Shown here: piece after piece, positions 1-64,000 of the stretch | Layout: each line of letters opens with the position of its first letter | How positions within the stretch are numbered: the stretch's first letter is position 1 | Origin: Craspedostauros australis | Taxonomy: Eukaryota | Length of the DNA stretch: 64,000 nt | Assembly: GCA_030167865.1 (NCBI GenBank) | Contig: JALAGF010005473.1 | Span: 1 to 64,000, forward strand | Direction: 5' to 3' | Made by a program: the position numbers and the translations under genes | The notes under the pieces: generated by a model | What the model was told of the DNA's origin: nothing | The model's input: only the letters and a program-made list of their open reading frames with translations | Database searches by the model: none

Positions 1-1278
1 GAGATGCAGGAGAGTCGGTGGTTCTCCCTTCGCACCATACAGATGCGGTCCCCACACGGTGCAATTGTCTGCCGCCACTGGCATCATCACCCACTCCATC
101 GGTCTTCCATAGTTGATCTTTTTGCCCTTATCAGAGAAGAATTTGTAGAAGAAACCGAATGCGTCCCCGTAGTATTCTTTCGTGGTGAGATGATTGCTGC
201 AGGTTCGAATAGCGACATTGATGCGAATAGCGAGACATGAGGAAAGGATTGTTGTGAGATGCAATGAAGAAAATCCGCCCATTGAAAGTCGCAACCATTG
301 TAGTCCCACCTTGGCAACTGAGTTGCATCCACGGTGCATCCAGTTATTCACGTCCACATCCACCGTGCACATGCATAAAAATGCAGATTCATACGACATG
401 ACTCACTTATCCGACCACCCCTGCGTTTTGGTGAAATGCAATCCGTTGGCGTTGTCCACAGGCGTCTCCATCGCGAAGCAATCTCCCTTGTCCACTCCGG
501 CCGGGAAGTTGGAACGTTTGTTGAAACGCACGATGCGCATGTCTTTGGGATACTGCTCCATGGCCTGAATCGTCCCTGTGTGGTTGATAGGTCGGGCGAA
601 CGCAAAATCATGCTGAATCACGTAGAGGTACTTGGTCTGTACCCGATCGAGCGCCTGCTTGATGTTGCCCGAGATGCCGACGTGTTCCGTCGCCTCGATG
701 AGCGTGACGTGATCGAGAATGCCGTACGTCCGATTAAGGTTGTCGATGTACTGTCGCAACCGATCGAGGTCTCCCGGCTGCTTTTCCTTGGACGGTTTGT
801 CAATGGCAATGAACAATGGCGAGTTTCTGGGCAGGCCTTGCAAGAGCTGAAGCGACGCGATGGTTTGGTTGATGATGCGCAACGATGGATGCGTGGGAAT
901 CAGCGAGGTGATGATGATGAGGGTGGTGTCGATTGGATTCTCGCTTTCTTCCGTGGTGGCTTCTTCCGTGGTGGCTTGTTCCTCCTCGACTTCTTCCACG
1001 TTGGCTTGTTCCTCCACGTTGGATTCTTCCTCCACGTTGGCTTCTTCCACGTTGGCCTCTTCCACTTGCACTTGCACGATCTCGTCGACTTGTTCCTTTG
1101 CTTCTGCCGCGATGGACTGAAAGCCACAGGACGAGTATGTCTCCATTGCTGTTTGTAATGTGACATTGAGCATGTTCTGTTGCGAGTGCGATGAGAGGAG
1201 GAAGCCTCCCATCACGGCCACAAAGAACCAAAAGCGGCCGGATCTCTGCAGGGCTGCTACTTTTGATGCTGGCGCCAT
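1..1278 (-). CDS. Type-II membrane glycosyltransferase-like protein (GT-A-like). Exon 1 is 1278-407, intron 406-197, and exon 2 runs from 196 off the window end
   Basis: ATG at 1278 (MAPASK) is followed by a TM segment (GRFWFFVAVMGGFLL), an acidic EEANV-repeat stem and a catalytic-like region (IITSLIPTHPS...YLYVIQHDF...IVRFNKR). Splicing AA|GTGAGT...CTGCAG|C gives GWSDNNHLTTKEYY, with the same intron position as the paralog at 59942-61187. Confidence 0.8.
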
Positions 1279-2027
1279 GATTGCTTGATTCAACGGTTGC
1301 TTCGGTCGTTGGTTAACTGGGGTGAACGCTCGATCGGTTGCTTCGATGGCCACTTCAATGAATATTTCGATGACTTGTCCAATGACTACTTCGATGATTG
1401 CTTGAGTGCCCGAGTGGCTCTCTTGTGTCTGTTGAGGAGGGTGGTCTGGTATAGGAGAGCGTGATGAAGGAGTTGTTCCTCTGTCTGCAACGTCCAAGAA
1501 TGGGAGAGTGCAGCTGGGTGCAGCTATGAGGTCTGTCTGTTGCGTTTTCTCGTTTTGCGTTCGCCAATGCGACCGTTGATAATCACTTTCACGTGTGACC
1601 TCTGTGGTCGTGACTGGTCCAATTTTCCCGCAACGCCTCATCCGATTCGCTGGCACACGCTCAAATACTGCCCTCTTGCCATCCTGTCACGACAATAGTA
1701 TGACCATGGAACGGCAGCGCGGTTTTCTTGCCACAACGCAACAATGCAATCACAAGGAGAAGCATAACCCCAACATACTGCAGATCTGTCATACAACAAC
1801 TACCCGCTGATGAATAAATTCAACCATGGAATGAAACGTTGCTGTTTCCAGAGGACATATAATAGTACGCAACTATCGTTGATGACTGAATAGGCAACCA
1901 ACGCGTTGAGATCTGAAGCGAGCATATCGCCCTTTTTACGTCGCTTTGATGTTTGTTCACGGAGAGCATCCTCGCCATCCCTTCCCACCAACACCATGCG
2001 CGCCAATGCATACCACACATGCATGCT

Positions 2028-3740
2028 TCACACCCATGTTGCATCCCTCATCTTGACCAATACTTCATCCCATGACGCTGTTCCTGCGAGCAAGGGGTCG
2101 ACATCAATGTTGCAGAACGATCTCTCTTGATATGCGGTCTTCTGGAATGCCGAACGATGCGCTGCCTCGCCCTCTGGCAATGCGTACCACTCCGGCATCC
2201 AGGTTTGCTCAACTGTGAGAGAAATGTTGAGAAAGTCCTTCAGCTCTTCATCCGTGGGACACGCCAACGGCAGATCCACCAGCGTCTTGTTCAGCACGTC
2301 GCGATGATACCGCATCAGCTCGTTCGTCATCGAAACTCTTGTTTGGTTGCGTTGCATATCCTCCGTGATCAACCCGCGGCCGGCCGCCGCAAAGACGATC
2401 TGATTGTAAAGGAACCATGCCATGCCGTTATTGTTGGCGACGAGTCCGCTCGTCTTCTGCTCCAAGTGCCGGCATGAATTGGGCGCATCCTGAATCACCT
2501 CGCACAGGAGCTGCTGTGTGATGTGCCGCCGTCTGTGGATATTGAGCAGACGGACGGTGAAGCCGTGCGGTTGCCACGCAAGGATGGATCCATCGATGAA
2601 GGTGTACTTGTTGGTCTTGGTTCTCGTATGTCCGAATTGTCGATAATGGCTTGCGCTGTCACCTGCCCAAAGACGGATCAACCCCCAGGTCGGAATCGTG
2701 GACGTCCCGCCTTGATTGGGCCACAAGGTGGCCTTGCCGTCCACACCCTTCGTCGCTTTCGCGTTGGCCTCCTTCGTGCTGCTGAGGAACCATTCGAAGA
2801 CGCGGCGGTACGTCGCCAGCGGGGTGACATCCCATCCTTCCAGCAGATCCCGAAGATGTTCAAAGAACTCCGGATTGTAGATGCCGGAGTCGCGGAACCG
2901 CTGGGAGAATGAGTACGCTTCGTCGCTCATGATCAAGGACATGCCATCCTCTCTCAGCTCATCCAGCAGTCTCCTCGTTTCCCACAGGCATTTGGGGGTC
3001 GGTGGGTGCGATTTCCGTGTCTTGCGTGTCGCGGGTGGCTTCTGCGCTTGCTGTTGCTGATGTTGCTTGTTCCTCTTCTTTTTGAGGAAGGTGCCGTAAG
3101 CATCGATCATGCACTTCTTGTCCCAGATTCGGTGCAGAGGCTCCATGCTGCGGCCCTTGTAGGACCAATCGAAACTGTGACGTCCGAAGTACAGATAGTT
3201 GTCGCTCATGAGAGTGCCATCCATCAGCTCCGCGAGATCCAGCTGCACAGTGGTGGTGGCCGTCTTCGATGGTCCGACGTGGATGATGAGGCGTGGTGTC
3301 TTCACCTGCTGCTGCTTTTGGTACGGCTGGTCATCTTGGTGGTTGTCTTGGTGGCTGTCATTTCTCATGATGCCTTTCTCATCATCCTTCACATGATCCT
3401 CCACATGATCCCAGGATTGTTCCCCAGACACACCGCCAATGCTCTTGCTTGTGACATCGTCATCACCAGAGGCACCAAAGTGAGATGGATGTGTCGGCGC
3501 AGATAAGTCCACCTCATGCAGGCCCTTCAAGGTGACAAACGTCGTCCATGTCAGCACGATGATGATGCTGGCAACAGTCGCAGCAGCTGCCGCAGCAACA
3601 GCAGTCACACGAAAGATCCTCAAGGGTGCTTTCTTGCGTGATGTTCCATCCTTTCTTGCATTTCTCCCTCCACCTTCACGACTTCTCCCCTTCCTCCCAT
3701 CACAAGCAGATCTGTTCCACAGCCTCTCATCACCAGCCAT
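2028..3740 (-). CDS. Type-II membrane sulfotransferase-like (P-loop/PAPS-binding-like) protein, 570 aa
   Basis: Basic N-tail and TM helix. IIHVGPSKTATTTVQ resembles the sulfotransferase 5'-PSB loop and ATYRRVFEWFLSS resembles the 3'-PB motif. Clear paralog at 61808-63496. Confidence 0.7.
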   Translation of the reverse strand: MAGDERLWNRSACDGRKGRSREGGGRNARKDGTSRKKAPLRIFRVTAVAAAAAATVASIIIVLTWTTFVTLKGLHEVDLSAPTHPSHFGASGDDDVTSKSIGGVSGEQSWDHVEDHVKDDEKGIMRNDSHQDNHQDDQPYQKQQQVKTPRLIIHVGPSKTATTTVQLDLAELMDGTLMSDNYLYFGRHSFDWSYKGRSMEPLHRIWDKKCMIDAYGTFLKKKRNKQHQQQQAQKPPATRKTRKSHPPTPKCLWETRRLLDELREDGMSLIMSDEAYSFSQRFRDSGIYNPEFFEHLRDLLEGWDVTPLATYRRVFEWFLSSTKEANAKATKGVDGKATLWPNQGGTSTIPTWGLIRLWAGDSASHYRQFGHTRTKTNKYTFIDGSILAWQPHGFTVRLLNIHRRRHITQQLLCEVIQDAPNSCRHLEQKTSGLVANNNGMAWFLYNQIVFAAAGRGLITEDMQRNQTRVSMTNELMRYHRDVLNKTLVDLPLACPTDEELKDFLNISLTVEQTWMPEWYALPEGEAAHRSAFQKTAYQERSFCNIDVDPLLAGTASWDEVLVKMRDATWV

Positions 3741-4017
3741 CGCTGTGGCGATGGTCGATGGCTGCCAATGGGCTCGGTCTTGGGGAACCCCTGCAGGTGC
3801 AGGAGTGTGTGGGGTGGATTGGCAGGATCGTTGTTGTCGTTGTGGATCTCACTGTTGTGTCTTTGCCGCCGGAATCATGTGCTGACATCGTGCCGAACTT
3901 GTCAACCTTTGTAAATTGTGATTTTGATATCAAATGAATGCGTATTGATGTTTCGTATTTTACATTTAGCTATACATGTCACAACCACACAAACACGGAT
4001 GACCTTCGCATCAACAA

Positions 4018-4869
4018 ATGAGAACAGGAATCCAAGAAACAGAAGATCGTGGAAGTGGGAGGCATCGCCAACAACAGTCAAGAGACGCGCTCACCACAAC
4101 ACAACAGGCTATGTGTACCATGGTTTCCGACCACCACGATACTCGTACGAGCACACTTCCCTCAACTCGTACAATCACAACTATTGGTACAAACACCTCC
4201 GAGATGATGAGCGCGGTCTTCGCTGCTTCAATTACGCCGCCTGAACAAGTCAGACACACACGTTGCGCGGAAAAGTGCGGATGATGGACGAGAGAGCTGA
4301 GGTCGGACCACGCGCCTTGTGGGCGACGTGCGCGATCTCTTGGCTTCGACTTCGGTTCCGCGTATCTTTCGACAGATGATGCCAATCCCCAAGTTGTCAA
4401 GCTGGAGCACTGAGCAAGACTCTCACTCTGCGGCGAATTCGTCCTGAGGTGCGGAAAGCAATGGCTTGGCAGCGAAGCATCACATGGCACCAATGCGCTG
4501 TGCACGAGACGCATTTCTTTGGATGCCGGGGCAGTCGCCAACCCAGCCAAGTGGTTGGGCCGCATCAAGCCTCGCGTACTCCGTCGGAGGCGAGCGATCG
4601 CATCAAGCATGACCAAAGCGCAATTGGCGAGGCGCATGGTTCAAGCTTCGTTGCTTGGCTCATCTGCTGCCCCAATGGCTGGCCCGAACAACAGAGCAAA
4701 CGCTCGCGTATCACAAGGCCCCAATGGTGAAGGCAACGAATATGAATGTGAACCCGGCGGAGGCCCCACCGCACTCATACTCCATGCTCCTTGCCCGCCT
4801 ACATTCACACTCTCACTCACATTCACAGCCATCTCGTCTCTCCATCACATAATAACGCCGCACAACTGA
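4018..4869 (+). pseudogene. Possible decayed coding frame of unknown product
   Basis: ORFs 4018-4284 and 4519-4869 share one frame, which is interrupted only by TGA at 4282 and 4411. No recognisable domain. Confidence 0.25.
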
Positions 4870-5293
4870 ACTTGACAATGATCGAGTGATTGTTGGATGC
4901 CGTGGTCGTTCCGCTTGCGGCACTCTCTTCAGCACGTGCAAACCAACTTTCATCTTTTCACTCAACACGGGCGTTGGTGTTGAATCGGTGCAAGACTCGA
5001 CATGTGCGATGCGGCATTGGATTGATCACTCGTCATCTCCTTGCACTATGACTGCACCGCGACTACTCGTATAGGTCCCACTATCAACGAGTCTAAAGGC
5101 TCTCTTGATAAAACAACATAGAGAATATCTAATTGATACCATATTGCTCAGACTTTGTCATCTGCGTTACTCCACTGCATGATGCGTTCACTCCTCAAGC
5201 GCCGTTGCTGGAGTGAACTGCTCCACTCCTCTTCCCCAGCAGTGCCGTCCACCTCAATCGCTTTGGATCAATTGGTTCTCATAGAGTTGGTTC

Positions 5294-6486
5294 TCAGAGA
5301 GCGACGAAGTCCACCAATGTCGCTCGATCCATGTATGAATCCACTTGTGCTGCACCCTCATCCTCATCTACAACCTTGTACAGCTCCATCATGGACATAC
5401 AACTGTACTCATCATCAATACCATCGCTCTCCGCTCCCCCACCGCGGAGGACATGAATGTCTCTCATCAGTTGGGGTTGCAGAATCAGCTTGCTGAAATC
5501 TGGATGGGTTAACATATCTTTCTCATTTTCAGCTGCCATTCTCATTGCTGCATCCTTCAACACCAAGCAGTTGTGATGATCAGCGAATATCAATGCATCT
5601 ATCACGGTGCTCTTGGTGAGATGCTTGCGGGCCAACTCCGCTTCAAGAACAAGTTTGAGTCGCCAGAAGCCGAACTCGTTGGCCACAAGGATCAGTTGTT
5701 GCAGATCGTCATGTTGTTGTTTCCCAGCAGTGGATTTGCCTGTTTTGGACAAGGACTCTGCCTGGCTCATTGGCGACAACTAGTAACCTAGGAATGCAAT
5801 GTAACTATGAAACTAAATTGTGAGTTGTTTTTGTATGGATGTTGCTTCATTGAGTTTCTTTGCGTTTGTTCTGCTCTCTGAAGTTTCTCCTTTTTTGGTT
5901 TGTATGGATCGTACATCCATGTTGGCGATGTTATTGATGAGGCAGGACAGTTTGAACCTATCATGCCTTTCCTCCAGGGTCCGGTTTGAAATGGAATGTT
6001 GTCCGGGGCGGTAGTGCTAGGCTTCAGTGCTTTCTGAGTCTATGATACTATCGCATCCCGCGTCCGAGGCTCGGATACCATATGATCCCACGCCTGTCAA
6101 TTGAGGGTGGGAGTTGGCTGATTTGTGTCATCATCGTCAGTGTCGCCATGAGTGTTGTTGTCAAAGGATATCTCACATGTGTAGATGCATTGGAGGACGT
6201 ATCGGACGTGTTGTGGTTGAAAGTTGGGAAGAGGGATGGTTGTTTGGATGGGTTCAGTTCTATCGTGAGCGCCATCGTGAGCGCCATCGTGAGCGCATTG
6301 ATGTTGGATTCCAGAGCTGCTCAATATCTCGATGGATGGGACAGTGACCACGAGGACTCCGGAGTTTGCCTTGATTGCGTGTTGGCTGTCCCCTTGTCCG
6401 TACAGGAAGGAAACGTCTGTGATGGCCTCAGCACGAAGAGCGGCACGACGATCTTGGTTGATGCTGATCTTGAGATGTTGTTTCAA
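5294..6486 (-). pseudogene. Disrupted BTB/POZ (+BACK-like) C-terminal half of ankyrin-BTB locus 1
   Basis: 6486-6097 encodes TDVSFLYG...IPLPNFQPQHVRYVLQCIYT. After a ~380-bp insertion, ~5712-5294 encodes LQQLILVANEFGFWRLKLVLEAEL...ALIFADHHNCLVLKDAAM. The halves are contiguous in the paralog at 17358-18221. There is a further frameshift near 5305. Confidence 0.8.
5713..6096. mobile_element. ~380-bp insertion of unknown type splitting the BTB domain
   Basis: Absent from the paralog, which reads PTLNGQHNLQQL contiguously. AT-richer than its flanks. The ends are only weakly inverted (CAGCAGTGGATT / CAGGCGTGGGATC) and no TSD is seen. Confidence 0.45.
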
Positions 6487-7746
6487 CTAAAGTTTCAGTT
6501 GTTCGTCCTCCCGTTGACTTGTCGAGAGCATGCGCTGCATTTCTTCCTTCTGCTGTTCCAACTGCTGCTTCAGTTGGTCGTTCTCCTGCTCCTTCTGATT
6601 CAACTGCTGCTGCTGCTGTGAGTTGCAGTGACTCAGATGATTGAGATGGCTTATCATCTTGAATTGAAGTGTTGCGTCGATCATATGGAGGGGCGTTTTG
6701 TTGTTGTTGTTTTGGATGTTGATGTTGGCATTGGCTGATGCAACGAGGTACTCGACACACTCCAGGTGGCCGTTGGAGCATGCCTTATGAAGGGGAGTGG
6801 AACCATGGGTACTTTGGCAGTTGATGTTGGCCGCACCTGATTCGATGAGGTACTTCACACACTCCAGGTGACCCTTGTCACATGCCTGATGAAGGGGAGT
6901 GGAACCACCGTTGTTTTGGCAGTTGATGATCGCCCCACATGAATTGATGAGGTACTTCACACACTCCAGGTGACCTTCGTAGCATGCATCATGGAGGGGA
7001 GTGAAACCATTGTTGTTTTGGCAGTTGGCGTCAACCTTGCATGACTCGATGAGGTACTTCACACACTCCAGGTGACCTTTGCAGCATGCCTCATGGAGGG
7101 GAGTGTCACCATTGTTGTTGCTCCAGTTGGTGTCCGCCCCGTATGATTCGATGAGGTACTTCACACACTCCAGGTGACCTTCGTAGCATGCCCAATGGAG
7201 GGGAGTGGAACCATTGTTGTTTTGGCAGTTGGCGTCAGCCTTGCATGATTCGATGAGGTACTTCACACACTCCAGGTGGCCTTCGCAGCATGCCCGATGA
7301 AGGGGAGTGGAACCTTTGTTGTTTTGGCAGTTGGCGTCGGCCTTGCATGATTCGATGAGGTACTTCACACACTCCAGGTGGCCTTCGCAGCATGCCCAAT
7401 GGAGGGGAGTGGAACCATTGATGTTTTTGCGGTTGGCGTCGGCCCCGCATGATTCGATGAGGTACTTCACGCACTCCAGGTGGCCTTCGCAGCATGCCCG
7501 ATGGAGGGGAGTGGAACCTTTGTTTTTGCGGTTGGCGTTGGCCTTGCATGATTCGATGAGGTACTTCACGCACTCCAGGTGGCCGTTGTAGCATGCCCGA
7601 TGAAGGAGAGTCCAACCATCGCTGTCTTTGCAGTTGACATCAAATACTTCATTCTGCGTAGTGTTCTGCTTCTTCCATTCCTTCAACACCCACAAGTGAC
7701 CTGCACAGGTAGCAGCAAAGAGTTGCTGGTTGGAAACATTCGGCAT
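6487..7746 (-). CDS. Ankyrin-repeat protein, locus 1 (N-cap, 9 repeats, Q-rich coiled coil). An in-frame TAG separates it from the BTB frame
   Basis: Repeats GxTPLHxACxxGHLECVKYLIESC with a 102-bp period (7629-6715). The ORF 6486-6097 continues in the same frame directly after the TAG at 6489-6487. Confidence 0.9.
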   Translation of the reverse strand: MPNVSNQQLFAATCAGHLWVLKEWKKQNTTQNEVFDVNCKDSDGWTLLHRACYNGHLECVKYLIESCKANANRKNKGSTPLHRACCEGHLECVKYLIESCGADANRKNINGSTPLHWACCEGHLECVKYLIESCKADANCQNNKGSTPLHRACCEGHLECVKYLIESCKADANCQNNNGSTPLHWACYEGHLECVKYLIESYGADTNWSNNNGDTPLHEACCKGHLECVKYLIESCKVDANCQNNNGFTPLHDACYEGHLECVKYLINSCGAIINCQNNGGSTPLHQACDKGHLECVKYLIESGAANINCQSTHGSTPLHKACSNGHLECVEYLVASANANINIQNNNNKTPLHMIDATLQFKMISHLNHLSHCNSQQQQQLNQKEQENDQLKQQLEQQKEEMQRMLSTSQREDEQLKL

Positions 7747-8190
7747 TTTGAGAGGATGGTGGATGGTTGCTGGACGATTGACGTTGGACGGTTGACGTTG
7801 GATTGGCTGTCAAGGAAGTGTGCAGTTGGAGCTATCTATGGCAGAGGTATCGATGGTGGTGTATGCAACGGCTTGAATTATTATGGGTGCCATTCACTGT
7901 GTGATGAGAATGCTTGGCAATTCGGCGCCTGCAGTTGATGTGCTCGAGCATGGTGTTGAGTGGTGTGTGTGGTTGGTTTGTTCGCATGGTCTTCCCTTTC
8001 TCTCTTTGTGCACCAGTATCTTTATGTTTGCCTCCTCTTGATCGCGCCCCTTTGGTTCGTGTGGCTTGTCTGTGTGTGCCTCCTTCCCTTGATCGCACCC
8101 CTCTGGTTCTGGTTCAAATCCTTCTGTTCCCATCCATCATGAAAACGAGAATGGACAACAAGAAAGGAAGAAGGAAGGAAACACGCTCCG
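7747..8190 (-). repeat. Upstream/5'UTR segment shared by the three ankyrin loci (copy 1)
   Basis: Homologous to 10357-10740 and 19307-19650 (for example ttttgagaggatggt, gatatcgatggtg, cactgtgtgatga, cttgatcgcaccc, gaaggaaac). Confidence 0.8.
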
Positions 8191-9417
8191 AACACGACAG
8201 TGTGGGATCATTCCAATGACCGGCATACGACCCCATCCAGGGTTCGCACGTAAGTTTGTGCCGATCTTTAACTCAAGCATTTAGATCATCCTATTATGGT
8301 GTAGAGAGTATCTGGGTGAAGTTACAAGCTCCTGGAACCTGTAGTTACAACGAATACAGTTTTCGCATTAGTCTACAACTAGAAACGTTGAGCATGCGGA
8401 CGTGGAGGGCCAACTTGGATTCGCAATCGCCAGTCGTGCTAAAGCTTGATTTCCAGTCGTGCCCATCATCGACAGACTCACATTTTGTGTGGGTGAGGCG
8501 GTTGGTTTCGAAGAAATGTTGAGGATTGCACAGTGGTGGTAGGCATGATGAGGCTGCTGCTTCGTCTGGACCGTGGATCAGTTGCTGAAATCAAGAGTTG
8601 TGGGTTGATGGGTAATCCAGATCTTGACCCCCAGCTTGACTTTGACACTGCCTTGTTCTCGGTTCTGCCGTCGTTCGTGGTCCGTGACGTTGAGAATCGT
8701 CCAAGTCCCAATCAGCACACACTGCCTTCCCTTCAAATGCCCAATCAATAGTACAGCCTTGTCCTCGCTTCAGGTCTATTCCCTGCCTGTTTGTTTGGAC
8801 CTCCTCTCTGCTTGTCATCGCCAACAGCCATTGTTGGCTTCTGGCTGTTGTTCATCTGCTCTCCTCTCAACTTCTTACTTCGGTGTCAATGAACCTGCAA
8901 GCACTCGAATCACAACACAAGAAACAACAAGGAAAACAACACTACCGCCACCAGTTTCTTTCCGCACCATGCCAACAGTTCAGCATATGACCATGGCGTC
9001 CCTTGTCCAAGGGGAGCAAAGCAGGCTACGCAGGACTTGTACTAACAAACTCGGCTTAGCATTAAATCATATTATATTTGTGTACCATAGGATAGGTCAC
9101 TGTGCTCCATTACATTACATTTTAGAATCTTAGATTGTGTGGTATTCGCAAGTATTTCTGTTGCTGTGCACGTGGACGTGAAGAGATGCCTCCACCAACG
9201 CTGTGCTGCTTGACACAACACACACACAAGGGAGAAAGCACACAACAGAGCCAAATCACCAACAACACGAGGCATCAACATGACACCGAACCTGCCACAA
9301 CTTCACCATCAACACCGTTGGATACCATTGCACTATCGACGCCTGAATAGGATCCTACGTTGCCAATTATGAGATGCACCATCGATCTACTCGAGGGGGT
9401 GTTTCGTTGTCGTTGTT

Positions 9418-10356
9418 TCAGATGTCGGTATCGGCCCCACATGATTCGATGAGGTACTTCGCACACTCCAGGTTGCCGTTGCAGCGTGCCCAATGAAGGG
9501 GAGTCCAACCATCGTTGGTTTTGCAGTCGATATTCGCCCCACATGATTCGATGAGGTACTTGATACACTCCAGCCGGCCCCAGCAGCATGCGTAATGAAG
9601 GGGAGTGAAACCATTGTTGTCTTTGCCATTGATATTCGCCCCACATGATTCGATGAGGTACTTCACACACTCCAGGTGGCCGTTCTTGCATGCCCGATGA
9701 AGGGGAGTGAAACCATCGTTGTCTTTGCTGTTGATATTCGCCCCACATGATTTGATGAGGTACTTCACACACTCCAGGTGGCCTTCGCAGCATGCCTGAT
9801 GAAGGAGGGTGAAACCCTTCCAGTTTTTGCTGTTGATGTTCGCTTCACATGATTCAATGAGGTATTTCACACACTCCAGGTGGCCGTTCTCGCATGCCAC
9901 CTGAAGGGGAGTGTAACCATAGTTGGTTCTGCAGTTGATGTTCGCTTCACATGATTCGATGAGGTACTTCACACACTTCAGCTTGCCGTTGGAGCATGCC
10001 CGATGAAGGAGAGTCCAACCATTGTCGGTTTTCAAGTTGATGTTTGCTTCACATGATTCAACAAGGTACTTCACACACTCCAGGCGGCCGCTGTAGCATG
10101 CCTGATGAAGGGGAGTGGAGCCATCCCTGTCTTTGCTGTTGATGTTTGCTTCACATGATTGGATGAGGTACTTCATACACTCCAGCTGGCCATACATGCA
10201 TGCCAGATGAAGGGGAGTCTGCCCACCAGTGTCTGTGACCTTGTTGACATCAACTCCATAATACTGTGTCTGGATCTGCTTCTTCCATTCCTTCAACACC
10301 GACAAGTCACCTGTTATGACAGCATAACGGAGTCGTTCGTACGTAACATTCGGCAT
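9418..10356 (-). CDS. Ankyrin-repeat protein, locus 2 (N-cap and 8 repeats); C-terminus truncated, no BTB recognisable
   Basis: Same MPNV...LKEWKKQ N-cap and 34-aa repeats. TGA falls where locus 1 has Gln; a degenerate NNDNETP remnant follows and homology then ends. Confidence 0.88.
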   Translation of the reverse strand: MPNVTYERLRYAVITGDLSVLKEWKKQIQTQYYGVDVNKVTDTGGQTPLHLACMYGQLECMKYLIQSCEANINSKDRDGSTPLHQACYSGRLECVKYLVESCEANINLKTDNGWTLLHRACSNGKLKCVKYLIESCEANINCRTNYGYTPLQVACENGHLECVKYLIESCEANINSKNWKGFTLLHQACCEGHLECVKYLIKSCGANINSKDNDGFTPLHRACKNGHLECVKYLIESCGANINGKDNNGFTPLHYACCWGRLECIKYLIESCGANIDCKTNDGWTPLHWARCNGNLECAKYLIESCGADTDI

Positions 10357-10740
10357 TTTGAGAGGATGGTCGATGGTTGATGTTGGACGATTAGCGTTGG
10401 ATTGGCTGTCACGGAAGTGTGCAGTCTGAGCTATTACACCTATGGCAGAGATATCGATGGTGTGTCTTCAATAGCTTGTATTAGTATGAGTACCATACAC
10501 TGTGTGATGAATATGAGTGGCAATTCGATGTCTGTTGTTGATGTGCTCGAGTATGGGGTTGAGTGGTGTGTGTTGTCTTGTTCGCACATGTCCTCTCTTT
10601 CTCTCTTTGCGCACAAGCATCATCGTGTTTGCCTCCTTCTCTTGATCGCACCCCTCTCTGGTTTGTGTGGTTTGGATCCTTCTGTCCTCATCCATCACGG
10701 AAATGCACACAGACAACAAGGAACGAAGGAAACGCGGCCC
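10357..10740 (-). repeat. Upstream/5'UTR segment shared by the three ankyrin loci (copy 2)
   Basis: Very similar to 19307-19650 and recognisably similar to 7747-8190. Confidence 0.8.
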
Positions 10741-13223
10741 AAGAATTACAGAGTTCTGTTTTGTGGGTCTTCGAAAACCGGGTCACTTCTGGACATAATT
10801 GACTGGTTGATACAGACGACCCATACGACTCCAGGGCACCACCCGCAGGAAGAAGACGGGAACGCAGCGGGAATGCAAGTCGTACGCACGACTCCCCAAC
10901 AGAGACCCGACACAACGGTTATAACGGCCACACATGGGCTGATCGCTTAAGTAATGACAATTCAAACCATGTGCGACAACGGCCATCTGATGGCAATGCG
11001 GAGCTCACAAAATGGACGACTGCGACGACAAAACCGAAACACAAGCAAAAATTCGGGAACACGGAATGCACTATCTTGAGTAGCATTACAAACCCGCCAG
11101 AAGAGATGCAATCGGATAGTGAAGCAAGATTAAGACCCGCTCCGAGCAAATGAGAAACAAAGGAGGCCAAACGCGAAGGATCGAGGAGTCCAAAACAGAA
11201 AGAAAGAAGAAAGAGAGAGTAAACAACAAAGCAGAGAAGCGACGGAACAGCGACGGTCGAAGCACCCACAATTTGGAAAAGACAACAGAATTGTCACACC
11301 TTCGCTTCGAAAGACGCTTCCTCCAACGCTTCAAAATTTTTAACCCACCTTCCCGCCCTTTGGGGATTCCAGCGCTCTCCCTCCAACCATGATCGAATCA
11401 GTCAACACCAACGCAAACAGCCGAGGCAGAGACCAGAGACGAACTTGGCCAGGAGGGATCGAGCCGGATGATCCAAGGCAAGCTTGGAGGTGCTAGTAAA
11501 CCTACCACCCAACGCAGACAAAAGCTATGTGACTATGGATTAGCCCGAATCTTCGACTGATTCGACTATGAGTAAAACCACCAAAGAAGATCAATGTTTG
11601 CGTGGACGTTTGTCGAAGCACAACGAATGCGAGAGATCGTTGATGGTCAAACCCAAGTGGTTCGAAATGGTCGTTCAGTGTTTCTGTTGGCCTGAGCGGT
11701 CTTTCGGCTCGAGTCTGCCTCCAACAACTCGACTTCAGTCACAATCAACACCACATCAATTTGAAGCAAACAACGTGAAAGTCTCTGGAGACAGAGAGAC
11801 AGAGGGAGCTGCCATCACCACGGGCCACGCTTGCTTGCGTCATCGTGGCATCTGCAAGACCACCGACGCTCGTCCGCCTACCATCACAAGCACCAACTTG
11901 AGGTTCGAACCAATGCCTCGAACAACGATGAAGCCACTGATGTGACTGCGTTTGTTGGTTGCCTTTGTTGGCCGCGACCCATCCCATTTGGATTTGGCTG
12001 GTTGCCATCCCACCGCATTGCAACCATCACCATCCGCACAGGCAATAAGAGTCCTCAACATCCAACCAACACCCCATTGCGTATTGGGATGAGGTGATAC
12101 CGTGCCGCCTCCACTGTTCCTGCCGCACGGACCACCAACATACAATACCATGCGCATTCTATCTTGAGGCATGAGCGCCGCCGTCTTGGCTCGTGACTTC
12201 CAGAGCATCGATGCTCCATCAAGGCGATCGACAGGAACATCCACCTCACGAATGAAGTTGGGAGCACCACGAAGGAGGACATGTGGGTGTACGGTATCCA
12301 TGGGCCATGGATCGCTGGCCGTGTGCTTCTTGTACCAAAATGGATCTCTGTGTCAACCATGATCCGCAATACAGTACTTGCACTCTGCATGGGGTTGCTG
12401 GTTGGTTCGTTGGTTCGTTGGTTGGTTGATTTCTTCTCTTGCTCGTCAAGCTCTCTGGATGCTTGGACTGCGCTGGCTCGTCAATTCTTGTCCTTCCGCC
12501 ACGCTGGCACTGATCGCTTCGAAGATTGGAATGGATGGTGACCCTGGCATTTGTTGCTCCAACGGCGAGTGATCAGTCCTCCTGGGACTTGGCAAGGGTC
12601 TCGACTGCAGTTTTGGCACAATGGTGGGAGTGCAACTCCTGGAGCGATGAGGACAATAGGGCGATACGGGACGGTCGATGGAATCGCGTAGCAACCATGC
12701 TCCTCGTGGCTTCTCACCATTTCCCTCTGCCTTGTTCGCCATGTGTTCTTCGTAGATCGCCTCTTCCACAAACTTGGATCGGCTGGCATCGGCACTGTCG
12801 CTTTCAATCTGCTTGGCAGTGTGACTTCGAGTAGAGTGCTCTGTGTGTGAATCCGGCGGCACGGCGACGACCGCACGGCTTGTGAAAATGGTGCTGCCAT
12901 GCATCCTTTGTCTGCGCAAGGAATTAACAACGATGCTGATGGCGGAGTATGGATGGAACCACGGACGTCCAATCTGCTCGTGAATGACATTGGCAACATC
13001 CCTGTGTGCGTTTGTACTGCAGAGAGCAGACCAGACTAGTCGTAGACAAGGCGGAGGCAGCATGGGAGCAGTACCCAGCCCTTCCATCTCTTGGAACATC
13101 CAGTGCCTTCATCACAGCGTTCTATTGCACGAGCAGATAAAGTGCATGCGGTACTGTTCCAACCATACAGATTATAGAGCATTACAGTCTATTCGTAGGT
13201 GTATTACATACAGGGATGTGGAT

Positions 13224-15651
13224 CTACCACACCGTCAGGAGTATGATACGAGTACGGAGCGGCCCACACATCTCATTCCATCCCATCGTGTCGTGATGCA
13301 TCACGGGTGGGAGTTTGGTACCATTCATCGAGCGATCGCAGTACTGAGACGCGCTCTTGCTCCTGACCGCTTTCTTTGGTGTGAGTTGCAGTGGCTTTGT
13401 GCCAGATATCTTCTCATGGTAGACAGCATCGCGTGTCGACGATCTGCTTCGTCCACGATGATTTGATTGAAGGGCCTGCGTGATGACGAACGTTTGTTGC
13501 CATGCTGTTGTTTGCAATGCCGTCCATCTTCATCTCTCTCATTGTTGTGCCGTTCGACGCTGTAATTTCGATATCCTCTTGATCTGCTTCGTTGTCGCGC
13601 CGATGGTGATCGTTCATCGGAGGACTTCCTTCGCTGATCTTCGTCGCGTGGTGTCGATTGGCTACGGCCACGTTGATTTGGTCTTCGCGAACTTCCTCGG
13701 GCATGCTTTCGGGAAGGTGAGCCCTTGGGCCGTTGCAAACCAGTCCCAGCGGAGTGCGCATTTGAATTGGTTTCGCGTGAACGCGAGGCTGCGTTCATAT
13801 CATCCGAACTGCCAGATGTTCGTTGTCTCTGCGATGATGGTGATGAGTCCATCGATAGTTGCGCAGTTCTTCTACAACAGCGATCGGACGGCTTTCGGCG
13901 ACTCCGCGCCGATGGCGAGCGGCGGCTTCTTCCAGAAGAGGAAGTGTGAAATTCTCCGTCACGACGATGACGCAATGATGTCGAATGCTCCACACTCTTT
14001 GATCTTGACGATGTCGAGTGCAGCTTGCCACTGGTGTGCTGTGCGCTTCTCCGCCAATGCCGTGGCGATGGTGATATCGATGGTAATATCAATGGCGATG
14101 GTGATGACACGTCTCTTGTTTTGCTGGAGTGGTGATGTCGGGGCCCATTGCCAAGCACCTTGGAGATCCTTTCCTTGATCGCTTCTCATCACACAGACCA
14201 CCCGTGCTTCGTCCGCGTGAACGTCGTTGCTTTGAGTCTTCGCTTGGGCGCAACGAACTGCGTGCGGATCTGTTGCGAGAAGGAGCCACCTGGTCCTTCT
14301 TGCTCGATTTCAATTCGATTCCCAAACTCAAGGCTCCAGGACTGGATGAGGCTTGGGGTGCGGTCGAGACACCTCCTTGTTCGCGCTCGCGTTCGAATCG
14401 TTGAAGATTGAGTTTGGATTTGGACTGTGTTAATGATGGCGACGATGATGGTGCCTTTGCGGATGCTTTGGTCAAGGCAAGATCAGCCAATTGCGATGGT
14501 CGAGATTCGAGAGATGGTCGTTGCATCGATTTGCCGGGATTTGTTGACGACACTTCACGTCATGATGATTGTTTGGCCTTGAGGATGCTTTCTGACGTCG
14601 ACCTGCGCTTGTTCAACAATGAAGATTGTTGTCTCTATTCATGTGTGTGGCTGAAGGGGAAGGGGGCTGGTGTAGATGCCGCGCTCTGACCTCCAGGCGT
14701 GACAGGGACCACAGAGCTTCTCCCACCGTTCGTTGCAGCAGCACTTGTCGCAACATCGACGCTGCCATCATCGTCGTCGTGGAGACTTGGCAGATTGGAC
14801 AGTGACTCCAGGCTCTTGCTGCGTGACTTCTTCGATCTTGCAACTCGAGATAGATCCGGGATGCTGGCTGCACTCATCGCGCCTGGTGTGTCTGATGTGT
14901 ATGTTGTGCCTGGCATGTTGTGTCCGTCCTTCAAGAATTTCAAGGATTCCAAACTCTTGCTCCTCGATTTGTCGCTGCTGGTCGTTCCGTTGGAATTCGG
15001 TTGTGGCCTTGGCCTACGTCTCCAACTCTGGGCAACCTTCGTCTTGTCTTGGTTGATCCGTTCATGGGTCGCGCCGAGTGCTGGGACTGTGGCGAAGCTG
15101 AGTCCATCTGGGGTGTTTATGGCCGGTATCGATTTGTTGGTGTTGAACTTGCTGGGATCAAGGGAGCTGAATGACATCTCGTGAGCTTGCATGTCGAGCA
15201 TGTCCAGACTCTTCGCATGTGATCGTTTCACAGCCGAAGCTTTCGCATCTTTGGCTGCACTTCTATTGGCGCTGCTCGGTGTATCTGTGCTGACACTCGC
15301 ACGACCACCTGATTTTGCGGCTGCTCTGGCTTCTTTGGCAACGCCAGTGGGCTTGCTCGCCTTCGATTTTGTATCGGCCTGCTGCGGTTGCGGTTGCGGT
15401 TGCTTGGTCTCCGTTTGTTTCTCCGCTATCCATCTGACCCCGTCCTCTTCCAGCAACTTCGATCGTCATGACCTCATGACCGCACGAAGGTTCGAACAGA
15501 GTATCAGGCTGGACGCCCTGCTGTGGCAACTCCCAGAGTAGATCGTACTCATGGAAGGTTCGATACTCATAGTCGTACGACGAGTGGGTAAAGATGCGGA
15601 GCAACTGGCGAGCCTTCCCACAATGCCTCTTGGATGTCGATGCGCCATCAT
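13224..15651 (-). pseudogene. Decayed gene for a long Ser/Arg-rich low-complexity protein
   Basis: ORFs 15651-15466, 15456-14635 and 14553-14089 share one frame, broken by TGA (15466), TAG (14635) and TGA (14560). Frameshifts near 14190 and ~13500 link to ORFs 14158-13325 and 13517-13224. Internal repeat (K/R)SxSKSLESL. Confidence 0.55.
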
Positions 15652-15660
15652 CTTGTCTGA

Positions 15661-15722
15661 TTGTTTGTGTTTGTGTTTGTGTTGGTGTTGGTGTTTGTGT
15701 TGGTGTTTGTGTTTGTGTTTGT
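15661..15722. repeat. (TTGTGT/TTGGTG)n hexamer microsatellite
   Basis: Directly visible tandem hexamers. Confidence 0.9.
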
Positions 15723-15969
15723 GGTATCAATGTGAAGGGATGCGGCATCGTTGGAGTGGTCGCCATCACCCTCACAATCATCGAACAGAGTTGCGTTGCA
15801 TGAAGACAACAGCGAGATGTTGGTTGTGGGTGTTTGTGTGTGGTACTGGTTGAATGAAGCACGGACGGCAGACAGACGAATACCACCAAACGCGCCAAAA
15901 ATTCTTGACACCACCCAAAACAACGAATCTTCGATTTTGCGTCGTGATCCATCAAACGACTTCAACACA

Positions 15970-16005
15970 AAGAGAGAGAGAGAGAGAGAGAGAGTGAGAG
16001 AGAGA
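15970..16005. repeat. (GA)n microsatellite
   Basis: Directly visible. Confidence 0.9.
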
Positions 16006-16115
16006 TGAAATGGTATGACCATGTTTGCATTGATGGAGGTATCACCCAACACTGAGACATTGTCTGTCAAGCAACGAAGCAATGAAGTAATCAAGCAAGC
16101 GGCGGCTGCACAAAT

Positions 16116-16922
16116 ATGGCACACCAACCAGAATCAACAAAGGCGGCCATGGCAAGAGACGATGATGCCGATGATGATGCTGATGATGATGATCATGCCG
16201 ATGGTGAATGACGAGCAGTGATGAACAGCGATCTCAAACTTGTCGCATCACTCAGCGACATCAGAAAGGAAGATATCAAACCAACTGCTCCGGATTAGAG
16301 ACGAGCTTGGGACATGGGCAATGGCAGCGCCAACAACAGAACCAACTGTAATGGCAAGACATGTCATGGCCCATGGTGCGGTCTGGATTCAAGTCATCAG
16401 CAGCAGGATCCACGCACATAAACGTCCGATGCGCTGTCGGCAACGGAGATTCAGCACATGCTGGACGGGTGCATCCGGGAGATCGGCCGCAGCGACTTCT
16501 TTCGAGACCTGCAGAGCCATCAGCTCGGAGATATTCCTCAGGTGCAACAACACGCACCACAACCAGGCACGCCTGTTCATGCCGATGCTCGAAGCGGTGC
16601 GTCGCAGCCACAAACCGCAAACGATGAGACAGAGGCACTGTCTCGTCACATCCACAGATGAGAGATATCGTGTGCAATGACATCGGCAACTTCTCCCATT
16701 GCTCGTCATCTTTGTCGGCCGTACCTATCGAAAACCATGCAACCGCTGGCATACGCTTGTGCCCTGCGTGACATCATGCACGAACTGCAGCACCACCAAC
16801 AACAACAAGCTGACAGTCGCAGTACGCTCCACTTCATCAAGTTGGATTCGATTCCAACAAGCCATGCATGATGCCCGCGGGGTCCGCCGTCGTTTCCCAC
16901 GCAGCTCCTTCCACACCAATGA
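16116..16922 (+). pseudogene. Possible decayed gene with a poly-Asp N-terminus
   Basis: One frame from ATG 16116 reads MAHQPEST...DDDADDDADDDD...EIQHMLDGCIREIGRSDFFRDL...LRDIMHELQHHQQQQ, with stops at 16209, 16296, 16419, 16659, 16869 and 16920. Stop density is only modestly below random. Confidence 0.3.
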
Positions 16923-17357
16923 AACCAACGAACGAACGAACGCGGAAACCATACTATATGATCGGCAATGACGACCACGACAATAACAACAGTGGCTGAA
17001 CCATCTTCTTCATGTCATATTGACCAGTGATGCTGCACGCCAACGTGCCGTGCGCCAACCGGGATCCTCTGCAATTCATGCACAGAAGACCATGCGTATC
17101 TCGCGGATTAGCCAGACCGTGCTGCGAACGACATGGGAGTGCATGGGGCAGCATGTTGTGTGGATCACCAAAGGCGACGGTCAAGGCATGCCGGACGCAC
17201 CATTGAATGATTGGATCTCAAGTTGCTCCAGCTCCTTTCACACAGTTACTGTCCTAATGACTATTCTGATGACTAGTCTTATCCATCAACTCAATTCTGT
17301 CATGCGTTCACTTCTCCAAGACTGCTGTTATGGTGTGGCATGGCATGGTCTGGCGCT

Positions 17358-18221
17358 TCACTCCTCTTCTTCAGCAGCACCGTCCGTCTCAATCATTTTG
17401 GATGATTTGGTAGTCAAAGAGCAGACGAAGTCCACCAATGTCGCCCGATCCATGTATGAATCCGCTTGTGCTGCACCCTCGTCCTCATCTATGACCTTGT
17501 GCAACTCCACCATGGACATACGAGTGCACTCGTCATCATTACCATCACTCTCGGCTCTCCCACTGCAAAACACCTGGATCTCCGTCATCAGTTGGGGTTG
17601 TAGAATCAGTTTGCTTAAATCTAGATGAGTGAACATATCTTTCTCACTTTCAGCTGCCATTCTCATTGCTGCATCCTTCAACACCACACAGTTGTGTTGA
17701 TCGGCGAATATCAATGCACCTATCATGGTGCCCTTGGTGAGATGCTTGTGGACCAACTCTGCTTCAAGAACAAGCTTGAGTAGCCAGAAGCCGATCTCGT
17801 TGGCCACCAGGATCAGCTGTTGCAGATTATGCTGTCCATTGAGGGTGGGAGTTGGCTGGTGAGAGGCATCTGTATCGTGGTGAGCGCTGGTGTGAGCGCT
17901 GGTGTGAGCGCCGACGCGAGCAGCAGCGTTGTCACGAACGCTGTCATGAAAGGATATCTTGGCTGTGTAGATGCATTGGAGGACGTATNNNNNNNNNNNN
18001 NNNNNNNNNNNNNNNNNNNNNNNNNNNNNNNNNNNNNNGTCATGAAAGGATATCTTGGCTGTGTAGATGCATTGGAGGACGTATCGGACGTGTTTTGGTT
18101 GAAGGTTGGGAAGAGGGATGGTTGTTTGGATGGGGGCTGCACCGTCGTCAGTGCCATCATTCGTGTGGTGATGTTGGATTCCTTTGTCGATCAGTGTCTC
18201 AATGGATGGGACAGCGATCAT
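17358..18221 (-). CDS. BTB/POZ (+BACK-like) domain ORF of ankyrin-BTB locus 3 (spans an N-gap); frameshifted from the ankyrin ORF
   Basis: IPLPNLQPKHVRYVLQCIYT...LILVANEIGFWLLKLVLEAEL...ALIFADQHNCVVLKDAAM. The frame stays open upstream to ~18328 (FQTENRPDTIFVCGQ), homologous to locus 1 LRAEAITDVSFLYGQ. Confidence 0.8.
   Translation of the reverse strand: MIAVPSIETLIDKGIQHHHTNDGTDDGAAPIQTTIPLPNLQPKHVRYVLQCIYTAKISFHDXXXXXXXXXXXXXXXXXYVLQCIYTAKISFHDSVRDNAAARVGAHTSAHTSAHHDTDASHQPTPTLNGQHNLQQLILVANEIGFWLLKLVLEAELVHKHLTKGTMIGALIFADQHNCVVLKDAAMRMAAESEKDMFTHLDLSKLILQPQLMTEIQVFCSGRAESDGNDDECTRMSMVELHKVIDEDEGAAQADSYMDRATLVDFVCSLTTKSSKMIETDGAAEEEE
17989..18038. other. Assembly gap (50 N) flanked by an identical 46-bp duplication
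   Basis: 17943-17988 is identical to 18039-18084, consistent with unmerged overlapping contig ends. Confidence 0.9.
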
Positions 18222-19306
18222 AAGGGCTTCGGCGTTTGTCTTGGTTGGTTGTTGTCGGTCGTCCTGTCCACATACGAAGATGGTGTCTGGCCTGTTCTCG
18301 GTTTGGAAGGATCTGAGCTGTCTTCTTCAATGTTGATTTTGGTCCTCTTGTGGCTGCTGTGTTTGCGTTCATTCTCTTGCTTCTTTCGCTTCAACTGCTG
18401 TCCCAACTGTTCTTGTGGCTGTTCATTTGCTTGCTCGTTTTGTTGTAAGCGTTGCTGCAGTTGTTGCAGTTGTGGGTGAACTGAAGGCGAAAGTCCTCTG
18501 ATGAGGGACTCGATACACTCCAGATCGTCGTTGTCGCATGCGAGATGAAGGGGAGTGTGGCCATTGTTGTTTTGGCAGTCGATGTTCCCCCCACATGATT
18601 CGATGAGGTACTCCACACACTCCAGGTGACCCTTGTCACAAGCCTGATGAAGGGGAGTGGAACCACCGTTGTCTTTGCAGTTGATGTTCGCCTCACATGA
18701 TTCGATGAGGTACTCCACACACTCCAGGTGGTCGAACATGCATGCCTGATGAAGGGGAGTGCGGCCATCGTTGTTTTTGCAGTTGGCATTCGCCCCACAT
18801 GATTCGATGAGGTACTTCACACACTCCAGCTTGCCGTTCATGCATGCCACATGAAGGGGAGTGAAACCATAGTTGCTTTTGCAGTTGGCATTCGCCCCAC
18901 ATGATTCGATGAGGTACTTCACACACTTCAGCTTGACGTTGTGGCATGCCTCATGAAGGGGAGTGTAACCTTGTTTGTTTTTGCAGTTGACGTTCGCTCC
19001 ACCTGATTCGATGAGGTACTCCACACACTCCAGGTGGCCGTTGTAGCATGCATAATGAAGGGGAGTCCAACCATAGTTGTCTTCGCAGTTGATGTTCGCC
19101 TCACATGATTCGATGAGGTATTTCACACACTCCAGGTGGCCGTTGGAGCATGCCAGATGAAGGGGAGTGGAACCAAACTGGTTTGTAACCTTGTTGACAT
19201 CAACTCCTTTCGTCTGTGTAGTGTTCTGCTTCTTCCATTCCTTCAACACACACAAGTCACCTCTGAAGGAAGCATCACGGAGTTGTTGCTTCGTGACATT
19301 CGGCAT
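18218..19306 (-). CDS. Ankyrin-repeat protein, locus 3 (N-cap, 6 full repeats and 1 terminal repeat, Q-rich coil)
   Basis: Same N-cap and repeat consensus as loci 1 and 2. The stop overlaps the BTB ATG (ATGA at 18221-18218). Confidence 0.9.
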   Translation of the reverse strand: MPNVTKQQLRDASFRGDLCVLKEWKKQNTTQTKGVDVNKVTNQFGSTPLHLACSNGHLECVKYLIESCEANINCEDNYGWTPLHYACYNGHLECVEYLIESGGANVNCKNKQGYTPLHEACHNVKLKCVKYLIESCGANANCKSNYGFTPLHVACMNGKLECVKYLIESCGANANCKNNDGRTPLHQACMFDHLECVEYLIESCEANINCKDNGGSTPLHQACDKGHLECVEYLIESCGGNIDCQNNNGHTPLHLACDNDDLECIESLIRGLSPSVHPQLQQLQQRLQQNEQANEQPQEQLGQQLKRKKQENERKHSSHKRTKINIEEDSSDPSKPRTGQTPSSYVDRTTDNNQPRQTPKPL

Positions 19307-19650
19307 TTTGACAGGATGGTCGATGGTTGCTGGACGATTGATGTTGGATTGGCTGTCGAGGAAGTGTGCAGTCTGAGCAATTATACCTTTGGCAGAGATA
19401 TCGATGGTGTGTCTTTAATAGCTTGTATTAGTATGAGTACGAGTAGCATGCACTGTGTGATGAATATGAGTGGCACTTCGATGTCTGTTCTTGATGTGCT
19501 CGAGTGTGGGGTTGAGTGGTGTGTGCTGTTGCCTGCGTTTGCCTCCTTCTCTTGATCGCACACCCCTCTGGTTCGTGCGGTTTGGATCCTTCTGTCCCCA
19601 TCCAGCACGAAAATGCGTGCGACCAACAACAAGGAAGGAAGGAAACACGT
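19307..19650 (-). repeat. Upstream/5'UTR segment shared by the three ankyrin loci (copy 3)
   Basis: Homologous to the upstream regions of loci 1 and 2. Confidence 0.8.
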
Positions 19651-21160
19651 CCCCACCACAACAAAGTCGTGTCTCGCACACCGCTGAAACCCGAGCCCTC
19701 GACTGGTACGACTGGGATGAAGGCCATCGAAGAAGATCGAAGGGTTGTGTTGGATCCATGTAGTCGTAAGGAAAAGGTGGAAACCCAAAGGAGACCCAAA
19801 ACTATGTACATCCATCGGTCCATAAAACCTGAAAAAGGACCAACCGCAGAACTTCAATGGATCATCGTATGTTTAGATCTACAAGGATTACAAGTATGTG
19901 CTTAGTTTGAAAATCCCAGCAGAAATGCACGGCGGTTCATTTCAAAGTGCAGGTCGACTCGCTCGAGGGGCTCCTAGTACAGCAGAACAGGACAGAGTGG
20001 GCTAGAGGGGTGGCCGCTATTGCACTCGTACGAGCTGCCATACACTGTCATAAACTCTATAGCTCGTACGATCTATTATACCTACAAGCACGCGCATGAT
20101 GGCATAGTTGATCAATCCAATCCAATGCCATCATCATCTTCCTCTTCTCCTTTTCCTTCTCCGTTGCGCGGCTGTGTCCTCGTTTGGGATGTCGGTGGTT
20201 GGCTGGTTGTCCCTCTTTTGTTTGAATCTGTTGCGGTTGGCTATCTTCAACTCGTGTTTGGTTGATGTCATGTCGAGAAGCATGAATAATGTAGTATGAT
20301 TGGACAACGACCGTCACAATACGACACAAAAGCGACACGACGACAGGCTAGTTTTTCTTCGCCAGGCGTCCCCATTTTTTGACGACAATAATGTCAAGCA
20401 GGTAGTCCACTGCAAATACGTGTCACAGCGTAACCGCCAAATTTTTTGTGCAACGTGGCCGGAAGCGCAGGTACTGAATTGTGTTGTTGGTTGTTTTGAC
20501 GCCCATTTTGAAACTCTCGTGTGTTTGCAAGCAGACTTTGTCCATTTGGTGGGACAAGTTGGAGGGACAAGAGAGAGAGAGAGTGTGGGTGCGAGAGTGG
20601 GACGATCCTTGAGTGATGTTGAGAGAGAAAGTGAGAGCTGACCGCATCGAGAAAGACGCAGAGGCCGGTTCCACAAAGTCAACGCAACGCATCAAAGAGA
20701 GAGAGAGAGAGGCAAGAACGGCATCAAGAAAGAAGGGACATTCCACAAGCACGAGCAACAGCACCAATTCGTCGCCTGTGCGGATACGACCAAGACAGAG
20801 GCAGAAGACGTCTGCACGAACAGAGGTGTGTGGGGAGGGCAGAGGTGTGCTGCCGTTCTTCCACGATCGTGGACGATCTCATTGCGTGACCAGGGCGAAG
20901 GCGCTCGGTTTGCCAGAGAGGCATACTCGATTTGAGCAGCGTCCTCGCAATATAGCATTACATCATATACTAGTGACTGCAGAGCGACGAGGAGATACAC
21001 GCAAGCAGACCAAGACAAGCCAGGACGGTCGTGGAAGGAGCACTCTATTGGAGCATACATCATATATTGGAGCATAGTGCATATATTGGAGCACGCAGCC
21101 ATCACAATACTGATACAATACTGATACAATACTGATTCTATTGATACTCAAGAAAGCAGA

Positions 21161-23686
21161 ATGCCATCGATTTACTCATCGCACTCATCGCGACGCCGGC
21201 GGCGGTCGATCTTCTCCGGCAGGGCAAGGGGATCGTCGCATGGGACAAGCATGGCGGCGAGCGCAGCAGGCACGGCGTCGCCGACGGGCGCCACTGGTTT
21301 GATGGAGGATCAGGGCGACGACACGCCCACCAGGAGGCTCATCGACGTCAGCATCACCTCCACTTCCAGCTCCAGTCCGACCACCGATCCTGCTGCTGTG
21401 TCCTCCTCTCCATCCTCCAGGTACATCACCAACTTCGATGCCTACGAAGAACAGGAGGCCATGGAGGATCCAAGCACCAACAGCGTGCCTGTTCAGCGCG
21501 CAGAGAAGCACACCAACGACAGGCCCAGCACCATGTGGGAGGAGCTGCGCCGGTCCATGCGCAGGAGATCGAGCAACGGCAGCACGGCCGCTGGTCGCGT
21601 GCGAGGCAACCGTCCGTTCCGCAACAACAACAATGATGCCAGTCTCGGACGACAGCGCAGCAGCAGCAAAAGCCCGGGTCGCCGTTTGGTTCCCGTCGTG
21701 CTGGATGAGTACAAGAACATCAATCGTCAGAGCGACGCCTACAACGGCGAGCTGCCTGCCAAACCCAGCGCCTTCGCGTTGCCATCGCTGTCGTCCTCCA
21801 CGGCGCCTTTGCCTCCGGTGCCGATTGCGCCGGTTCCTACGCGCGATGCCGATCCGATTGTCGACTCCCCGGACAGTCTCGGCGTGCTGGCATCGCCTTC
21901 CTCTTGGGCCGAGTACGACAGCATGCTCCCGCAGGTCCAAACGAAACCGCAGCCGGATGCCGATATCTTCCGAGCCGTCACGGTCTCGCCCACCGACGAT
22001 CATCGACGCACGAGAATACAGCAGCCGTGCGACGTGGATCAGATCAGCAACAACGATGTGCAGCCACCGGCCACCGCGTTTGCGGATACAGAGAAACTGT
22101 CCGTTCGGAAACAGCTCGATTTCGAGACCTCGAGGAGTAGCGTTGCGTCGCATCAGGAAGCGCCACCCATCATTGCGGAGCCGCCCCGAGCCATATCTTT
22201 CGATCAGCTGCTGGGAGATAGTATCTTCCTGCAGGCCGAGGCAACGGATGCGGCTGTCGCAGAGACTGTCAAAACGCCAGTCAAGATGGGAACAAAACAT
22301 GAAGCAGACCAGCAATTAGTCCAAGACGAGGACTTGGCTGAGAACGACAGCGAGAGCAACCCATCACTCACGCAGGAGCAACGGCCAGCAAGCGTTGATG
22401 ATGATGAACATGCAAGCAATGAGGACATTGATGATGCAAACAATAAACATACAAGCAATGACGACATTGATGATGCAAACAATGAAAATGCCTGCGATTC
22501 AAACGGCACACATGCCGACAGCATGGCTCGCGGTGGCAGCAGCATCATCAGCGGCAGATTAGACAGCCCCTGCAACGGCAACAGCTTGGGCAGTATGAGC
22601 AGTGATGGGAGCGTGGACAGCGACGATAACACCTTCCTGAGCGCAAGCTTCTCAACGCCCACGCAAACCCAGGAAATTGCGACAGCCAAGAATTCCTCAA
22701 AGAATCGCACAGTTCGTTTTGCCGACGAGGCCGGATTGCCCATGTTCGAAATCTTCTCCATCGGTGGACCCAACGACCCCAACGCTCTGCACCGCACCAT
22801 CGTCATGCTCCTCAGTCCCGCGAATCGGCAATTCGAATTCATCCAGGCCGAGTTTCGAATTCACTCCCAAACAACCGTCGCCGACTTCCTCGAGCAGCTC
22901 CCCAACATGGCAACCAACCCCGTCTTCCAAACCCAATCCTTCACCTCCATCTGTCGCACCGAAGACAACCAACACTGCTTTTCCAATTCCGACGTCCTGC
23001 GCGATTGCGAATTCTACCGCAACGAAGTCCTCGTCGCCGTCAACAAAGGCCACGAGGTGTCCACCTTGCTGCAATGTGCCATGCCCTTGTTGCGCAACGA
23101 CCGCATCACCAAGGCCGTCAAATTCGCACGGCGGTCCGGACGCGGATTGAAATATATTCGCAGTCGCGAAGAGATGATCCATGATGCCAAGCAGCAAGCG
23201 GATGGTTGCGACGAAGAGAAGAAAGACGAAGAAAAGGAAGAGGTTGGTGCGACGGTGAAAGAAGCCAGTGAGGAACAGAAAAGCGACGACGAAGCGGATC
23301 TCGCCGCTTGCAAAGATCCACCGGTGGTCGAAACGAAAGAATCGTCCAGCACGGATGACGCTACTGCTGACGACCAATTCAAGGATGCGACGCAGGCGAG
23401 CCTGGATCACCTGAAGCATGTCAAATCACGCGAGGATACTGCGAAAACGAGGTTTGACCGCATGCAGGCCAAGCGCAAGCTCAAGGCGGTCAACAAGCAG
23501 CAACCCAAGGATGATTCAGAAACGAATGATGACAAACTTGATCCGCTGACAGAGTACTTGGTGAACAATGATGATTCTGGCGTGGTCAAATTGGTGCAAA
23601 CAGGCCTCCTGGCGACCTTCGGTGTGCTCGTCTCCATGTCGATGGGACGGAAAAAGAATAAGCGAAAACAGGAGGCACAAGCCTAA
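21161..23686 (+). CDS. 841-aa protein: disordered N-half, RVxF-like motif, globular domain of unknown function, C-terminal hydrophobic helix
   Basis: Long intronless ORF with coding-like codon usage. KNRTVRFADEAGLP, then a globular segment IVMLLSPANRQFEFIQAEF...TTVADFLEQLP, and LVQTGLLATFGVLVSMSMG followed by RKKNKRK. Confidence 0.8.
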   Translation: MPSIYSSHSSRRRRRSIFSGRARGSSHGTSMAASAAGTASPTGATGLMEDQGDDTPTRRLIDVSITSTSSSSPTTDPAAVSSSPSSRYITNFDAYEEQEAMEDPSTNSVPVQRAEKHTNDRPSTMWEELRRSMRRRSSNGSTAAGRVRGNRPFRNNNNDASLGRQRSSSKSPGRRLVPVVLDEYKNINRQSDAYNGELPAKPSAFALPSLSSSTAPLPPVPIAPVPTRDADPIVDSPDSLGVLASPSSWAEYDSMLPQVQTKPQPDADIFRAVTVSPTDDHRRTRIQQPCDVDQISNNDVQPPATAFADTEKLSVRKQLDFETSRSSVASHQEAPPIIAEPPRAISFDQLLGDSIFLQAEATDAAVAETVKTPVKMGTKHEADQQLVQDEDLAENDSESNPSLTQEQRPASVDDDEHASNEDIDDANNKHTSNDDIDDANNENACDSNGTHADSMARGGSSIISGRLDSPCNGNSLGSMSSDGSVDSDDNTFLSASFSTPTQTQEIATAKNSSKNRTVRFADEAGLPMFEIFSIGGPNDPNALHRTIVMLLSPANRQFEFIQAEFRIHSQTTVADFLEQLPNMATNPVFQTQSFTSICRTEDNQHCFSNSDVLRDCEFYRNEVLVAVNKGHEVSTLLQCAMPLLRNDRITKAVKFARRSGRGLKYIRSREEMIHDAKQQADGCDEEKKDEEKEEVGATVKEASEEQKSDDEADLAACKDPPVVETKESSSTDDATADDQFKDATQASLDHLKHVKSREDTAKTRFDRMQAKRKLKAVNKQQPKDDSETNDDKLDPLTEYLVNNDDSGVVKLVQTGLLATFGVLVSMSMGRKKNKRKQEAQA

Positions 23687-23995
23687 GGAGAGCGTTGGTA
23701 TGCATTGGTATAGTCGTACAGTGATACCATAACATCACGCTCCATGAACCAACAACAGCATTCCAACGAAATACAATAGAAGACGCCCCAACAGTGCAGC
23801 ACGTTCAATGGTTGCTTGCATCTGCATCTCTATCTATGATTAATGTTGTCTTTTCGCAGCAACGTGTGGCTGCTCGTTCCATTGTCCAGTTGGATGTACA
23901 TACCATGCAAATGATTTGCAAGGTACATGGCACTTCCGTTCCTGCTTACCGACATTTGTGCTCGTACTCGCAGTCGCACTTGTATTCGTAGGTGT

Positions 23996-26098
23996 CTACA
24001 GATACGTCGATGTATCTCGCAGCAAGGCCCGGCGCCTATTCTTGGCTTCGCGCGCCGCGGCCTTGGCCTTATCCTTCTTGTGCTGCTTCGGTGTCTTCTT
24101 TGGGCTGGACGACCGTGGCTTGCGATTCAAGTCCGGCGGCGGGATCACCGGATTGGGCTTCGTCCCATTCGTCACGAAGTACTGCACGAATTGTTCGGGT
24201 ATGTCCTTCAATCCGTCCGCCACCACCTCGCTGGCGTTGCCGGCAAATCGTTTGAAGCTCACAAAGTGGACGATGTCACGAGCGATCGGGACGTTGCGAG
24301 AATCCCGCATGGGACCCTTCTCGTTGGTGCAGGCGCGTTCGATCGCGGAAAAGTCGCGGTTGCCCACGCCGATGATAACGATGGACAGCGGGGCGTCCTC
24401 CGCAGCGGCGCAAATGAGATCGATGGATTCCTGGAGGTCCGTGATGCTGCCGGTGGTGAAGACGCACAGTATGGTGTAGCTCTGCCGGTTCTTGCACGAT
24501 CGGATGGCACGGAACGTGGTGGCCTCGATCAGCGGCTTCAGCCGGACGCCGGTTTCGCCCAATGCGAACTTCTTGTTCTTCGCGATGCTGCTGTCGTACG
24601 TCTGGAGCATCTCGCGGGCTTCGACGAGGCGATCGGCCATCATGAAGACGTCCTGGTCTTCGCCGTCGACCTTGCCTCCGAATCCCCACATCGAGGAATG
24701 GCGCCCGCGTGCGAAGTTCTCCATGATGGAGCCGAACTTCTGGATGCCGGCTTGGTAGTCATTCAGCCAATGGCTCGCGCTGTGGTGCAGGCCTTGTACG
24801 CCCGTGCCGTTGTTGATGCTGCAATCGATGCCGATCATGAGGTCGAGGGAGCAACCGCCGCTGAGATGCTCAAGCATGGATGGGATGGTGAGGACGTTGG
24901 CCTTGAGGACCTTCATGAGGCCCACCGGCTTGGGTTTGGAACCACCGAACCACTTCCTCCGCTCGCGCATGACCTGAAAGACCGGGATGCCATCGATCTT
25001 GGCCTTGGCCTTTTCGACGAGCTCGTTGACTGTGGACTCTACGTATCCCATGTGATCGTGCTGTGTGGAATGCTTCTCGTAATCCCAAATCGTGACCTTG
25101 ACGGGATCGCGGCGAAACCCATTGCACAGCAGCTGCAACGGCAACCGCGCCACCTTCCATGTGGGGCTCAGCGAATCCTTGACGACCTCCGACTTCCACA
25201 CCACTTCCCAGCTCTGATCATCCTTGCGCAGCTTCTCCACCTGGAAGTACGGATTGGACTTGTCCAGCACTTTCGATTGGTCGAGCAGACTCTGTTGCTT
25301 GATCAAGTCCTGACATGAGAACCTGAATTCCAGCACTTCTCTCGTGTCCACGATCTCTGCATTCATCCGTTGGTTGGTGTCGGTGTCGGAGGCATGAAAG
25401 GAGGAAAAGTGGAGAAGTTGGGCAAGACAAGCAAGGCAAGGCAAGACGGGCAAGGTGGGCAACGAGGAAGAGGGAGAATGATGGCGGTGGTCAGTATGGG
25501 CAACGCGCGCGAGTTGGAATGAAACAGAGGAGGATACTCTACCAATACGAGTGGAGGGCACTGTTATGCCTCGAGCAGTGGTACCACAACGAGTACACGC
25601 GGTGGTATGGTACGCACCATCTCCCGTGATGACGAGGAAGGACTTATCCCGACCCAACCGCTTGAGGATCGTGCGTCCCTTGGCTCCCAGCAGCTGCCCC
25701 AGCGTGAAGATGCACCCTCCGAGGTAGTGGTGCTCGTTGAGGTCCGTGATCATGTTGAGATCTTCGCTGTACACGCGCAGGATGTAGGTCTGCTCTTCGT
25801 TGAACGTGAAGTCGAGCGGGAACTTGGTCTTGAAGGTCGGATTGGCGACGCCGTTCTGCGTCTCCGTCCGGTTGATCTCATCCTCCTGGCGGCCGGGCAG
25901 GTTGGATGGCATGCCCTTGATCATCGGCGGGGTGTAGCCATTGGGGACCCTCCACAGCACGCAGAAGGCATCGGCCTGGCTGAGCAGGTCCTTCTTGGGG
26001 AGGCGTTTGCATTGGATGACGAGCTCGACCTTGATGATCGGCGCAGTCAGCCGCGATGGCCACGCGAATTTGGAGAAGTCCTTTGACTTGTACTTCAT
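23996..26098 (-). CDS. Copine (C2-C2-vWA). Exons 26098-25618 and 25356-23996, with an in-frame 261-nt intron
   Basis: C2A (CKRLPKKDLLSQADAFCVL...NPTFKTKF), C2B (DKSNPYF...WKSEVVKDSLSPTW) and vWA (MIGIDCS...WGFGG...APLSIVIIGVGNRDF...ARDIVHFVSF). Intron G|GTGCGT...TGCAG|AG. Confidence 0.92.
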   Translation of the reverse strand: MKYKSKDFSKFAWPSRLTAPIIKVELVIQCKRLPKKDLLSQADAFCVLWRVPNGYTPPMIKGMPSNLPGRQEDEINRTETQNGVANPTFKTKFPLDFTFNEEQTYILRVYSEDLNMITDLNEHHYLGGCIFTLGQLLGAKGRTILKRLGRDKSFLVITGDGAYHTTACTRCGTTARGITVPSTRIGRVSSSVSFQLARVAHTDHRHHSPSSSLPTLPVLPCLACLAQLLHFSSFHASDTDTNQRMNAEIVDTREVLEFRFSCQDLIKQQSLLDQSKVLDKSNPYFQVEKLRKDDQSWEVVWKSEVVKDSLSPTWKVARLPLQLLCNGFRRDPVKVTIWDYEKHSTQHDHMGYVESTVNELVEKAKAKIDGIPVFQVMRERRKWFGGSKPKPVGLMKVLKANVLTIPSMLEHLSGGCSLDLMIGIDCSINNGTGVQGLHHSASHWLNDYQAGIQKFGSIMENFARGRHSSMWGFGGKVDGEDQDVFMMADRLVEAREMLQTYDSSIAKNKKFALGETGVRLKPLIEATTFRAIRSCKNRQSYTILCVFTTGSITDLQESIDLICAAAEDAPLSIVIIGVGNRDFSAIERACTNEKGPMRDSRNVPIARDIVHFVSFKRFAGNASEVVADGLKDIPEQFVQYFVTNGTKPNPVIPPPDLNRKPRSSSPKKTPKQHKKDKAKAAAREAKNRRRALLRDTSTYL

Positions 26099-26347
26099 CT
26101 CAACCCTTTGCTCCTTTTGTTCCTATTGGCCTTGCTATTGGAGGTGCTATTAGGGTTGCCGCCACTTCGCTTGCTCTCCTGGTCTCCTGATTGTTGCCGG
26201 TCACGGTCATTCCGATGATTCCTCCAAAACTCCGTCCGCCATTGTCGATGTTGCCGTTGTCGTACTCAGCCGGGGTTACCAGCGTGTTGTGGTGCGTTTC
26301 GCTGTTGGTGTGCGTTTTGCGCCATCTTCCCAGAATTTATTCGTGTC

Positions 26348-26481
26348 TGTTGGCATACGGTCGCAGACAGACGGTGCAGCAGCACACACCCATGGTCACA
26401 GCCTCTGCCAGATCGGAGATAATCACAATAATCACATCATCACACACACAACACATCACGTATCGTCTCCCGATCATCACA
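26348..26481 (+). repeat. 5' LTR (134 bp)
   Basis: TGTTGGCATACGG...GATCATCACA, identical by eye to 32284-32417. Confidence 0.97.
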
Positions 26482-26490
26482 GGTTATGAG
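26482..26490 (+). promoter_or_regulatory. Primer-binding site GGTTATGAG (half-tRNA-iMet type)
   Basis: Abuts the 5' LTR and lacks the TGG of CCA-end priming. Complementary to the CUCAUAACC anticodon arm of initiator tRNA-Met, as in Ty5/copia (hemivirus-type) priming. Confidence 0.75.
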
Positions 26491-26615
26491 GAAATAAGCT
26501 TTAAGGCTCATCCTGCTACTCTGTACCCTCTGCTGTTGTTGGAAATCCACATCCGCGCAGCTCCTTTTTTCCACTACTTCCTCGCTCTCTTTTCCGTATC
26601 CATTCTTCGCACATC

Positions 26616-28286
26616 ATGCCCGCCAAAACCTACAACCTCGATTCTGAGGAACTCAAAGGTCTCGCGTCTCTCTTCGCGCGCCTCAACTGGCATTGGGCTG
26701 GCCACTTCGTCACCGGCGCCAACCTTCAAGACACGCTGGACCTCTGGGACTTCCTCGAGCTCGACGATGCGCTGTTCGACGCCTTCTTCGCGAACTGGCC
26801 CAAGAACTCGGTTACGCGCGAATTCGGACTCCGCCAACTCCGGCGCTACTACCAGGACCACCCCGACGTTGCGTCTTGGGTTGATGTTCTCAGTCGTGAC
26901 GACCTGCGCAAGTACAAGCGTGATGGCAAGCCGGCCGCCGTGCCTCCACCGAAGGTGCCCCCAGCCGCGCCTACCGCTGATACTGCCGACGTCGTCGCTG
27001 ATGCGCCGCTACCTGGTCACTACAGCCCTTCTGACGCTGCTGCTGGTGCCACGACTGCGCCGCCTCCGGACCCCGTGCTTGGCACTGAGGAACACCCGCT
27101 CGATATCCCAGACGCGGGCCGTGAGCCGCTGCCAGGTGATTCTACAGACTACATCACTGGGTCTGGTCTTCCCTATGCTGCCGCCAATGGCAACCCGTCC
27201 ACGCTCGCGCACTTCTCCTACAAGGCTGTGCTCTCTCCTATCGAGCCTGACAGGGATGCTACTGGGTACTGGCAGCGCTGGGTGGCCAAGCTCGTGGTGG
27301 ACCAGCCTGCCGATGTGCTCAAGTGGTACACCCAGTTTCAGGGTGAGGCTGATTGTGTCAACATTGCACTCGTGCCATTGTCCCACTTCAACGCCCGGTG
27401 CTCGCTCATCCCCAAGAATGCCACTCGCGCCATCGTCATGCGCTCTGGTGTGCAACTCAATCGCAAGCTTCAGGAGGACGGCATCCTCAACCTCTCCGAT
27501 CCGTCTGTCAAGATGTATCACACGGCGTGCTTTGGCGTGGTGCCCCATCGCCTGTCTGGGTACATGCTCTTGCACCAGGTGCTCCATGATGCCTTCCAGC
27601 GCATCGAGCGCACTGTCAGCCAGGCTCCTGCCTACTCTGACTTCCGTGACGTCGTGCTCTACGCGGACGCTCTCCTTGCGTACCAGCAGACTGAGACCGT
27701 CGTGCACAAGCGCACCTTCACGGACGTTGAAATGACGCGTCGATTCCTGGAAGACCTTCGCGCCAGTGGCCTGGACGTTGGGCACTTGGTCACTTCGCTG
27801 GAGCTTCTGCCGCAAGGTAAGCGAGTGCTGCCCCATCTCCATGTGTCAGCACTGGCCAGGACCATCCACTCTGATCCCACCGTGCCTACTCGCCCCACTG
27901 GGCACCGTGCCCAAACCCGTTCGTCCACTCGACAAGGTGCAGGTGGCGGTTTCCGTGGTGAACGCCAGCGATCGGCGTTTTACCAACCTGACAAGGACGC
28001 TTTTTGCACGGCTTGCCGGCGTGGAGGACACAAGGCTGAGTCCTGTCTCAATTGGGCAAGACACCTTGCATTTGCCGAGCTCCGTGAGTCTGAGCCAGCC
28101 CTGGCGTCCACGGTCCTTGCGAAATTCAAGGAGACCTACACCAAGGACAAGTCTCGAGCCCTCGCCAGAGCACTTCGGCTGACTCACGCCGACCTTGGCA
28201 ATGACGACAACCTCGACGATGGCGCCGTTGTTGCGCACGTTGAGGACCTGCTGCTGCAGGATTTTGTGCTTGCTGGCCAGGACTAA
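26616..28286 (+). CDS. gag: Retrotransposon Gag, 556 aa
   Basis: First ORF after the PBS, with a CCHC zinc knuckle (CTACRRGGHKAESC) near the C-terminus. Confidence 0.9.
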   Translation: MPAKTYNLDSEELKGLASLFARLNWHWAGHFVTGANLQDTLDLWDFLELDDALFDAFFANWPKNSVTREFGLRQLRRYYQDHPDVASWVDVLSRDDLRKYKRDGKPAAVPPPKVPPAAPTADTADVVADAPLPGHYSPSDAAAGATTAPPPDPVLGTEEHPLDIPDAGREPLPGDSTDYITGSGLPYAAANGNPSTLAHFSYKAVLSPIEPDRDATGYWQRWVAKLVVDQPADVLKWYTQFQGEADCVNIALVPLSHFNARCSLIPKNATRAIVMRSGVQLNRKLQEDGILNLSDPSVKMYHTACFGVVPHRLSGYMLLHQVLHDAFQRIERTVSQAPAYSDFRDVVLYADALLAYQQTETVVHKRTFTDVEMTRRFLEDLRASGLDVGHLVTSLELLPQGKRVLPHLHVSALARTIHSDPTVPTRPTGHRAQTRSSTRQGAGGGFRGERQRSAFYQPDKDAFCTACRRGGHKAESCLNWARHLAFAELRESEPALASTVLAKFKETYTKDKSRALARALRLTHADLGNDDNLDDGAVVAHVEDLLLQDFVLAGQD

Positions 28287-31200
28287 AACTGTGTCCTGGT
28301 GAGCAGCTCAAAAACGTTTCCCGTGCATGCGAGACACCTGTAGGCGCTCCATATGGAGAGGTGTCTTCGCTTACCACAGCCTACGCGCACCAGCCTCCTT
28401 CCAAGCTGGTGCCATTTGTGGCCTGTGCTGACATGACGCTGTTCGCAGCATCTACTCGGCAGGTATCACAACGTGCGTGGCGCCAACAAGACCATGGGCA
28501 GTGTGACCCTGGTGCCAATGTCTGTGCCACGCCGCACATCGACATGCTTCGCGCCTATGAAGTCTTTGCGCAGCCCATCCTTCTTGAGGCTGCCAATGCT
28601 TCGGCCCCTACTATGGAGTGTCCTGGCGCCGGCGTCATGCAATTGCATGGTACTCAGGACCGCAGCGTCTCTGTACGTATGCTCCACTGTCCACACTTGG
28701 CTGACACGCTTGTTTCACCACAGGCTATCGTTGGGCAATCCGACAACGACTTCCAAGGTTTCTTCGTGCACTCCGCACCCCATGGAGCGCGAGTAGTCTT
28801 CACGTCCAGCACTGGTGAAGTCGAGGTTCCCCTTGTGGTGCGCAATGGCCTGTACTACTTCCAAGGTCCATCTCAGTGCGTGTTTTCCATCCGCAAGGCA
28901 TCTGCCACACTCGTGTCGGAGCTCTGGCATCTCCGCCTTGGCCACGTTGGCATGAGTCAGCTTCCCTTGCTTTCCAAGTGCGCTACGGGTATACCGCCTG
29001 AGGCCATCGCTGCAGTGCACCCACTACGGCACTGTGATGCGTGCAGCCAGGCTGGATACCAACATGCGGCCCGAGGTCCCAATGATACTCAGACAGCCAA
29101 CGTCCCTGGCGCAAGGTTCCATGTCGACTTTGGGTTCATGCGTGCGTCCAATGCGCAGTATGGGCTGAAGGGCAAGAGTCCGCGTGACTCGCGTGTGGTA
29201 CGATCTGTGGATGGATACTGCGCATACCTTCTTGTGGTGGATGCGTACACGGCGTACGTCTGGGTCTTCATGACCAAGGACAAGTCTCCACCCATCGTGG
29301 CTGTCCGGCAGGTGCTCACGTCGTTTGGCAGGTCCAGTGGATACAGGGCAGTCCGTGTTGATTTGGGTGGCGAACTGGCGCGCTCCGATCAATTCCGTGC
29401 CATGGTGATGGAGTGTGGTTACACAGTTGAGCCCACCGGAGCCGACTGCGCCTGGATGAACGGCAAGGTCGAGCGCCTTAACCGCACATTTGGCACCATG
29501 GTGCGGGCGCTCTTGTACTCTGCCGGCATGCAACCACATTTCTGGTCCAAGGCGCTTGCACACGCCGTCTACCTGAAGAACCGGCTGTACCACTCGGGCA
29601 TCCGCACCACTCCGTACGAGAGGCAGCATGGCGTCCAACCTGATCTCTCTCACTTGCGAGTGTTTGGGTCTCGCGTTACAGTCAAGAAGCCTGGGAAGGC
29701 TGCTGCCAAGCTCGACGTGCACACCTACGATGGCATCTTCGTTGGGCACACCGCCACACAGGCACTGCATGAGTACTTTGATCTCCGCACTGGCCGGTTC
29801 AAGCGCGCTGGGAACATTGTGTTCGACGAGGCACACTTCTCATCGACTCATCGGCCGCCTGGGCCGCAGCTGCTCTTTGATCTGGGATTTAAGCAGCCAG
29901 TTGCGGTTGAGTGCGATGCCGCCCGTGTGGGGACTGCTTCATATCCTCGCCTTGGGAAGAAGGCTTCTGCCACACCACCACTCGCGTGCCGAGTGCCGCT
30001 CCCTCTTGGAGATCTGCTTGATCGTGCCATCCAGCATGCGTCCGCTGCGGCCTGCTCCACCACCGATGCCACCCATACTGTGGATATTGACATGGCTGAT
30101 GATCCATTTGGGTACAGCTTCGACCAGACTGTCGCAATCGCTGGGACCGACGTCACTTTGGGCTTCGACTTTCGGTACGACGCGCGAAGAGATCGCCTCG
30201 TGCTCATCATGTGCCGGCCTGGGCAGCCTTCTGCACGGATACCAAGGTGGAGATCGCGTCTTCGGCACTCTCACCTGCAGACTGTTCATGGCCACGATGT
30301 GCACAACCTGGATCAGCTCAAGGCGTGCATCCGCAAGCTGCGCGACGACAACATCACGTCTGCTGTGTTCACCTTCGCGTTTGACGACGTCCGCAACGCG
30401 CTCTCCCAGACTGGTGTCCCGCAGATGTACTTTGATCAACTTCGCAATGTGAGGGACATCATCGGGTCCATCAGTCCAGTCGCACGTGCCACCAGCGTCA
30501 CTAATGCGCCTGTGAAGCTCACTCGACGGAAGCTTCTACAGCAGGACGACTGGCCTGAGTGGAGTGCAGCTGAGTACAAACAATTGGATCAGTATGATGC
30601 GCAACGGATGTTTGGAGAGCCCGTCGTGCCCCCTGAAGGAGCAGCTGTGTTCAACTGGGTTTGGGTCTATGTGGTAAAAACCCATGAAAATAATCGCAAG
30701 AAGGCTCGCGCCGTGTGCGACGGATCCACTCGAGGCGGTCATGCTCGCGTCTTTGGCCACACCTATGCCGCCACGCCCGACCTGACGGAGTTGCGCATTC
30801 TTCTTGCCATTGCGGCGGTTCAAGGACTCAAAGTCTATGGCTCTGACGTCACCAATGCATTTGCGGAAGCCCCAGCTGGCGAACAACGGTACTACATGCG
30901 TGTTGACGAGCAGTATCGCGCCTGGTGGGAAACGCGACGTGGTCAGCACATGCCCAGTGGCGCTGTCATCCCAGTTCTCAAGAACTTGCAAGGTCACCCC
31001 GAGGCACCCAGGTTGTGGAGTCTTCATGTCAACGGACTACTTCGTGCGATGGACTTTCAGGCCACTACCCACGCGCCATGTCTCTACACTGGGAGCATTC
31101 GAGGGTCCAAGGTGTACGTCCTGCGACAAGTGGATGACTTCGCGGTTGCGGCCACCTCCGAGGGTGTTTTTGACACATTCTGCGATCGCCTGGACAAAAG

Positions 31201-32251
31201 TCTGTTCCAGCCCATGACCAGGCAAGGCCTGATGGTACATTACAATGGGCTGGATGTCGATCAAACCCAGGACTTCATCAAGGTCCATTGCACTTCGTAT
31301 GTCAACAAGATGCTAGAGCGTCATGAGTGGCAAAACTTCAAGACTACGCAGCGGCTACCCATGCGATCGGACAACTCCTACGTCAAAAGTCTGGACAACG
31401 CGGTGCTTCCAGCGACTGATGCCGAACGCGCGAGTGTGGCGAGTCAGTTTACCTTCCGGTATCGACAAGCAATCGGTGAGCTTATCTGGGCAATGATCTC
31501 GTGCAGACCTGACATCTCTTTCCCGGTTGTGAAGCTCTCACAATTCTCTGCCAATCCTGCTGCACTTCATTTTGAGGGCGTCAAGTATCTCATGCGATAT
31601 GTTGCCGGTACTCGTGATCACGGTGTCACATATTGGAGGGTGCAGCCTCTCGTGGATATGCCTCAGGCGCCCCGTCCCGCTCGGCTCTCGCCTGCTGACG
31701 ACGATGTACATGATGCTACTGGCATTCAACACCTCGACGCGTCAACGCTGTACGGCTACACTGATGCTGACTGGGGGGTTGACATTCGACATCGCCGGTC
31801 CGTCACTGGGATCATCTATCTCTTTGGAGGCGCTGCAGTGGCTTGGAAAACTCGTGTGCAGCCTACCGTGTCCATGAGCAGCACTGAGGCAGAATTCGTC
31901 GCTGCTAGCGATGCTGGCCGCATGGCCCTTTGGCTTCGTTCCATTCTTGATGAGGTTGGCGTGAAACAGCAGTACGCGACCATGATATTCGAGGACAACC
32001 GCGGCGCGCGGCTGATGGCTTCTGCCAGTCAGCCTACCCGGAACTCGCGTCACATCGCGATCCGAGAGTTCGCAGTCCTTGATTGGGTTGAGCGGGATCT
32101 GCTCACCTACCCAGAGGTCGCCTCTGACCTAAACGCATCCGACATTTGCACGAAACAGACGCCTGTGGCCCTGTACTTCTGGCATATCGACCTAGTGATG
32201 GGTCGTCTTGTGCCATTCTATGTACGCGGCCGCGGCAACCCGGATTTGTAA
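28244..32251 (+). CDS. pol: Retrotransposon Pol (protease, integrase, PDZ-like insert, reverse transcriptase, RNase H), probably expressed as a Gag-Pol frameshift product
   Basis: PR: CDPGAN. IN: LWHLRLGH...CDAC, HVDFG...RVDLGGE...NGKVERLNRT. RT: KKARAVCDG...RQVDDF. RH: GYTDADWG...STEAEFVA...FEDN. Open from 28244 with no stops. Confidence 0.95.
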   Translation, partial: GPAAAGFCACWPGLKLCPGEQLKNVSRACETPVGAPYGEVSSLTTAYAHQPPSKLVPFVACADMTLFAASTRQVSQRAWRQQDHGQCDPGANVCATPHIDMLRAYEVFAQPILLEAANASAPTMECPGAGVMQLHGTQDRSVSVRMLHCPHLADTLVSPQAIVGQSDNDFQGFFVHSAPHGARVVFTSSTGEVEVPLVVRNGLYYFQGPSQCVFSIRKASATLVSELWHLRLGHVGMSQLPLLSKCATGIPPEAIAAVHPLRHCDACSQAGYQHAARGPNDTQTANVPGARFHVDFGFMRASNAQYGLKGKSPRDSRVVRSVDGYCAYLLVVDAYTAYVWVFMTKDKSPPIVAVRQVLTSFGRSSGYRAVRVDLGGELARSDQFRAMVMECGYTVEPTGADCAWMNGKVERLNRTFGTMVRALLYSAGMQPHFWSKALAHAVYLKNRLYHSGIRTTPYERQHGVQPDLSHLRVFGSRVTVKKPGKAAAKLDVHTYDGIFVGHTATQALHEYFDLRTGRFKRAGNIVFDEAHFSSTHRPPGPQLLFDLGFKQPVAVECDAARVGTASYPRLGKKASATPPLACRVPLPLGDLLDRAIQHASAAACSTTDATHTVDIDMADDPFGYSFDQTVAIAGTDVTLGFDFRYDARRDRLVLIMCRPGQPSARIPRWRSRLRHSHLQTVHGHDVHNLDQLKACIRKLRDDNITSAVFTFAFDDVRNALSQTGVPQMYFDQLRNVRDIIGSISPVARATSVTNAPVKLTRRKLLQQDDWPEWSAAEYKQLDQYDAQRMFGEPVVPPEGAAVFNWVWVYVVKTHENNRKKARAVCDGSTRGGHARVFGHTYAATPDLTELRILLAIAAVQGLKVYGSDVTNAFAEAPAGEQRYYMRVDEQYRAWWETRRGQHMPSGAVIPVLKNLQGHPEAPRLWSLHVNGLLRAMDFQATTHAPCLYTGSIRGSKVYVLRQVDDFAVAATSEGVFDTFCDRLDKSLFQPMTRQGLMVHYNGLDVDQTQDFIKVHCTSYVNKMLERHEWQNFKTTQRLPMRSDNSYVKSLDNAVLPATDAERASVASQFTFRYRQAIGELIWAMISCRPDISFPVVKLSQFSANPAALHFEGVKYLMRYVAGTRDHGVTYWRVQPLVDMPQAPRPARLSPADDDVHDATGIQHLDASTLYGYTDADWGVDIRHRRSVTGIIYLFGGAAVAWKTRVQPTVSMSSTEAEFVAASDAGRMALWLRSILDEVGVKQQYATMIFEDNRGARLMASASQPTRNSRHIAIREFAVLDWVERDLLTYPEVASDLNASDICTKQTPVALYFWHIDLVMGRLVPFYVRGRGNPDL
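28259..28306 (+). promoter_or_regulatory. Predicted -1 programmed ribosomal frameshift signal (slippery G_GAT_TTT plus 3' stem-loop)
   Basis: The pol frame (-1) opens after TGA 28241 and overlaps the end of gag. The heptamer at 28259-28265 is in gag phase. After a 5-nt spacer comes the hairpin TGCTGGCCAGGAC-taaaactgt-GTCCTGGTGAGCA. Confidence 0.8.
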
Positions 32252-32270
32252 CTTTTCCGCTGGCTACGCC

Positions 32271-32283
32271 AGCGTGGGGGGGG
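32271..32283 (+). promoter_or_regulatory. Polypurine tract
   Basis: AGCGTGGGGGGGG immediately precedes the 3' LTR. Confidence 0.85.
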
Positions 32284-32417
32284 TGTTGGCATACGGTCGC
32301 AGACAGACGGTGCAGCAGCACACACCCATGGTCACAGCCTCTGCCAGATCGGAGATAATCACAATAATCACATCATCACACACACAACACATCACGTATC
32401 GTCTCCCGATCATCACA
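32284..32417 (+). repeat. 3' LTR (134 bp)
   Basis: Identical to the 5' LTR and followed by the TSD GTGTC. Confidence 0.97.
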
Positions 32418-34432
32418 GTGTCTCCAGATTGCGCTTTCTCCCTTTCGACATCAGTCGTGGACTATCCACGTTTGCGGAGTGTGTCTCATGAATGTCGCAT
32501 GGGTGCGAGCATTATTGACCAATTCGACTCGTTTGTTAACGTCCAAGACCAATGCGACGCACGCCACGACCAGCCATGGTTGCTCACATTTTGATCGAGG
32601 GCTGCTTCACCAAGAACATCCCCAAGGCGCAAACAACCGCAAACGCAGACACACAGGAGCCGGAACTTCGTCATGTGGTCAACAAGTGACGGTCGGTGAT
32701 GACGATGATGACCATCATGATCATGATGGCGACGGTGTTGCATGTTCTTCGCGTTCTCTTTCGCAACGTGAACTGTGAGAAAAGACCAGAACAGGGATGT
32801 GACGCTAATCGTGCAAAGCGATCGTGTGGTCGGAAACGGCCACAACCATTGCACTTGCAGCTGACGCGATGTCCTTGTTGTAGGATGCATTGTACCGTAC
32901 ATACCAACACGCTGCATGTCATAATACCTACACGCATACAACAAAATGCGTCATGGGCTTCGCAATGAGAGTGGATCGGAACGCTAAATTGCTCATAGTA
33001 CCTCTGAAAACTCCGGCGTAATTGTTCGCAGCAGCAAAATGTCTCGTGCGTAAGTCGGCGCTTTCGATTTCAGGGACAGACAAGAGATGCGAGCAGATGA
33101 TCACACGAAGTGACGCATGACAAGACCACCTCCTCCTTTCTACCCGCGCCATGTTTCGCCGATACCCGGGTGCACATTCTCTACAGCTCAAGATGACGCA
33201 CTTTGGTTGCAACCTGGCGCGGAGCGGTTTGGTCGACACCACGGCGCGATTTTGTTCACTCACGTACCCCCGAGGGCCTCCGCCTTGCCCACCAGACATC
33301 ACACATCTTCCGGTGCCAACAACGACGGTAGTCGTATCCGTACCGTGATGACATACCCATCATCCTCACTCACCGACCCGAAGAAGGCTCGTCGCCTTCC
33401 TTCTTCGATTCTACCTCCTTCCTTCGCTTTCCGGCGTTTCGCTGCCACACAAGCCACTCGCCCAGCAAAGAAGACAACGTTCCCATCTTCCTTCCGCTCA
33501 CGGCGCAGTCGCACGTGGGAATTCGTCAGTGGCATTCCCTCCTTCTTGTTTGATCTTGTTCGACATACTAATACAGGGAACGACATACGCACAACAGCCA
33601 AGGCTGCGTTCTCTCGCCACATCCATCATCATCACAAGTATGTCAGTTTGCATGTTCGTGTTTGTGTGCCTACGTTTCTGCGCTCAGGATCAGTCCTCGC
33701 ATGGACGACCACGTCGGCAACGAAGGCCATGTCCATCGCGCGATCGTCAACACTCGCTGCCATGCTACGAAGCGCAGAGTGCTTGTAGCAGTGGCAGGTG
33801 GCACAGGCAACAACAACGACCAGCATGACGACAGTGTGTGATGTGACGCATGTTACCAATACTTCCTCGTAGTACTAACAGCAGAAATGACAACAGAGAG
33901 AGTGTCTGACGATGCTCGTGGTTGCATCATGGAAACATCATGTGCAATTTCCATCGACCTGCAACAGCCCCCACCATGATGTGTGTAGCATCGAGTATCT
34001 CTCGCAAACCTTCGCACTCTTGATGTGGACACAGTGTACCATACTCTCGTTGCTATGTCTGGTACAAGTGTGGCACCATTCGTACAGTCAGACCTCATAA
34101 TCTTTAAAGCATCAGACAGCTCTCATAGTCGTACCATTCGTATCCGACTATCCCTCCAACAACAACAACGACGACAACAATCACACACACCCTCAGACAA
34201 GCGCGCGCAAGCACAAACGAGCATACAGTCGCAGCAGCACAGCACAGCATACGTCGTCGTCGTCCGTATACTCAAACATTCAAACGCACATACACACATA
34301 TTCGCATACTCGCGGAAACACATAGAGTAGAGTAGAACAATACGCTCTGTCACCCCTCGACTCCGTCTTTGTACGCACTCAAGCTCAGCTTCAGACTCGA
34401 AACAACACATTGCCACTCTCGTTTTGACATCG

Positions 34433-35083
34433 ATGGACACATCACTCTCGACACAGATAAATACGACGATAGCAGCAGAGACAATGATGACAATGATGCC
34501 AACAGCGGCCGATGGCATGGCGGAGACGATGGCGACAGCACCTGTGGTGTCACCAGTCCGTTCGATGATTTCGACAATCTCAGAGGATCATTCCAACGAT
34601 GGTGATGACTATCACGATGATGCCATGTTCGTGGCGGGGCCAGCCCACGAACAACAAGACCAGCAAGAACAGCATCATGGCCAATACTTCGACTACCCAC
34701 AGCCGGATGAATGCTACAGTGACGACTTCCCTCCACCACCCGTCACCCAAATTGCTTTCAGCACGGCGGATCAATCATCAATGTCCGCATTGGACCTGAT
34801 GCCAACGTCACTGATGACGACAGCATCGCAGTATCCGTACATCGCGCCGCAGCAATCGTACCCGATGGACGACGTGGCGCTCTTTCGGCAGTACGCAGAC
34901 GCATTCCAGGCCTGCCAATCATTGTACACTGGGCACACGAGGCCACAGACTTCTCCGGCAGCTGGAACGCGGACGTCATCGATGTCACCGTTCTACGGGG
35001 AAGAGCCGCGGCTGGAGGATTCTCTGGCGGCGATCTCATCGATCTCGCAAAAGCGGCAGTTCTGCAATCCGCAAGAGTCGTGA
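34433..35083 (+). CDS. Hypothetical acidic/disordered protein with a C-terminal PRLED motif
   Basis: Coding-like ORF after a CA-rich leader. It shares the motif F..Y.....C..Y...PRLEDxLA with 36784-37071. Confidence 0.6.
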   Translation: MDTSLSTQINTTIAAETMMTMMPTAADGMAETMATAPVVSPVRSMISTISEDHSNDGDDYHDDAMFVAGPAHEQQDQQEQHHGQYFDYPQPDECYSDDFPPPPVTQIAFSTADQSSMSALDLMPTSLMTTASQYPYIAPQQSYPMDDVALFRQYADAFQACQSLYTGHTRPQTSPAAGTRTSSMSPFYGEEPRLEDSLAAISSISQKRQFCNPQES

Positions 35084-36783
35084 TGATGGTTTGGAGCTGG
35101 CATGCGAACAGGAGCAATAGGGATATCAAGAGCACAGCGACACGAGCAGTATCCCAGTTTGACCCAGGCCAACCGGCAAGGGTGAATCAAGTGACAAGGA
35201 CGCAACCAAGCCGAAATGAAAGTGGATAACGAGGCGCACAAGAGAAGCACTCTCTCGCAATGCTTCGGCTGTTGCCATTATCGTAGAGTAGACCTCACTC
35301 AAATAACATAGATGTACGTACAGTAGTTGAAGCCTGCATTGGTTCCTTTTCTCTATAGTCCTCCTCATCGCACCAGCCAACCTCTGCACCTTCCGTCAAA
35401 TCCATCGTCCTGTTTCACTGAAGCATCGAAACGGCAGGAACCAACCATGCTCATCGCTTGGGTTGAAGGGCATGCCCACACGAAGACGTGACATCGAACA
35501 CTTGCTCCATCCATCACAATCACAACCACGCTGCCTCCCTACCACATCATAGTACTATTCAGTGTGGCCTTCTATTCGGTCTCACAGCACAAGGCGCGAA
35601 ATCACGACAAGCTACGTCTTGAGAGAGCAGAGCAGCAAGCATGTTCCATACCATGCGAGAGAAAGTTGGTGGCTTTGCAGTGCTGCGTATTCGTAGTCGT
35701 ATCTGTAGTCGTCCTCGTATGTAGTTATCGTAAACACTCTTGGTACTCCCACTCCCCAACGATCGGTGTTGCCCTGTCGGCGGAATGCAACATGTGCCAA
35801 CGTGCGAGTATGGTACGAGCTACTCCTCCCTCCAGAGAGCAAGAACAAGACAGAGGATGTTTCTGACAGCTGCCTGGCGACATGACGCGCTGCGCCGTCC
35901 TCGGAGCCCATGGCTCCTTTCGCTCCCCCCTCGTCTCTGTGTGGTGCTCGTTTGCTGCATTCTTCTCGCGTCAGTTTTGCGTTTTGACACCCATGACACC
36001 AAAGTCGTGGTTCCGCGATCGTGATCTGAGCAATCAACGATTGAAGTTGTGACGAGAGTTCCAACAAGGCCCAAAAACACGGAGCCGCCAAATGGCCATC
36101 TGCCCATCTGCTCGTCGCCTGCTCAGCGTTGACAGTTATGGACTTAACGTTTGCTCAGCAATGATAAATCGAAGTTCAACAGATGTGAACAGGAGTGCAC
36201 AAACCTCACACAATCAACACCAAGGCAGCCAAAATGCGAAACACCTCGAAACGCAACCACTGGTGAGAAGCGGAGATTGGCAGCGTCCACAACCAACCAC
36301 TGGCGTCATTGATGCCGACGCTGCCACGTCCGGCAGTACTCACTTCGAGTTTCGGGAAATACTGAAACAAAAGCACTTCTTCATGAACAAGGGCACAAGA
36401 GTCGTTTTGTTTGGCATCAGCGTGTTTCTCGTGATGTGCTCACAACAGCACGCAACAGGAGCAGTCCAACTGCCTCTCTCCACCTCGTCACAGCCCTCGA
36501 CGAGTGTGGCCGTGCCATTCGTACTTATAATACATTATAAAGCATCGTAGGGTATTTTATTCTGAAATCGTAGTTGGCAATCCATCACCGTCCGAGTTCG
36601 ATCCAGCACAAGCTTCCCCAGCATCATCCCTCCCACACATCCACGCCAGACAACGGCAGCTCGTGTACATACCACTACTCCAGCAACTTCCATTTGATCC
36701 CAACCCTCTCCGTCCGCACAGGTGTTGATCCAATTCCTGCATCCAGCAAGTACGCAAACACGCAAGCACACAACATCCTCACG

Positions 36784-37071
36784 ATGACCGCGGTAGACGA
36801 CAAGGACACCGCCAGCGTCATCAGCTCAACGGCGAGCTCGTCCGGATCCAATGACGACACAGTCACCAGCGACATCTTCGAGATGTACCAAGAGCTCATC
36901 GATGATTGCCGACCATTTTACAACACTCTGTTTCCACTGCCAGCGAGAAGTGACCAGCAAAAGACATCCGCCTTGACATCGCCATCGCCGTCAAGTCTTG
37001 TGTTGCATCCCAGACTCGAAGACGCTCTGGCAGGTGATCGACAGCAGATCGCAACGGATGATATGATCTAA
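36784..37071 (+). CDS. Small (95-aa) hypothetical protein with a PRLED motif
   Basis: MTAVDDKDTAS...IFEMYQELIDDCRPFY...HPRLEDALAG; the motif is shared with the upstream gene. Confidence 0.55.
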   Translation: MTAVDDKDTASVISSTASSSGSNDDTVTSDIFEMYQELIDDCRPFYNTLFPLPARSDQQKTSALTSPSPSSLVLHPRLEDALAGDRQQIATDDMI

Positions 37072-37794
37072 TGGGCATTGCTCTACGATAAGAGTAAAAT
37101 TCTATACTGGCATTATATAATACATACATACACACACACAACATACACTCGCAGTCCACATGCCACCTGACCACATTCTTGAGACTATTCTCCATGCTGG
37201 TTTGGATTCAGGGGACATGGGGAGCTCGGATGCGATCATGGCGGCAACAGGTGTAACATCGAATAGATACTGATGAATCAAAGAGAAGTGGTAAGAGCAG
37301 AAGAATGGCGGTTCGCGGTGGCATCGGAAATGGAGAGTCGAAGGAGCATGGTGTTGTTGCGACAGATGAAGCTCTCCCCATGAATCCAATGAGCAATAGG
37401 CGGAAATAGCAAAGGGAGGGGGAGGATCGAGCGTGAAACGCGAAATTTGTACGCGCAGAGTAGGGTACTCGATTGATACACTTGAGAATTGTACTATAGC
37501 AATGAAATGGGTAAAATCTACTTAGCACTGTGGGATGGTCAAATACATGCAGAGTGTGCGTATTTGGCGCCATCGAGATCTTGGAATCGGTTCGGCACAG
37601 ACGCTTGGCATAGACTCGGTGTGACGATGCGGCTCCTTTGTCGCGCAGAGGTATGGTAGGAATAGAACGGGGCTTGTGCTTGACCAGATCACTGGCAGCA
37701 ATCTGTCGGTAGGCATGACAATCAATCCAAATATGCAAAATGAACGGCGGTTGACCACATGCGCTCGCACTCAGCTTTCACGCCGTTGCATCTG

Positions 37795-38778
37795 CTATTT
37801 GCGTTTCGATTTGCCGCCGCGCTTCTGCGATTGTTTGGTCTGCGACCGTTTCGTCTTCCCAAACTGATCATTGTGGATGCCCTCCTGGAATGTGGCGCCG
37901 GAAGCCGCGTACGCACATTTGAGGATGATCCTCTTCCCTCTCTTCAATGGAGTCACGCAGTGTTTCGGCCCGCCTGCCTGAATCAGCACAACTGAATTGG
38001 GATCCGTTTGTCTCTTCTCTTCTTTGATGATTCTCGAACTTCCCGATGCTTCGATGGTCCACATGGTGGCGCAGTCGGAGGTATTCTCCAACGTGATGAC
38101 TGCTTCGACTTGAGGTGGATCGTACAGGACATCATCAACATGCCACGCCATCCCTGCTCCTGCCCTTTCGTACGATCGAACCTCGACTGGCAGGTGCGAT
38201 GACAGGATGAAGTCTCGTCCGCATTGACGCTTGATGAATTGCGCCATCGAACCCGTTTGCAGCAACTGAACGACGGGATCGCTCGGCTGCAGTGCGGCAC
38301 CCATCCGTTTGGTCGCAACCGTCGACGCGGTCTCTTCGTTGAGACGTTTCATCAATGGTTGCAGACTCTGCTGAATCACATCCAGCTCTTGCTTTTCGAA
38401 GATGGATTGACGGTAGATAATTCCACCCGATTTCTCGAGGTTGGTCTTGCTTTGGCGCTCGTTGGAGTAGGAGTACTGCCAACTGGATTGGTAGTCCTCG
38501 ATGGTTGTCTCGCCTGCGACTTCCGTTGCCGTCCTCAATGATGTGGCACCCAGCCCGTGCGGCCGAAATGCTATCATCTCATCGCGAACTCGATGTTCAC
38601 TGCATTGTCTATTCTGGAGTGATCGTTGAGTGTGTGCGGACGGTCCGCACCGTGGTATCGTGCATTCGAGATGAACCGGGAAGGCATGGACCCATCCTGC
38701 CAGCAATGGTAATACGATCAGAGTGATCTGTGGGTGCATAAATACGCGGCAGGCGCGCGGGTACTTGCATGCCATCAT
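37795..38778 (-). CDS. 2-oxoglutarate/Fe(II)-dependent oxygenase-like protein, probably plastid-targeted
   Basis: MAWHVDD (HxD)...KHCVTPLKRGKRIILK (distal His and Arg). The N-terminal signal peptide ends in VHA-F. Confidence 0.8.
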   Translation of the reverse strand: MMACKYPRACRVFMHPQITLIVLPLLAGWVHAFPVHLECTIPRCGPSAHTQRSLQNRQCSEHRVRDEMIAFRPHGLGATSLRTATEVAGETTIEDYQSSWQYSYSNERQSKTNLEKSGGIIYRQSIFEKQELDVIQQSLQPLMKRLNEETASTVATKRMGAALQPSDPVVQLLQTGSMAQFIKRQCGRDFILSSHLPVEVRSYERAGAGMAWHVDDVLYDPPQVEAVITLENTSDCATMWTIEASGSSRIIKEEKRQTDPNSVVLIQAGGPKHCVTPLKRGKRIILKCAYAASGATFQEGIHNDQFGKTKRSQTKQSQKRGGKSKRK

Positions 38779-39310
38779 GGCTGCTGGTGTGGATGCCGTG
38801 CTGTTGGGAGGTCATGTCAAACGCAAGACAGGGCACTCCGCATGATGTTGAATGCGTGATGCTGAATGCGTCATGCTGGTATCGTCACGAAGCAATGTCG
38901 GCATGTTGGAGCGCTCCGAGTGTTCTCATCCGTGCGTGGTTGATCGTGATGTTGTTGTCTTTGGTTGGCATTCCGATTGGTTGGTTTTGTGGAAAGGAGC
39001 GAAATGGCCGATCATTGTTGCGTTTTGAATCCGACTGGTTCGACCGACAGCATCTCCACAACAGAGATTCGTGATCCGAAAGCAGTCTTCGAGTCACGGA
39101 CATCAATCACCAACGAAAACTGCGCCATGTTTTTGTTCGATTTCGATGCGTCTCCGTCCTGCTTCCCATCACCGATCTTCCTTGTGGCAACCATGTGATG
39201 ATCGCAACATAATCGATGGACATCCATGATAGCAGAATAGATCATACGACAGGGATACCTAATACGACAGAGAGAAGGTCGGTTATTCAGCGAAAGAAGC
39301 AGCAGCAGCA

Positions 39311-41703
39311 ATGGATAATGCGAGCCGAAGGCGTGATAGTCCAAGGATACCAGCAACGATGACCGGACACAATTCTGGATGGGGTGGACGGCGACACTTG
39401 ATTCTGCCGATGGCGGTTTGTATCTCTGCGCTGGTCAAGTCGGTAGTGGCGTCAACTTCTCTGCCGTTGCTCTTTGCCGCCCATCCATCGCTCCGACATC
39501 ATGCAGCGACGTCATGCGAGCGCAATTCAAGACAAGTCGTGCTGTTGGGTGCGGCCGAGAGTGCAAGCGAAACGAAGACAATCCAATCCTCCGATGGAAG
39601 CAAGAAGAAACGGCCGACGTCACGGTCGGTGGCCTGCCTTGCGTTGATGGAAAGTGACAAGAACCGACCAACATTTCCCATTCGTCGATTAGAAAGCGAC
39701 CCGAACTATTTGGATCTGGAAGCGCGGGACAAAACCTTCGCGAGGCTCTTGCTAACGATGGTGGGGCGTCGACAAGGTCAGATTGATTCTATTCTCAAGT
39801 CGTTCATCAAACCAGGCAACCGATTCCGAAAGGTCAGTGCGCATGGTGGTGCAAGCAGTGGGAGCAACAGTCGGGTTGCTGTCTCTGTCCTCGTCGTCGT
39901 TTGTTGGCTTTTGCGTGATCTATGGTATCGCTTGCAATATAATCCTCTGCTTCAGTGGAATTGAGGTGAATGTCCGGAACAGAGAGACAAGCTTGAGCGT
40001 AGAAGAACGTGGGAACCTGCAACTCACACAAACCTGCGCCACTATTTTCGATTGTTTTCGTTCCGTTCAGAGTCGCGAAAACGATATGCTGTGCCAATCA
40101 GTGCTTCGTGTGGGTGCAGCCCAACTCCTCTTTTTGGACGTCCCTAGCTACGCAGCCGTGAAAGAAACTGTCGATGTCCTTCGCAGCAATCGGAACATCA
40201 AAGTGCAGTAAGTTCTGTGTTTGTTGGCGTCGTTGCTGCTTCTGTGGAGATGGTGCAAGTGGCGACGAGAACTATTACTCTCTCTTGCGATTAGATTCCA
40301 ATCGCGATGATTCTGCTTCTATCGATATCGATGGTCATGGCCGTGGATGCTTGGCATTGCCTTTGTTTTCGATGCATTCCGTTCCTCTCCGTCTCGTTCG
40401 TGTCGATGCCCATCGCTCCACCCAAATGTTTGCGCGACGCGCCACGCTCGCATCATTTGTATGCAAACCAATCAACTCATATCGACTCGACTCGACTCGA
40501 CTCGTCCCATCCTTGATCTCCTGCACTGTACTGCGATGTTGATTGGATGGCATGCAACGACCATTGGACTTATCGTTTGCGGACTGCTACCTCATCAAAT
40601 CAAATCAACTGCACCGCAGTGAATCGAAGATCAAGTTTGTGAACGCCGTCCTGCGAAACGTTGAACGTGGGGGCAGCGAACTGCTCGATTCAACGTCGAT
40701 TTACGACAACATTCAGCCATGGTTAGTGAAGGAATGGCGGACGGCGTACGGTGATGCGAAGACGAAGCTCATCGCGGAAGCAGCGATGAAAGGGTCTCCG
40801 ATCTTCCTTTCCGTAAACTATCACGGGGAGCAATCCGATGCGAAGCGCATCGCCATGATGCAAGAGCTCTCGGAAACATTCAGCCAACCCGAAGAAGAAG
40901 CAATCGTCCTGCCACATGGATCGATCCAGGTTCCTAAGTCCATCAATCTTGCCGTGCCGAAGTGGCCAGGATACGACGAAGGAAAGTGGTGGGTGCAGGA
41001 CCCGTCGGCCACGCTACCGGCCCTTGCCCTGTACAATGCGCTGAAACAGAATGCGGATGCAGGCGGCGCTAATGCGGATGCTGATGCCCAAATTGGAAAC
41101 ATGCATGTTGTTGATCTCTGCAGCGCACCTGGCGGGAAGACCGCGCAACTGTGTTCGCTAGGTTTCGGCAAGGTGACTGCAGTTGAGATCAACGCCCACC
41201 GAACGCAGACGTTGGCGCAAAACATGGCGAGGTTGAAGATGGAGGACACGGTGGAGACGGTTGTAGCAGATGGGACGACAATGGAATTCTCGCCAGAGCA
41301 ACCGAAACCCAAGGGAGTGCTCGTGGATGCTCCGTGCAGTGCCACAGGACTTGGAAGTCGCAGGCCCGACGTGCTTCACAAGGAGCACGACCTGGACGAA
41401 TTGCTGGATGTGCAACAGAGGTTAGCGCAGCACGCCGCAGATAACCTGCTGGACGTTGGCGGCATCTTGGTCTACGCAACATGCTCCTTGTTGAAGCAAG
41501 AGAGCGAAGCGCAGGTGCAGCAGCTGCTTTGCCGAACAGATGGCGCACAAGTTGAGACAGTCCCATTCACTGTTGGAGAAATCCCTGGATTTGATGATGC
41601 CATCGATGACAATGGTTGGCTGAGGGTGGTGCCAGGAACCTTGGACTCGCCTCTGGACCAATGCGATGGGTTCTTCGTGGCTCGTTTGCGCCGCATTTGC
41701 TAG
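39311..41703 (+). CDS. rsmB: RsmB/Sun(Fmu)-like RNA m5C methyltransferase. Exons 39311-39832, 40071-40207 and 40620-41703
   Basis: NusB-like N-domain (LRVGAAQLLFLDVPSYAAVKETV...FVNAVLRN), WWVQDPSA, VDLCSAPGGKT, LVDAPCSATG, LVYATCSL and DGFFVARL. Two canonical GT-AG introns restore the frame. Confidence 0.9.
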
Positions 41704-41972
41704 TTCCACACCTCTCTCCAACGATCCGAGAAGAGCGATAGTGCATCACAGTAGCTGACTACTGCTGGGAGGGCAACTGCCAACGCAAGGCAAGGCAACG
41801 CAAACAACAAGCTGCTGTTGCTGCTGCTCTACACATATTACTGACCGATGTGCGAAAGTGCGGGATGTTCGGATTTCATTTGCAGAACTTCCCCAAGTAC
41901 TACGAGTAGTAGCAGTGCACTTTTGTGTATTCTGCTTAAATGAGAGTATTGTTCGATGTCATGAATTCATGT

Positions 41973-44179
41973 TCACGCCATCCAAACCTCGTCGTTGTCG
42001 AATTCAAAGTCTTCCTCATTGAATTCGTCGTCCAGCAGATCCCAATCCTCGCCACTGAAGCCCATGAGCTCCTCTGTGTCAACATCCAAGAATCCACCCT
42101 GTTGGAATGGTCGCCACGGAGCCTCTTCGGCACCTTCGTCCGCCTTCGATCGGCCCATCTTCTGGCTCTCGTACTCCAGATCTGCGTCGAGGAGCTCTTG
42201 TGGGATGTATACGTTGGTCATGCCAGGATTGAACTCGAAGTCATACTTGCCAACCATGACCAAGTCGCCATCTTCGGCGCCTCGCATTTGCAGTTCACGT
42301 GCGATGCCCATGGCCGCCAGCTGCCGTCCAAATCGCGCAACGGCTTCTGGGTACTCCCAATGCGTCATGCGCGCGATCTGCTCAATGTACTCACCATTGA
42401 CGCGCCATTGTCCTGGGTAGGATGGATCGCTCAAGATTTCTGTTGTGACGAGGTGTGAAGATAGGACAAGTATTGCACAGCGATACCACATATTTCGAAC
42501 AAAGGTTGAGTTTGCGCAAGGAAACAAAGTCAGCTGGGAGAGGCCAATGATACACTTGCACTCATGCGATCGATGCGGAAGCAAGATGGGCAAGCGAGAA
42601 CGGTCACGACCATCATTGATGTACGAGCGCGAGTATCGGAGATGCACTGCCATGGTGTACGAATGAGATCCAAACCCCTCCCACAAGCAAAACAAGCAAG
42701 CAACTTGCGATAGACCAGCGCACAAGATTGAACAGCGCGGAATGAGAACGTACCGTAGTCATCGCTGTCGTAATCCAAACCAACCCTTGCAAGATTGATC
42801 TCCGGTGGAGGTGGAAGATCCGATTCTGGCTGCACGGTGACGAACTTGTTCAGTCTTCCCATCAGCTCCTTTACATTTGCTGTGGTGGCGGCGGAGATGG
42901 AGAGGACTCGCGTGTGGCCCGCCTCCTTCTTCAGCTGCTGCATCAGCTCCTCTTCCTTCTCCTGGACTTCGGGGATGTCCAACTTGTTCAGCACAACCAC
43001 CTGCGGCTTCTGGGCCAGGTATTCGTCGTACTGCTCCAATTCCTTGTTGATGGTTCGAAAGTCTCCGATGGGATCCTCCGACGTACCGTCGATCACATGC
43101 AATAGCACCTTGCATCGCTGTACGTGTCGCAAGAACGCCTGTCCGAGACCAGCGCCGTCGGCCGCACCCTCGATGAGACCAGGAATGTCGCAGAGGATCA
43201 GGCCAGCACCCTCACCACCGAGATCACAAACCCCCAGGTTCGGCACAATGGTCGTGAACGGGTAGTTGGCAATTTTGGGACGCGCCGCCGACGCTGCCGC
43301 CAGCAACGTACTCTTTCCGGCATTCGGTTTTCCCAAGAAGCCAACGTCAGCCACCAACCGTAGCTCGACGGACAGCCATCGCTTGGCGCCCGGTTCTCCC
43401 AGCTCCGCCAGCTTCGGTGATGTGTTGCGTTGCGTCATGAATGCAGCGTTACCGCGTCCACCACGTCCGCCTCTCGCAACCAGCAGCTTCTCTCCATGCT
43501 CCCGCAGCTCGCCCGCTAGCCGTTGCGTCTTCAGCTCCCTAATGACCGTACCCGGTGGCACCTTGACGATGATGCCGCGTCCCTTCTGCCCGTCCTTGTT
43601 CTTGCCCAATCCGTTGCGTCCCTTCGTTGCACGGACGTGCACGCGGTTTCGCAACGGCGCCAGCGTGTTGATAGACTCGTCGCAGAGCAGCCAGATGCTG
43701 CCACCGCGTCCGCCCCGACCACCGGAGGGCCCACCACGTGGTGCACCTTTCTCGCGTCGGAAGGCGACGCAACCGTTGCCGCCATCTCCGCCAGTCACGT
43801 TGATCCGGGCCGTGTCGAAGAACTTCCATTCCTGGTCGTCCTTGACCCCTGCGCCGTGCGTCTTCGTAGCAGCATCACGTCGCTTTTCCAAAGCCTTGCG
43901 TTTGGCCTGCTCAGCTTCTTCGCGGTCGGCATCAAAGACGTCCATGTCGCTTTGTGACTTGCGAACTCGACGAGCGGACAGGGCTGTGATGGTCGATGGT
44001 CCGTTTATTCTGTCTCGCACTTGCTGTCTCGCCCGTACCCGTCCACCATACAACGGCACCTGCGAGGTGCTTCTCACGTGAAACGCCATCGCGGTTGGAG
44101 CCGAAGATGACATGAAAAGCAGACATTGTGCATTCAGAACAGCCGCGAGCACGCAGGCCGAAATGCTGCGGAGCATCAT
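41973..44179 (-). CDS. obgE: Obg/CgtA GTPase, plastid-targeted. Exons 44179-42754 and 42439-41973
   Basis: FFDTARINVTGGDGGNGCVAFRREK, Gly-rich Obg fold, GKPNAGKST, YPFTT, DIPG, NKLD and a C-terminal OCT-like domain (GAEDGDLV). Signal peptide ending in AMA-F. Intron G|GTACGT...ACAG|AA. Confidence 0.95.
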
Positions 44180-44371
44180 GGTTCTTTGAGCTTTCCTCGT
44201 CTTGGGCACGCCGTGCTGTCGAACTGTCGTACTCTCCAGATAGATCTTCGTCTGCGTGGATGTGGCGTCTAATGGCGAGTTCGGCGTGGACCTGAGCGAT
44301 GAAGACACACCTCAAGTCAGGGATGATGCTGTCGCCAGCGTTGGTAACAACAGTGATGGGGATGTTATTCT

Positions 44372-44450
44372 GTGTTGTGGTGTGATGTGTTGTGATGTGT
44401 TTTGATGTGTTGTGATGGGTGGGTTGTGTTGTGATGTGTGGTGATGGGTG
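44372..44450. repeat. Imperfect (TGTGATGTGT)n simple repeat upstream of obg
   Basis: Directly visible. Confidence 0.75.
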
Positions 44451-46217
44451 AGTTGTTTTGTGTCTCGCTTTTTTGGATGGTTGTGGATGATTTACTCCAA
44501 CAAGTCATCCAACAATCTCCGACCAAGTCGATCACTTGTTTCAGATCATTGAGCGGTACGGACTGGTCTGATGGTCGTCAGGAATGCTAGTTGTGCATGT
44601 CGAGTTCTCGCGATTTGGGAGGCCTTGCAGTTCTGCTGAGGTTCGTCCGCAACTTGAAACCCGCCAACACCACTGCATCCAGGAACAGCGTCCCCCTGTA
44701 TGCCTCCTCTGGATTTTGTGTATTCGTCGTGACGGATTTGGGGTGAAAGCCATTCCCGAAACCTTCATGGCGGTTTGCGGTCTCCTCGTCTCTGTCGGGA
44801 TCTGGCTGCCGGAATAGCACTGGGCAGCCTCGAGGAGAATATGATGGATGGAGTGGCAAAGGGGCAGGCTGTTCCTGCAGCTGGGTAGTGATGTGATGCC
44901 TTATTATCGTTCCTGCTGCCGTCACTTGCATCTGTGATGTGCGCGCTTCATAGTTGCATGTAATTGCCACTGCACACTCCAGATTACTCGTACGCATGCA
45001 CGAGTATGAACGCTCCCCTATCGGAGCTTTTGGACGACGTGCTCAGAGAATGGTCGTCCGAAATGGCCGTTGAGGCAAATATCCCGGTTGAGTGCTGAAT
45101 TTCGTCAAAGAAAGAGCTCAGAAGGAATGCATTGAGCGCTGCCCTTTTGTGACTCTTGGTTGGCTGTGCTGCAGCTGATTGGATTCTCTAGTCTGTGGAT
45201 AACGTATGCTTTGGAGCTTGTCCTGCGTCGTGTGTTGCCGACGATGAAGCGAATGGCGTGTATGGTTGGCTGGTGAAAAACGATACTCCACCACGGGAAA
45301 AGCAGGCGGTCTTACGATGTCGCAAGGCATAAGGTTCAACAACAATCCCATTTTGGACGAAGACCGAATGGCCAAAAGAAGAGTTTGGGTTCTGTCAGTC
45401 CTGGAAAGGTTTAGTAGGTTGTCGTCTGATCTTACTCACTCGGGTTCGGCTGTTTTGCGGATGTTCTTTGATGCCACATACGTGCACTACTGCGCGTTGA
45501 TTTGTTCTTGGTTTCCTTGGTATTTGATCTACCTCGTACTCTATGGTTGACGCCAGTACCCACGCGTAGCTCGTACGATGATGTTTCGAAGTGATGACGG
45601 TAGTGGCGCTGGTCTGGCACTGATCGTGTCACATTGCGCGGCCAAATGAGTTTGTCCTCTTGTTGAAAGCGAGGGAGCGGTACAAAACGCTCAACAATTT
45701 GCCCCGTTGCGTCCATCGACGCGACCTCTGACGGCAGACTCAAGGAAAGTTTCTTCGTGGTCTTGCCACATTCTTCCACGGATGAATCGCAAAGCGTTTG
45801 TGCTGACGATTGCTGTTCTAGGGTGCGACTGCTCTCCGTGTTGCGAGCTATGTATGGTGCGACTATGTATGGTGTCAACGCATGCACAAGTACTCGTCCT
45901 CGTCTTGAGGAGTGATTGGCTCATGCCACGGATGCATTCACCTTGATGTGGTCCACCGATCTCGTCTGAGTTGTGTGTTTCGCTCTGCTTGTTTTTGGTT
46001 GGGCGTGTTCCGCAACACAGGGCATTCCTCCTCCGCCTCGACCCAATCCATCTCACAAAATCAGAAACCACCAACTCGCAACACAAACCAAACCACAACC
46101 AACTTTCAAATCAACAAGCCATCGCATAAAAACAAACACAATTTCAGCGTCAAGCATAGCGCAGCACCAAACACAACATACGCCACACGACGCAAAATAC
46201 ATAGCACACAATACACG

Positions 46218-46925
46218 ATGACCACCATCATGAAGACAACCACCCCGTTCCCTGCCATCAAGGAGGAGGATCAGCAATCGCAACCTGAGCAGTCTACACG
46301 CGTCCGCAAGGTTTCCTTTGCCGGCAAGGTTCGCATCAAGAAGACCATCTCACGATCATCTTACACGCCAGAGGAGATTGAGGCGACATGGTTCACCAAG
46401 GCCGAATACAAGACCATCACACACAAGGCGCGCAGAATCATCAGCAAGATGAAGAACAAGCTGCCGTGCCCATACTGCACGCGTGGGCTGGAGGGAATGG
46501 TCGGCGAGCGCTCCAAGCACAAGCAGCAGTACCGCAGATGCGTGTACCGCATCGTTCTGAGCGATGGCGCGTGGATCGCGGAGGAAATGGAGATCAACAG
46601 ACTAAACGGACGCGAGTTGTCTCGTGAAGAAATCATCGCTGAGCGTTACCATCAGATCTCCGTGCTATGCCAACTGGAAGCCTGCATGCGTGGCAAGGCG
46701 GATGCTGTGAAGAGCCAGTCCATGGACAAGGGCATACAATCAGCATCGCAGTCGGCAACAGCAACAGCGGCATCAATCATGACATCGCCAAAGGCCGCGC
46801 GCCAGCAGCTTTCCATGCAGATGGGCAAGAATGCCAGACAAAGCGGGCTATCAGCACAGTCGCAACCGTCGCTCAGCCCAGCCGTGCAGGACAAGCCTCG
46901 GTTGCCCACAGCTCGAGCCGCCTAA
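46218..46925 (+). CDS. Hypothetical protein of the diatom-type 'KVxF...W(F/Y)...CTRGLE' family
   Basis: RKVSFAGKVRIKKTISRSSYTPEEIEATWFTKAEY...YCTRGLEGM...IAERY...RGKADA; ATG follows a CA-rich leader. Confidence 0.8.
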   Translation: MTTIMKTTTPFPAIKEEDQQSQPEQSTRVRKVSFAGKVRIKKTISRSSYTPEEIEATWFTKAEYKTITHKARRIISKMKNKLPCPYCTRGLEGMVGERSKHKQQYRRCVYRIVLSDGAWIAEEMEINRLNGRELSREEIIAERYHQISVLCQLEACMRGKADAVKSQSMDKGIQSASQSATATAASIMTSPKAARQQLSMQMGKNARQSGLSAQSQPSLSPAVQDKPRLPTARAA

Positions 46926-47750
46926 ACGCCGTACCCGTGAACGGCCATGTACAGTTTGAATCAGAAATTGCATCTGATAGAATCTTCCGACTGCGGAGTT
47001 TTGCACATTTCCATGTACCCATTAGAAGTCGATGAAGAGATCAACCAATCGATCCTTCCATTCGGCAAAACGACAGCATTCTCTCGAGAGAGAATAACAT
47101 ACACACACAGTATAAGTAATCATCAATAGCGACAGCTCAACCAACACAAGATTAATGCGCCTAGTCCCATGTGCCCCCGCGTGTTCTTTTCTGTTCTGTT
47201 ACGGTGTGTTGGGGGTGTGATTTGGCAGAGTGCGTTTGGCTCTCATCGTGTTATGCCGTTCCTCCTTGCGGTTGAAGTTGGACAGAATATAGTACAATAA
47301 GCGCATAGTAAAGCCGAGCAGAGCTGAGTTGAGTTCAGCAGCAACAGAGAAGAGAAGGTTTGATTAGCAATACGGTTCTCAGCAGCAAAGGCACGAGTGC
47401 ACCCGCACCCCAAGAAGAAAACAGCGGAGGATCAAGCCCAAAAAGAGTCCAAACTACTCTTGAACTTTGTCTGTGGGCGCGCAATGGAACGCGTTGACAT
47501 GTTGCATCGCGTGCCATTGAATCTTACTGCGGAGAAACAAAATCGACAAGGGTTCACACTATGGCAACGCCCATTGGGTTGTTCCGTCCTTGGAAACTTT
47601 CGTGAGCACGCGTCTGCAAGTGTGCGCGTCTCGGGCGAAGGGTGCGCAGAGCATGGCATGGCACCACGTAAGGTGAGATTTGATGGTGCCACAGGTGATG
47701 GTGGGTTCATCCTCCTGATTCCTCAGGCTGTGTTGCAGATGGTATGGTGT

Positions 47751-47796
47751 GGGTATGATGCGGGTATGATGCGGATAGGATGCGGGTATGATGCGG
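47751..47796. repeat. 11-bp tandem repeat (GGGTATGATGC)x4, imperfect
   Basis: Directly visible. Confidence 0.8.
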
Positions 47797-48267
47797 CATC
47801 GGAGGCAAAAAGAGGCGAACACGTAGTTTCGATTCTCTCATGATGGACTTCGTCGCGGGAGGTTCGGCCTTGATGCGAAGCCGCGCGAGTCTTGCCAAGG
47901 CGCAATCATGTTTTTGGAACACACCGACGTCGTCCAGACCAACCGGAGCACATGCGGCTGCGAGATTTGGGAGAACACGATCGAGGGTTTCCGAACACCC
48001 AAATCATGTGTGGAAGGAGTCCGAATCCAAAATGCCTGACACCTGCACACCTGCACAACTGTCGTGTGATGTTCCTCTGCCAAACAGTTCATCGCAATGC
48101 AATGCAACGCAATACGTTGCCACATCCTATCGAATTGGGTTGCATCATCATTCTCTTCTCTTGGCATCAACCGAGGCATCCCACAATTCTGAATTAGCGA
48201 AAGAGAGAGACAACACGAGACAAAAGAAAAGCAGGGAACAAGGAAGAGACAAAGCAAGGCGAACACC

Positions 48268-49515
48268 ATGACGGCAACGCAACCCAACGCGATCGATGAT
48301 GCGGAGAGCATGCTGCGCAAGACGCTCAAGTCGCTGGGCGTGCGCAAGGAGGCCCTGGAGGCCGAGTCGGAGGCAATCACGAGCGAGCTGACATCGCCAC
48401 CGAACGGTGATGACACCATACCTCCCATGGGCATCGATACTCCGTTGGTGGACTCGGACGGATATCCGCGAGGCGACGTCGACGTGTACCGTGCGCGGAC
48501 GCTGCGGGGACGCTTGGCGGTGATCAGGACTGATCGCGGCGAGCTCATGCGCGAAATCGAGCAGTCGTTGGTGCAGTTGGCGGCTTTCAAGGTGCGTGAG
48601 TCCTTGTTGGTTGGTGAAACGCTGGAGTGAATGTGTGGATCCCTGCAGTGTCGCATGGCGAATGCTACACGTGCGATTGCGCATAGGTTCCTCTCCGTTT
48701 GCTGTGCATGGCGTGATCGACGTCGGTTGCTCTTCACTTTGTTTCACAAAACGTGACTCTACTCTATTGAGTACACCGTCTCACGTTGTCATCACGCTTT
48801 GCCACCTCAACTCCCGCTTCCACTCCAACACCCATTTTTCGTACGCAACGTCAATGGCAATCCCAATGGCAACGCCAACGCCAACGCATTGCGCCATTTT
48901 TAGAATCCGAACAAGAAGAAAGCTGAAGAGAAGGAACTGCAGGCAAGGTTGGCGCCGAAGCCCAAGCCAAAGTTCGATCCCAAAACAGGAAAGTGGGTTG
49001 TGAAGAATTGGAATGGCGCAGTTGCCGGTGTTCCTGGAGGAGACAAGCGGAGCTTCGACAACCTCGACAACCTCGACGAGGAAGCCACAGAATCACTGGC
49101 AACACAGCCGGGGAAATCACGGGATCAGTCGCAGCAGCAAAGCCAGGATGCGCAAAAGGCGTCTGCCGCAAAGCAAAGCCTCCAACTGTCACCCGAAAGC
49201 TTGGCAAGACAACCATTTTGCAGAGTGGACGCCGTGGCAAACGATAGTCCTGCCGCCGCAGCAGGTCTGCGCGAGGAGGACTTAATTGTGGAATTTGGTC
49301 CCATCCATGAGACCAACAACAATAATCTGCGAGCCATTGCAGCTCTTGTGCCAGATGTGGCAGGCGAAAAGGGCACCATCTACCTGCTGATCAAGCGATC
49401 GAACGGCAACGGCACTGCAGCACCACAGTACGCAAGATTGGAGCTGAAACCGCGGCCTTGGAGCGGGAGAGGGTTGTTGGGCTGTCACATTGTTCCGCAC
49501 ACTGCTACCGCGTAG
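48268..49515 (+). CDS. PSMD9: 26S proteasome assembly chaperone PSMD9/Nas2 (p27). Exons 48268-48591 and 48904-49515
   Basis: Nas2_N motif TPLVDSDGYPRGDVDVYRAR, then PDZ PFCRVDAVANDSPAAAAGL...PRPWSGRGLLGCHI. Intron AAG|GTGCGT...TTTAG|AAT. Confidence 0.93.
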
Positions 49516-50058
49516 CGCTTTGACATGCAGCACCAAATGTGCGTGTGCGGAAAATCAGGATGGATGGAGAGAGACAGGGAGCGCGAATCGTACAGTGGCT
49601 GGATGGCATGCTATTCGGAGAAACATTCTTGCCACTCTTTCCAGGAGAGAACGAACAAGAGCAATGGCAACACCAATAGCAACACCATAACGATATTCAA
49701 GTACTCTACACGGTATTCATTCTACCGTTAAGCCGCAGTCCATCCGAGCAGGGAGCTCATTCGTGTGCTTGTATTTCTGCACTCCTGTGACCTTCGTCGC
49801 CATGCCTCCACCACCTTTCTTCATCCTGTTCCCATCTCCAACAACTGCACGACTCCTGTCACGGGACCAAGTGCGGCGCATCCATGATGCCTTGAGGAAT
49901 CCGAACCCACCGACTTCCCCTGAGAGTTTTCACATCGCACGAGTATTGTTCATCGTGACACAGCGACACCGCGACATCGCAACTTACTCGTACCACGACA
50001 TGTGAAGCCAAGGCATGTCGTTTTCACATGGCTTTGTCTTGGCTCGCCTCATCCCACC

Positions 50059-50616
50059 TCAGTTCAACCAAAGTGATGACAAATACAGCATCGTTGTCGT
50101 CGTCGCCGTCGCCGTCGATTCAATCACATCACTCAATTCTTCATTCCAGTAAGGAACTTGATCATTTTCGACAGGATTCCAAGAATCGATGTACCCTTCC
50201 AAGAAGAAGAACCCGGACACGTACGCCGCCGCCAGTCCAGCACCCACGAACATTGCGGCCGCCAACACGGGTTGCTGTGTCAGCAAGTTATCCGTCATGC
50301 CTTCGACGTTCTTGAAGGACGAGCGGCAGGCCTTCAGAAAGCGATTCACTTTGGCTTCGAATTCGCGATCGTCATCGTTCATGAGACGCAGCGTCATCGT
50401 TCTTTTTGCTGCTGCGTGTTGCGATCTGCTTGGTCGATGAGCTTCCGCAGGATGAGTCGGATGATCTGCAACACACCCAGAGCGCTGTTGTTGGGATGAA
50501 TGCGTTCGGAAGATTCCTCCCGTGTACCTTCTTGGCATCGTCGTGAATGCAGATCCGAATGAACACCACAGCAGAGCAACCATGCTGCGCTTTATCCACT
50601 TAGCAACAGACGTCAT
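50059..50616 (-). CDS. Hypothetical membrane protein, probably plastid-targeted
   Basis: Signal peptide ending in GSA-F, a transit-like region, then a TM helix (PVLAAAMFVGAGLAAAYVSGFFFL) and WNPVENDQVPYW. Confidence 0.7.
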   Translation of the reverse strand: MTSVAKWIKRSMVALLWCSFGSAFTTMPRRYTGGIFRTHSSQQQRSGCVADHPTHPAEAHRPSRSQHAAAKRTMTLRLMNDDDREFEAKVNRFLKACRSSFKNVEGMTDNLLTQQPVLAAAMFVGAGLAAAYVSGFFFLEGYIDSWNPVENDQVPYWNEELSDVIESTATATTTTMLYLSSLWLN

Positions 50617-51247
50617 TGCGATGATGGTGTCGATGATGATGTTGGTGGCAGTGTTGAAGATATTGTCGCAGGGAATGAAGAATGGCTATCAGATGCGACA
50701 GTGATGGAAACAACGATGGCAATGACAATGATGGCTGAATCTGGAAAGGTGCTCCTTCCCTCAGCGGTGCGTGGCGCTTACATGACGCGGGTGAGCACCA
50801 CAAGAAAGTGCACCAATCAAGAAGGAAGGCAATTGGAAGTTCTTCTTCCTCTCAGTTTCCACATCATCGAAACAATGATGTGTACGCGTAGCGTCTTCCT
50901 ATTTCCGATTCGTACACATTTTCCACCAACTCAGACGGTAAATATCCATATCATTGCGTCAACCGTGTTTTGCAAAGGTGTATGTGTTGATGTTGAACCT
51001 TCTTTGTGTCAATCAACGATTTAGTCCTGAATGAATGACTCCCGAATTGCGTGACCTACACAATAGTCTACATCATCTAAGATAGACTATAGAAGACTGC
51101 GATGAAGTTCGCGAGAGCAACTCTCTCCGAGAAGTACACTGCTCGATCACACACAGGCTGACGAAACTATCTCTTGTCAACTGCATGGCACCATGATGAA
51201 TGATATTCCTTCATCCTACTGCTCCCTACGAGCACATACAAGCGCGT

Positions 51248-54200
51248 TCACAGCATTGGCTCCACATCCGACATCGTCATCGGCGCCTTCGGCGGCCAAT
51301 GGCTCTTCGTGTACACCGGCCTGTACCGCGTGTAGGACCACGAAGTGTAGTACTCCCTGCCGTTGTCATCCGTCACGATCTCTGATAACCTCCCGGCATC
51401 TTTCAGCACACGATGTCGCCAGTAATTCAAGAACAGCTTGTTCCATCCCTCGAAGTCGCTGTCTTGGAATTCTGGACTTGCGATGTAGTTCCGCATCTCC
51501 TCCACCAAGCGTTCTTGGGAGTAGTCCCAGCTGCGCAGTTGCAGCACGGGCAGACCTTTGTACAATTCTGCGTATTCCTGATTGTACGCCACGATGGGGA
51601 TGACGCCCAAGTATAGCAGCTCGTAGGTTCGATAGCAATCCTTTCCCTGCGTACGCAGTGTGGTGACGAGTCATTGGGCGTCGAGCATTTTGGTGGAGCC
51701 GTCCACATGTTGGAGAAAATGATTTGTGAGATCACAATGAACGCAAACCATGAGTGCAACAAAGTGTACAGATCCATTTGCAAAACAAACGAACGAACGA
51801 ATGAACAAATAAACAAACACGCGCATGCACACGCATGCACGCAACCAGCCAGCACTTACATTGCCCGGTGGACTCAATCCGAAGAGATAATGCCTTGCGG
51901 CATCGTAAATCTCGGCCGATTGGAATTTGCGCTTGCTGTGAGAACATGAAATGTCATCAAATGGTTCCGTCGTGCGGCCATCGCAGGCCATGTTGAACGG
52001 ATGCTGCCGATGCTTGCTGTGCTCGTTGATGCCGAACTTGACGAACAGCAGACGGCTCGTGTCGGTGGCGGTCTTGAGCTCGACGGATTCCGTGAACCGT
52101 TTCTTGTTCTCGCCGGCGAAGGGGTTGGCAAAACCCACGCTCCTTTGGAAGTCCGCCAGGTATTTCTGGTGATCGAACGCTGCGGATAGGCCCAGGAACA
52201 TCATTTGGAATTTGGCCTCGGAGGCACCGCCGCTGTACGACGGGTTGATGCCGTACCAATTGATCAAGAGTTCGTCATTTTGCAACTTGTCCCTGCCAAA
52301 ACCCTTCGGTGCCCATGGTTCGGTGCCGTCCGTGCCGCCTGTGATCAGCACGAACGGCTTCTTGAGCTTGGGACGGTAGCGGTCGTAAAATCGCATGAGG
52401 CCGCCACCTTCGTGATCGGTGTAGATGATGGTGCCCGACTGCAGACATGGGATGATGTCCTCGACGAGGTCCGACGATGAAAAGTCCAGGTATTCCCGCC
52501 TCCTGTGCCCCAGCATGCCAACATCGGCCAAGTCCAACCCATCGACGCTGGTGATCAAGTGCTCGCGATCCTGATCCAACGAGATCGCCACGCCCTGCGC
52601 ACAGCACGTATCTGTGCAGTACTTCTTGTGCGGGAACCACGGCGCTTGCGTGACGACCGTGGAACGCTGATACGAGGTCTCCATCGGCGGTCTCCCGTCC
52701 TTCTTCTTCTGCTTCTGCAGGGTCTGCGCCAAAGCGTGTCGCAGGATGTCCCGTTCCACCGCTGACTTGTACGGAATCGGCACCTCGAAATCGCTGGGAG
52801 TTTTCCCCATGTTGTGCTGCGAAAGGAATGATTTGATCCATCTGTCGCACTGGTCGAACGCGCGGACGATCGGCACCACGCGCAATGGATCGTCCTTCGA
52901 TTTGAAGTGATTGATGATGTATCCCGTCGTCTCAAAATCGACCTTGACGATGTCCAGTTGACTGTGGTTTGGGTGCTTGTACTGGTTGAAGCATGGTCGA
53001 CCCACGGACATCGCGTAGCCAGTGCCGAATGGCATGGTGGCAACCGCCGTGGAACCGAACCTGCCGTTGTAGTACAAGAAGTTCGCGATGGCATCATCCG
53101 TGAGTTTCGGATAATGGCAATTTGGTTCAGTGATGAGGTGATTGAACTCGTCCACCAAAACCGATAGGTATCGATGTACACCGGGCTTGGTGCCAAATGC
53201 AGATCGGGCCGTAAGGTACGGCCGGTTGTCGCCGATGTCCGCCTCGGCCTTCTTTGCGTAGCACTCCGTTGTGGCCGTGCGGTACCCGTTGCTGGAAGAT
53301 ACTGACAGAAAGCGCTTGGGGTACTGTTTGCTGCCATAGTAGGGATCCGAGTGCGGCCCCATCTCCTCTGTCAAGAAGAGATCCTTGCCATCGAGTTGAG
53401 GCACCTGCGAGAATGGATTCGATTGGAAGAAGGAGGTTCTGCTGTCAATCTCCAAGAGAACACGGCCGGTGCAAGCCTCGCACGCGTTCAACCACTGACG
53501 TGCCAACTCGTACCGACCCCACTCGGTTGCAAATTTGCCTGCTGACTTGTAGCAATGAATGGGGCGGCCGCGTTTGTCCATGTAGCTGCCGGCATTGCCT
53601 TCGCAGGTCTCTTTCGTCAGCGAGTACATGGTAACTTGCCAACTGACGAGCATGGACTTGTCTTCTTCGGAGAGCCCTTCCGGCACCCCCATGATGATGT
53701 GGCCTCTGTACCCCGTGTTGCGCAAGGATCCCACGAACCAAGTGAGGTCCCGCTTGTTGACGTTGCCCGCCGTTGGGTTGAGGGAGATGATGACATCGTT
53801 GCCCAAAGGTTTCGCCTTGAAGATCAAGTTTGCAGGAGCAGGCACCGGATCATCCTGCTTCTGCCTTTGCAGCATGGCATCGATCTGCTGCTGGCAATCC
53901 GGGCAAGGCAACGGATTGTTGACGTAGTTTTCTTTGTTGCCCGTGCGGAATTCCTCGGGATTGTAGAGCAGAGTTCCATCCGCAGCCTTGACATCGGGGA
54001 TCGGCTCTGCGTGGATGTTGTTGAGCAGGGTGACGTTGATCCCCAGCTGCTGTTCCAACGTGAGGCCCTGTTCGCGCTCCGCAAATACGTGTGCAACTCT
54101 GCGCTTCTGCCATTCCTCGAACGTGACGACATGATCTTCCTTCGTCTCTTCATCCGTTTCTTCATCAGCTTCCTGAACTCCGTCTGCCAGCTCTGCTTGT

Positions 54201-54505
54201 TGCTGCTTTGTACGACCGGCTATCTCCTCCTGCTGCCGTTGCTGCCTTTGTTGCTGCTGCAACAGCTGCTGCAGCTGCTGATACTGTTGCTGCAAGGCAG
54301 CATCCTGGGGCTTGGCACCGTCTCCACCTTCATGGTTGAGGATGACCCGATGCACGAACGTGACCTGCATGATGAACACGAGAGCCCCAATCATCGAAAA
54401 CCCAAGCAGCAGCTGATTCATCGAAAGCTTCTTCGATGATGACGGCGACATCGCTGCCTTGCGTCGGGATGTCGGAGACATCGCCATGTTGGAGCTGTGC
54501 TGCAA
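51248..54505 (-). CDS. Large type-II membrane two-domain glycosyltransferase-like protein (GT-A-like plus exostosin/GT47-like). Exons 54505-51860 and 51646-51248
   Basis: TM helix and Q-rich stem. Domain 1: FVGSLRNTGYRGHII...IDSRTSFFQSNPF. Splicing gives SPPGNGKDCYRTYELLYLGVIPIV, an exostosin-like motif. Confidence 0.8.
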
Positions 54506-55297
54506 ACCCCGTCGAGTTGACTATTGGGACGGAGGATAGAGTGTGGAGAAGAGTTGCTCTGGGGAGAGTATTGTATGATGTTCACTGTGCGCATACAAGG
54601 ATCGCACTTGGAGGACATGGGAACATGAACTTGCAGAGGGTCTCTCGGTATAGTAGGCCGTAGTGGCGGCAGGCGGTGATTGTTCCCTTCTGCCTCTCTC
54701 GTTTTGTTGTCCACGTGCTTTTCCTCCATTTGGTGGACAAAGCGAGAAATGACCCGGTTGTGTCCACAAAATATCAATTGTCGATTCAACGGATATGTCG
54801 ACTTGTCCGAGCCAATCATTCATGTTTCGAAATGGAGTTGCGGTAAATTATTTCTATTGATGTATAATATTGCTGTCGTTTCTGTGTCGTAGTGACGTCT
54901 CGTGCGAACAACGAAACGAGCAGCTTCAAAATTTGAGATCCAACCGCCCACAATTTCGCAACAAAGGTCCAGCAACTCTCTCGCTGTCCAACAGATCTTT
55001 GTTGCCGTCTGTGTGCTGTGATGCGATGTGATGTGCTGTGTTGCACTGGACAAGATAGTATCAGCCATCGTGCGTATCCATTTGAAAGCGCCTCATTCGT
55101 ATGTATTTCTGCACGCTCGAATGCATCTGTTCCGAAACTGGCGTGGTCAGTGTTAAAGCTCACGACAGTACCAATACTCACACTCTTGCGCATTCTCTCT
55201 CACCAGAGAGAGAGAGACAAGAGTGATCGAAGTACTCCAAAGCGGGATGCGGCAGCGGTACCCTCGTGCACACTCCTAGTCGTACATACACAACAAT

Positions 55298-56947
55298 ATG
55301 GTCCCAAGCGATGGCAGTCGGAGAAAGGACAGCAAGCACGTGAAAAGGAATACGCTCGTGAATGCGACGCGGGTCTTGTTGGTGGTAGCCTGCGTGACGG
55401 TCTGCTTCAAGAACATCTCCATCGTCCATCGCATGAAGTTGGACCGCATGGAGGAACACAGGGCATCTGGATTATCACAAAAGCTCATCCTGTCACATCC
55501 AAGTCCGAACAGAAGGTTATCGGCAAACGAATTCGGGCTGTCGAACCAACATGACACCACTGTGAACACCAAGGATACTGTCATGCCATTGCGCACGAAG
55601 CAAACACGCGCGACGGCAAGGCAACAGGACGACTTAGTGGTGGATCATGAGGAAGCAATGAGTGCGAATGGCATTGTCAACATCAATGGTGATGCAAGTA
55701 CCGAAACCGACACCGACGCCAACATCAGCGCCAGTCCAACAAGCGACTTGGAGGTCACACAGGAGCAGCAAGCGGAACAACCGTGGCGCAATGACAACAA
55801 CATCGTGCATGTAATTTACACTCGATTCATGCAGCATCAACCAAGTTTACTGGCGCTGGGGCATGCTCGATTGAAGCTCTTCGAAACGTTCTGCTTTCCA
55901 ACCATTCAGAAGCAAAGCAATCAGCAATTCCTGTGGTTCATTCGCATCGACCCCGAGTTGCATCCCACGCTCCTGCGAGCTCTTTTGGATTTCATAGCCC
56001 AACATGATCAACACAAGAACGTGGTCGTCATCGGTTCCAATCAGATTCGAAAAGGGTCCGTCGATGGTGGATTTCGCGCGGCTGATGCAATTTCGGACAT
56101 CACATCGCAGAGTTTGCGGTATGGGAGCCTGGAGCTCGTCCGAAACTACCATGCCGCAGCACGCAATCGCACCGTCATGGAAGTCAATTTGGATGCCGAT
56201 GATGGATTGGCACCGACATACATCGAGCGTACAGAACAGAACACTGTTCAAGTGCTGTCGTCGCAACCCGACAATGGCAACTCCGCATGGTTCCAATGGT
56301 GCATCGAAGATCACATCGAGTGGCAGTACTACGCGCAATGGAATTTAACCACGGACCGTGGTTCTCTACGCCCAGGCGCTTCGCACCTTTGCATCACACC
56401 CGGCATGACCTGGGTGACACAACCGGACGCCCAGCCCGACTTTGTGGCGTCGCATCATTTGATTAAGATGAAAACGCAGGAATGTCAAGGATCCTCGTAT
56501 CAAAACTGTTGGATGCACGTTCCCACCCAACAACCCAAGGTCGACTACGATCAGGCGATCGATCAGAATGCGGAGTTCTTGGCCATCCGCGCCCGCACAC
56601 CAACCAGCACCGGAATGAATCGTGTTGTGATGCAGGATGAAGGTGGCGGCACGAGTAACATGACGCAGGTGGATTTGTTTGACATCGAGATGGATCAACA
56701 TTTGTGGAGAGACGAATTGCCAACGCTGCTGCTACCCAACGATGTTCGATCAGCACGGCGATACTTGAAGGAGCATTTAGATGCCATCGTGGAGGAGAAC
56801 TTACGTGGACAATGCACGGACGATCATTCTTGCAGCGATGGGATCAAGAACAAGCTGCTGAGGCACCTTGGGATGGCAACCATCCCTCCCGTGAAACCCA
56901 GGCGGCGGCGCAGACGACAAAGGAACATGAACTCTGTGCAACAATAG
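55298..56947 (+). CDS. Putative rhamnosyltransferase-like type-II membrane glycosyltransferase
   Basis: TM helix, then VIYTRF...ARLKLFETFCFPTIQKQSNQQFLWFIRID...NLDADDGL. Confidence 0.75.
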   Translation: MVPSDGSRRKDSKHVKRNTLVNATRVLLVVACVTVCFKNISIVHRMKLDRMEEHRASGLSQKLILSHPSPNRRLSANEFGLSNQHDTTVNTKDTVMPLRTKQTRATARQQDDLVVDHEEAMSANGIVNINGDASTETDTDANISASPTSDLEVTQEQQAEQPWRNDNNIVHVIYTRFMQHQPSLLALGHARLKLFETFCFPTIQKQSNQQFLWFIRIDPELHPTLLRALLDFIAQHDQHKNVVVIGSNQIRKGSVDGGFRAADAISDITSQSLRYGSLELVRNYHAAARNRTVMEVNLDADDGLAPTYIERTEQNTVQVLSSQPDNGNSAWFQWCIEDHIEWQYYAQWNLTTDRGSLRPGASHLCITPGMTWVTQPDAQPDFVASHHLIKMKTQECQGSSYQNCWMHVPTQQPKVDYDQAIDQNAEFLAIRARTPTSTGMNRVVMQDEGGGTSNMTQVDLFDIEMDQHLWRDELPTLLLPNDVRSARRYLKEHLDAIVEENLRGQCTDDHSCSDGIKNKLLRHLGMATIPPVKPRRRRRRQRNMNSVQQ

Positions 56948-57343
56948 GAATCTACTCGTACAATAGCACGATACACTCCCATACTGCCCACATACCAGCG
57001 ATTGGAAGTACTCCGGTTCGGAATGACTTTCCTTCGCGTCGACTCGGACGTGCAGTACGATCTACACATGCGACATGTGCAATGTGCTGTTGCGGTTTGG
57101 TGGAGCATCGATATGCTCCGAACAATACGTTGTTGGAACCGTATCTGCCCAAGCTACAGAAATGTACTAACACGTATTATGAGAGAATCAATATTATGAC
57201 TGTTGGTGCCGTGATGCTTTCATCAGCAGTGTCGGAGTAGTTACTTTGCGCGTATCAGTCCCATGCGCCTGCAAACCTCTGCAAACCTGTCCATGCCTAC
57301 CAGTACGATCAGACGTACACACGCATCGCCGATGCCACTGTTC

Positions 57344-59143
57344 CTATCTCGTCTTCGGCAACTTTCCCAAGGTTTCATTTTTCAGGAAATGCTTCTGGTA
57401 CCGCACCAGAATCTGTTCCTCAATCTTGGCATGGTCCTTGTCAGAGTCTTCGTGCAAGACGAGGTCTTGGATCCAAAGCGTCGCGCGCTTGGCGATCTGC
57501 TGGGCGTAGAAATCGTTGTCGATGACCCACTGGGTCTTCTCTTCGACATCTGAAAAGTCGTCACGCAGAGGGATGTAATGCACCCACGGTATCAAATTGT
57601 CCTCCATGGCGTAGGTCATCTTGGCTGGCTTGGTCATGAGGACGACGGAGTTGGAAAGCAGCGCCCATTTGAGGCCGGTTGCGACGTCGTTGCCCTCCAC
57701 CATGATGACAGCCTTGAATTGAAGAATATCGCGGACCGACATCTCATTGCCCAACACCTGGACGCCGTTGATGTATTCCTCGATCTTAGAAGTGAGTTTG
57801 GCATCCACCAGGGTGGAGTTGTTGTGCGTGTAGACCAGATGGCAGCGCGGCATGCCGTAGCATACGCAGGCATCATCTTCGAAATGCGGCACGGTGGGTC
57901 CTGTGTACTTGCCGCGGAAGACTGCCTTGGGAATCTTTTTGGACCATGGAATGTCGCTTTTGTGGACGTAACGAAGCGTTCCGTAATGTCGCTCGACGTT
58001 GAGTTTCCAGATGATTGGCTCAAGCTCACGGATGCGTCGAATGGGCCTCGGTCCGGAGTGGCACTTCATGGATGTCTTGCGCATTACTTCGTCCGGCGGC
58101 ATGGAGTAACGGAACTTTTTGATGATTGGGAGATTGGGGTACATGCCGTTGGTGTTCATCGGATAGCGCAGGTCGCCGATGTGCATGATAATGGGTATTT
58201 CCAGATTCCAATTGTTGGACGGGTCATCGTCCTCGCCCAACCGCTTGATTGCTCCCAGGATGCTGTTGACAATGTCGCCGCAGTACTGTGGAAACGCGCC
58301 GGATTCCTTGCATCGCAGGATGTCTTCCGGGAACGCCATGAAGATGCGTTCCAGCCATACATCGGTGTAATGCTGCCGCTGGGAATTCCATTCGTTCCGA
58401 TAGGTGACCACACTCCCGAGTCTTTCGTAGACCGTGCCATCCTTGTTCTTGCTCTTCGTGGGAGGCCCGAGGTCCTTCACTTTTTCGCGTTCTTGTTTGC
58501 TGATATCCGTTGATTCCCGGACGATGTGTCTGAAATGCGTGAAGCGCTCCAGATGATCAGGACACGGTGGGACGTACCAGTCGCTCATGTAGATGCGCAC
58601 GCGTTCGTCGACGGATGGGAACCGGTCCTCTCGTTTCTCCGGGATCACTGGTGGATCGGGCGGTGGCACATCCACGCTGTGAATGTAGATCGTCTTCGTT
58701 TGCGCATCCCCCTGTGATTTCGCAGGTGGAGTGGCAGCCAGCTCGCGCTCCTCTTCCTTCCGCTGTTTGGTGACCATTTCATTTGCCATCGCCTTCGCCA
58801 TTGTGTTTGCCATTGTTTTCGCCATATCCGTTGCCATATCCTTTGCCATGCTCTCTGCCATCTTGCGGGCTTTCTTCTCTGCGATCTTCTCTGCCATTTC
58901 CGCGGCCATTGCCTGAATCTCCGCGGCTGAGCTGGCCTCCGGACCAGGCAGATGTCCTGGGTTGGATGGGACGTTGTGATCATGGTCGTGCATCAGGAAC
59001 GGAAAGATGAACGAGACCTGGATTGCGATGACCGCAAGGATGGCACAGCCGATCATGGCAATCACGATGGTGAACATGCTCTTCTTCCCACCAACGCCAC
59101 CACCAAAGGCCATCGTGTGCGGCAGGCGTCGGTGGTCTGCCAT
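57344..59143 (-). CDS. GT90/CAP10-family glycosyltransferase (type-II membrane)
   Basis: IPWSKKIPKAVFRG...FKAVIMVEGNDVATGLKWALLSNSVVL...LIPWVHYIPL...DFSDV. Confidence 0.88.
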   Translation of the reverse strand: MADHRRLPHTMAFGGGVGGKKSMFTIVIAMIGCAILAVIAIQVSFIFPFLMHDHDHNVPSNPGHLPGPEASSAAEIQAMAAEMAEKIAEKKARKMAESMAKDMATDMAKTMANTMAKAMANEMVTKQRKEEERELAATPPAKSQGDAQTKTIYIHSVDVPPPDPPVIPEKREDRFPSVDERVRIYMSDWYVPPCPDHLERFTHFRHIVRESTDISKQEREKVKDLGPPTKSKNKDGTVYERLGSVVTYRNEWNSQRQHYTDVWLERIFMAFPEDILRCKESGAFPQYCGDIVNSILGAIKRLGEDDDPSNNWNLEIPIIMHIGDLRYPMNTNGMYPNLPIIKKFRYSMPPDEVMRKTSMKCHSGPRPIRRIRELEPIIWKLNVERHYGTLRYVHKSDIPWSKKIPKAVFRGKYTGPTVPHFEDDACVCYGMPRCHLVYTHNNSTLVDAKLTSKIEEYINGVQVLGNEMSVRDILQFKAVIMVEGNDVATGLKWALLSNSVVLMTKPAKMTYAMEDNLIPWVHYIPLRDDFSDVEEKTQWVIDNDFYAQQIAKRATLWIQDLVLHEDSDKDHAKIEEQILVRYQKHFLKNETLGKLPKTR

Positions 59144-59941
59144 GGTTGCCGGTTGCTTGGCTGCCTGGACACTGATGCGCAGGGTGGATCAGGATGGCAC
59201 GAGCAAGGCCCTATCTTTCCTGAATGACCCGAGTCCTTCTCCCTGTGAAAGGCGATGGTGGCGATGACTCGTATTATATGACCTACTCTCCGCGATGCTG
59301 TATCTGCTATGGCGGACAAGGCTGTCTCCAATCTATTGGCATCGCAACAAACCAGGTCGTACCATCCGAGCTGCGAGCATCAATGTCTCTCTCTCTCTCT
59401 CTCTCTTTGTTGCCCTCGTGTGTTGGTGCTCCAACGAAGCTCCTTCCGTTGGTTTTGCTGCTTTTTGGTTTCGGTGCTTCGTGAAACGGTCACAAATCTG
59501 CCCAACTTTTGGGCACGCGAATGACTCGTGACTGAGGCGTTTCAACCTGTTTTACGGGATTGATACCGAACACGTGAATGAGAAGTCGTGGAGGTCTTCC
59601 TCGATGAGACACAACACGTGTTCCCAACAACAACGGCTAAACAAAGTCACACGTCGGAGTGATTACGAACAACCGCTTCGGCGGAGGCGAAAAGGGAAGC
59701 GAAAGGAGAGACAACAAACAGTCCGAATGTCTTCGGCAACATCTCATGGAATAGCACAATACGTACTCGACGCTCCACTACTCCACTACTAGACCGTGCG
59801 CCATACTCCTGATCATTGCGGAGGTGTAAACAATTCCGTCTTTGGCAGTTACAAGCGCACCAAAGCATCTCGTCGATAGAAGCAAGGGAGCCAGTCGATC
59901 AATTACTAACAAGGAACCAAGCTGTTGAGTCTCAGGCGACC

Positions 59942-61187
59942 ATGGCACCATCGGCAAAAGCCAGCAACGGGTCTGGCCGCTTTGTGTTCTGGGTGGCAAT
60001 TGTGGGAGGCTTCCTCCTCGGATCGTCCTCGCGAAAGGGCATACTCGATATCGGAGGATCAATGGCGATGAAGCAGACGAACAGCTACTTCCAGTCCAGC
60101 GCGATGGGCAAGGAAGAAGCGGAAGCGGAAGAAAGCAATAATCCAATCGACACCACCCTCATCATCATCACCTCGCTGATTCCCACGCATCCATCGTTGC
60201 GCATCATCAACCAGACCATCGATTCGCTGCGCTTCCTGCAAGGCCTGCCCAGCAACTCGCCCTTGTTCATCTCCATTGACAAACCGGCGCAGGAAAAGCA
60301 GCCGGGAGATTTCGATAGGTTGCGACAGTACATCGACAATCTCAATCAGACGTACGGCGTTCTCGATCACGTTACACTCATTGAGGCGCCTGGACATGTC
60401 GGAATCTCGGGCAACATCAAGCAGGCCGTCGATCGGGTCCAGACCAAGTACCTCTACATGATTCAGCACGACTTTGCGTTCGCACGAACTATCAACCACA
60501 CAGAGACGATTCAGGTCATGGAGCAGTATCCCAAGGACATGCGCATCGTGCGTTTCAACAAACGTTCCAACTTCGCGGCCGGAGTGGACAAGGGAGATTG
60601 CTTCGGAATGGAGACGCCCGTGGACAACGTCAACGGATTGCATTTCACCAAAACGAAGGGGTGGTCGGATAAGTGAGTGATGATGGCATTTGCAGGTTCG
60701 GGTTCATGTGCGCAATAAATATGATCGTAGCTGTGGCTGTGGCTGTGGCTGTGGATATGACCGCGACGCGACTGCTCAAATTGGATATGTGGCGAATGCA
60801 GCGGCACCTCATTCTGGCACTCACTTGCCACGGCGGGATGATAATGATTGCTGCTTCGCACGGGCAAAGCTTCTTCATAACATCTCACAACAATCATACC
60901 TTCCTCGCCTCGCTCTGGCAATGCTCCCCTGCCACATCCGCACCGATTCCCTCTTTCGCATCTGCAGCAACCATCTCGCAACGAAAGAATATTACGACGA
61001 AGTACTCGGATTGTTCCATGAGTTCTTCAAGGTTCGAGCCAGGCCTGTTCGATACAACATGCCATTGGAGTGGGTGATGATGAATCACGCAGGCTCAAAT
61101 TGCACTTGGTGGGGACCCCATTTATATGGCGCGCGGGGAGAACCACCGACTCTCCGGCATCTCGACGGTCGCAACACACAGCAGTAA
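59942..61187 (+). CDS. Glycosyltransferase-like paralog of 1-1278. Exons 59942-60672 and 60968-61187
   Basis: Same motifs and the same intron position. Spliced sequence reads GWSDNNHLATKEYY...WGPHLYG...HLDGR. Confidence 0.85.
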
Positions 61188-61807
61188 GAGCAATGATAGA
61201 GCTCCATGATATTATATTATAGAATTTGTGCTGTACAATGCGGGATCTCCATGACGCAGTTGTCCTCAGAACTCGTGCTGCGGTCTCGACAGTGCTCGTA
61301 GGCACAACGTCCCCTTCAAGAGAGAGAGAGAGAGTAGTATTACCCGTCAGGCAACCCGCCACGGCCGAAGATCTTGCGATGCTGTCTGTCCGTCAACACC
61401 CGTAGGCAACGACTGTGTCCGATTCGGGATTGGATGTGGTTGCTTTTACGTTCGTCTTGTCGGGCCGATGAAATTTTGCACTGGTTGATGGGCCCGAGAA
61501 GCCACGACAACCACTCAAGAGGGCCGCTACTTGAAACTTCCTGTGCTTCTGCGACTATCCGGGCCATTTGGGTGCAGGGGTAGCTTCATCCACAAATGAA
61601 ATCGCAGCCGCATCGCGTGGAGAGACACCATTCAACGCTGCCATGCTCACGATAAGCTGGTTTTGTTTATGTGTGGAGTAGTCGCACGTGCGGAGTAGCT
61701 CGTAGGTACGGTGGACGCACCACACGAGCGCAAGAACACCATTTCGGGGGAATAGGATCGGCTCGTCCTCCCGGACATGCACCAACGCTTTCGCTGCCTC
61801 CAAGACA

Positions 61808-63496
61808 ATGGCGACAACTGCCAATGTAAGGGGCAGGAAAAGTGCTGCAAAGAAGCAACGCAAAAAGCGACGCAAAAAGCGACGCTCGCGCAAACGGGAA
61901 GGACTCTTGACTGTCCTCCTCTGTACAATCCTGGCGCAGATCGCGATTGCGCTCATATCGTCCAAATCCCATCAGCCAAAATCACAGGATGTATTGCAGG
62001 GGGCGATGAACCATCTCGATCTCAGCGATCTCCATCAAGCGCCAACCGATGAAAGTGGAACAGATGTTGCAAACAACGAGCAGCTGACGAAATCATCACA
62101 GGCCGCCGCAGTACCCACAACGGTGGCGACGACTGCATCATCAATGATCGCTACACCGAAAGCTGATGCAACGCGGGTGGCGACCAAGAGATCGCGTTTC
62201 ATTCTGCACGTTGGACCAGCGAAAACAGCCAGCAGCACTGTGCAGATCGACATCAGACGGCTGTTTTATAAACCAGCGCTGGTGAAAGACGGCTTCTGGT
62301 ACTTCGGTGTGTATTGTTACAACCGGGTGTACGGCAATATGAGTCTCGATGTAATCAGGCAGCTGGAGAACGTGGATTGCATGCACAAGGAGTATCCAGA
62401 ATATTTGAAGCGCAAACGTCAATCGCAACCTCCTCGCACCCAACAAGAAGATTCTTTCAACACATCAGCTGCAGCATCAGTCACAACGTCAGCCACAACG
62501 CTATCATCGACAACATCGCCCGATGTTCCAGAGTGCATCCAAAATGTCAAGACTCTGCTTGATGCCATGAAACACAAGCATGCCTCGTTGATTGTGAGCA
62601 ATGAGGCATTTTCATACACGAGGCTGTACAAACAGAGGGTTGGCATGTACTGCAACCCTGCTTTCCTTGACAGCTGGAAGAACCTGCTGGATGGCTGGGA
62701 CGTGACTGTCGTTGCGACCTACCGCCGCATGTTCGACTGGATGCTCAGTAGCGTGAAGCAATACAGTGCAATGGGAGCCTTCATTCGCGGCAAGAACTTT
62801 GCTATGTGGCCAGATCAGGGCGGGTCAAAGTATCCTTCCTCCTGGCCAACGATCCAGGACTGGCTCAATATCTCGGTCGAATACCCGCTCTGTGGACGTC
62901 AGGGAGCCATCGCAGCCCGCCGGTGGGCGTACTTGGACGGCGCCATCCGGCCCTGGAAGGACAGCGGCTTCCACATCCACACTTTGAACCTGCACGATAA
63001 GCGGCACATCACGCAGCAGCTCATGTGCGATTACGTTGATGCGCCTAGATCGTGCGCTGCCTTGCAGAGGAAGGAGCGAGAGTCAGCAAAGAACATCCAG
63101 AGCATCGCTTTGTACACCTACAGCAATCTCGTGTTCGCCGCGGCGCAAGCTGGATTGATCAGTACCGAAACGCAGGCCAACAAGACGAGGCTTGAGATGA
63201 CGGAAGAATTGATCGAGCATCATCGTGCACTGAACAAGACCTTCGCAGACCTTCCGCTGGACTGTCCGACAGATTCGGAACTCGAGTCTTTCTTGAACCT
63301 CTCCCTTGCGAAGGAGGCGGAGTTGATGCCTGAGTGGTACGCATCGCCGGAAGGTGAGACAGCGCATCGTTCGGCATTCCAGAAGGCCGCATATCAGAAG
63401 CGATCATTCTGCAGCATCGATACCGAGACGGTGCTTGCGGGAGCAGCGTCATGGGATGACGTATTGGGCAGGATGAAGGATGCAATGTGGGCATGA
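61808..63496 (+). CDS. Sulfotransferase-like type-II membrane protein, paralog of 2028-3740
   Basis: Basic tail and TM helix, ILHVGPAKTASSTVQ, ATYRRMFDWMLSS, and a C-terminus nearly colinear with the paralog. Confidence 0.75.
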   Translation: MATTANVRGRKSAAKKQRKKRRKKRRSRKREGLLTVLLCTILAQIAIALISSKSHQPKSQDVLQGAMNHLDLSDLHQAPTDESGTDVANNEQLTKSSQAAAVPTTVATTASSMIATPKADATRVATKRSRFILHVGPAKTASSTVQIDIRRLFYKPALVKDGFWYFGVYCYNRVYGNMSLDVIRQLENVDCMHKEYPEYLKRKRQSQPPRTQQEDSFNTSAAASVTTSATTLSSTTSPDVPECIQNVKTLLDAMKHKHASLIVSNEAFSYTRLYKQRVGMYCNPAFLDSWKNLLDGWDVTVVATYRRMFDWMLSSVKQYSAMGAFIRGKNFAMWPDQGGSKYPSSWPTIQDWLNISVEYPLCGRQGAIAARRWAYLDGAIRPWKDSGFHIHTLNLHDKRHITQQLMCDYVDAPRSCAALQRKERESAKNIQSIALYTYSNLVFAAAQAGLISTETQANKTRLEMTEELIEHHRALNKTFADLPLDCPTDSELESFLNLSLAKEAELMPEWYASPEGETAHRSAFQKAAYQKRSFCSIDTETVLAGAASWDDVLGRMKDAMWA

Positions 63497-64000
63497 AGCA
63501 TGCATGCATCGGTGCTTGTGTAGCTCGTACACATGCAATATCAATCGCAAAGACTAATCGCAGAGTGTTCTGCTCTGCTCTGCAGAGAAAGTAGAGAGTC
63601 GATCAATCAGGAATGTGGAGTATCTGTACCAGCACAGGAGTGTAATATTATATTATATTATTATATAGAATAATACGTACGAGTAAGATTCGCGAATGAG
63701 GCCTCTTCGAGGTTGATTGATGCTGCCTCGTCGCTGGGAATAGGCCGCACGAAGACGGCCCCTTGACGCACAAGCGAAGGCACAACACATGGGATGTGAT
63801 GGGTAGAAATCCGCCTTCTTTGCGCGCTTTTGATGCTAAGGGTTGGCAGCGCGCCTGTTGCTCTCCTCCCTTGAATTCGGAAAATGGATGTCCAGAGATG
63901 TCATTGGCGGAGATGACAGTACAGTAGTCGATTGAGTCGGTAACGTAGCTTGGATTCCTCCGAAACTGGGAAGAAATGGCGCGGCGCGAGGTCTGACATG

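Follow-up and report, generated by a model that had tools for sequence, protein, structure and literature searches.

The window (the whole 64,000-nucleotide stretch analysed here) probably contains three clustered genes from a diatom-type, lineage-restricted family of ankyrin (ANK) and BTB ancestry, with a diversifying repeat surface and copies in turnover. The ancestral protein would have consisted of an ankyrin solenoid (N-cap, arrayed 34-residue repeats and C-cap), joined by a Q-rich linker to a BTB, BACK/3-box helices and a short tail, i.e., the plan of SPOP with that solenoid in place of MATH. The BTB-BACK module would presumably dimerise and dock on Cullin-3 (CUL3), and the concave face of the array would select the substrate.

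Ankyrin arrays with a uniform framework

Three paralogs, all on the minus strand, carry 9, 8 and 7 tandem 34-residue (102-bp) ankyrin repeats, the same counts as in a preliminary description of this DNA and recovered here from Tandem Repeats Finder (TRF) arrays, open reading frames (ORFs), Pfam Ank matches and repeat cutting. The genes and their common upstream region are as follows.

Positions 6487–7746, minus strand: paralog 1, a 419-aa ORF with an N-cap and 9 full 34-aa repeats, followed by a degenerate C-cap and then a Q-rich linker, ending at an in-frame TAG (ORF, Pfam Ank, TRF, repeat cutting).
Positions 9418–10356, minus strand: paralog 2, a 312-aa ORF with an N-cap and 8 repeats, its stop lying within repeat 8 (ORF, Pfam Ank, repeat cutting).
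Positions 18218–19306, minus strand: paralog 3, a 362-aa ORF with an N-cap, 7 repeats and a Q-rich linker, its frame entering the BTB region out of register (ORF, Pfam Ank, TRF).
Positions 7747–8070, minus strand: upstream region of paralog 1, common to the three paralogs, with counterparts at 10357–10740 and 19307–19653 (blastn identity 75–81%).

TRF placed the 102-bp arrays of paralogs 1, 2 and 3 at 6745–7636 (8.8 copies, 85% matches), 9434–10218 (7.7 copies) and 18500–19175 (6.6 copies). Cutting at G-x-T-P-L-H, by which repeat units were delimited, yielded 9 full units with a degenerate cap, 8 units of which the last is truncated by a stop, and 7 units, respectively. Pfam Ank, Ank_2, Ank_4 and related models matched 7–10 stretches in each of the three proteins (E 1e-77 to 1e-120, above the curated cut-off), and a 32-base framework string matched 22 times at ≤3 mismatches, every time inside the three arrays, where 0 matches were expected (100 shuffles).

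In all three arrays the framework is homogeneous and a few repeat columns are hypervariable, with residue sets at G-x-T, H-x-A and AC-x-x identical to those listed earlier. The framework had also been called nearly invariant even at synonymous sites; it is indeed less variable than the hypervariable codons, but the wording is too strong for a synonymous pS of 0.227 over 22 repeats and a fourfold-site diversity of 0.128 (7 sites), the latter to be set against 0.57–0.75 in columns 2, 7 and 10 (replacement positions). Mean repeat identity within genes is 72%, 68% and 70% (framework columns alone 86%; best pair 94%). Leucine is fixed as CTT in column 5, CTG in column 14 and CTC in column 20, and glycine as GGT in column 1 and GGC in column 12; because the fixed codon of one amino acid varies by column, codon bias was rejected as the cause of the synonymous conservation, which reflects descent or exchange. 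Repeat duplication, loss and exchange would shift the repeat number and hold the framework DNA uniform. Family-wide, the most variable columns are the same ones as in the window (Spearman 0.80).

In an AF2 model of the paralog 3 array (pLDDT 93.4), paired helices recur each 34 residues and helix 1 spans repeat positions 4–10/11, which puts columns 7, 10 and 11 on the same face of that helix and columns 2, 33 and 34 within the hairpin. In the ANK-N5C library, positions 2, 3, 5, 10, 13 and 33 are randomised and form the binding surface, and ankyrin repeats in general show high entropy at these columns (PMC8683736, PMC4308713). Four of the five columns with ω > 1 (see below) correspond to library positions 3, 5, 10 and 13. 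The earlier proposal that the columns which vary are those that designed ankyrin libraries randomise is borne out, with the columns placed on helix 1 and the hairpin. Like DARPins and ANK-N5C, the window arrays vary at hairpin and helix-1 positions on a framework that is consensus-like and self-compatible, and DARPins are among their best PDB sequence matches. Unlike DARPins, they are natural, have 34 rather than 33 residues per repeat (the extra one after helix 2) and possess a Cys-rich framework; the parallel is one of design and implies no family relationship.

The BTB-BACK tail and its lesions

The preliminary description coupled the arrays to BTB, which stands as ancestry (two tails in the window, and intact relatives), but the three window copies contain no intact ANK-BTB frame. 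Specifically, tblastn located two BTB tails for three arrays, neither in an intact frame with its own array, and none of the three paralogs encodes a whole BTB in one uninterrupted reading frame. The following parts and lesions were delimited.

Positions 6487–6489, minus strand: paralog 1, lesion 1, a TAG between linker and BTB and in frame with both (sequence; translation runs on into the BTB N-half).
Positions 6100–6483, minus strand: paralog 1, BTB N-half (Pfam BTB, family alignment).
Positions 5717–6093, minus strand: paralog 1, lesion 3, an insertion of ~377 bp splitting the BTB (alignment to paralog 3).
Positions 5294–5770, minus strand: paralog 1, remainder of the BTB (C-half) with BACK-like helices and the C-terminal tail (family alignment; Pfam BACK_BPM_SPOP and BACK below threshold).
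Positions 18275–18330, minus strand: paralog 3, lesion, a net loss of 1 nt within a 54-nt stretch after "KINI" (alignment, translation, base count against paralog 1).
Positions 17358–18326, minus strand: paralog 3, BTB, BACK and tail, all read in the other frame, with a 50-N gap at 17989–18038 that has the same text on both sides.

The BTB N-half of paralog 1 is followed by a TGA at 6097–6099, where the counterpart in paralog 3 reads GGA. The insertion has no GT-AG boundaries and occurs only once within the window. An intron was considered as its cause and rejected, as no GT/GC donor precedes the in-frame TGA and a contig of sequencing run X1 carries the junction unspliced (it spans 5795–6207, and no splice joint is reported over the insertion). 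The BTB frame of paralog 3 meets a TGA at 18327–18329. Downstream of paralog 2 no linker or BTB was found: homology to the other copies stops at ~9396, and tblastn gave no BTB match nearby. The tails of paralogs 1 and 3 share 78% aa identity, and by family alignment the window BTB tails retain all 14 nearly invariant family residues. Pfam BTB (PF00651) scores 20.8 bits on the paralog 1 N-half, a marginal pass of the gathering score of 20.5, and 16.1 bits, below that score, on the paralog 3 N-part; BACK_BPM_SPOP reaches 18.8–21.2 bits on the window tails, below its cut-off of 27.4. The local copies would thus be in birth-and-death turnover (two stops and the 377-bp insertion in copy 1, the 1-nt frameshift in copy 3, the lost tail in copy 2), and their present products may be ankyrin-only proteins at best.

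Run X1, of unstated kind and guessed to be RNA, contains 39% of sampled window words, and its contigs cover the three genes and 11.9–13.8 kb, with depth 0 in 5 of 30 bins, all of them intergenic. Such a pattern would be expected of a transcriptome and is not in itself proof of expression.

What the intact tail looks like comes from relatives. A structure model of the tail of P0123 (residues 344–607; pLDDT 91.6) has SPOP BTB-BACK as its best PDB match (E 1e-7, TM 0.72–0.83 on target, ~200 columns), followed by KEAP1, KLHL3-CUL3, KBTBD2-CUL3 and A55-CUL3, with NPR1 also a fold match; it presents a BTB and then a 3-box/BACK helical extension, as in SPOP/KLHL-type CUL3 adaptors. The model supports a family tail composed of an SPOP-like BTB plus BACK/3-box module, a candidate CUL3 adaptor, in agreement with the BTB domain originally assigned. 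Relatives P0123–P0132 score 24–34 bits with PF00651. Among 18 tail relatives scanned for domains, 7 are intact ANK+BTB proteins and 7 are MATH-BTB; the intact ANK-linker-BTB-BACK proteins measure 434–607 aa, and near-identical relatives differ in repeat number (4, 5 or 6). Of the named relatives, the nearest come from transcripts of Craspedostauros australis, a diatom, consistent with the diatom family proposed at the outset. An exhaustive search of public databases (query P0121) returned 41 tail relatives, many of them MATH-BTB, and another search 7 family proteins; judged by these matches, the family looks small in public data. A word-based search had given no longer tail relatives among 1398 candidates, and the exhaustive search later recovered them. 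The ankyrin ORF was uninformative on close relatives when used as query (5643 of 8000 scored candidates at E ≤ 0.001, best identity 51%), being swamped by generic ankyrin proteins. None of the relatives' loci was confirmed in metagenome contigs or viral contigs, and there was no sign of a giant-virus origin.

Selection on the repeat surface and alternative explanations

Column classes were picked beforehand from designed-ankyrin libraries, and ω was estimated with 22 short repeats as taxa, a design that exchange between repeats can inflate. Under it, columns 2, 10, 11, 31, 33 and 34 gave ω of 2.06 (p = 9e-4, ML tree) and 3.22 (star tree), and columns 2, 7, 10, 31, 33 and 34 gave 2.91 (ML tree) and 3.78 (star tree); of 25 random six-column sets, 1 reached significance. 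Site by site, ω exceeded 1 (p < 0.05) in 5 of the 34 columns (2, 7, 10, 25 and 34), only columns 7 and 34 remaining after Bonferroni correction, and purifying selection (ω < 1) was detected in 14 of the 34. When repeats were compared in register between paralogs, dN at variable columns was 0.71–0.87 vs dS of 0.23–0.37, a dN(V)/dS of 2.0–3.2. The dN/dS check suggested in the preliminary description favors its view, with dN above dS at variable columns and ω of ~2–3.8 for pre-chosen positions. From these repeat alignments we infer diversifying selection on a few surface residues, at columns 2, 7, 10 and 34 and less clearly at 11 and 25.

The same cluster could be read as a set of decaying tandem pseudogenes, in which the replacement excess is relaxed constraint and the locus has no current family function. 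The three lesions of paralog 1, the frameshift of paralog 3 and the truncation of paralog 2 would all follow, as would a global repeat ω of 0.86 and a BTB-tail dN/dS of 0.46–0.64 (paralog 1 vs 3), the latter of which looks like relaxed constraint in the two sequences compared. However, relaxation pushes ω to 1 everywhere, yet those 14 columns lie significantly below 1 and the pre-chosen surface class significantly above it; the three ankyrin ORFs stay open over 312–419 codons despite ~20% divergence; and the nearly invariant BTB residues are all kept. We therefore conclude that any decay is recent and mostly in the tail, and consider decay unlikely as the account of the cluster.

Concerted evolution of ordinary scaffolding ankyrin proteins is less plausible still. 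Conversion would here homogenise the framework, old contact residues would be under purifying selection, and the contrast between the two would be one of unequal ages. Traces of exchange are present: the eighth repeat of paralog 1 (P1r8) and the sixth of paralog 3 (P3r6) agree in all four residues of helix and turn (columns 2, 7, 10 and 11), P2r3 and P3r3 have the KLKC signature in common, all between-paralog repeat registers are about equally similar, and synonymous divergence is lower in the arrays (pS 0.18–0.29) than in the BTB tails (0.32–0.35). Yet in-register repeats mostly differ at the surface columns, as the dN and dS values above indicate, and conversion tracts would need to leave out single codons 9–15 bases apart, unless selection restores diversity. 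Within paralog 1, even recent duplicates have diverged chiefly at variable columns; of the 6 replacement changes that separate P1r6 from P1r4, for example, 5 fall at columns 2, 7, 10 and 11.

It is very improbable that the functional form consists of the ankyrin-only products, acting for instance as decoys or as regulators of intact members or their targets, with stops selected rather than accidental. In its favor, paralog 2 is a clean ankyrin-only ORF, paralog 1 stops right after a coiled-coil-like linker, and relatives P0122, P0163 and P0164, called as tail-only ORFs with the same internal Met start on contigs of 1.5–2.7 kb, hint at split frames elsewhere, but every copy is cut differently, as independent accidents would give, and intact fusions are the rule among full-length matches (the 7 of 18 scanned).

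Known adaptor families and what a probably diversifying one would mean

The general idea of diversifying adaptors is not new. MATH-BTB (SPOP/BPM-type) and F-box adaptors have undergone adaptive evolution in nematodes and plants (Thomas 2006, as cited in PMC4334554). These families share with the present one a cullin-docking module, a positively selected substrate-binding module and gene birth and death. The tail described here is nearest to SPOP BTB-BACK by fold, and its more distant sequence relatives are MATH-BTB (7 of 18 scanned). Unlike in MATH-BTB proteins, the recognition module is an ankyrin solenoid; MATH had no match in window proteins or the 7 ANK-BTB relatives and was present only in the more distant tail relatives. 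Compared with MATH-BTB/F-box families, diversity arises inside the tandem array (repeat number plus surface residues of each repeat), the organism is diatom-like, and the family looks small, not one of hundreds of genes.

Fungal NLRs offer a second comparison. Their ankyrin, TPR and WD arrays have high internal repeat conservation, for which Dyrka et al. (2014; PMC4986451) give a criterion of >85% identity over at least 100 aa, and the ankyrin repeats are reported there to be under positive selection at about five positions per repeat, on the inner helix and hairpin of the concave face. The window arrays are alike in near-uniform repeat DNA, variable repeat number and selected concave-face positions (here columns 2, 7, 10 and 34), but differ in an internal identity of 68–72%, below the >85% criterion. 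They also differ in partner domain, which is BTB-BACK, and do not belong to a fungus; Pfam matched no NACHT or NB-ARC NTPase domain in window proteins or scanned relatives.

An ankyrin array as the substrate-binding part of a cullin-RING adaptor is familiar from NPR1 and ABTB/BTBD11, and NPR1 has BTB before ANK, the reverse of the window family. ASB ANK-SOCS-box and poxvirus ANK-F-box-like proteins also pair ankyrin repeats with a cullin-adaptor module. All four are conserved low-copy regulators or viral host-range factors, unlike the window family, and we know of no report of a homogenised array with ω > 1 in any of them.

Viruses and parasites put heavy pressure on diatoms, and to our knowledge no variable intracellular receptor family has been described for them. 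Our literature search found no paper on a diatom ANK-BTB family of such kind, in line with the preliminary description, which knew of none in diatoms; the principle has its precedents in MATH-BTB/F-box adaptors and fungal NLRs. We advance only as a speculative and rather doubtful proposal that raphid diatoms have lineage-specific CRL3 receptors, in which repeat shuffling and positive selection diversify the concave face of a self-homogenising ankyrin array for cell-autonomous non-self sensing and degradation tagging. In this proposal, what is sensed could be viruses, parasites or transposon proteins, or the role could lie in mating or allorecognition, and broken copies such as these three would be a by-product of fast birth and death.

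While the broken state of the three window copies limits their interest, a hypervariable binding array joined to a cullin adaptor would be a concrete candidate for bench tests, and a uniform 34-residue framework with natural "library" positions is of interest to repeat-protein design. With MATH-BTB/F-box families and fungal NLR repeat arrays as the first two, the family would represent a third way in which diversifying ubiquitin-ligase adaptors have arisen independently. If the receptor proposal is true, diatoms would have their first described family of immune-like variable receptors, an independent re-invention of MATH-BTB/F-box logic on an ankyrin scaffold.

Ankyrin arrays and their BTB-BACK tails

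Three minus-strand genes in the window (paralogs 1, 2 and 3) carry ankyrin repeats in tandem arrays recovered by Tandem Repeats Finder, each within a single open reading frame (ORF):

6745–7636: paralog 1 array, period 102 bp, 8.8 copies, 85% matches
9434–10218: paralog 2 array, period 102 bp, 7.7 copies
18500–19175: paralog 3 array, period 102 bp, 6.6 copies
6487–7746 (−): paralog 1 ORF, 419 aa
9418–10356 (−): paralog 2 ORF, 312 aa
18218–19306 (−): paralog 3 ORF, 362 aa

Pfam ankyrin matches were very strong in all three ORFs, with 7–10 matched stretches each. When repeats are cut at G-x-T-P-L-H, an N-terminal cap (MPNV...LKEWKKQ...) precedes nine full repeats plus a degenerate cap in paralog 1, eight repeats in paralog 2 (a stop truncates the last) and seven in paralog 3. 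Repeat detection and ORF cutting therefore bear out the 9, 8 and 7 tandem 102-bp repeats of the preliminary description, as well as its shared framework string—32 bases found 22 times at ≤3 mismatches, always within the arrays, against a chance expectation of none. The repeat unit of 34 residues is one longer than the canonical 33. Self-tblastn of the window returned the three arrays, a downstream tail present twice, and nothing else. DNA identity among paralogs is 75–84%, including the 300–400 bp 5′ of each ATG, and all repeat registers align to a similar degree between them.

The conserved upstream stretches (7747–8070, 10357–10740 and 19307–19653; 75–81% identity, ~300–400 bp before each ATG) may represent a common promoter or 5′ UTR, and an additional piece at 8066–8199 matches 19529–19663 and 10625–10728. 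The framework is also unusually Cys-rich: each repeat has Cys at four columns (9, 16, 24 and 30, i.e., positions within the 34-residue unit), giving >30 in paralog 1, and these could act as a packing ladder or have a metal- or redox-related role. In relatives' repeats, mainly C9 is common and C24 in part, while column 16 is I/V.

Downstream (3′) of paralogs 1 and 3, a BTB domain is followed by BACK-like helices. The N-terminal half of the paralog 1 BTB scores 20.8 bits against Pfam BTB (cut-off 20.5), and BACK_BPM_SPOP falls under the Pfam cut-off in both tails. The tail fold was modeled on residues 344–607 of a public relative, P0123, rather than on a window copy (35-row alignment; pLDDT 91.6). 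Its top PDB matches are SPOP BTB-BACK structures (E 1e-7, ~200 aligned columns, TM 0.72–0.83 on target), followed by KEAP1 BTB, NPR1, KLHL3-CUL3, KBTBD2-CUL3 and vaccinia A55 BTB-BACK with CUL3.

None of the three window copies retains an intact ANK-BTB frame. In paralog 1, array and BTB lie in one frame, yet a TAG (6487–6489) separates them, and the BTB is cut by a TGA at 6097–6099 (GGA in paralog 3) and by an insertion of ~377 bp (about 5717–6093). This insertion lacks GT-AG boundaries, has no second copy in the window, and is present unspliced in a contig of X1, the sole public sequencing run found to match the locus. In paralog 3, a net 1-base loss within the 54 bases after "KINI" (about 18275–18330) places the BTB in a different frame from the array. 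The same BTB contains a 50-N gap (17989–18038) with the same ~50 bases (coding YVLQCIYTAKISFHD) on either side, which points to a probable assembly artefact of scaffolding or gap-closing. Paralog 2 has no tail, homology in the window self-comparison stopping ~22 bases beyond its stop. Since the lesions differ in every copy, the common ancestor was an intact ANK-BTB fusion. The tails of paralogs 1 and 3 retain all 14 residues that are nearly invariant across the family alignment, and between them dN/dS is 0.46–0.64 at dS 0.42–0.46. The coupling of arrays to BTB proposed earlier thus stands as ancestry, in the tails that follow paralogs 1 and 3, but not as an intact fusion.

Diversity and selection within the repeats

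Diversity was assessed on 22 repeats, leaving out the degenerate P1r10 and P3r7 (repeat 10 of paralog 1, repeat 7 of paralog 3) and the truncated P2r8. Synonymous sites had been described as nearly invariant; they are not (overall pS 0.227, pN 0.194), though they vary far less than the hypervariable codons. At columns 2, 7, 10 and 11, pN reaches 0.50–0.63, and fourfold-site diversity is 0.128 (7 sites) vs. 0.57–0.75 for replacement positions in columns 2, 7 and 10. For one and the same amino acid the fixed codon varies by column (Leu CTT/CTG/CTC, Gly GGT/GGC, Ala GCA/GCG), which rules out codon bias and implies that the synonymous conservation reflects descent or exchange.

The dN/dS check suggested in the preliminary description was run with our own GY94-type likelihood (one shared synonymous rate, column classes preset), and it returned omega >1 at preset surface columns. 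Columns 2, 10, 11, 31, 33 and 34, which we take to be the equivalents of randomised DARPin positions under our own column mapping, gave omega 2.06 with the ML tree (p = 9e-4) and 3.22 with a star tree. Columns equivalent to ANK-N5C library positions (2, 3, 5, 10, 13, 33) gave 2.91 and 3.78, all of these values coming from few, short sequences in which repeats serve as taxa and exchange between them breaks the single-tree assumption and may inflate results. Omega for the preset classes was higher still on a framework-column-only tree, and of 25 six-column sets drawn at random a single one reached significance, that one holding four surface columns. Site-wise, omega exceeded 1 (p < 0.05) at 5 of 34 columns (2, 7, 10, 25 and 34; Bonferroni leaves 7 and 34) and was significantly <1 at 14, with a global omega of 0.86. 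When whole paralogs were compared in register, the surface class (presumed binding-face columns) showed dN of 0.71–0.87 vs. dS of 0.23–0.37, i.e., ratios of 2.0–3.2.

The variable sites had been placed on one binding surface, and the predicted structure agrees. The paralog 3 array was modeled as a regular solenoid (pLDDT 93.4), with helix 1 at repeat positions 4–10/11 and helix 2 at 14–22/24. In this model, columns 7, 10 and 11 lie on helix 1, one helical turn apart and facing away from buried L5, A8 and C9, and columns 2, 33 and 34 lie in the hairpin. Designed ankyrin libraries, including ANK-N5C, randomise this same hairpin and helix-1 surface. Across 33 repeats of relatives, variability likewise peaks at these columns (Spearman 0.80), with a framework far less uniform than that of the window arrays. 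Ankyrin repeats in general are described as having high entropy there, which qualifies the selection result.

These patterns support diversifying selection as the probable process at the surface columns. Alternatively, the framework may have been homogenised while old, repeat-specific residues stayed fixed, a reading favored by P1r8 and P3r6, which keep their surface residues across paralogs. However, this would require conversion to skip single codons 9–15 bases apart, and recent duplicates inside paralog 1 already differ mostly at variable columns, a poor fit to old residues.

Relatives, expression and surroundings

A search with the ankyrin ORF returned generic ankyrin proteins only (best identity 51%). 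The paralog 3 tail (P0121, 209 aa), searched exhaustively and profile-free over 1.84 billion representatives, matched 41 proteins at E ≤ 0.001, and for 16 of these E was ≤ 1e-10. A Pfam scan of 18 tail relatives identified 7 intact ANK+BTB proteins (434–607 aa), 3 with BTB and no called ankyrin domain, 1 tail-only fragment, and 7 SPOP/BPM-type MATH-BTB proteins. The ANK-BTB family is small in public data, since a word-based search with the P0123 tail found 7 proteins among 5.8 billion. Relatives have the N-cap and the 34-residue unit in common with the window paralogs. The named ANK-BTB relatives are transcripts, from the raphid diatom Craspedostauros australis and from a second MMETSP transcriptome; this supports a diatom-type origin of the family and demonstrates expression of intact members elsewhere.

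Four near-identical ANK-BTB proteins of different length (P0129, P0165, P0166 and P0167; 449–603 aa) include three in one 90% cluster and two named C. australis transcripts. Four, five and six repeats were cut out of P0129, P0167 and P0166, respectively, with the first two and last two in common; on sequence, the group appears to consist of variants in repeat number or paralogs of recent origin. The closest public tail relatives (P0122, P0163 and P0164; 65% identity, contigs 1.5–2.7 kb) are all called as tail-only ORFs from a Met matching paralog 3 "MIAVPSIE," and split array/tail frames may be recurrent in this sub-lineage.

Contigs of X1, whose kind is unknown (guessed RNA), cover the three genes plus one additional stretch, with zero depth in five intergenic bins, a pattern that suits a transcriptome and is no proof of expression. 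Between paralogs 2 and 3, 11874–13837 has high summed X1 depth and several half-depth variants; the ORFs at 12446–13108 and 13325–14185 match no Pfam family, and the stretch occurs just once in the window. GC is even across the window (0.49–0.58). A Ty1/copia-type retrotransposon ORF and ordinary eukaryotic neighbours were also found:

28244–32251 (+): retrotransposon ORF, 1335 aa (RVT_2, retroviral SH3-like domain, gag_pre-integrs)
23996–26122 (−): copine with C2 domains
40543–41703 (+): RsmB/NOP2-type methyltransferase
42530–44311 (−): Obg GTPase
57344–59188 (−): GT90 glycosyltransferase

Known systems and a proposed explanation

According to Dyrka et al. (2014; PMC4986451), fungal NLRs have ankyrin, TPR and WD arrays whose repeats are highly alike within a protein, and positive selection acts in their ankyrin repeats on the same surface as the columns here. 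The window family follows the same logic without NACHT or NB-ARC, and its arrays (68–72% internal repeat identity) fall below the 85% criterion given there. Adaptive MATH-BTB and F-box adaptor families (Thomas, 2006, as summarised in PMC4334554) also share this logic, whereas the window family is without MATH. The union of an ankyrin array with a cullin-adaptor module is itself already described for NPR1 (a fold match here) and BTBD11/ABTB. ASB and poxvirus ANK-F-box-like proteins likewise join ankyrin arrays to such modules. In full-text literature on diatoms and ankyrin (main texts), no description of an ANK-BTB family of this kind was found; the diatom papers examined name ankyrin expansions or silica-related "dAnk" proteins just in passing.

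We propose that these genes belong to a family of SPOP-like BTB-BACK adaptors, restricted to one lineage, in which an ankyrin array would be the recognition module, with arrays evolving by repeat turnover and diversifying selection on the concave face. The locus would then be a cluster in birth-and-death turnover, its copies having lost their adaptor half. SPOP, KLHL and KEAP1 adaptors are established to dock on CUL3 and recognise substrates, and by analogy members of this family may do both. An immune-like role for the family is a matter of speculation.

Follow-up and report, generated by a model that had tools for sequence, protein, structure and literature searches.

The gag and pol genes of a Ty1/copia retrotransposon from Craspedostauros australis are very likely connected by a conserved programmed −1 ribosomal frameshift, which would yield both Gag (556 aa) and a Gag-Pol fusion (1878 aa). 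The element lies in the 64,000-nucleotide stretch of contig JALAGF010005473.1 that was analysed, here called the window, and all the features described below are on its forward strand. A first-pass annotation had proposed a −1 frameshift cassette at this point. That proposal has stood up well, with a slippery heptamer that is conserved and in phase, a hairpin that covaries, and relatives that lack a gag-pol gene in one frame.

As judged from the organization of its sequence, the element (26348–32418) is a structurally intact diatom-type Ty1/copia retrotransposon, with both ORFs uninterrupted. The 5′ and 3′ LTRs (26348–26482 and 32284–32418) are direct repeats of 135 nt that are 100% identical and have TG...CA ends, and they are flanked by the target-site duplication GTGTC (26343–26347 and 32419–32423). 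A primer-binding-site-like segment, GGTTATGAGG (26483–26492), lies directly 3′ of the 5′ LTR, and a polypurine tract of eight guanines (32276–32283) adjoins the 3′ LTR on its 5′ side; the duplication, the segment and the tract were each read directly. GGTTATGAGG may be complementary to initiator tRNA-Met in its anticodon loop, and a search of the window for tRNA genes, made to test this idea, returned none. GGTTATGAG is also present just 5′ of ORF1 in two other loci (L034 and L043), and 3′ of a pol in a third (L064). The direct TG...CA LTRs and the 5-bp target duplication are those of the Ty1/copia elements (Pseudoviridae), as are the position of the integrase ahead of the reverse transcriptase and the RVT_2 type of the latter. 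The nearest named relatives are proteins of Thalassiosira and Cyclotella, with 36–46% identity. All this bears out the original description of a copia element. The insertion is probably recent. The element looks functional and is unlikely to be a decayed copy, because its LTRs are identical, the 5-bp target duplication is present and both ORFs are uninterrupted.

The gag ORF (26616–28286) encodes 556 aa. Its frame is open from 26505, with an ATG at 26616, and ends with the TAA at 28284–28286. It includes a zinc knuckle of the form CX2CX4HX4C (28005–28046), in which C464, C467, H472 and C477 are invariant in our gag alignment (A1). The pol ORF (28244–32251), comprising protease, integrase, reverse transcriptase and RNase H, lies in frame −1 with respect to gag. 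Pfam domains are found at residues 202–270 (gag_pre-integrs), 462–532 (SH3_retrovirus) and 801–1034 (RVT_2), and a protease motif CDPGA at residue 87. The two frames overlap by 43 nt (28244–28286), in close agreement with the first estimate of about 40 nt for a −1 frame open from 28244.

Within this overlap lies the sequence GGATTTT (28259–28265). Its phase had been correctly assigned; in the gag frame it reads G_GAT_TTT, so that GAU would occupy the P site and UUU the A site. The first codon that belongs to pol alone is TGT at 28265. The chance of finding this exact heptamer in the overlap, where 12 in-phase heptamer positions fit, is ∼7e-4. GGATTTT is also present at the junction, in the same phase, in all four of the metagenomic relatives with a −1 arrangement (L001, L002, L037 and L071). 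NNG GAT TTT is found in five of five elements despite variation of the preceding residue (Q, P, S, P and A), and the joint chance of this, calculated with each element's own codon usage, is 1.5e-7. By this comparison the heptamer is conserved at the nucleotide level. It is a non-canonical heptamer, departing from the strict X_XXY_YYZ form.

A spacer of 6 nt (28266–28271; columns 8–13 of alignment A3) separates the heptamer from a bulged hairpin of 12 bp (28272–28307), defined by folding and by covariation in five sequences. The spacer is within the typical range of 5–9 nt. In the comparative model the outer helix pairs 28272–28275 with 28304–28307 and the inner helix 28276–28283 with 28293–28300, leaving a 3-nt bulge at 28301–28303. 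The stem had previously been drawn as 28271–28283 with 28293–28305, five nucleotides after the heptamer; the stem exists and its arms were nearly right, but the spacer is 6 nt. The gag stop had also been placed in the loop, and the TAA is indeed within the loop nucleotides 28284–28292. Folding of the 60 nt 3′ of the heptamer gives −25.9 kcal/mol (z = −4.98), a value equalled by none of 200 shuffles. The minimum-energy fold in the window has the outer helix in another register, at −21.5 kcal/mol compared with −17.5 kcal/mol for the comparative register.

The position and architecture of the hairpin are identical in all five frameshift elements. Over these sequences 52 of 54 cells are paired (96.3%), and seven of the 12 pairs are changed on both sides. 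None of 500 shuffles was as good, and slid controls were only 20–50% paired. Conservation and covariation across relatives had been named at the outset as a check on the cassette; it comes through on both, the heptamer being kept in 4/4 relatives with a −1 junction and the hairpin covarying. When the 48 nt after the heptamer are ranked among windows of their own element, they stand at 0.16% in this element and at 5.5, 2.0, 0.47 and 14.7% in the relatives; the hairpin energies are unremarkable in the two relatives at 5.5 and 14.7% (z = −0.19 and −0.15). Some of the conservation may lie at the protein level, because the arms of the hairpin also code for peptides that are semi-conserved, AGQ or AGH in the gag frame and (D)ER-L or EQL in that of pol. 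A search of Rfam with 28100–28500 found nothing, even with E values as high as 1 allowed. Our covariance model (R1), run against the window and 79 loci (418,544 bases), scored only its five training sites, the next-best match having 16.8 bits and an E of 0.53.

Two further structural elements had been suggested in the first-pass annotation, and neither has been borne out as part of the signal. Pairing of the loop sequence AAAC with GTTT at 28316–28319 was put forward as a pseudoknot. Both sequences are present, but when the downstream 40 nt are shuffled, 857–864 of 1000 trials also reach a 4-bp match. A longer match between loop and downstream sequence occurs only in L071, where it extends to 7 bp and 50–51 of 1000 shuffles are as good. 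The match is at chance level and the pairing is not conserved, and we reject an H-type pseudoknot as the stimulator. The second stem, an inverted repeat with arms GAGACACCT (28331–28339) and AGGTGTCTT (28359–28367), exists as described, but a role in the signal is unsupported; it lies at only the 6.9th percentile of windows in its own element, and no counterpart was found in L037.

The arrangement at the gag-pol boundary was compared in 34 metagenomic loci with a pol N-terminus. Four have pol in the −1 frame, 22 have an in-frame TGA, three are ambiguous and five could not be evaluated. In the −1 elements the pol frame opens only 1–12 codons 5′ of the heptamer. Sister copies with gag and pol in one frame had been singled out as evidence that would tell against a frameshift, and no one-frame gag-pol was found in the relatives. 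Word-index searches for gag, with the single protein or with alignment A1, gave no match at threshold, and an exhaustive search was used instead. This gave 28 cluster representatives of gag homologues, all of 685 aa or less, and therefore none of the 28 is fused to pol. The sequence DF followed by 0–7 residues forms the C-terminus in 17 of the 28, which have 20–40% identity to the query; at the DNA level the comparison rests on the four relatives, and the DF tails of the other homologues serve as protein-level proxies. One homologue (P0133) is the gag of L037 itself, and two more closely resemble L001 and L071 in their gag regions (P0132 at 98%, and P0141 at 86% over the last 28 residues), so that the homologue and locus counts overlap.

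In a phylogenetic tree the five frameshift elements are separated from the rest by a branch with SH-aLRT support of 95, and the path lengths from the window element to the other frameshift elements are ∼2.4–2.7 changes per site. The frameshift signal is therefore old. More distant relatives have a single in-frame TGA at the gag-pol boundary, and the following base is C in 24 of 25 loci, continuing as CGG in 12 and CTA in four. UGA-CGG and UGA-CUA are a known context for readthrough, and the TGA-C junction of these relatives looks like readthrough. In this the distant relatives, and not the window element, resemble the plant and animal RNA viruses that use UGA-C (CGG or CUA). The Tombusviridae include frameshifting genera with this very heptamer beside readthrough genera. 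We think it likely, with rather less assurance than for the frameshift itself, that the virus-like cassette of G_GAU_UUU and bulged hairpin has been retained in diatom-type copia elements of one deep clade, with UGA-C readthrough at the same boundary in the nearest clades; the lineage would then have changed its recoding mechanism. Viral contigs searched with the pol alignment gave no match. A 15-base pattern gave at least 120 matches in viral contigs; none of the 120 loci examined encodes gag or pol, and we regard these as chance hits.

In the mechanism that we propose, most ribosomes would terminate at the UAA at 28284–28286, giving Gag. A minority would be made to pause by the 12-bp bulged hairpin, which begins 6 nt downstream and would lie where the mRNA enters the ribosome; the P site would then hold tRNA-Asp paired to GAU, and the A site tRNA-Phe paired to UUU. 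The two tRNAs would slip in tandem by one base in the 5′ direction, onto GGA and UUU, and reading would go on in the pol frame as ...LLQDF-CACWPGLK... to yield a fused Gag-Pol protein with 1878 aa (550 + 1328). One of the transframe peptides offered earlier is the one expected after tandem slippage (...LLQDF-CACWPG); another, with ...LLQDF followed by LCACWPG, does not follow from the sequence. The slip frequency would set the ratio of Gag to Gag-Pol, as in retroviruses. We infer that ribosomes most likely shift at this site, and our view of the efficiency is likewise indirect; it may be low, because the re-pairing from GAU to GGA in the P site is weak.

Other routes to a Pol product have to be weighed against the frameshift. 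Removal of a short intron could join the gag and pol frames in a spliced mRNA, the heptamer and hairpin being incidental, and splicing does regulate the ratio of gag to pol in Drosophila copia. Yet splicing accounts neither for the retention of NNG GAT TTT at synonymous positions nor for a covarying hairpin 6 nt downstream. From the heptamer to the gag stop L001 contains no GT (GGATTTTATCTAA), and there is therefore no positionally conserved splice donor; one relative of transcriptome origin, P0003 of MMETSP, is called as an ORF of 1245 aa with pol only. We consider splicing improbable. The same low probability attaches to the idea that no fusion protein is made and that Pol is translated separately, whether from a subgenomic RNA, after reinitiation or by internal initiation. 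The window element does have an AUG in the pol frame 58 codons 3′ of the heptamer and ahead of the protease motif, but the distance from the heptamer to the first pol AUG varies widely across the five elements (22, 32, 58, 111 and 112 codons). In L002, where it is 112 codons, the AUG is beyond the protease-like motif DDGAN, and a Pol initiated there would therefore be without that motif. Separate translation also leaves unexplained why the pol frame opens immediately 5′ of the heptamer in all five elements, and why heptamer and hairpin are conserved.

Two explanations that place the change of frame outside translation seem to us more improbable still. The split could stem from a 1-nt indel private to a dead copy, or from faulty assembly, with the heptamer there by chance; searches with blastn and tblastn found no second copy of the element in the window with which it might be compared. 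Against this, four divergent relatives share both the −1 arrangement and the heptamer, which already contradicts such a reading, none of the 28 gag homologues is fused to pol, and the element itself has identical LTRs and intact ORFs. Slippage of RNA polymerase, giving some transcripts one base shorter, is equally remote. There is a run of four T at the site, but the runs that give transcriptional slippage are much longer than four bases, and such slippage needs no G_GA prefix, spacer or hairpin, all of which are conserved.

A programmed −1 frameshift thus remains the preferred reading, and its organization is familiar from retroviruses and Ty3/gypsy elements. There too a −1 pol overlaps the end of gag, with a heptamer, a spacer and a 3′ structure (for example U_UUU_UUA and a hairpin in HIV-1), and the same logic sets the ratio of Gag to Gag-Pol. 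The present element differs in belonging to the Ty1/copia branch, and in a heptamer outside the strict X_XXY_YYZ form. Frameshifting between gag and pol is textbook in retroviruses, common in gypsy elements and unusual in Ty1/copia, where a single ORF is reportedly usual. Ty1 itself is an element of this branch that makes pol through ribosomal frameshifting, but in the opposite direction and by another mechanism, in which a codon that is decoded slowly drives a +1 shift at a site of 7 nt. Among animal LTR elements, pol is in the −1 frame in 28 of 51, according to the review PMC5009743.

The slip site was originally described as virus-like, and with good reason, since G_GAU_UUU works as a −1 slip site in the umbravirus PEMV2, where it has been tested by mutation (PMC4737148). 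The identical non-canonical heptamer is followed there by a bulged hairpin just downstream, and in L001 and L002 the likeness extends to a zero-frame stop 3 nt after the heptamer, according to the accounts in PMC4737148 and PMC5009743. In the window element, by contrast, 18 nt separate the heptamer from the stop, which is within the loop, and the setting is the mRNA of an LTR retrotransposon with Gag-Pol as product, where that of PEMV2 is an RdRp. The umbravirus and dianthovirus type further has a large hairpin, the bulge of which forms base pairs with the RNA's 3′ end, whereas the hairpin here is small, with 12 bp and no Rfam match.

Our literature search found no paper that names a slip site for the copia elements of diatoms, and no experimentally tested recoding signal in diatoms. 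The cassette is short and conserved and has natural compensatory variants, and is therefore a ready object on which to test −1 frameshifting in diatoms. It is also a marker for the correct annotation of Gag-Pol, which gene callers now split into two unrelated proteins. With the single TGA-C of the sister clades, two ways of setting the Gag:Gag-Pol ratio can be compared in nature.

The matches to Thalassiosira and Cyclotella at 36–46% identity make the element a candidate member of the diatom CoDi lineage. The CoDi elements described by Maumus et al. (2009) are of the Ty1/copia type, with short LTRs, TG/CA ends and separate ORF1 and ORF2, all of which the present element shares. The suggestion that the arrangement might already be known for CoDi elements was half right. 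Separate ORFs are described in the accessible text of Maumus et al., but no slip site or structure is named there; the arrangement of these families, though not the signal, may be tabulated already. The LTR of 135 nt is shorter than those of the CoDi elements in that account, which range from 153 to 844 nt.

The pol frame of the element is −1 relative to gag, which it overlaps by 43 nt. Within the overlap GGATTTT (28259-65) reads as G_GAT_TTT in the gag frame, the arrangement proposed in the first-pass annotation. Comparison of related sequences provides good support for a conserved −1 frameshift signal in a diatom-type copia clade.

The element, a complete LTR retrotransposon, occupies 26348-32418 on the + strand, and a second copy was not found within the 64,000-nt window by blastn or tblastn. 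The LTRs (26348-26482 and 32284-32418, both +) are each 135 nt in length and 100% identical with TG...CA ends, and a 5-bp duplication GTGTC is present on both flanks. Reading the sequence places a polypurine run G8 directly before the 3′ LTR. The first ORF (gag, +) extends from the ATG at 26616 to the TAA at 28284-86, encoding 556 aa; it matches no Pfam family, and has a CX2CX4HX4C knuckle, invariant across gag homologues. The second ORF (pol, +) is open over 28244-32251 (1335 codons). Its Pfam domains run gag_pre-integrs, retroviral integrase SH3-like domain, RVT_2, and this is the Ty1/copia order. The LTRs, the duplication and the domain order thus all agree with the initial assignment as a copia element. 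The top protein matches to pol (44-53% identity) are unnamed except for one MMETSP transcript, while the named genomic matches are from Thalassiosira and Cyclotella (36-46% identity).

How general is the split arrangement? An exhaustive HMMER search with the window gag gave 28 cluster representatives, all ≤685 aa, and in none of these is gag fused to pol. In 17 of the 28 the C-terminus is Asp-Phe followed by 0-7 residues, at only ∼20-40% identity to the query. The other 11 are mostly fragments falling short of the gag C-terminus, and include P0151, a member of the readthrough (TGA) group discussed below. Scanning metagenome contigs with the pol alignment revealed 79 loci, of which 34 include the pol N-terminus. 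Four have a −1 junction (L001, L002, L037 and L071), 22 have a single TGA between a gag and a pol that share a frame, five are cut by the contig end and three are ambiguous or decayed. The first-pass annotation had called for a search for conservation, and had raised the prospect of sister elements with gag-pol in one frame. We find that four relatives share the −1 junction, and all four have GGATTTT in the same phase exactly at that junction. The pol frame opens 1-12 codons upstream of the heptamer in these loci; in L001, L002 and L037 gag stops 1 or 5 codons past it. In L071 (143-485) the gag frame has no stop after the heptamer and is open for 113 codons, so that this locus is a variant or else a copy in decay. 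L071 reads CAT TTT at the position of CAG TAA in L037. Across the five elements the residue before Asp varies (Q, P, S, P, A) yet the codon used for it has G in the third position every time, and GAT TTT encodes Asp-Phe throughout. From the codon usage of each element the joint chance of NNG GAT TTT is 1.5e-7, on the assumption, only roughly valid, that the five are independent.

The 60 nt after the heptamer fold at −25.9 kcal/mol, compared with a mean of −13.2 for shuffled sequences (z = −4.98; 0/200 as good). The stem drawn in the first-pass annotation, with the gag stop in its loop, is present, its coordinates correct to a base or two. The five sequences are readily aligned when the heptamer is taken as the anchor. 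In all of them a spacer of 6 nt leads to an outer helix of 4 bp and an inner helix of 8 bp capped by a loop of 4-9 nt, and three nt (GAG, GAA, GAA, GAA, ACA) bulge out on the 3′ side. The first pair of the inner helix is G-U in four of the five sequences and A-U in L002. Standard pairs occupy 52/54 cells (96.3%) of the shared structure. The covariation that had been suggested as a check is also found, with both-side changes in 7/12 pairs; either value is matched by 0/500 shuffles, and sliding the partner by 1-3 columns reduces pairing to only 20-50%. There is the caveat that the hairpin arms double as code for semi-conserved peptides, AGQ/H in gag and (D)ER-L in pol. At least one compensatory change joins a synonymous gag change (GGC/GGU) to a Gly/Asp replacement in pol. 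(D/N)ERL occurs near the N-termini of two more pol relatives, P0006 and P0012, with a weaker DESL in P0013.

The minimum-energy fold is the comparative structure in L001, L037 and L071; in the window an alternative outer-helix register is favoured by 4 kcal/mol. Ranked against all windows of the same element, the 48 nt following the heptamer come at 0.16% (window), 5.5%, 2.0%, 0.47% and 14.7%. Thus the window and L037 have a strong structure, and L001 and L071 a modest one, with fold z values of −0.19 and −0.15 for these two. There was no Rfam family match at the cassette (28100-28500, E up to 1), and a covariance model found no site beyond the five training sites in 418,544 bases (window plus 79 loci).

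Other parts of the proposed cassette fare less well. We reject the pseudoknot formed by loop AAAC with downstream GTTT, as 857-864/1000 shuffles do as well and the pairing is unconserved. A 7-bp option exists only in L071, where loop CCATCCC (169-175) is complementary to GGGATGG (205-211), ∼14 nt past the hairpin (coordinates approximate). This match is equalled by 50-51/1000 shuffles, and a pseudoknot is possible in this one relative. The second stem exists as an inverted repeat (28331-39/28359-67), but was discarded as a conserved part; it lies at the 6.9th percentile within its own element, with nothing similar in L037.

The simplest reading of the sequences would be classical tandem-slippage −1 frameshifting at GGAUUUU. 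The ribosome, its P site on GAU and its A site on UUU, would be stalled by the hairpin lying at the mRNA entrance, and the two tRNAs would then pair anew with GGA and UUU. Such a shift would yield a Gag of 556 aa and a Gag-Pol of 1878 aa whose junction reads ...LLQDF-CACWPGLK. It is unlikely that Pol is initiated independently, since the first pol-frame AUG lies 22 to 112 codons after the heptamer, variable among elements, and in L002 is downstream of a protease-like motif. Joining of the frames by splicing is about equally improbable, and transcriptional slippage still more so; neither accounts for any of the conserved features. Tandem slippage has a close parallel in pea enation mosaic virus 2. 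There the same non-canonical heptamer has been dissected by mutation: the U-run is essential, P-site re-pairing has a moderate effect, and a stop codon placed 3 nt downstream is helpful (PMC4737148, PMC5009743). The same stop spacing is found in L001 and L002.

We found no description of a GGATTTT plus hairpin cassette in the literature on diatom elements. Gao et al. 2003 are said to have described a single ORF as usual in Ty1/copia. The available text of Maumus et al. on diatom CoDi elements names no recoding signal. In other settings −1 gag-pol frameshifting is already known, being standard in retroviruses and in many gypsy elements (PMC5009743).

A tree built from the N-terminal 520 residues of pol (omitting L040, whose junction is identical to that of L039) places the five frameshift elements together on one side of a branch with SH-aLRT 95, and the 24 TGA elements on the other. 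The frameshift elements are deeply diverged, with ≤41% identity to the window and paths of ∼2.4-2.7 changes per site. The TGA junction, with gag and pol in one frame and a single TGA between, is found in 25 more distant loci (L004, L005, L007-L016, L028, L031, L034, L038-L040, L043, L048, L050, L054, L055, L064, L065). The stop is always TGA, a codon absent elsewhere in both long frames, and is followed by C in 24 of the 25 (CGG in 12, CTA in 4). UGA followed by CGG or CUA is an established context for readthrough. On sequence grounds these junctions look like programmed UGA readthrough, a sister strategy to the frameshift. The TGA is usually preceded by GAA, with G+C-rich inverted repeats downstream. 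Upstream of pol there is an open frame of 1087-1222 codons (L039:2-3670, L011:2-3415, L034:62-3664, L015:299-3562), and Pfam finds no family in these four. Gag likeness is confined to the last ∼300 codons in L039 and L034, L015 has a weak match over only ∼80 residues and L011 has no gag match. Either ORF1 is unusually large here or the frame includes an N-terminal part not described before.

The Pfam integrase core model (rve) has no match to the window pol or its close relatives, unlike plant-type copia matches, which do score. Despite this D295, D373 and E410 are invariant and are candidates for the D,D(35)E triad. The protease motif reads DPGA instead of D(S/T)GA. The element has ordinary eukaryotic genes as neighbours (ORFs for copine with C2, Obg GTPase, ankyrin repeats, glycosyltransferases). 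The insertion point (26348) is ∼226 nt past the upstream end of the copine/C2-domain ORF on the opposite strand (23996-26122, −), and therefore the element may occupy the promoter region of that gene. Directly 3′ of the 5′ LTR is GGTTATGAG(G/C) (26483-26492). It can be taken as the complement of the anticodon loop of initiator tRNA-Met, in which case the window element and the relatives that share it would have a copia-style internal tRNA primer; a search for tRNA genes in the window gave none. The putative primer-binding sequence is found just upstream of ORF1 at L034:83 and L043:459, and again at L064:5551, after a pol.
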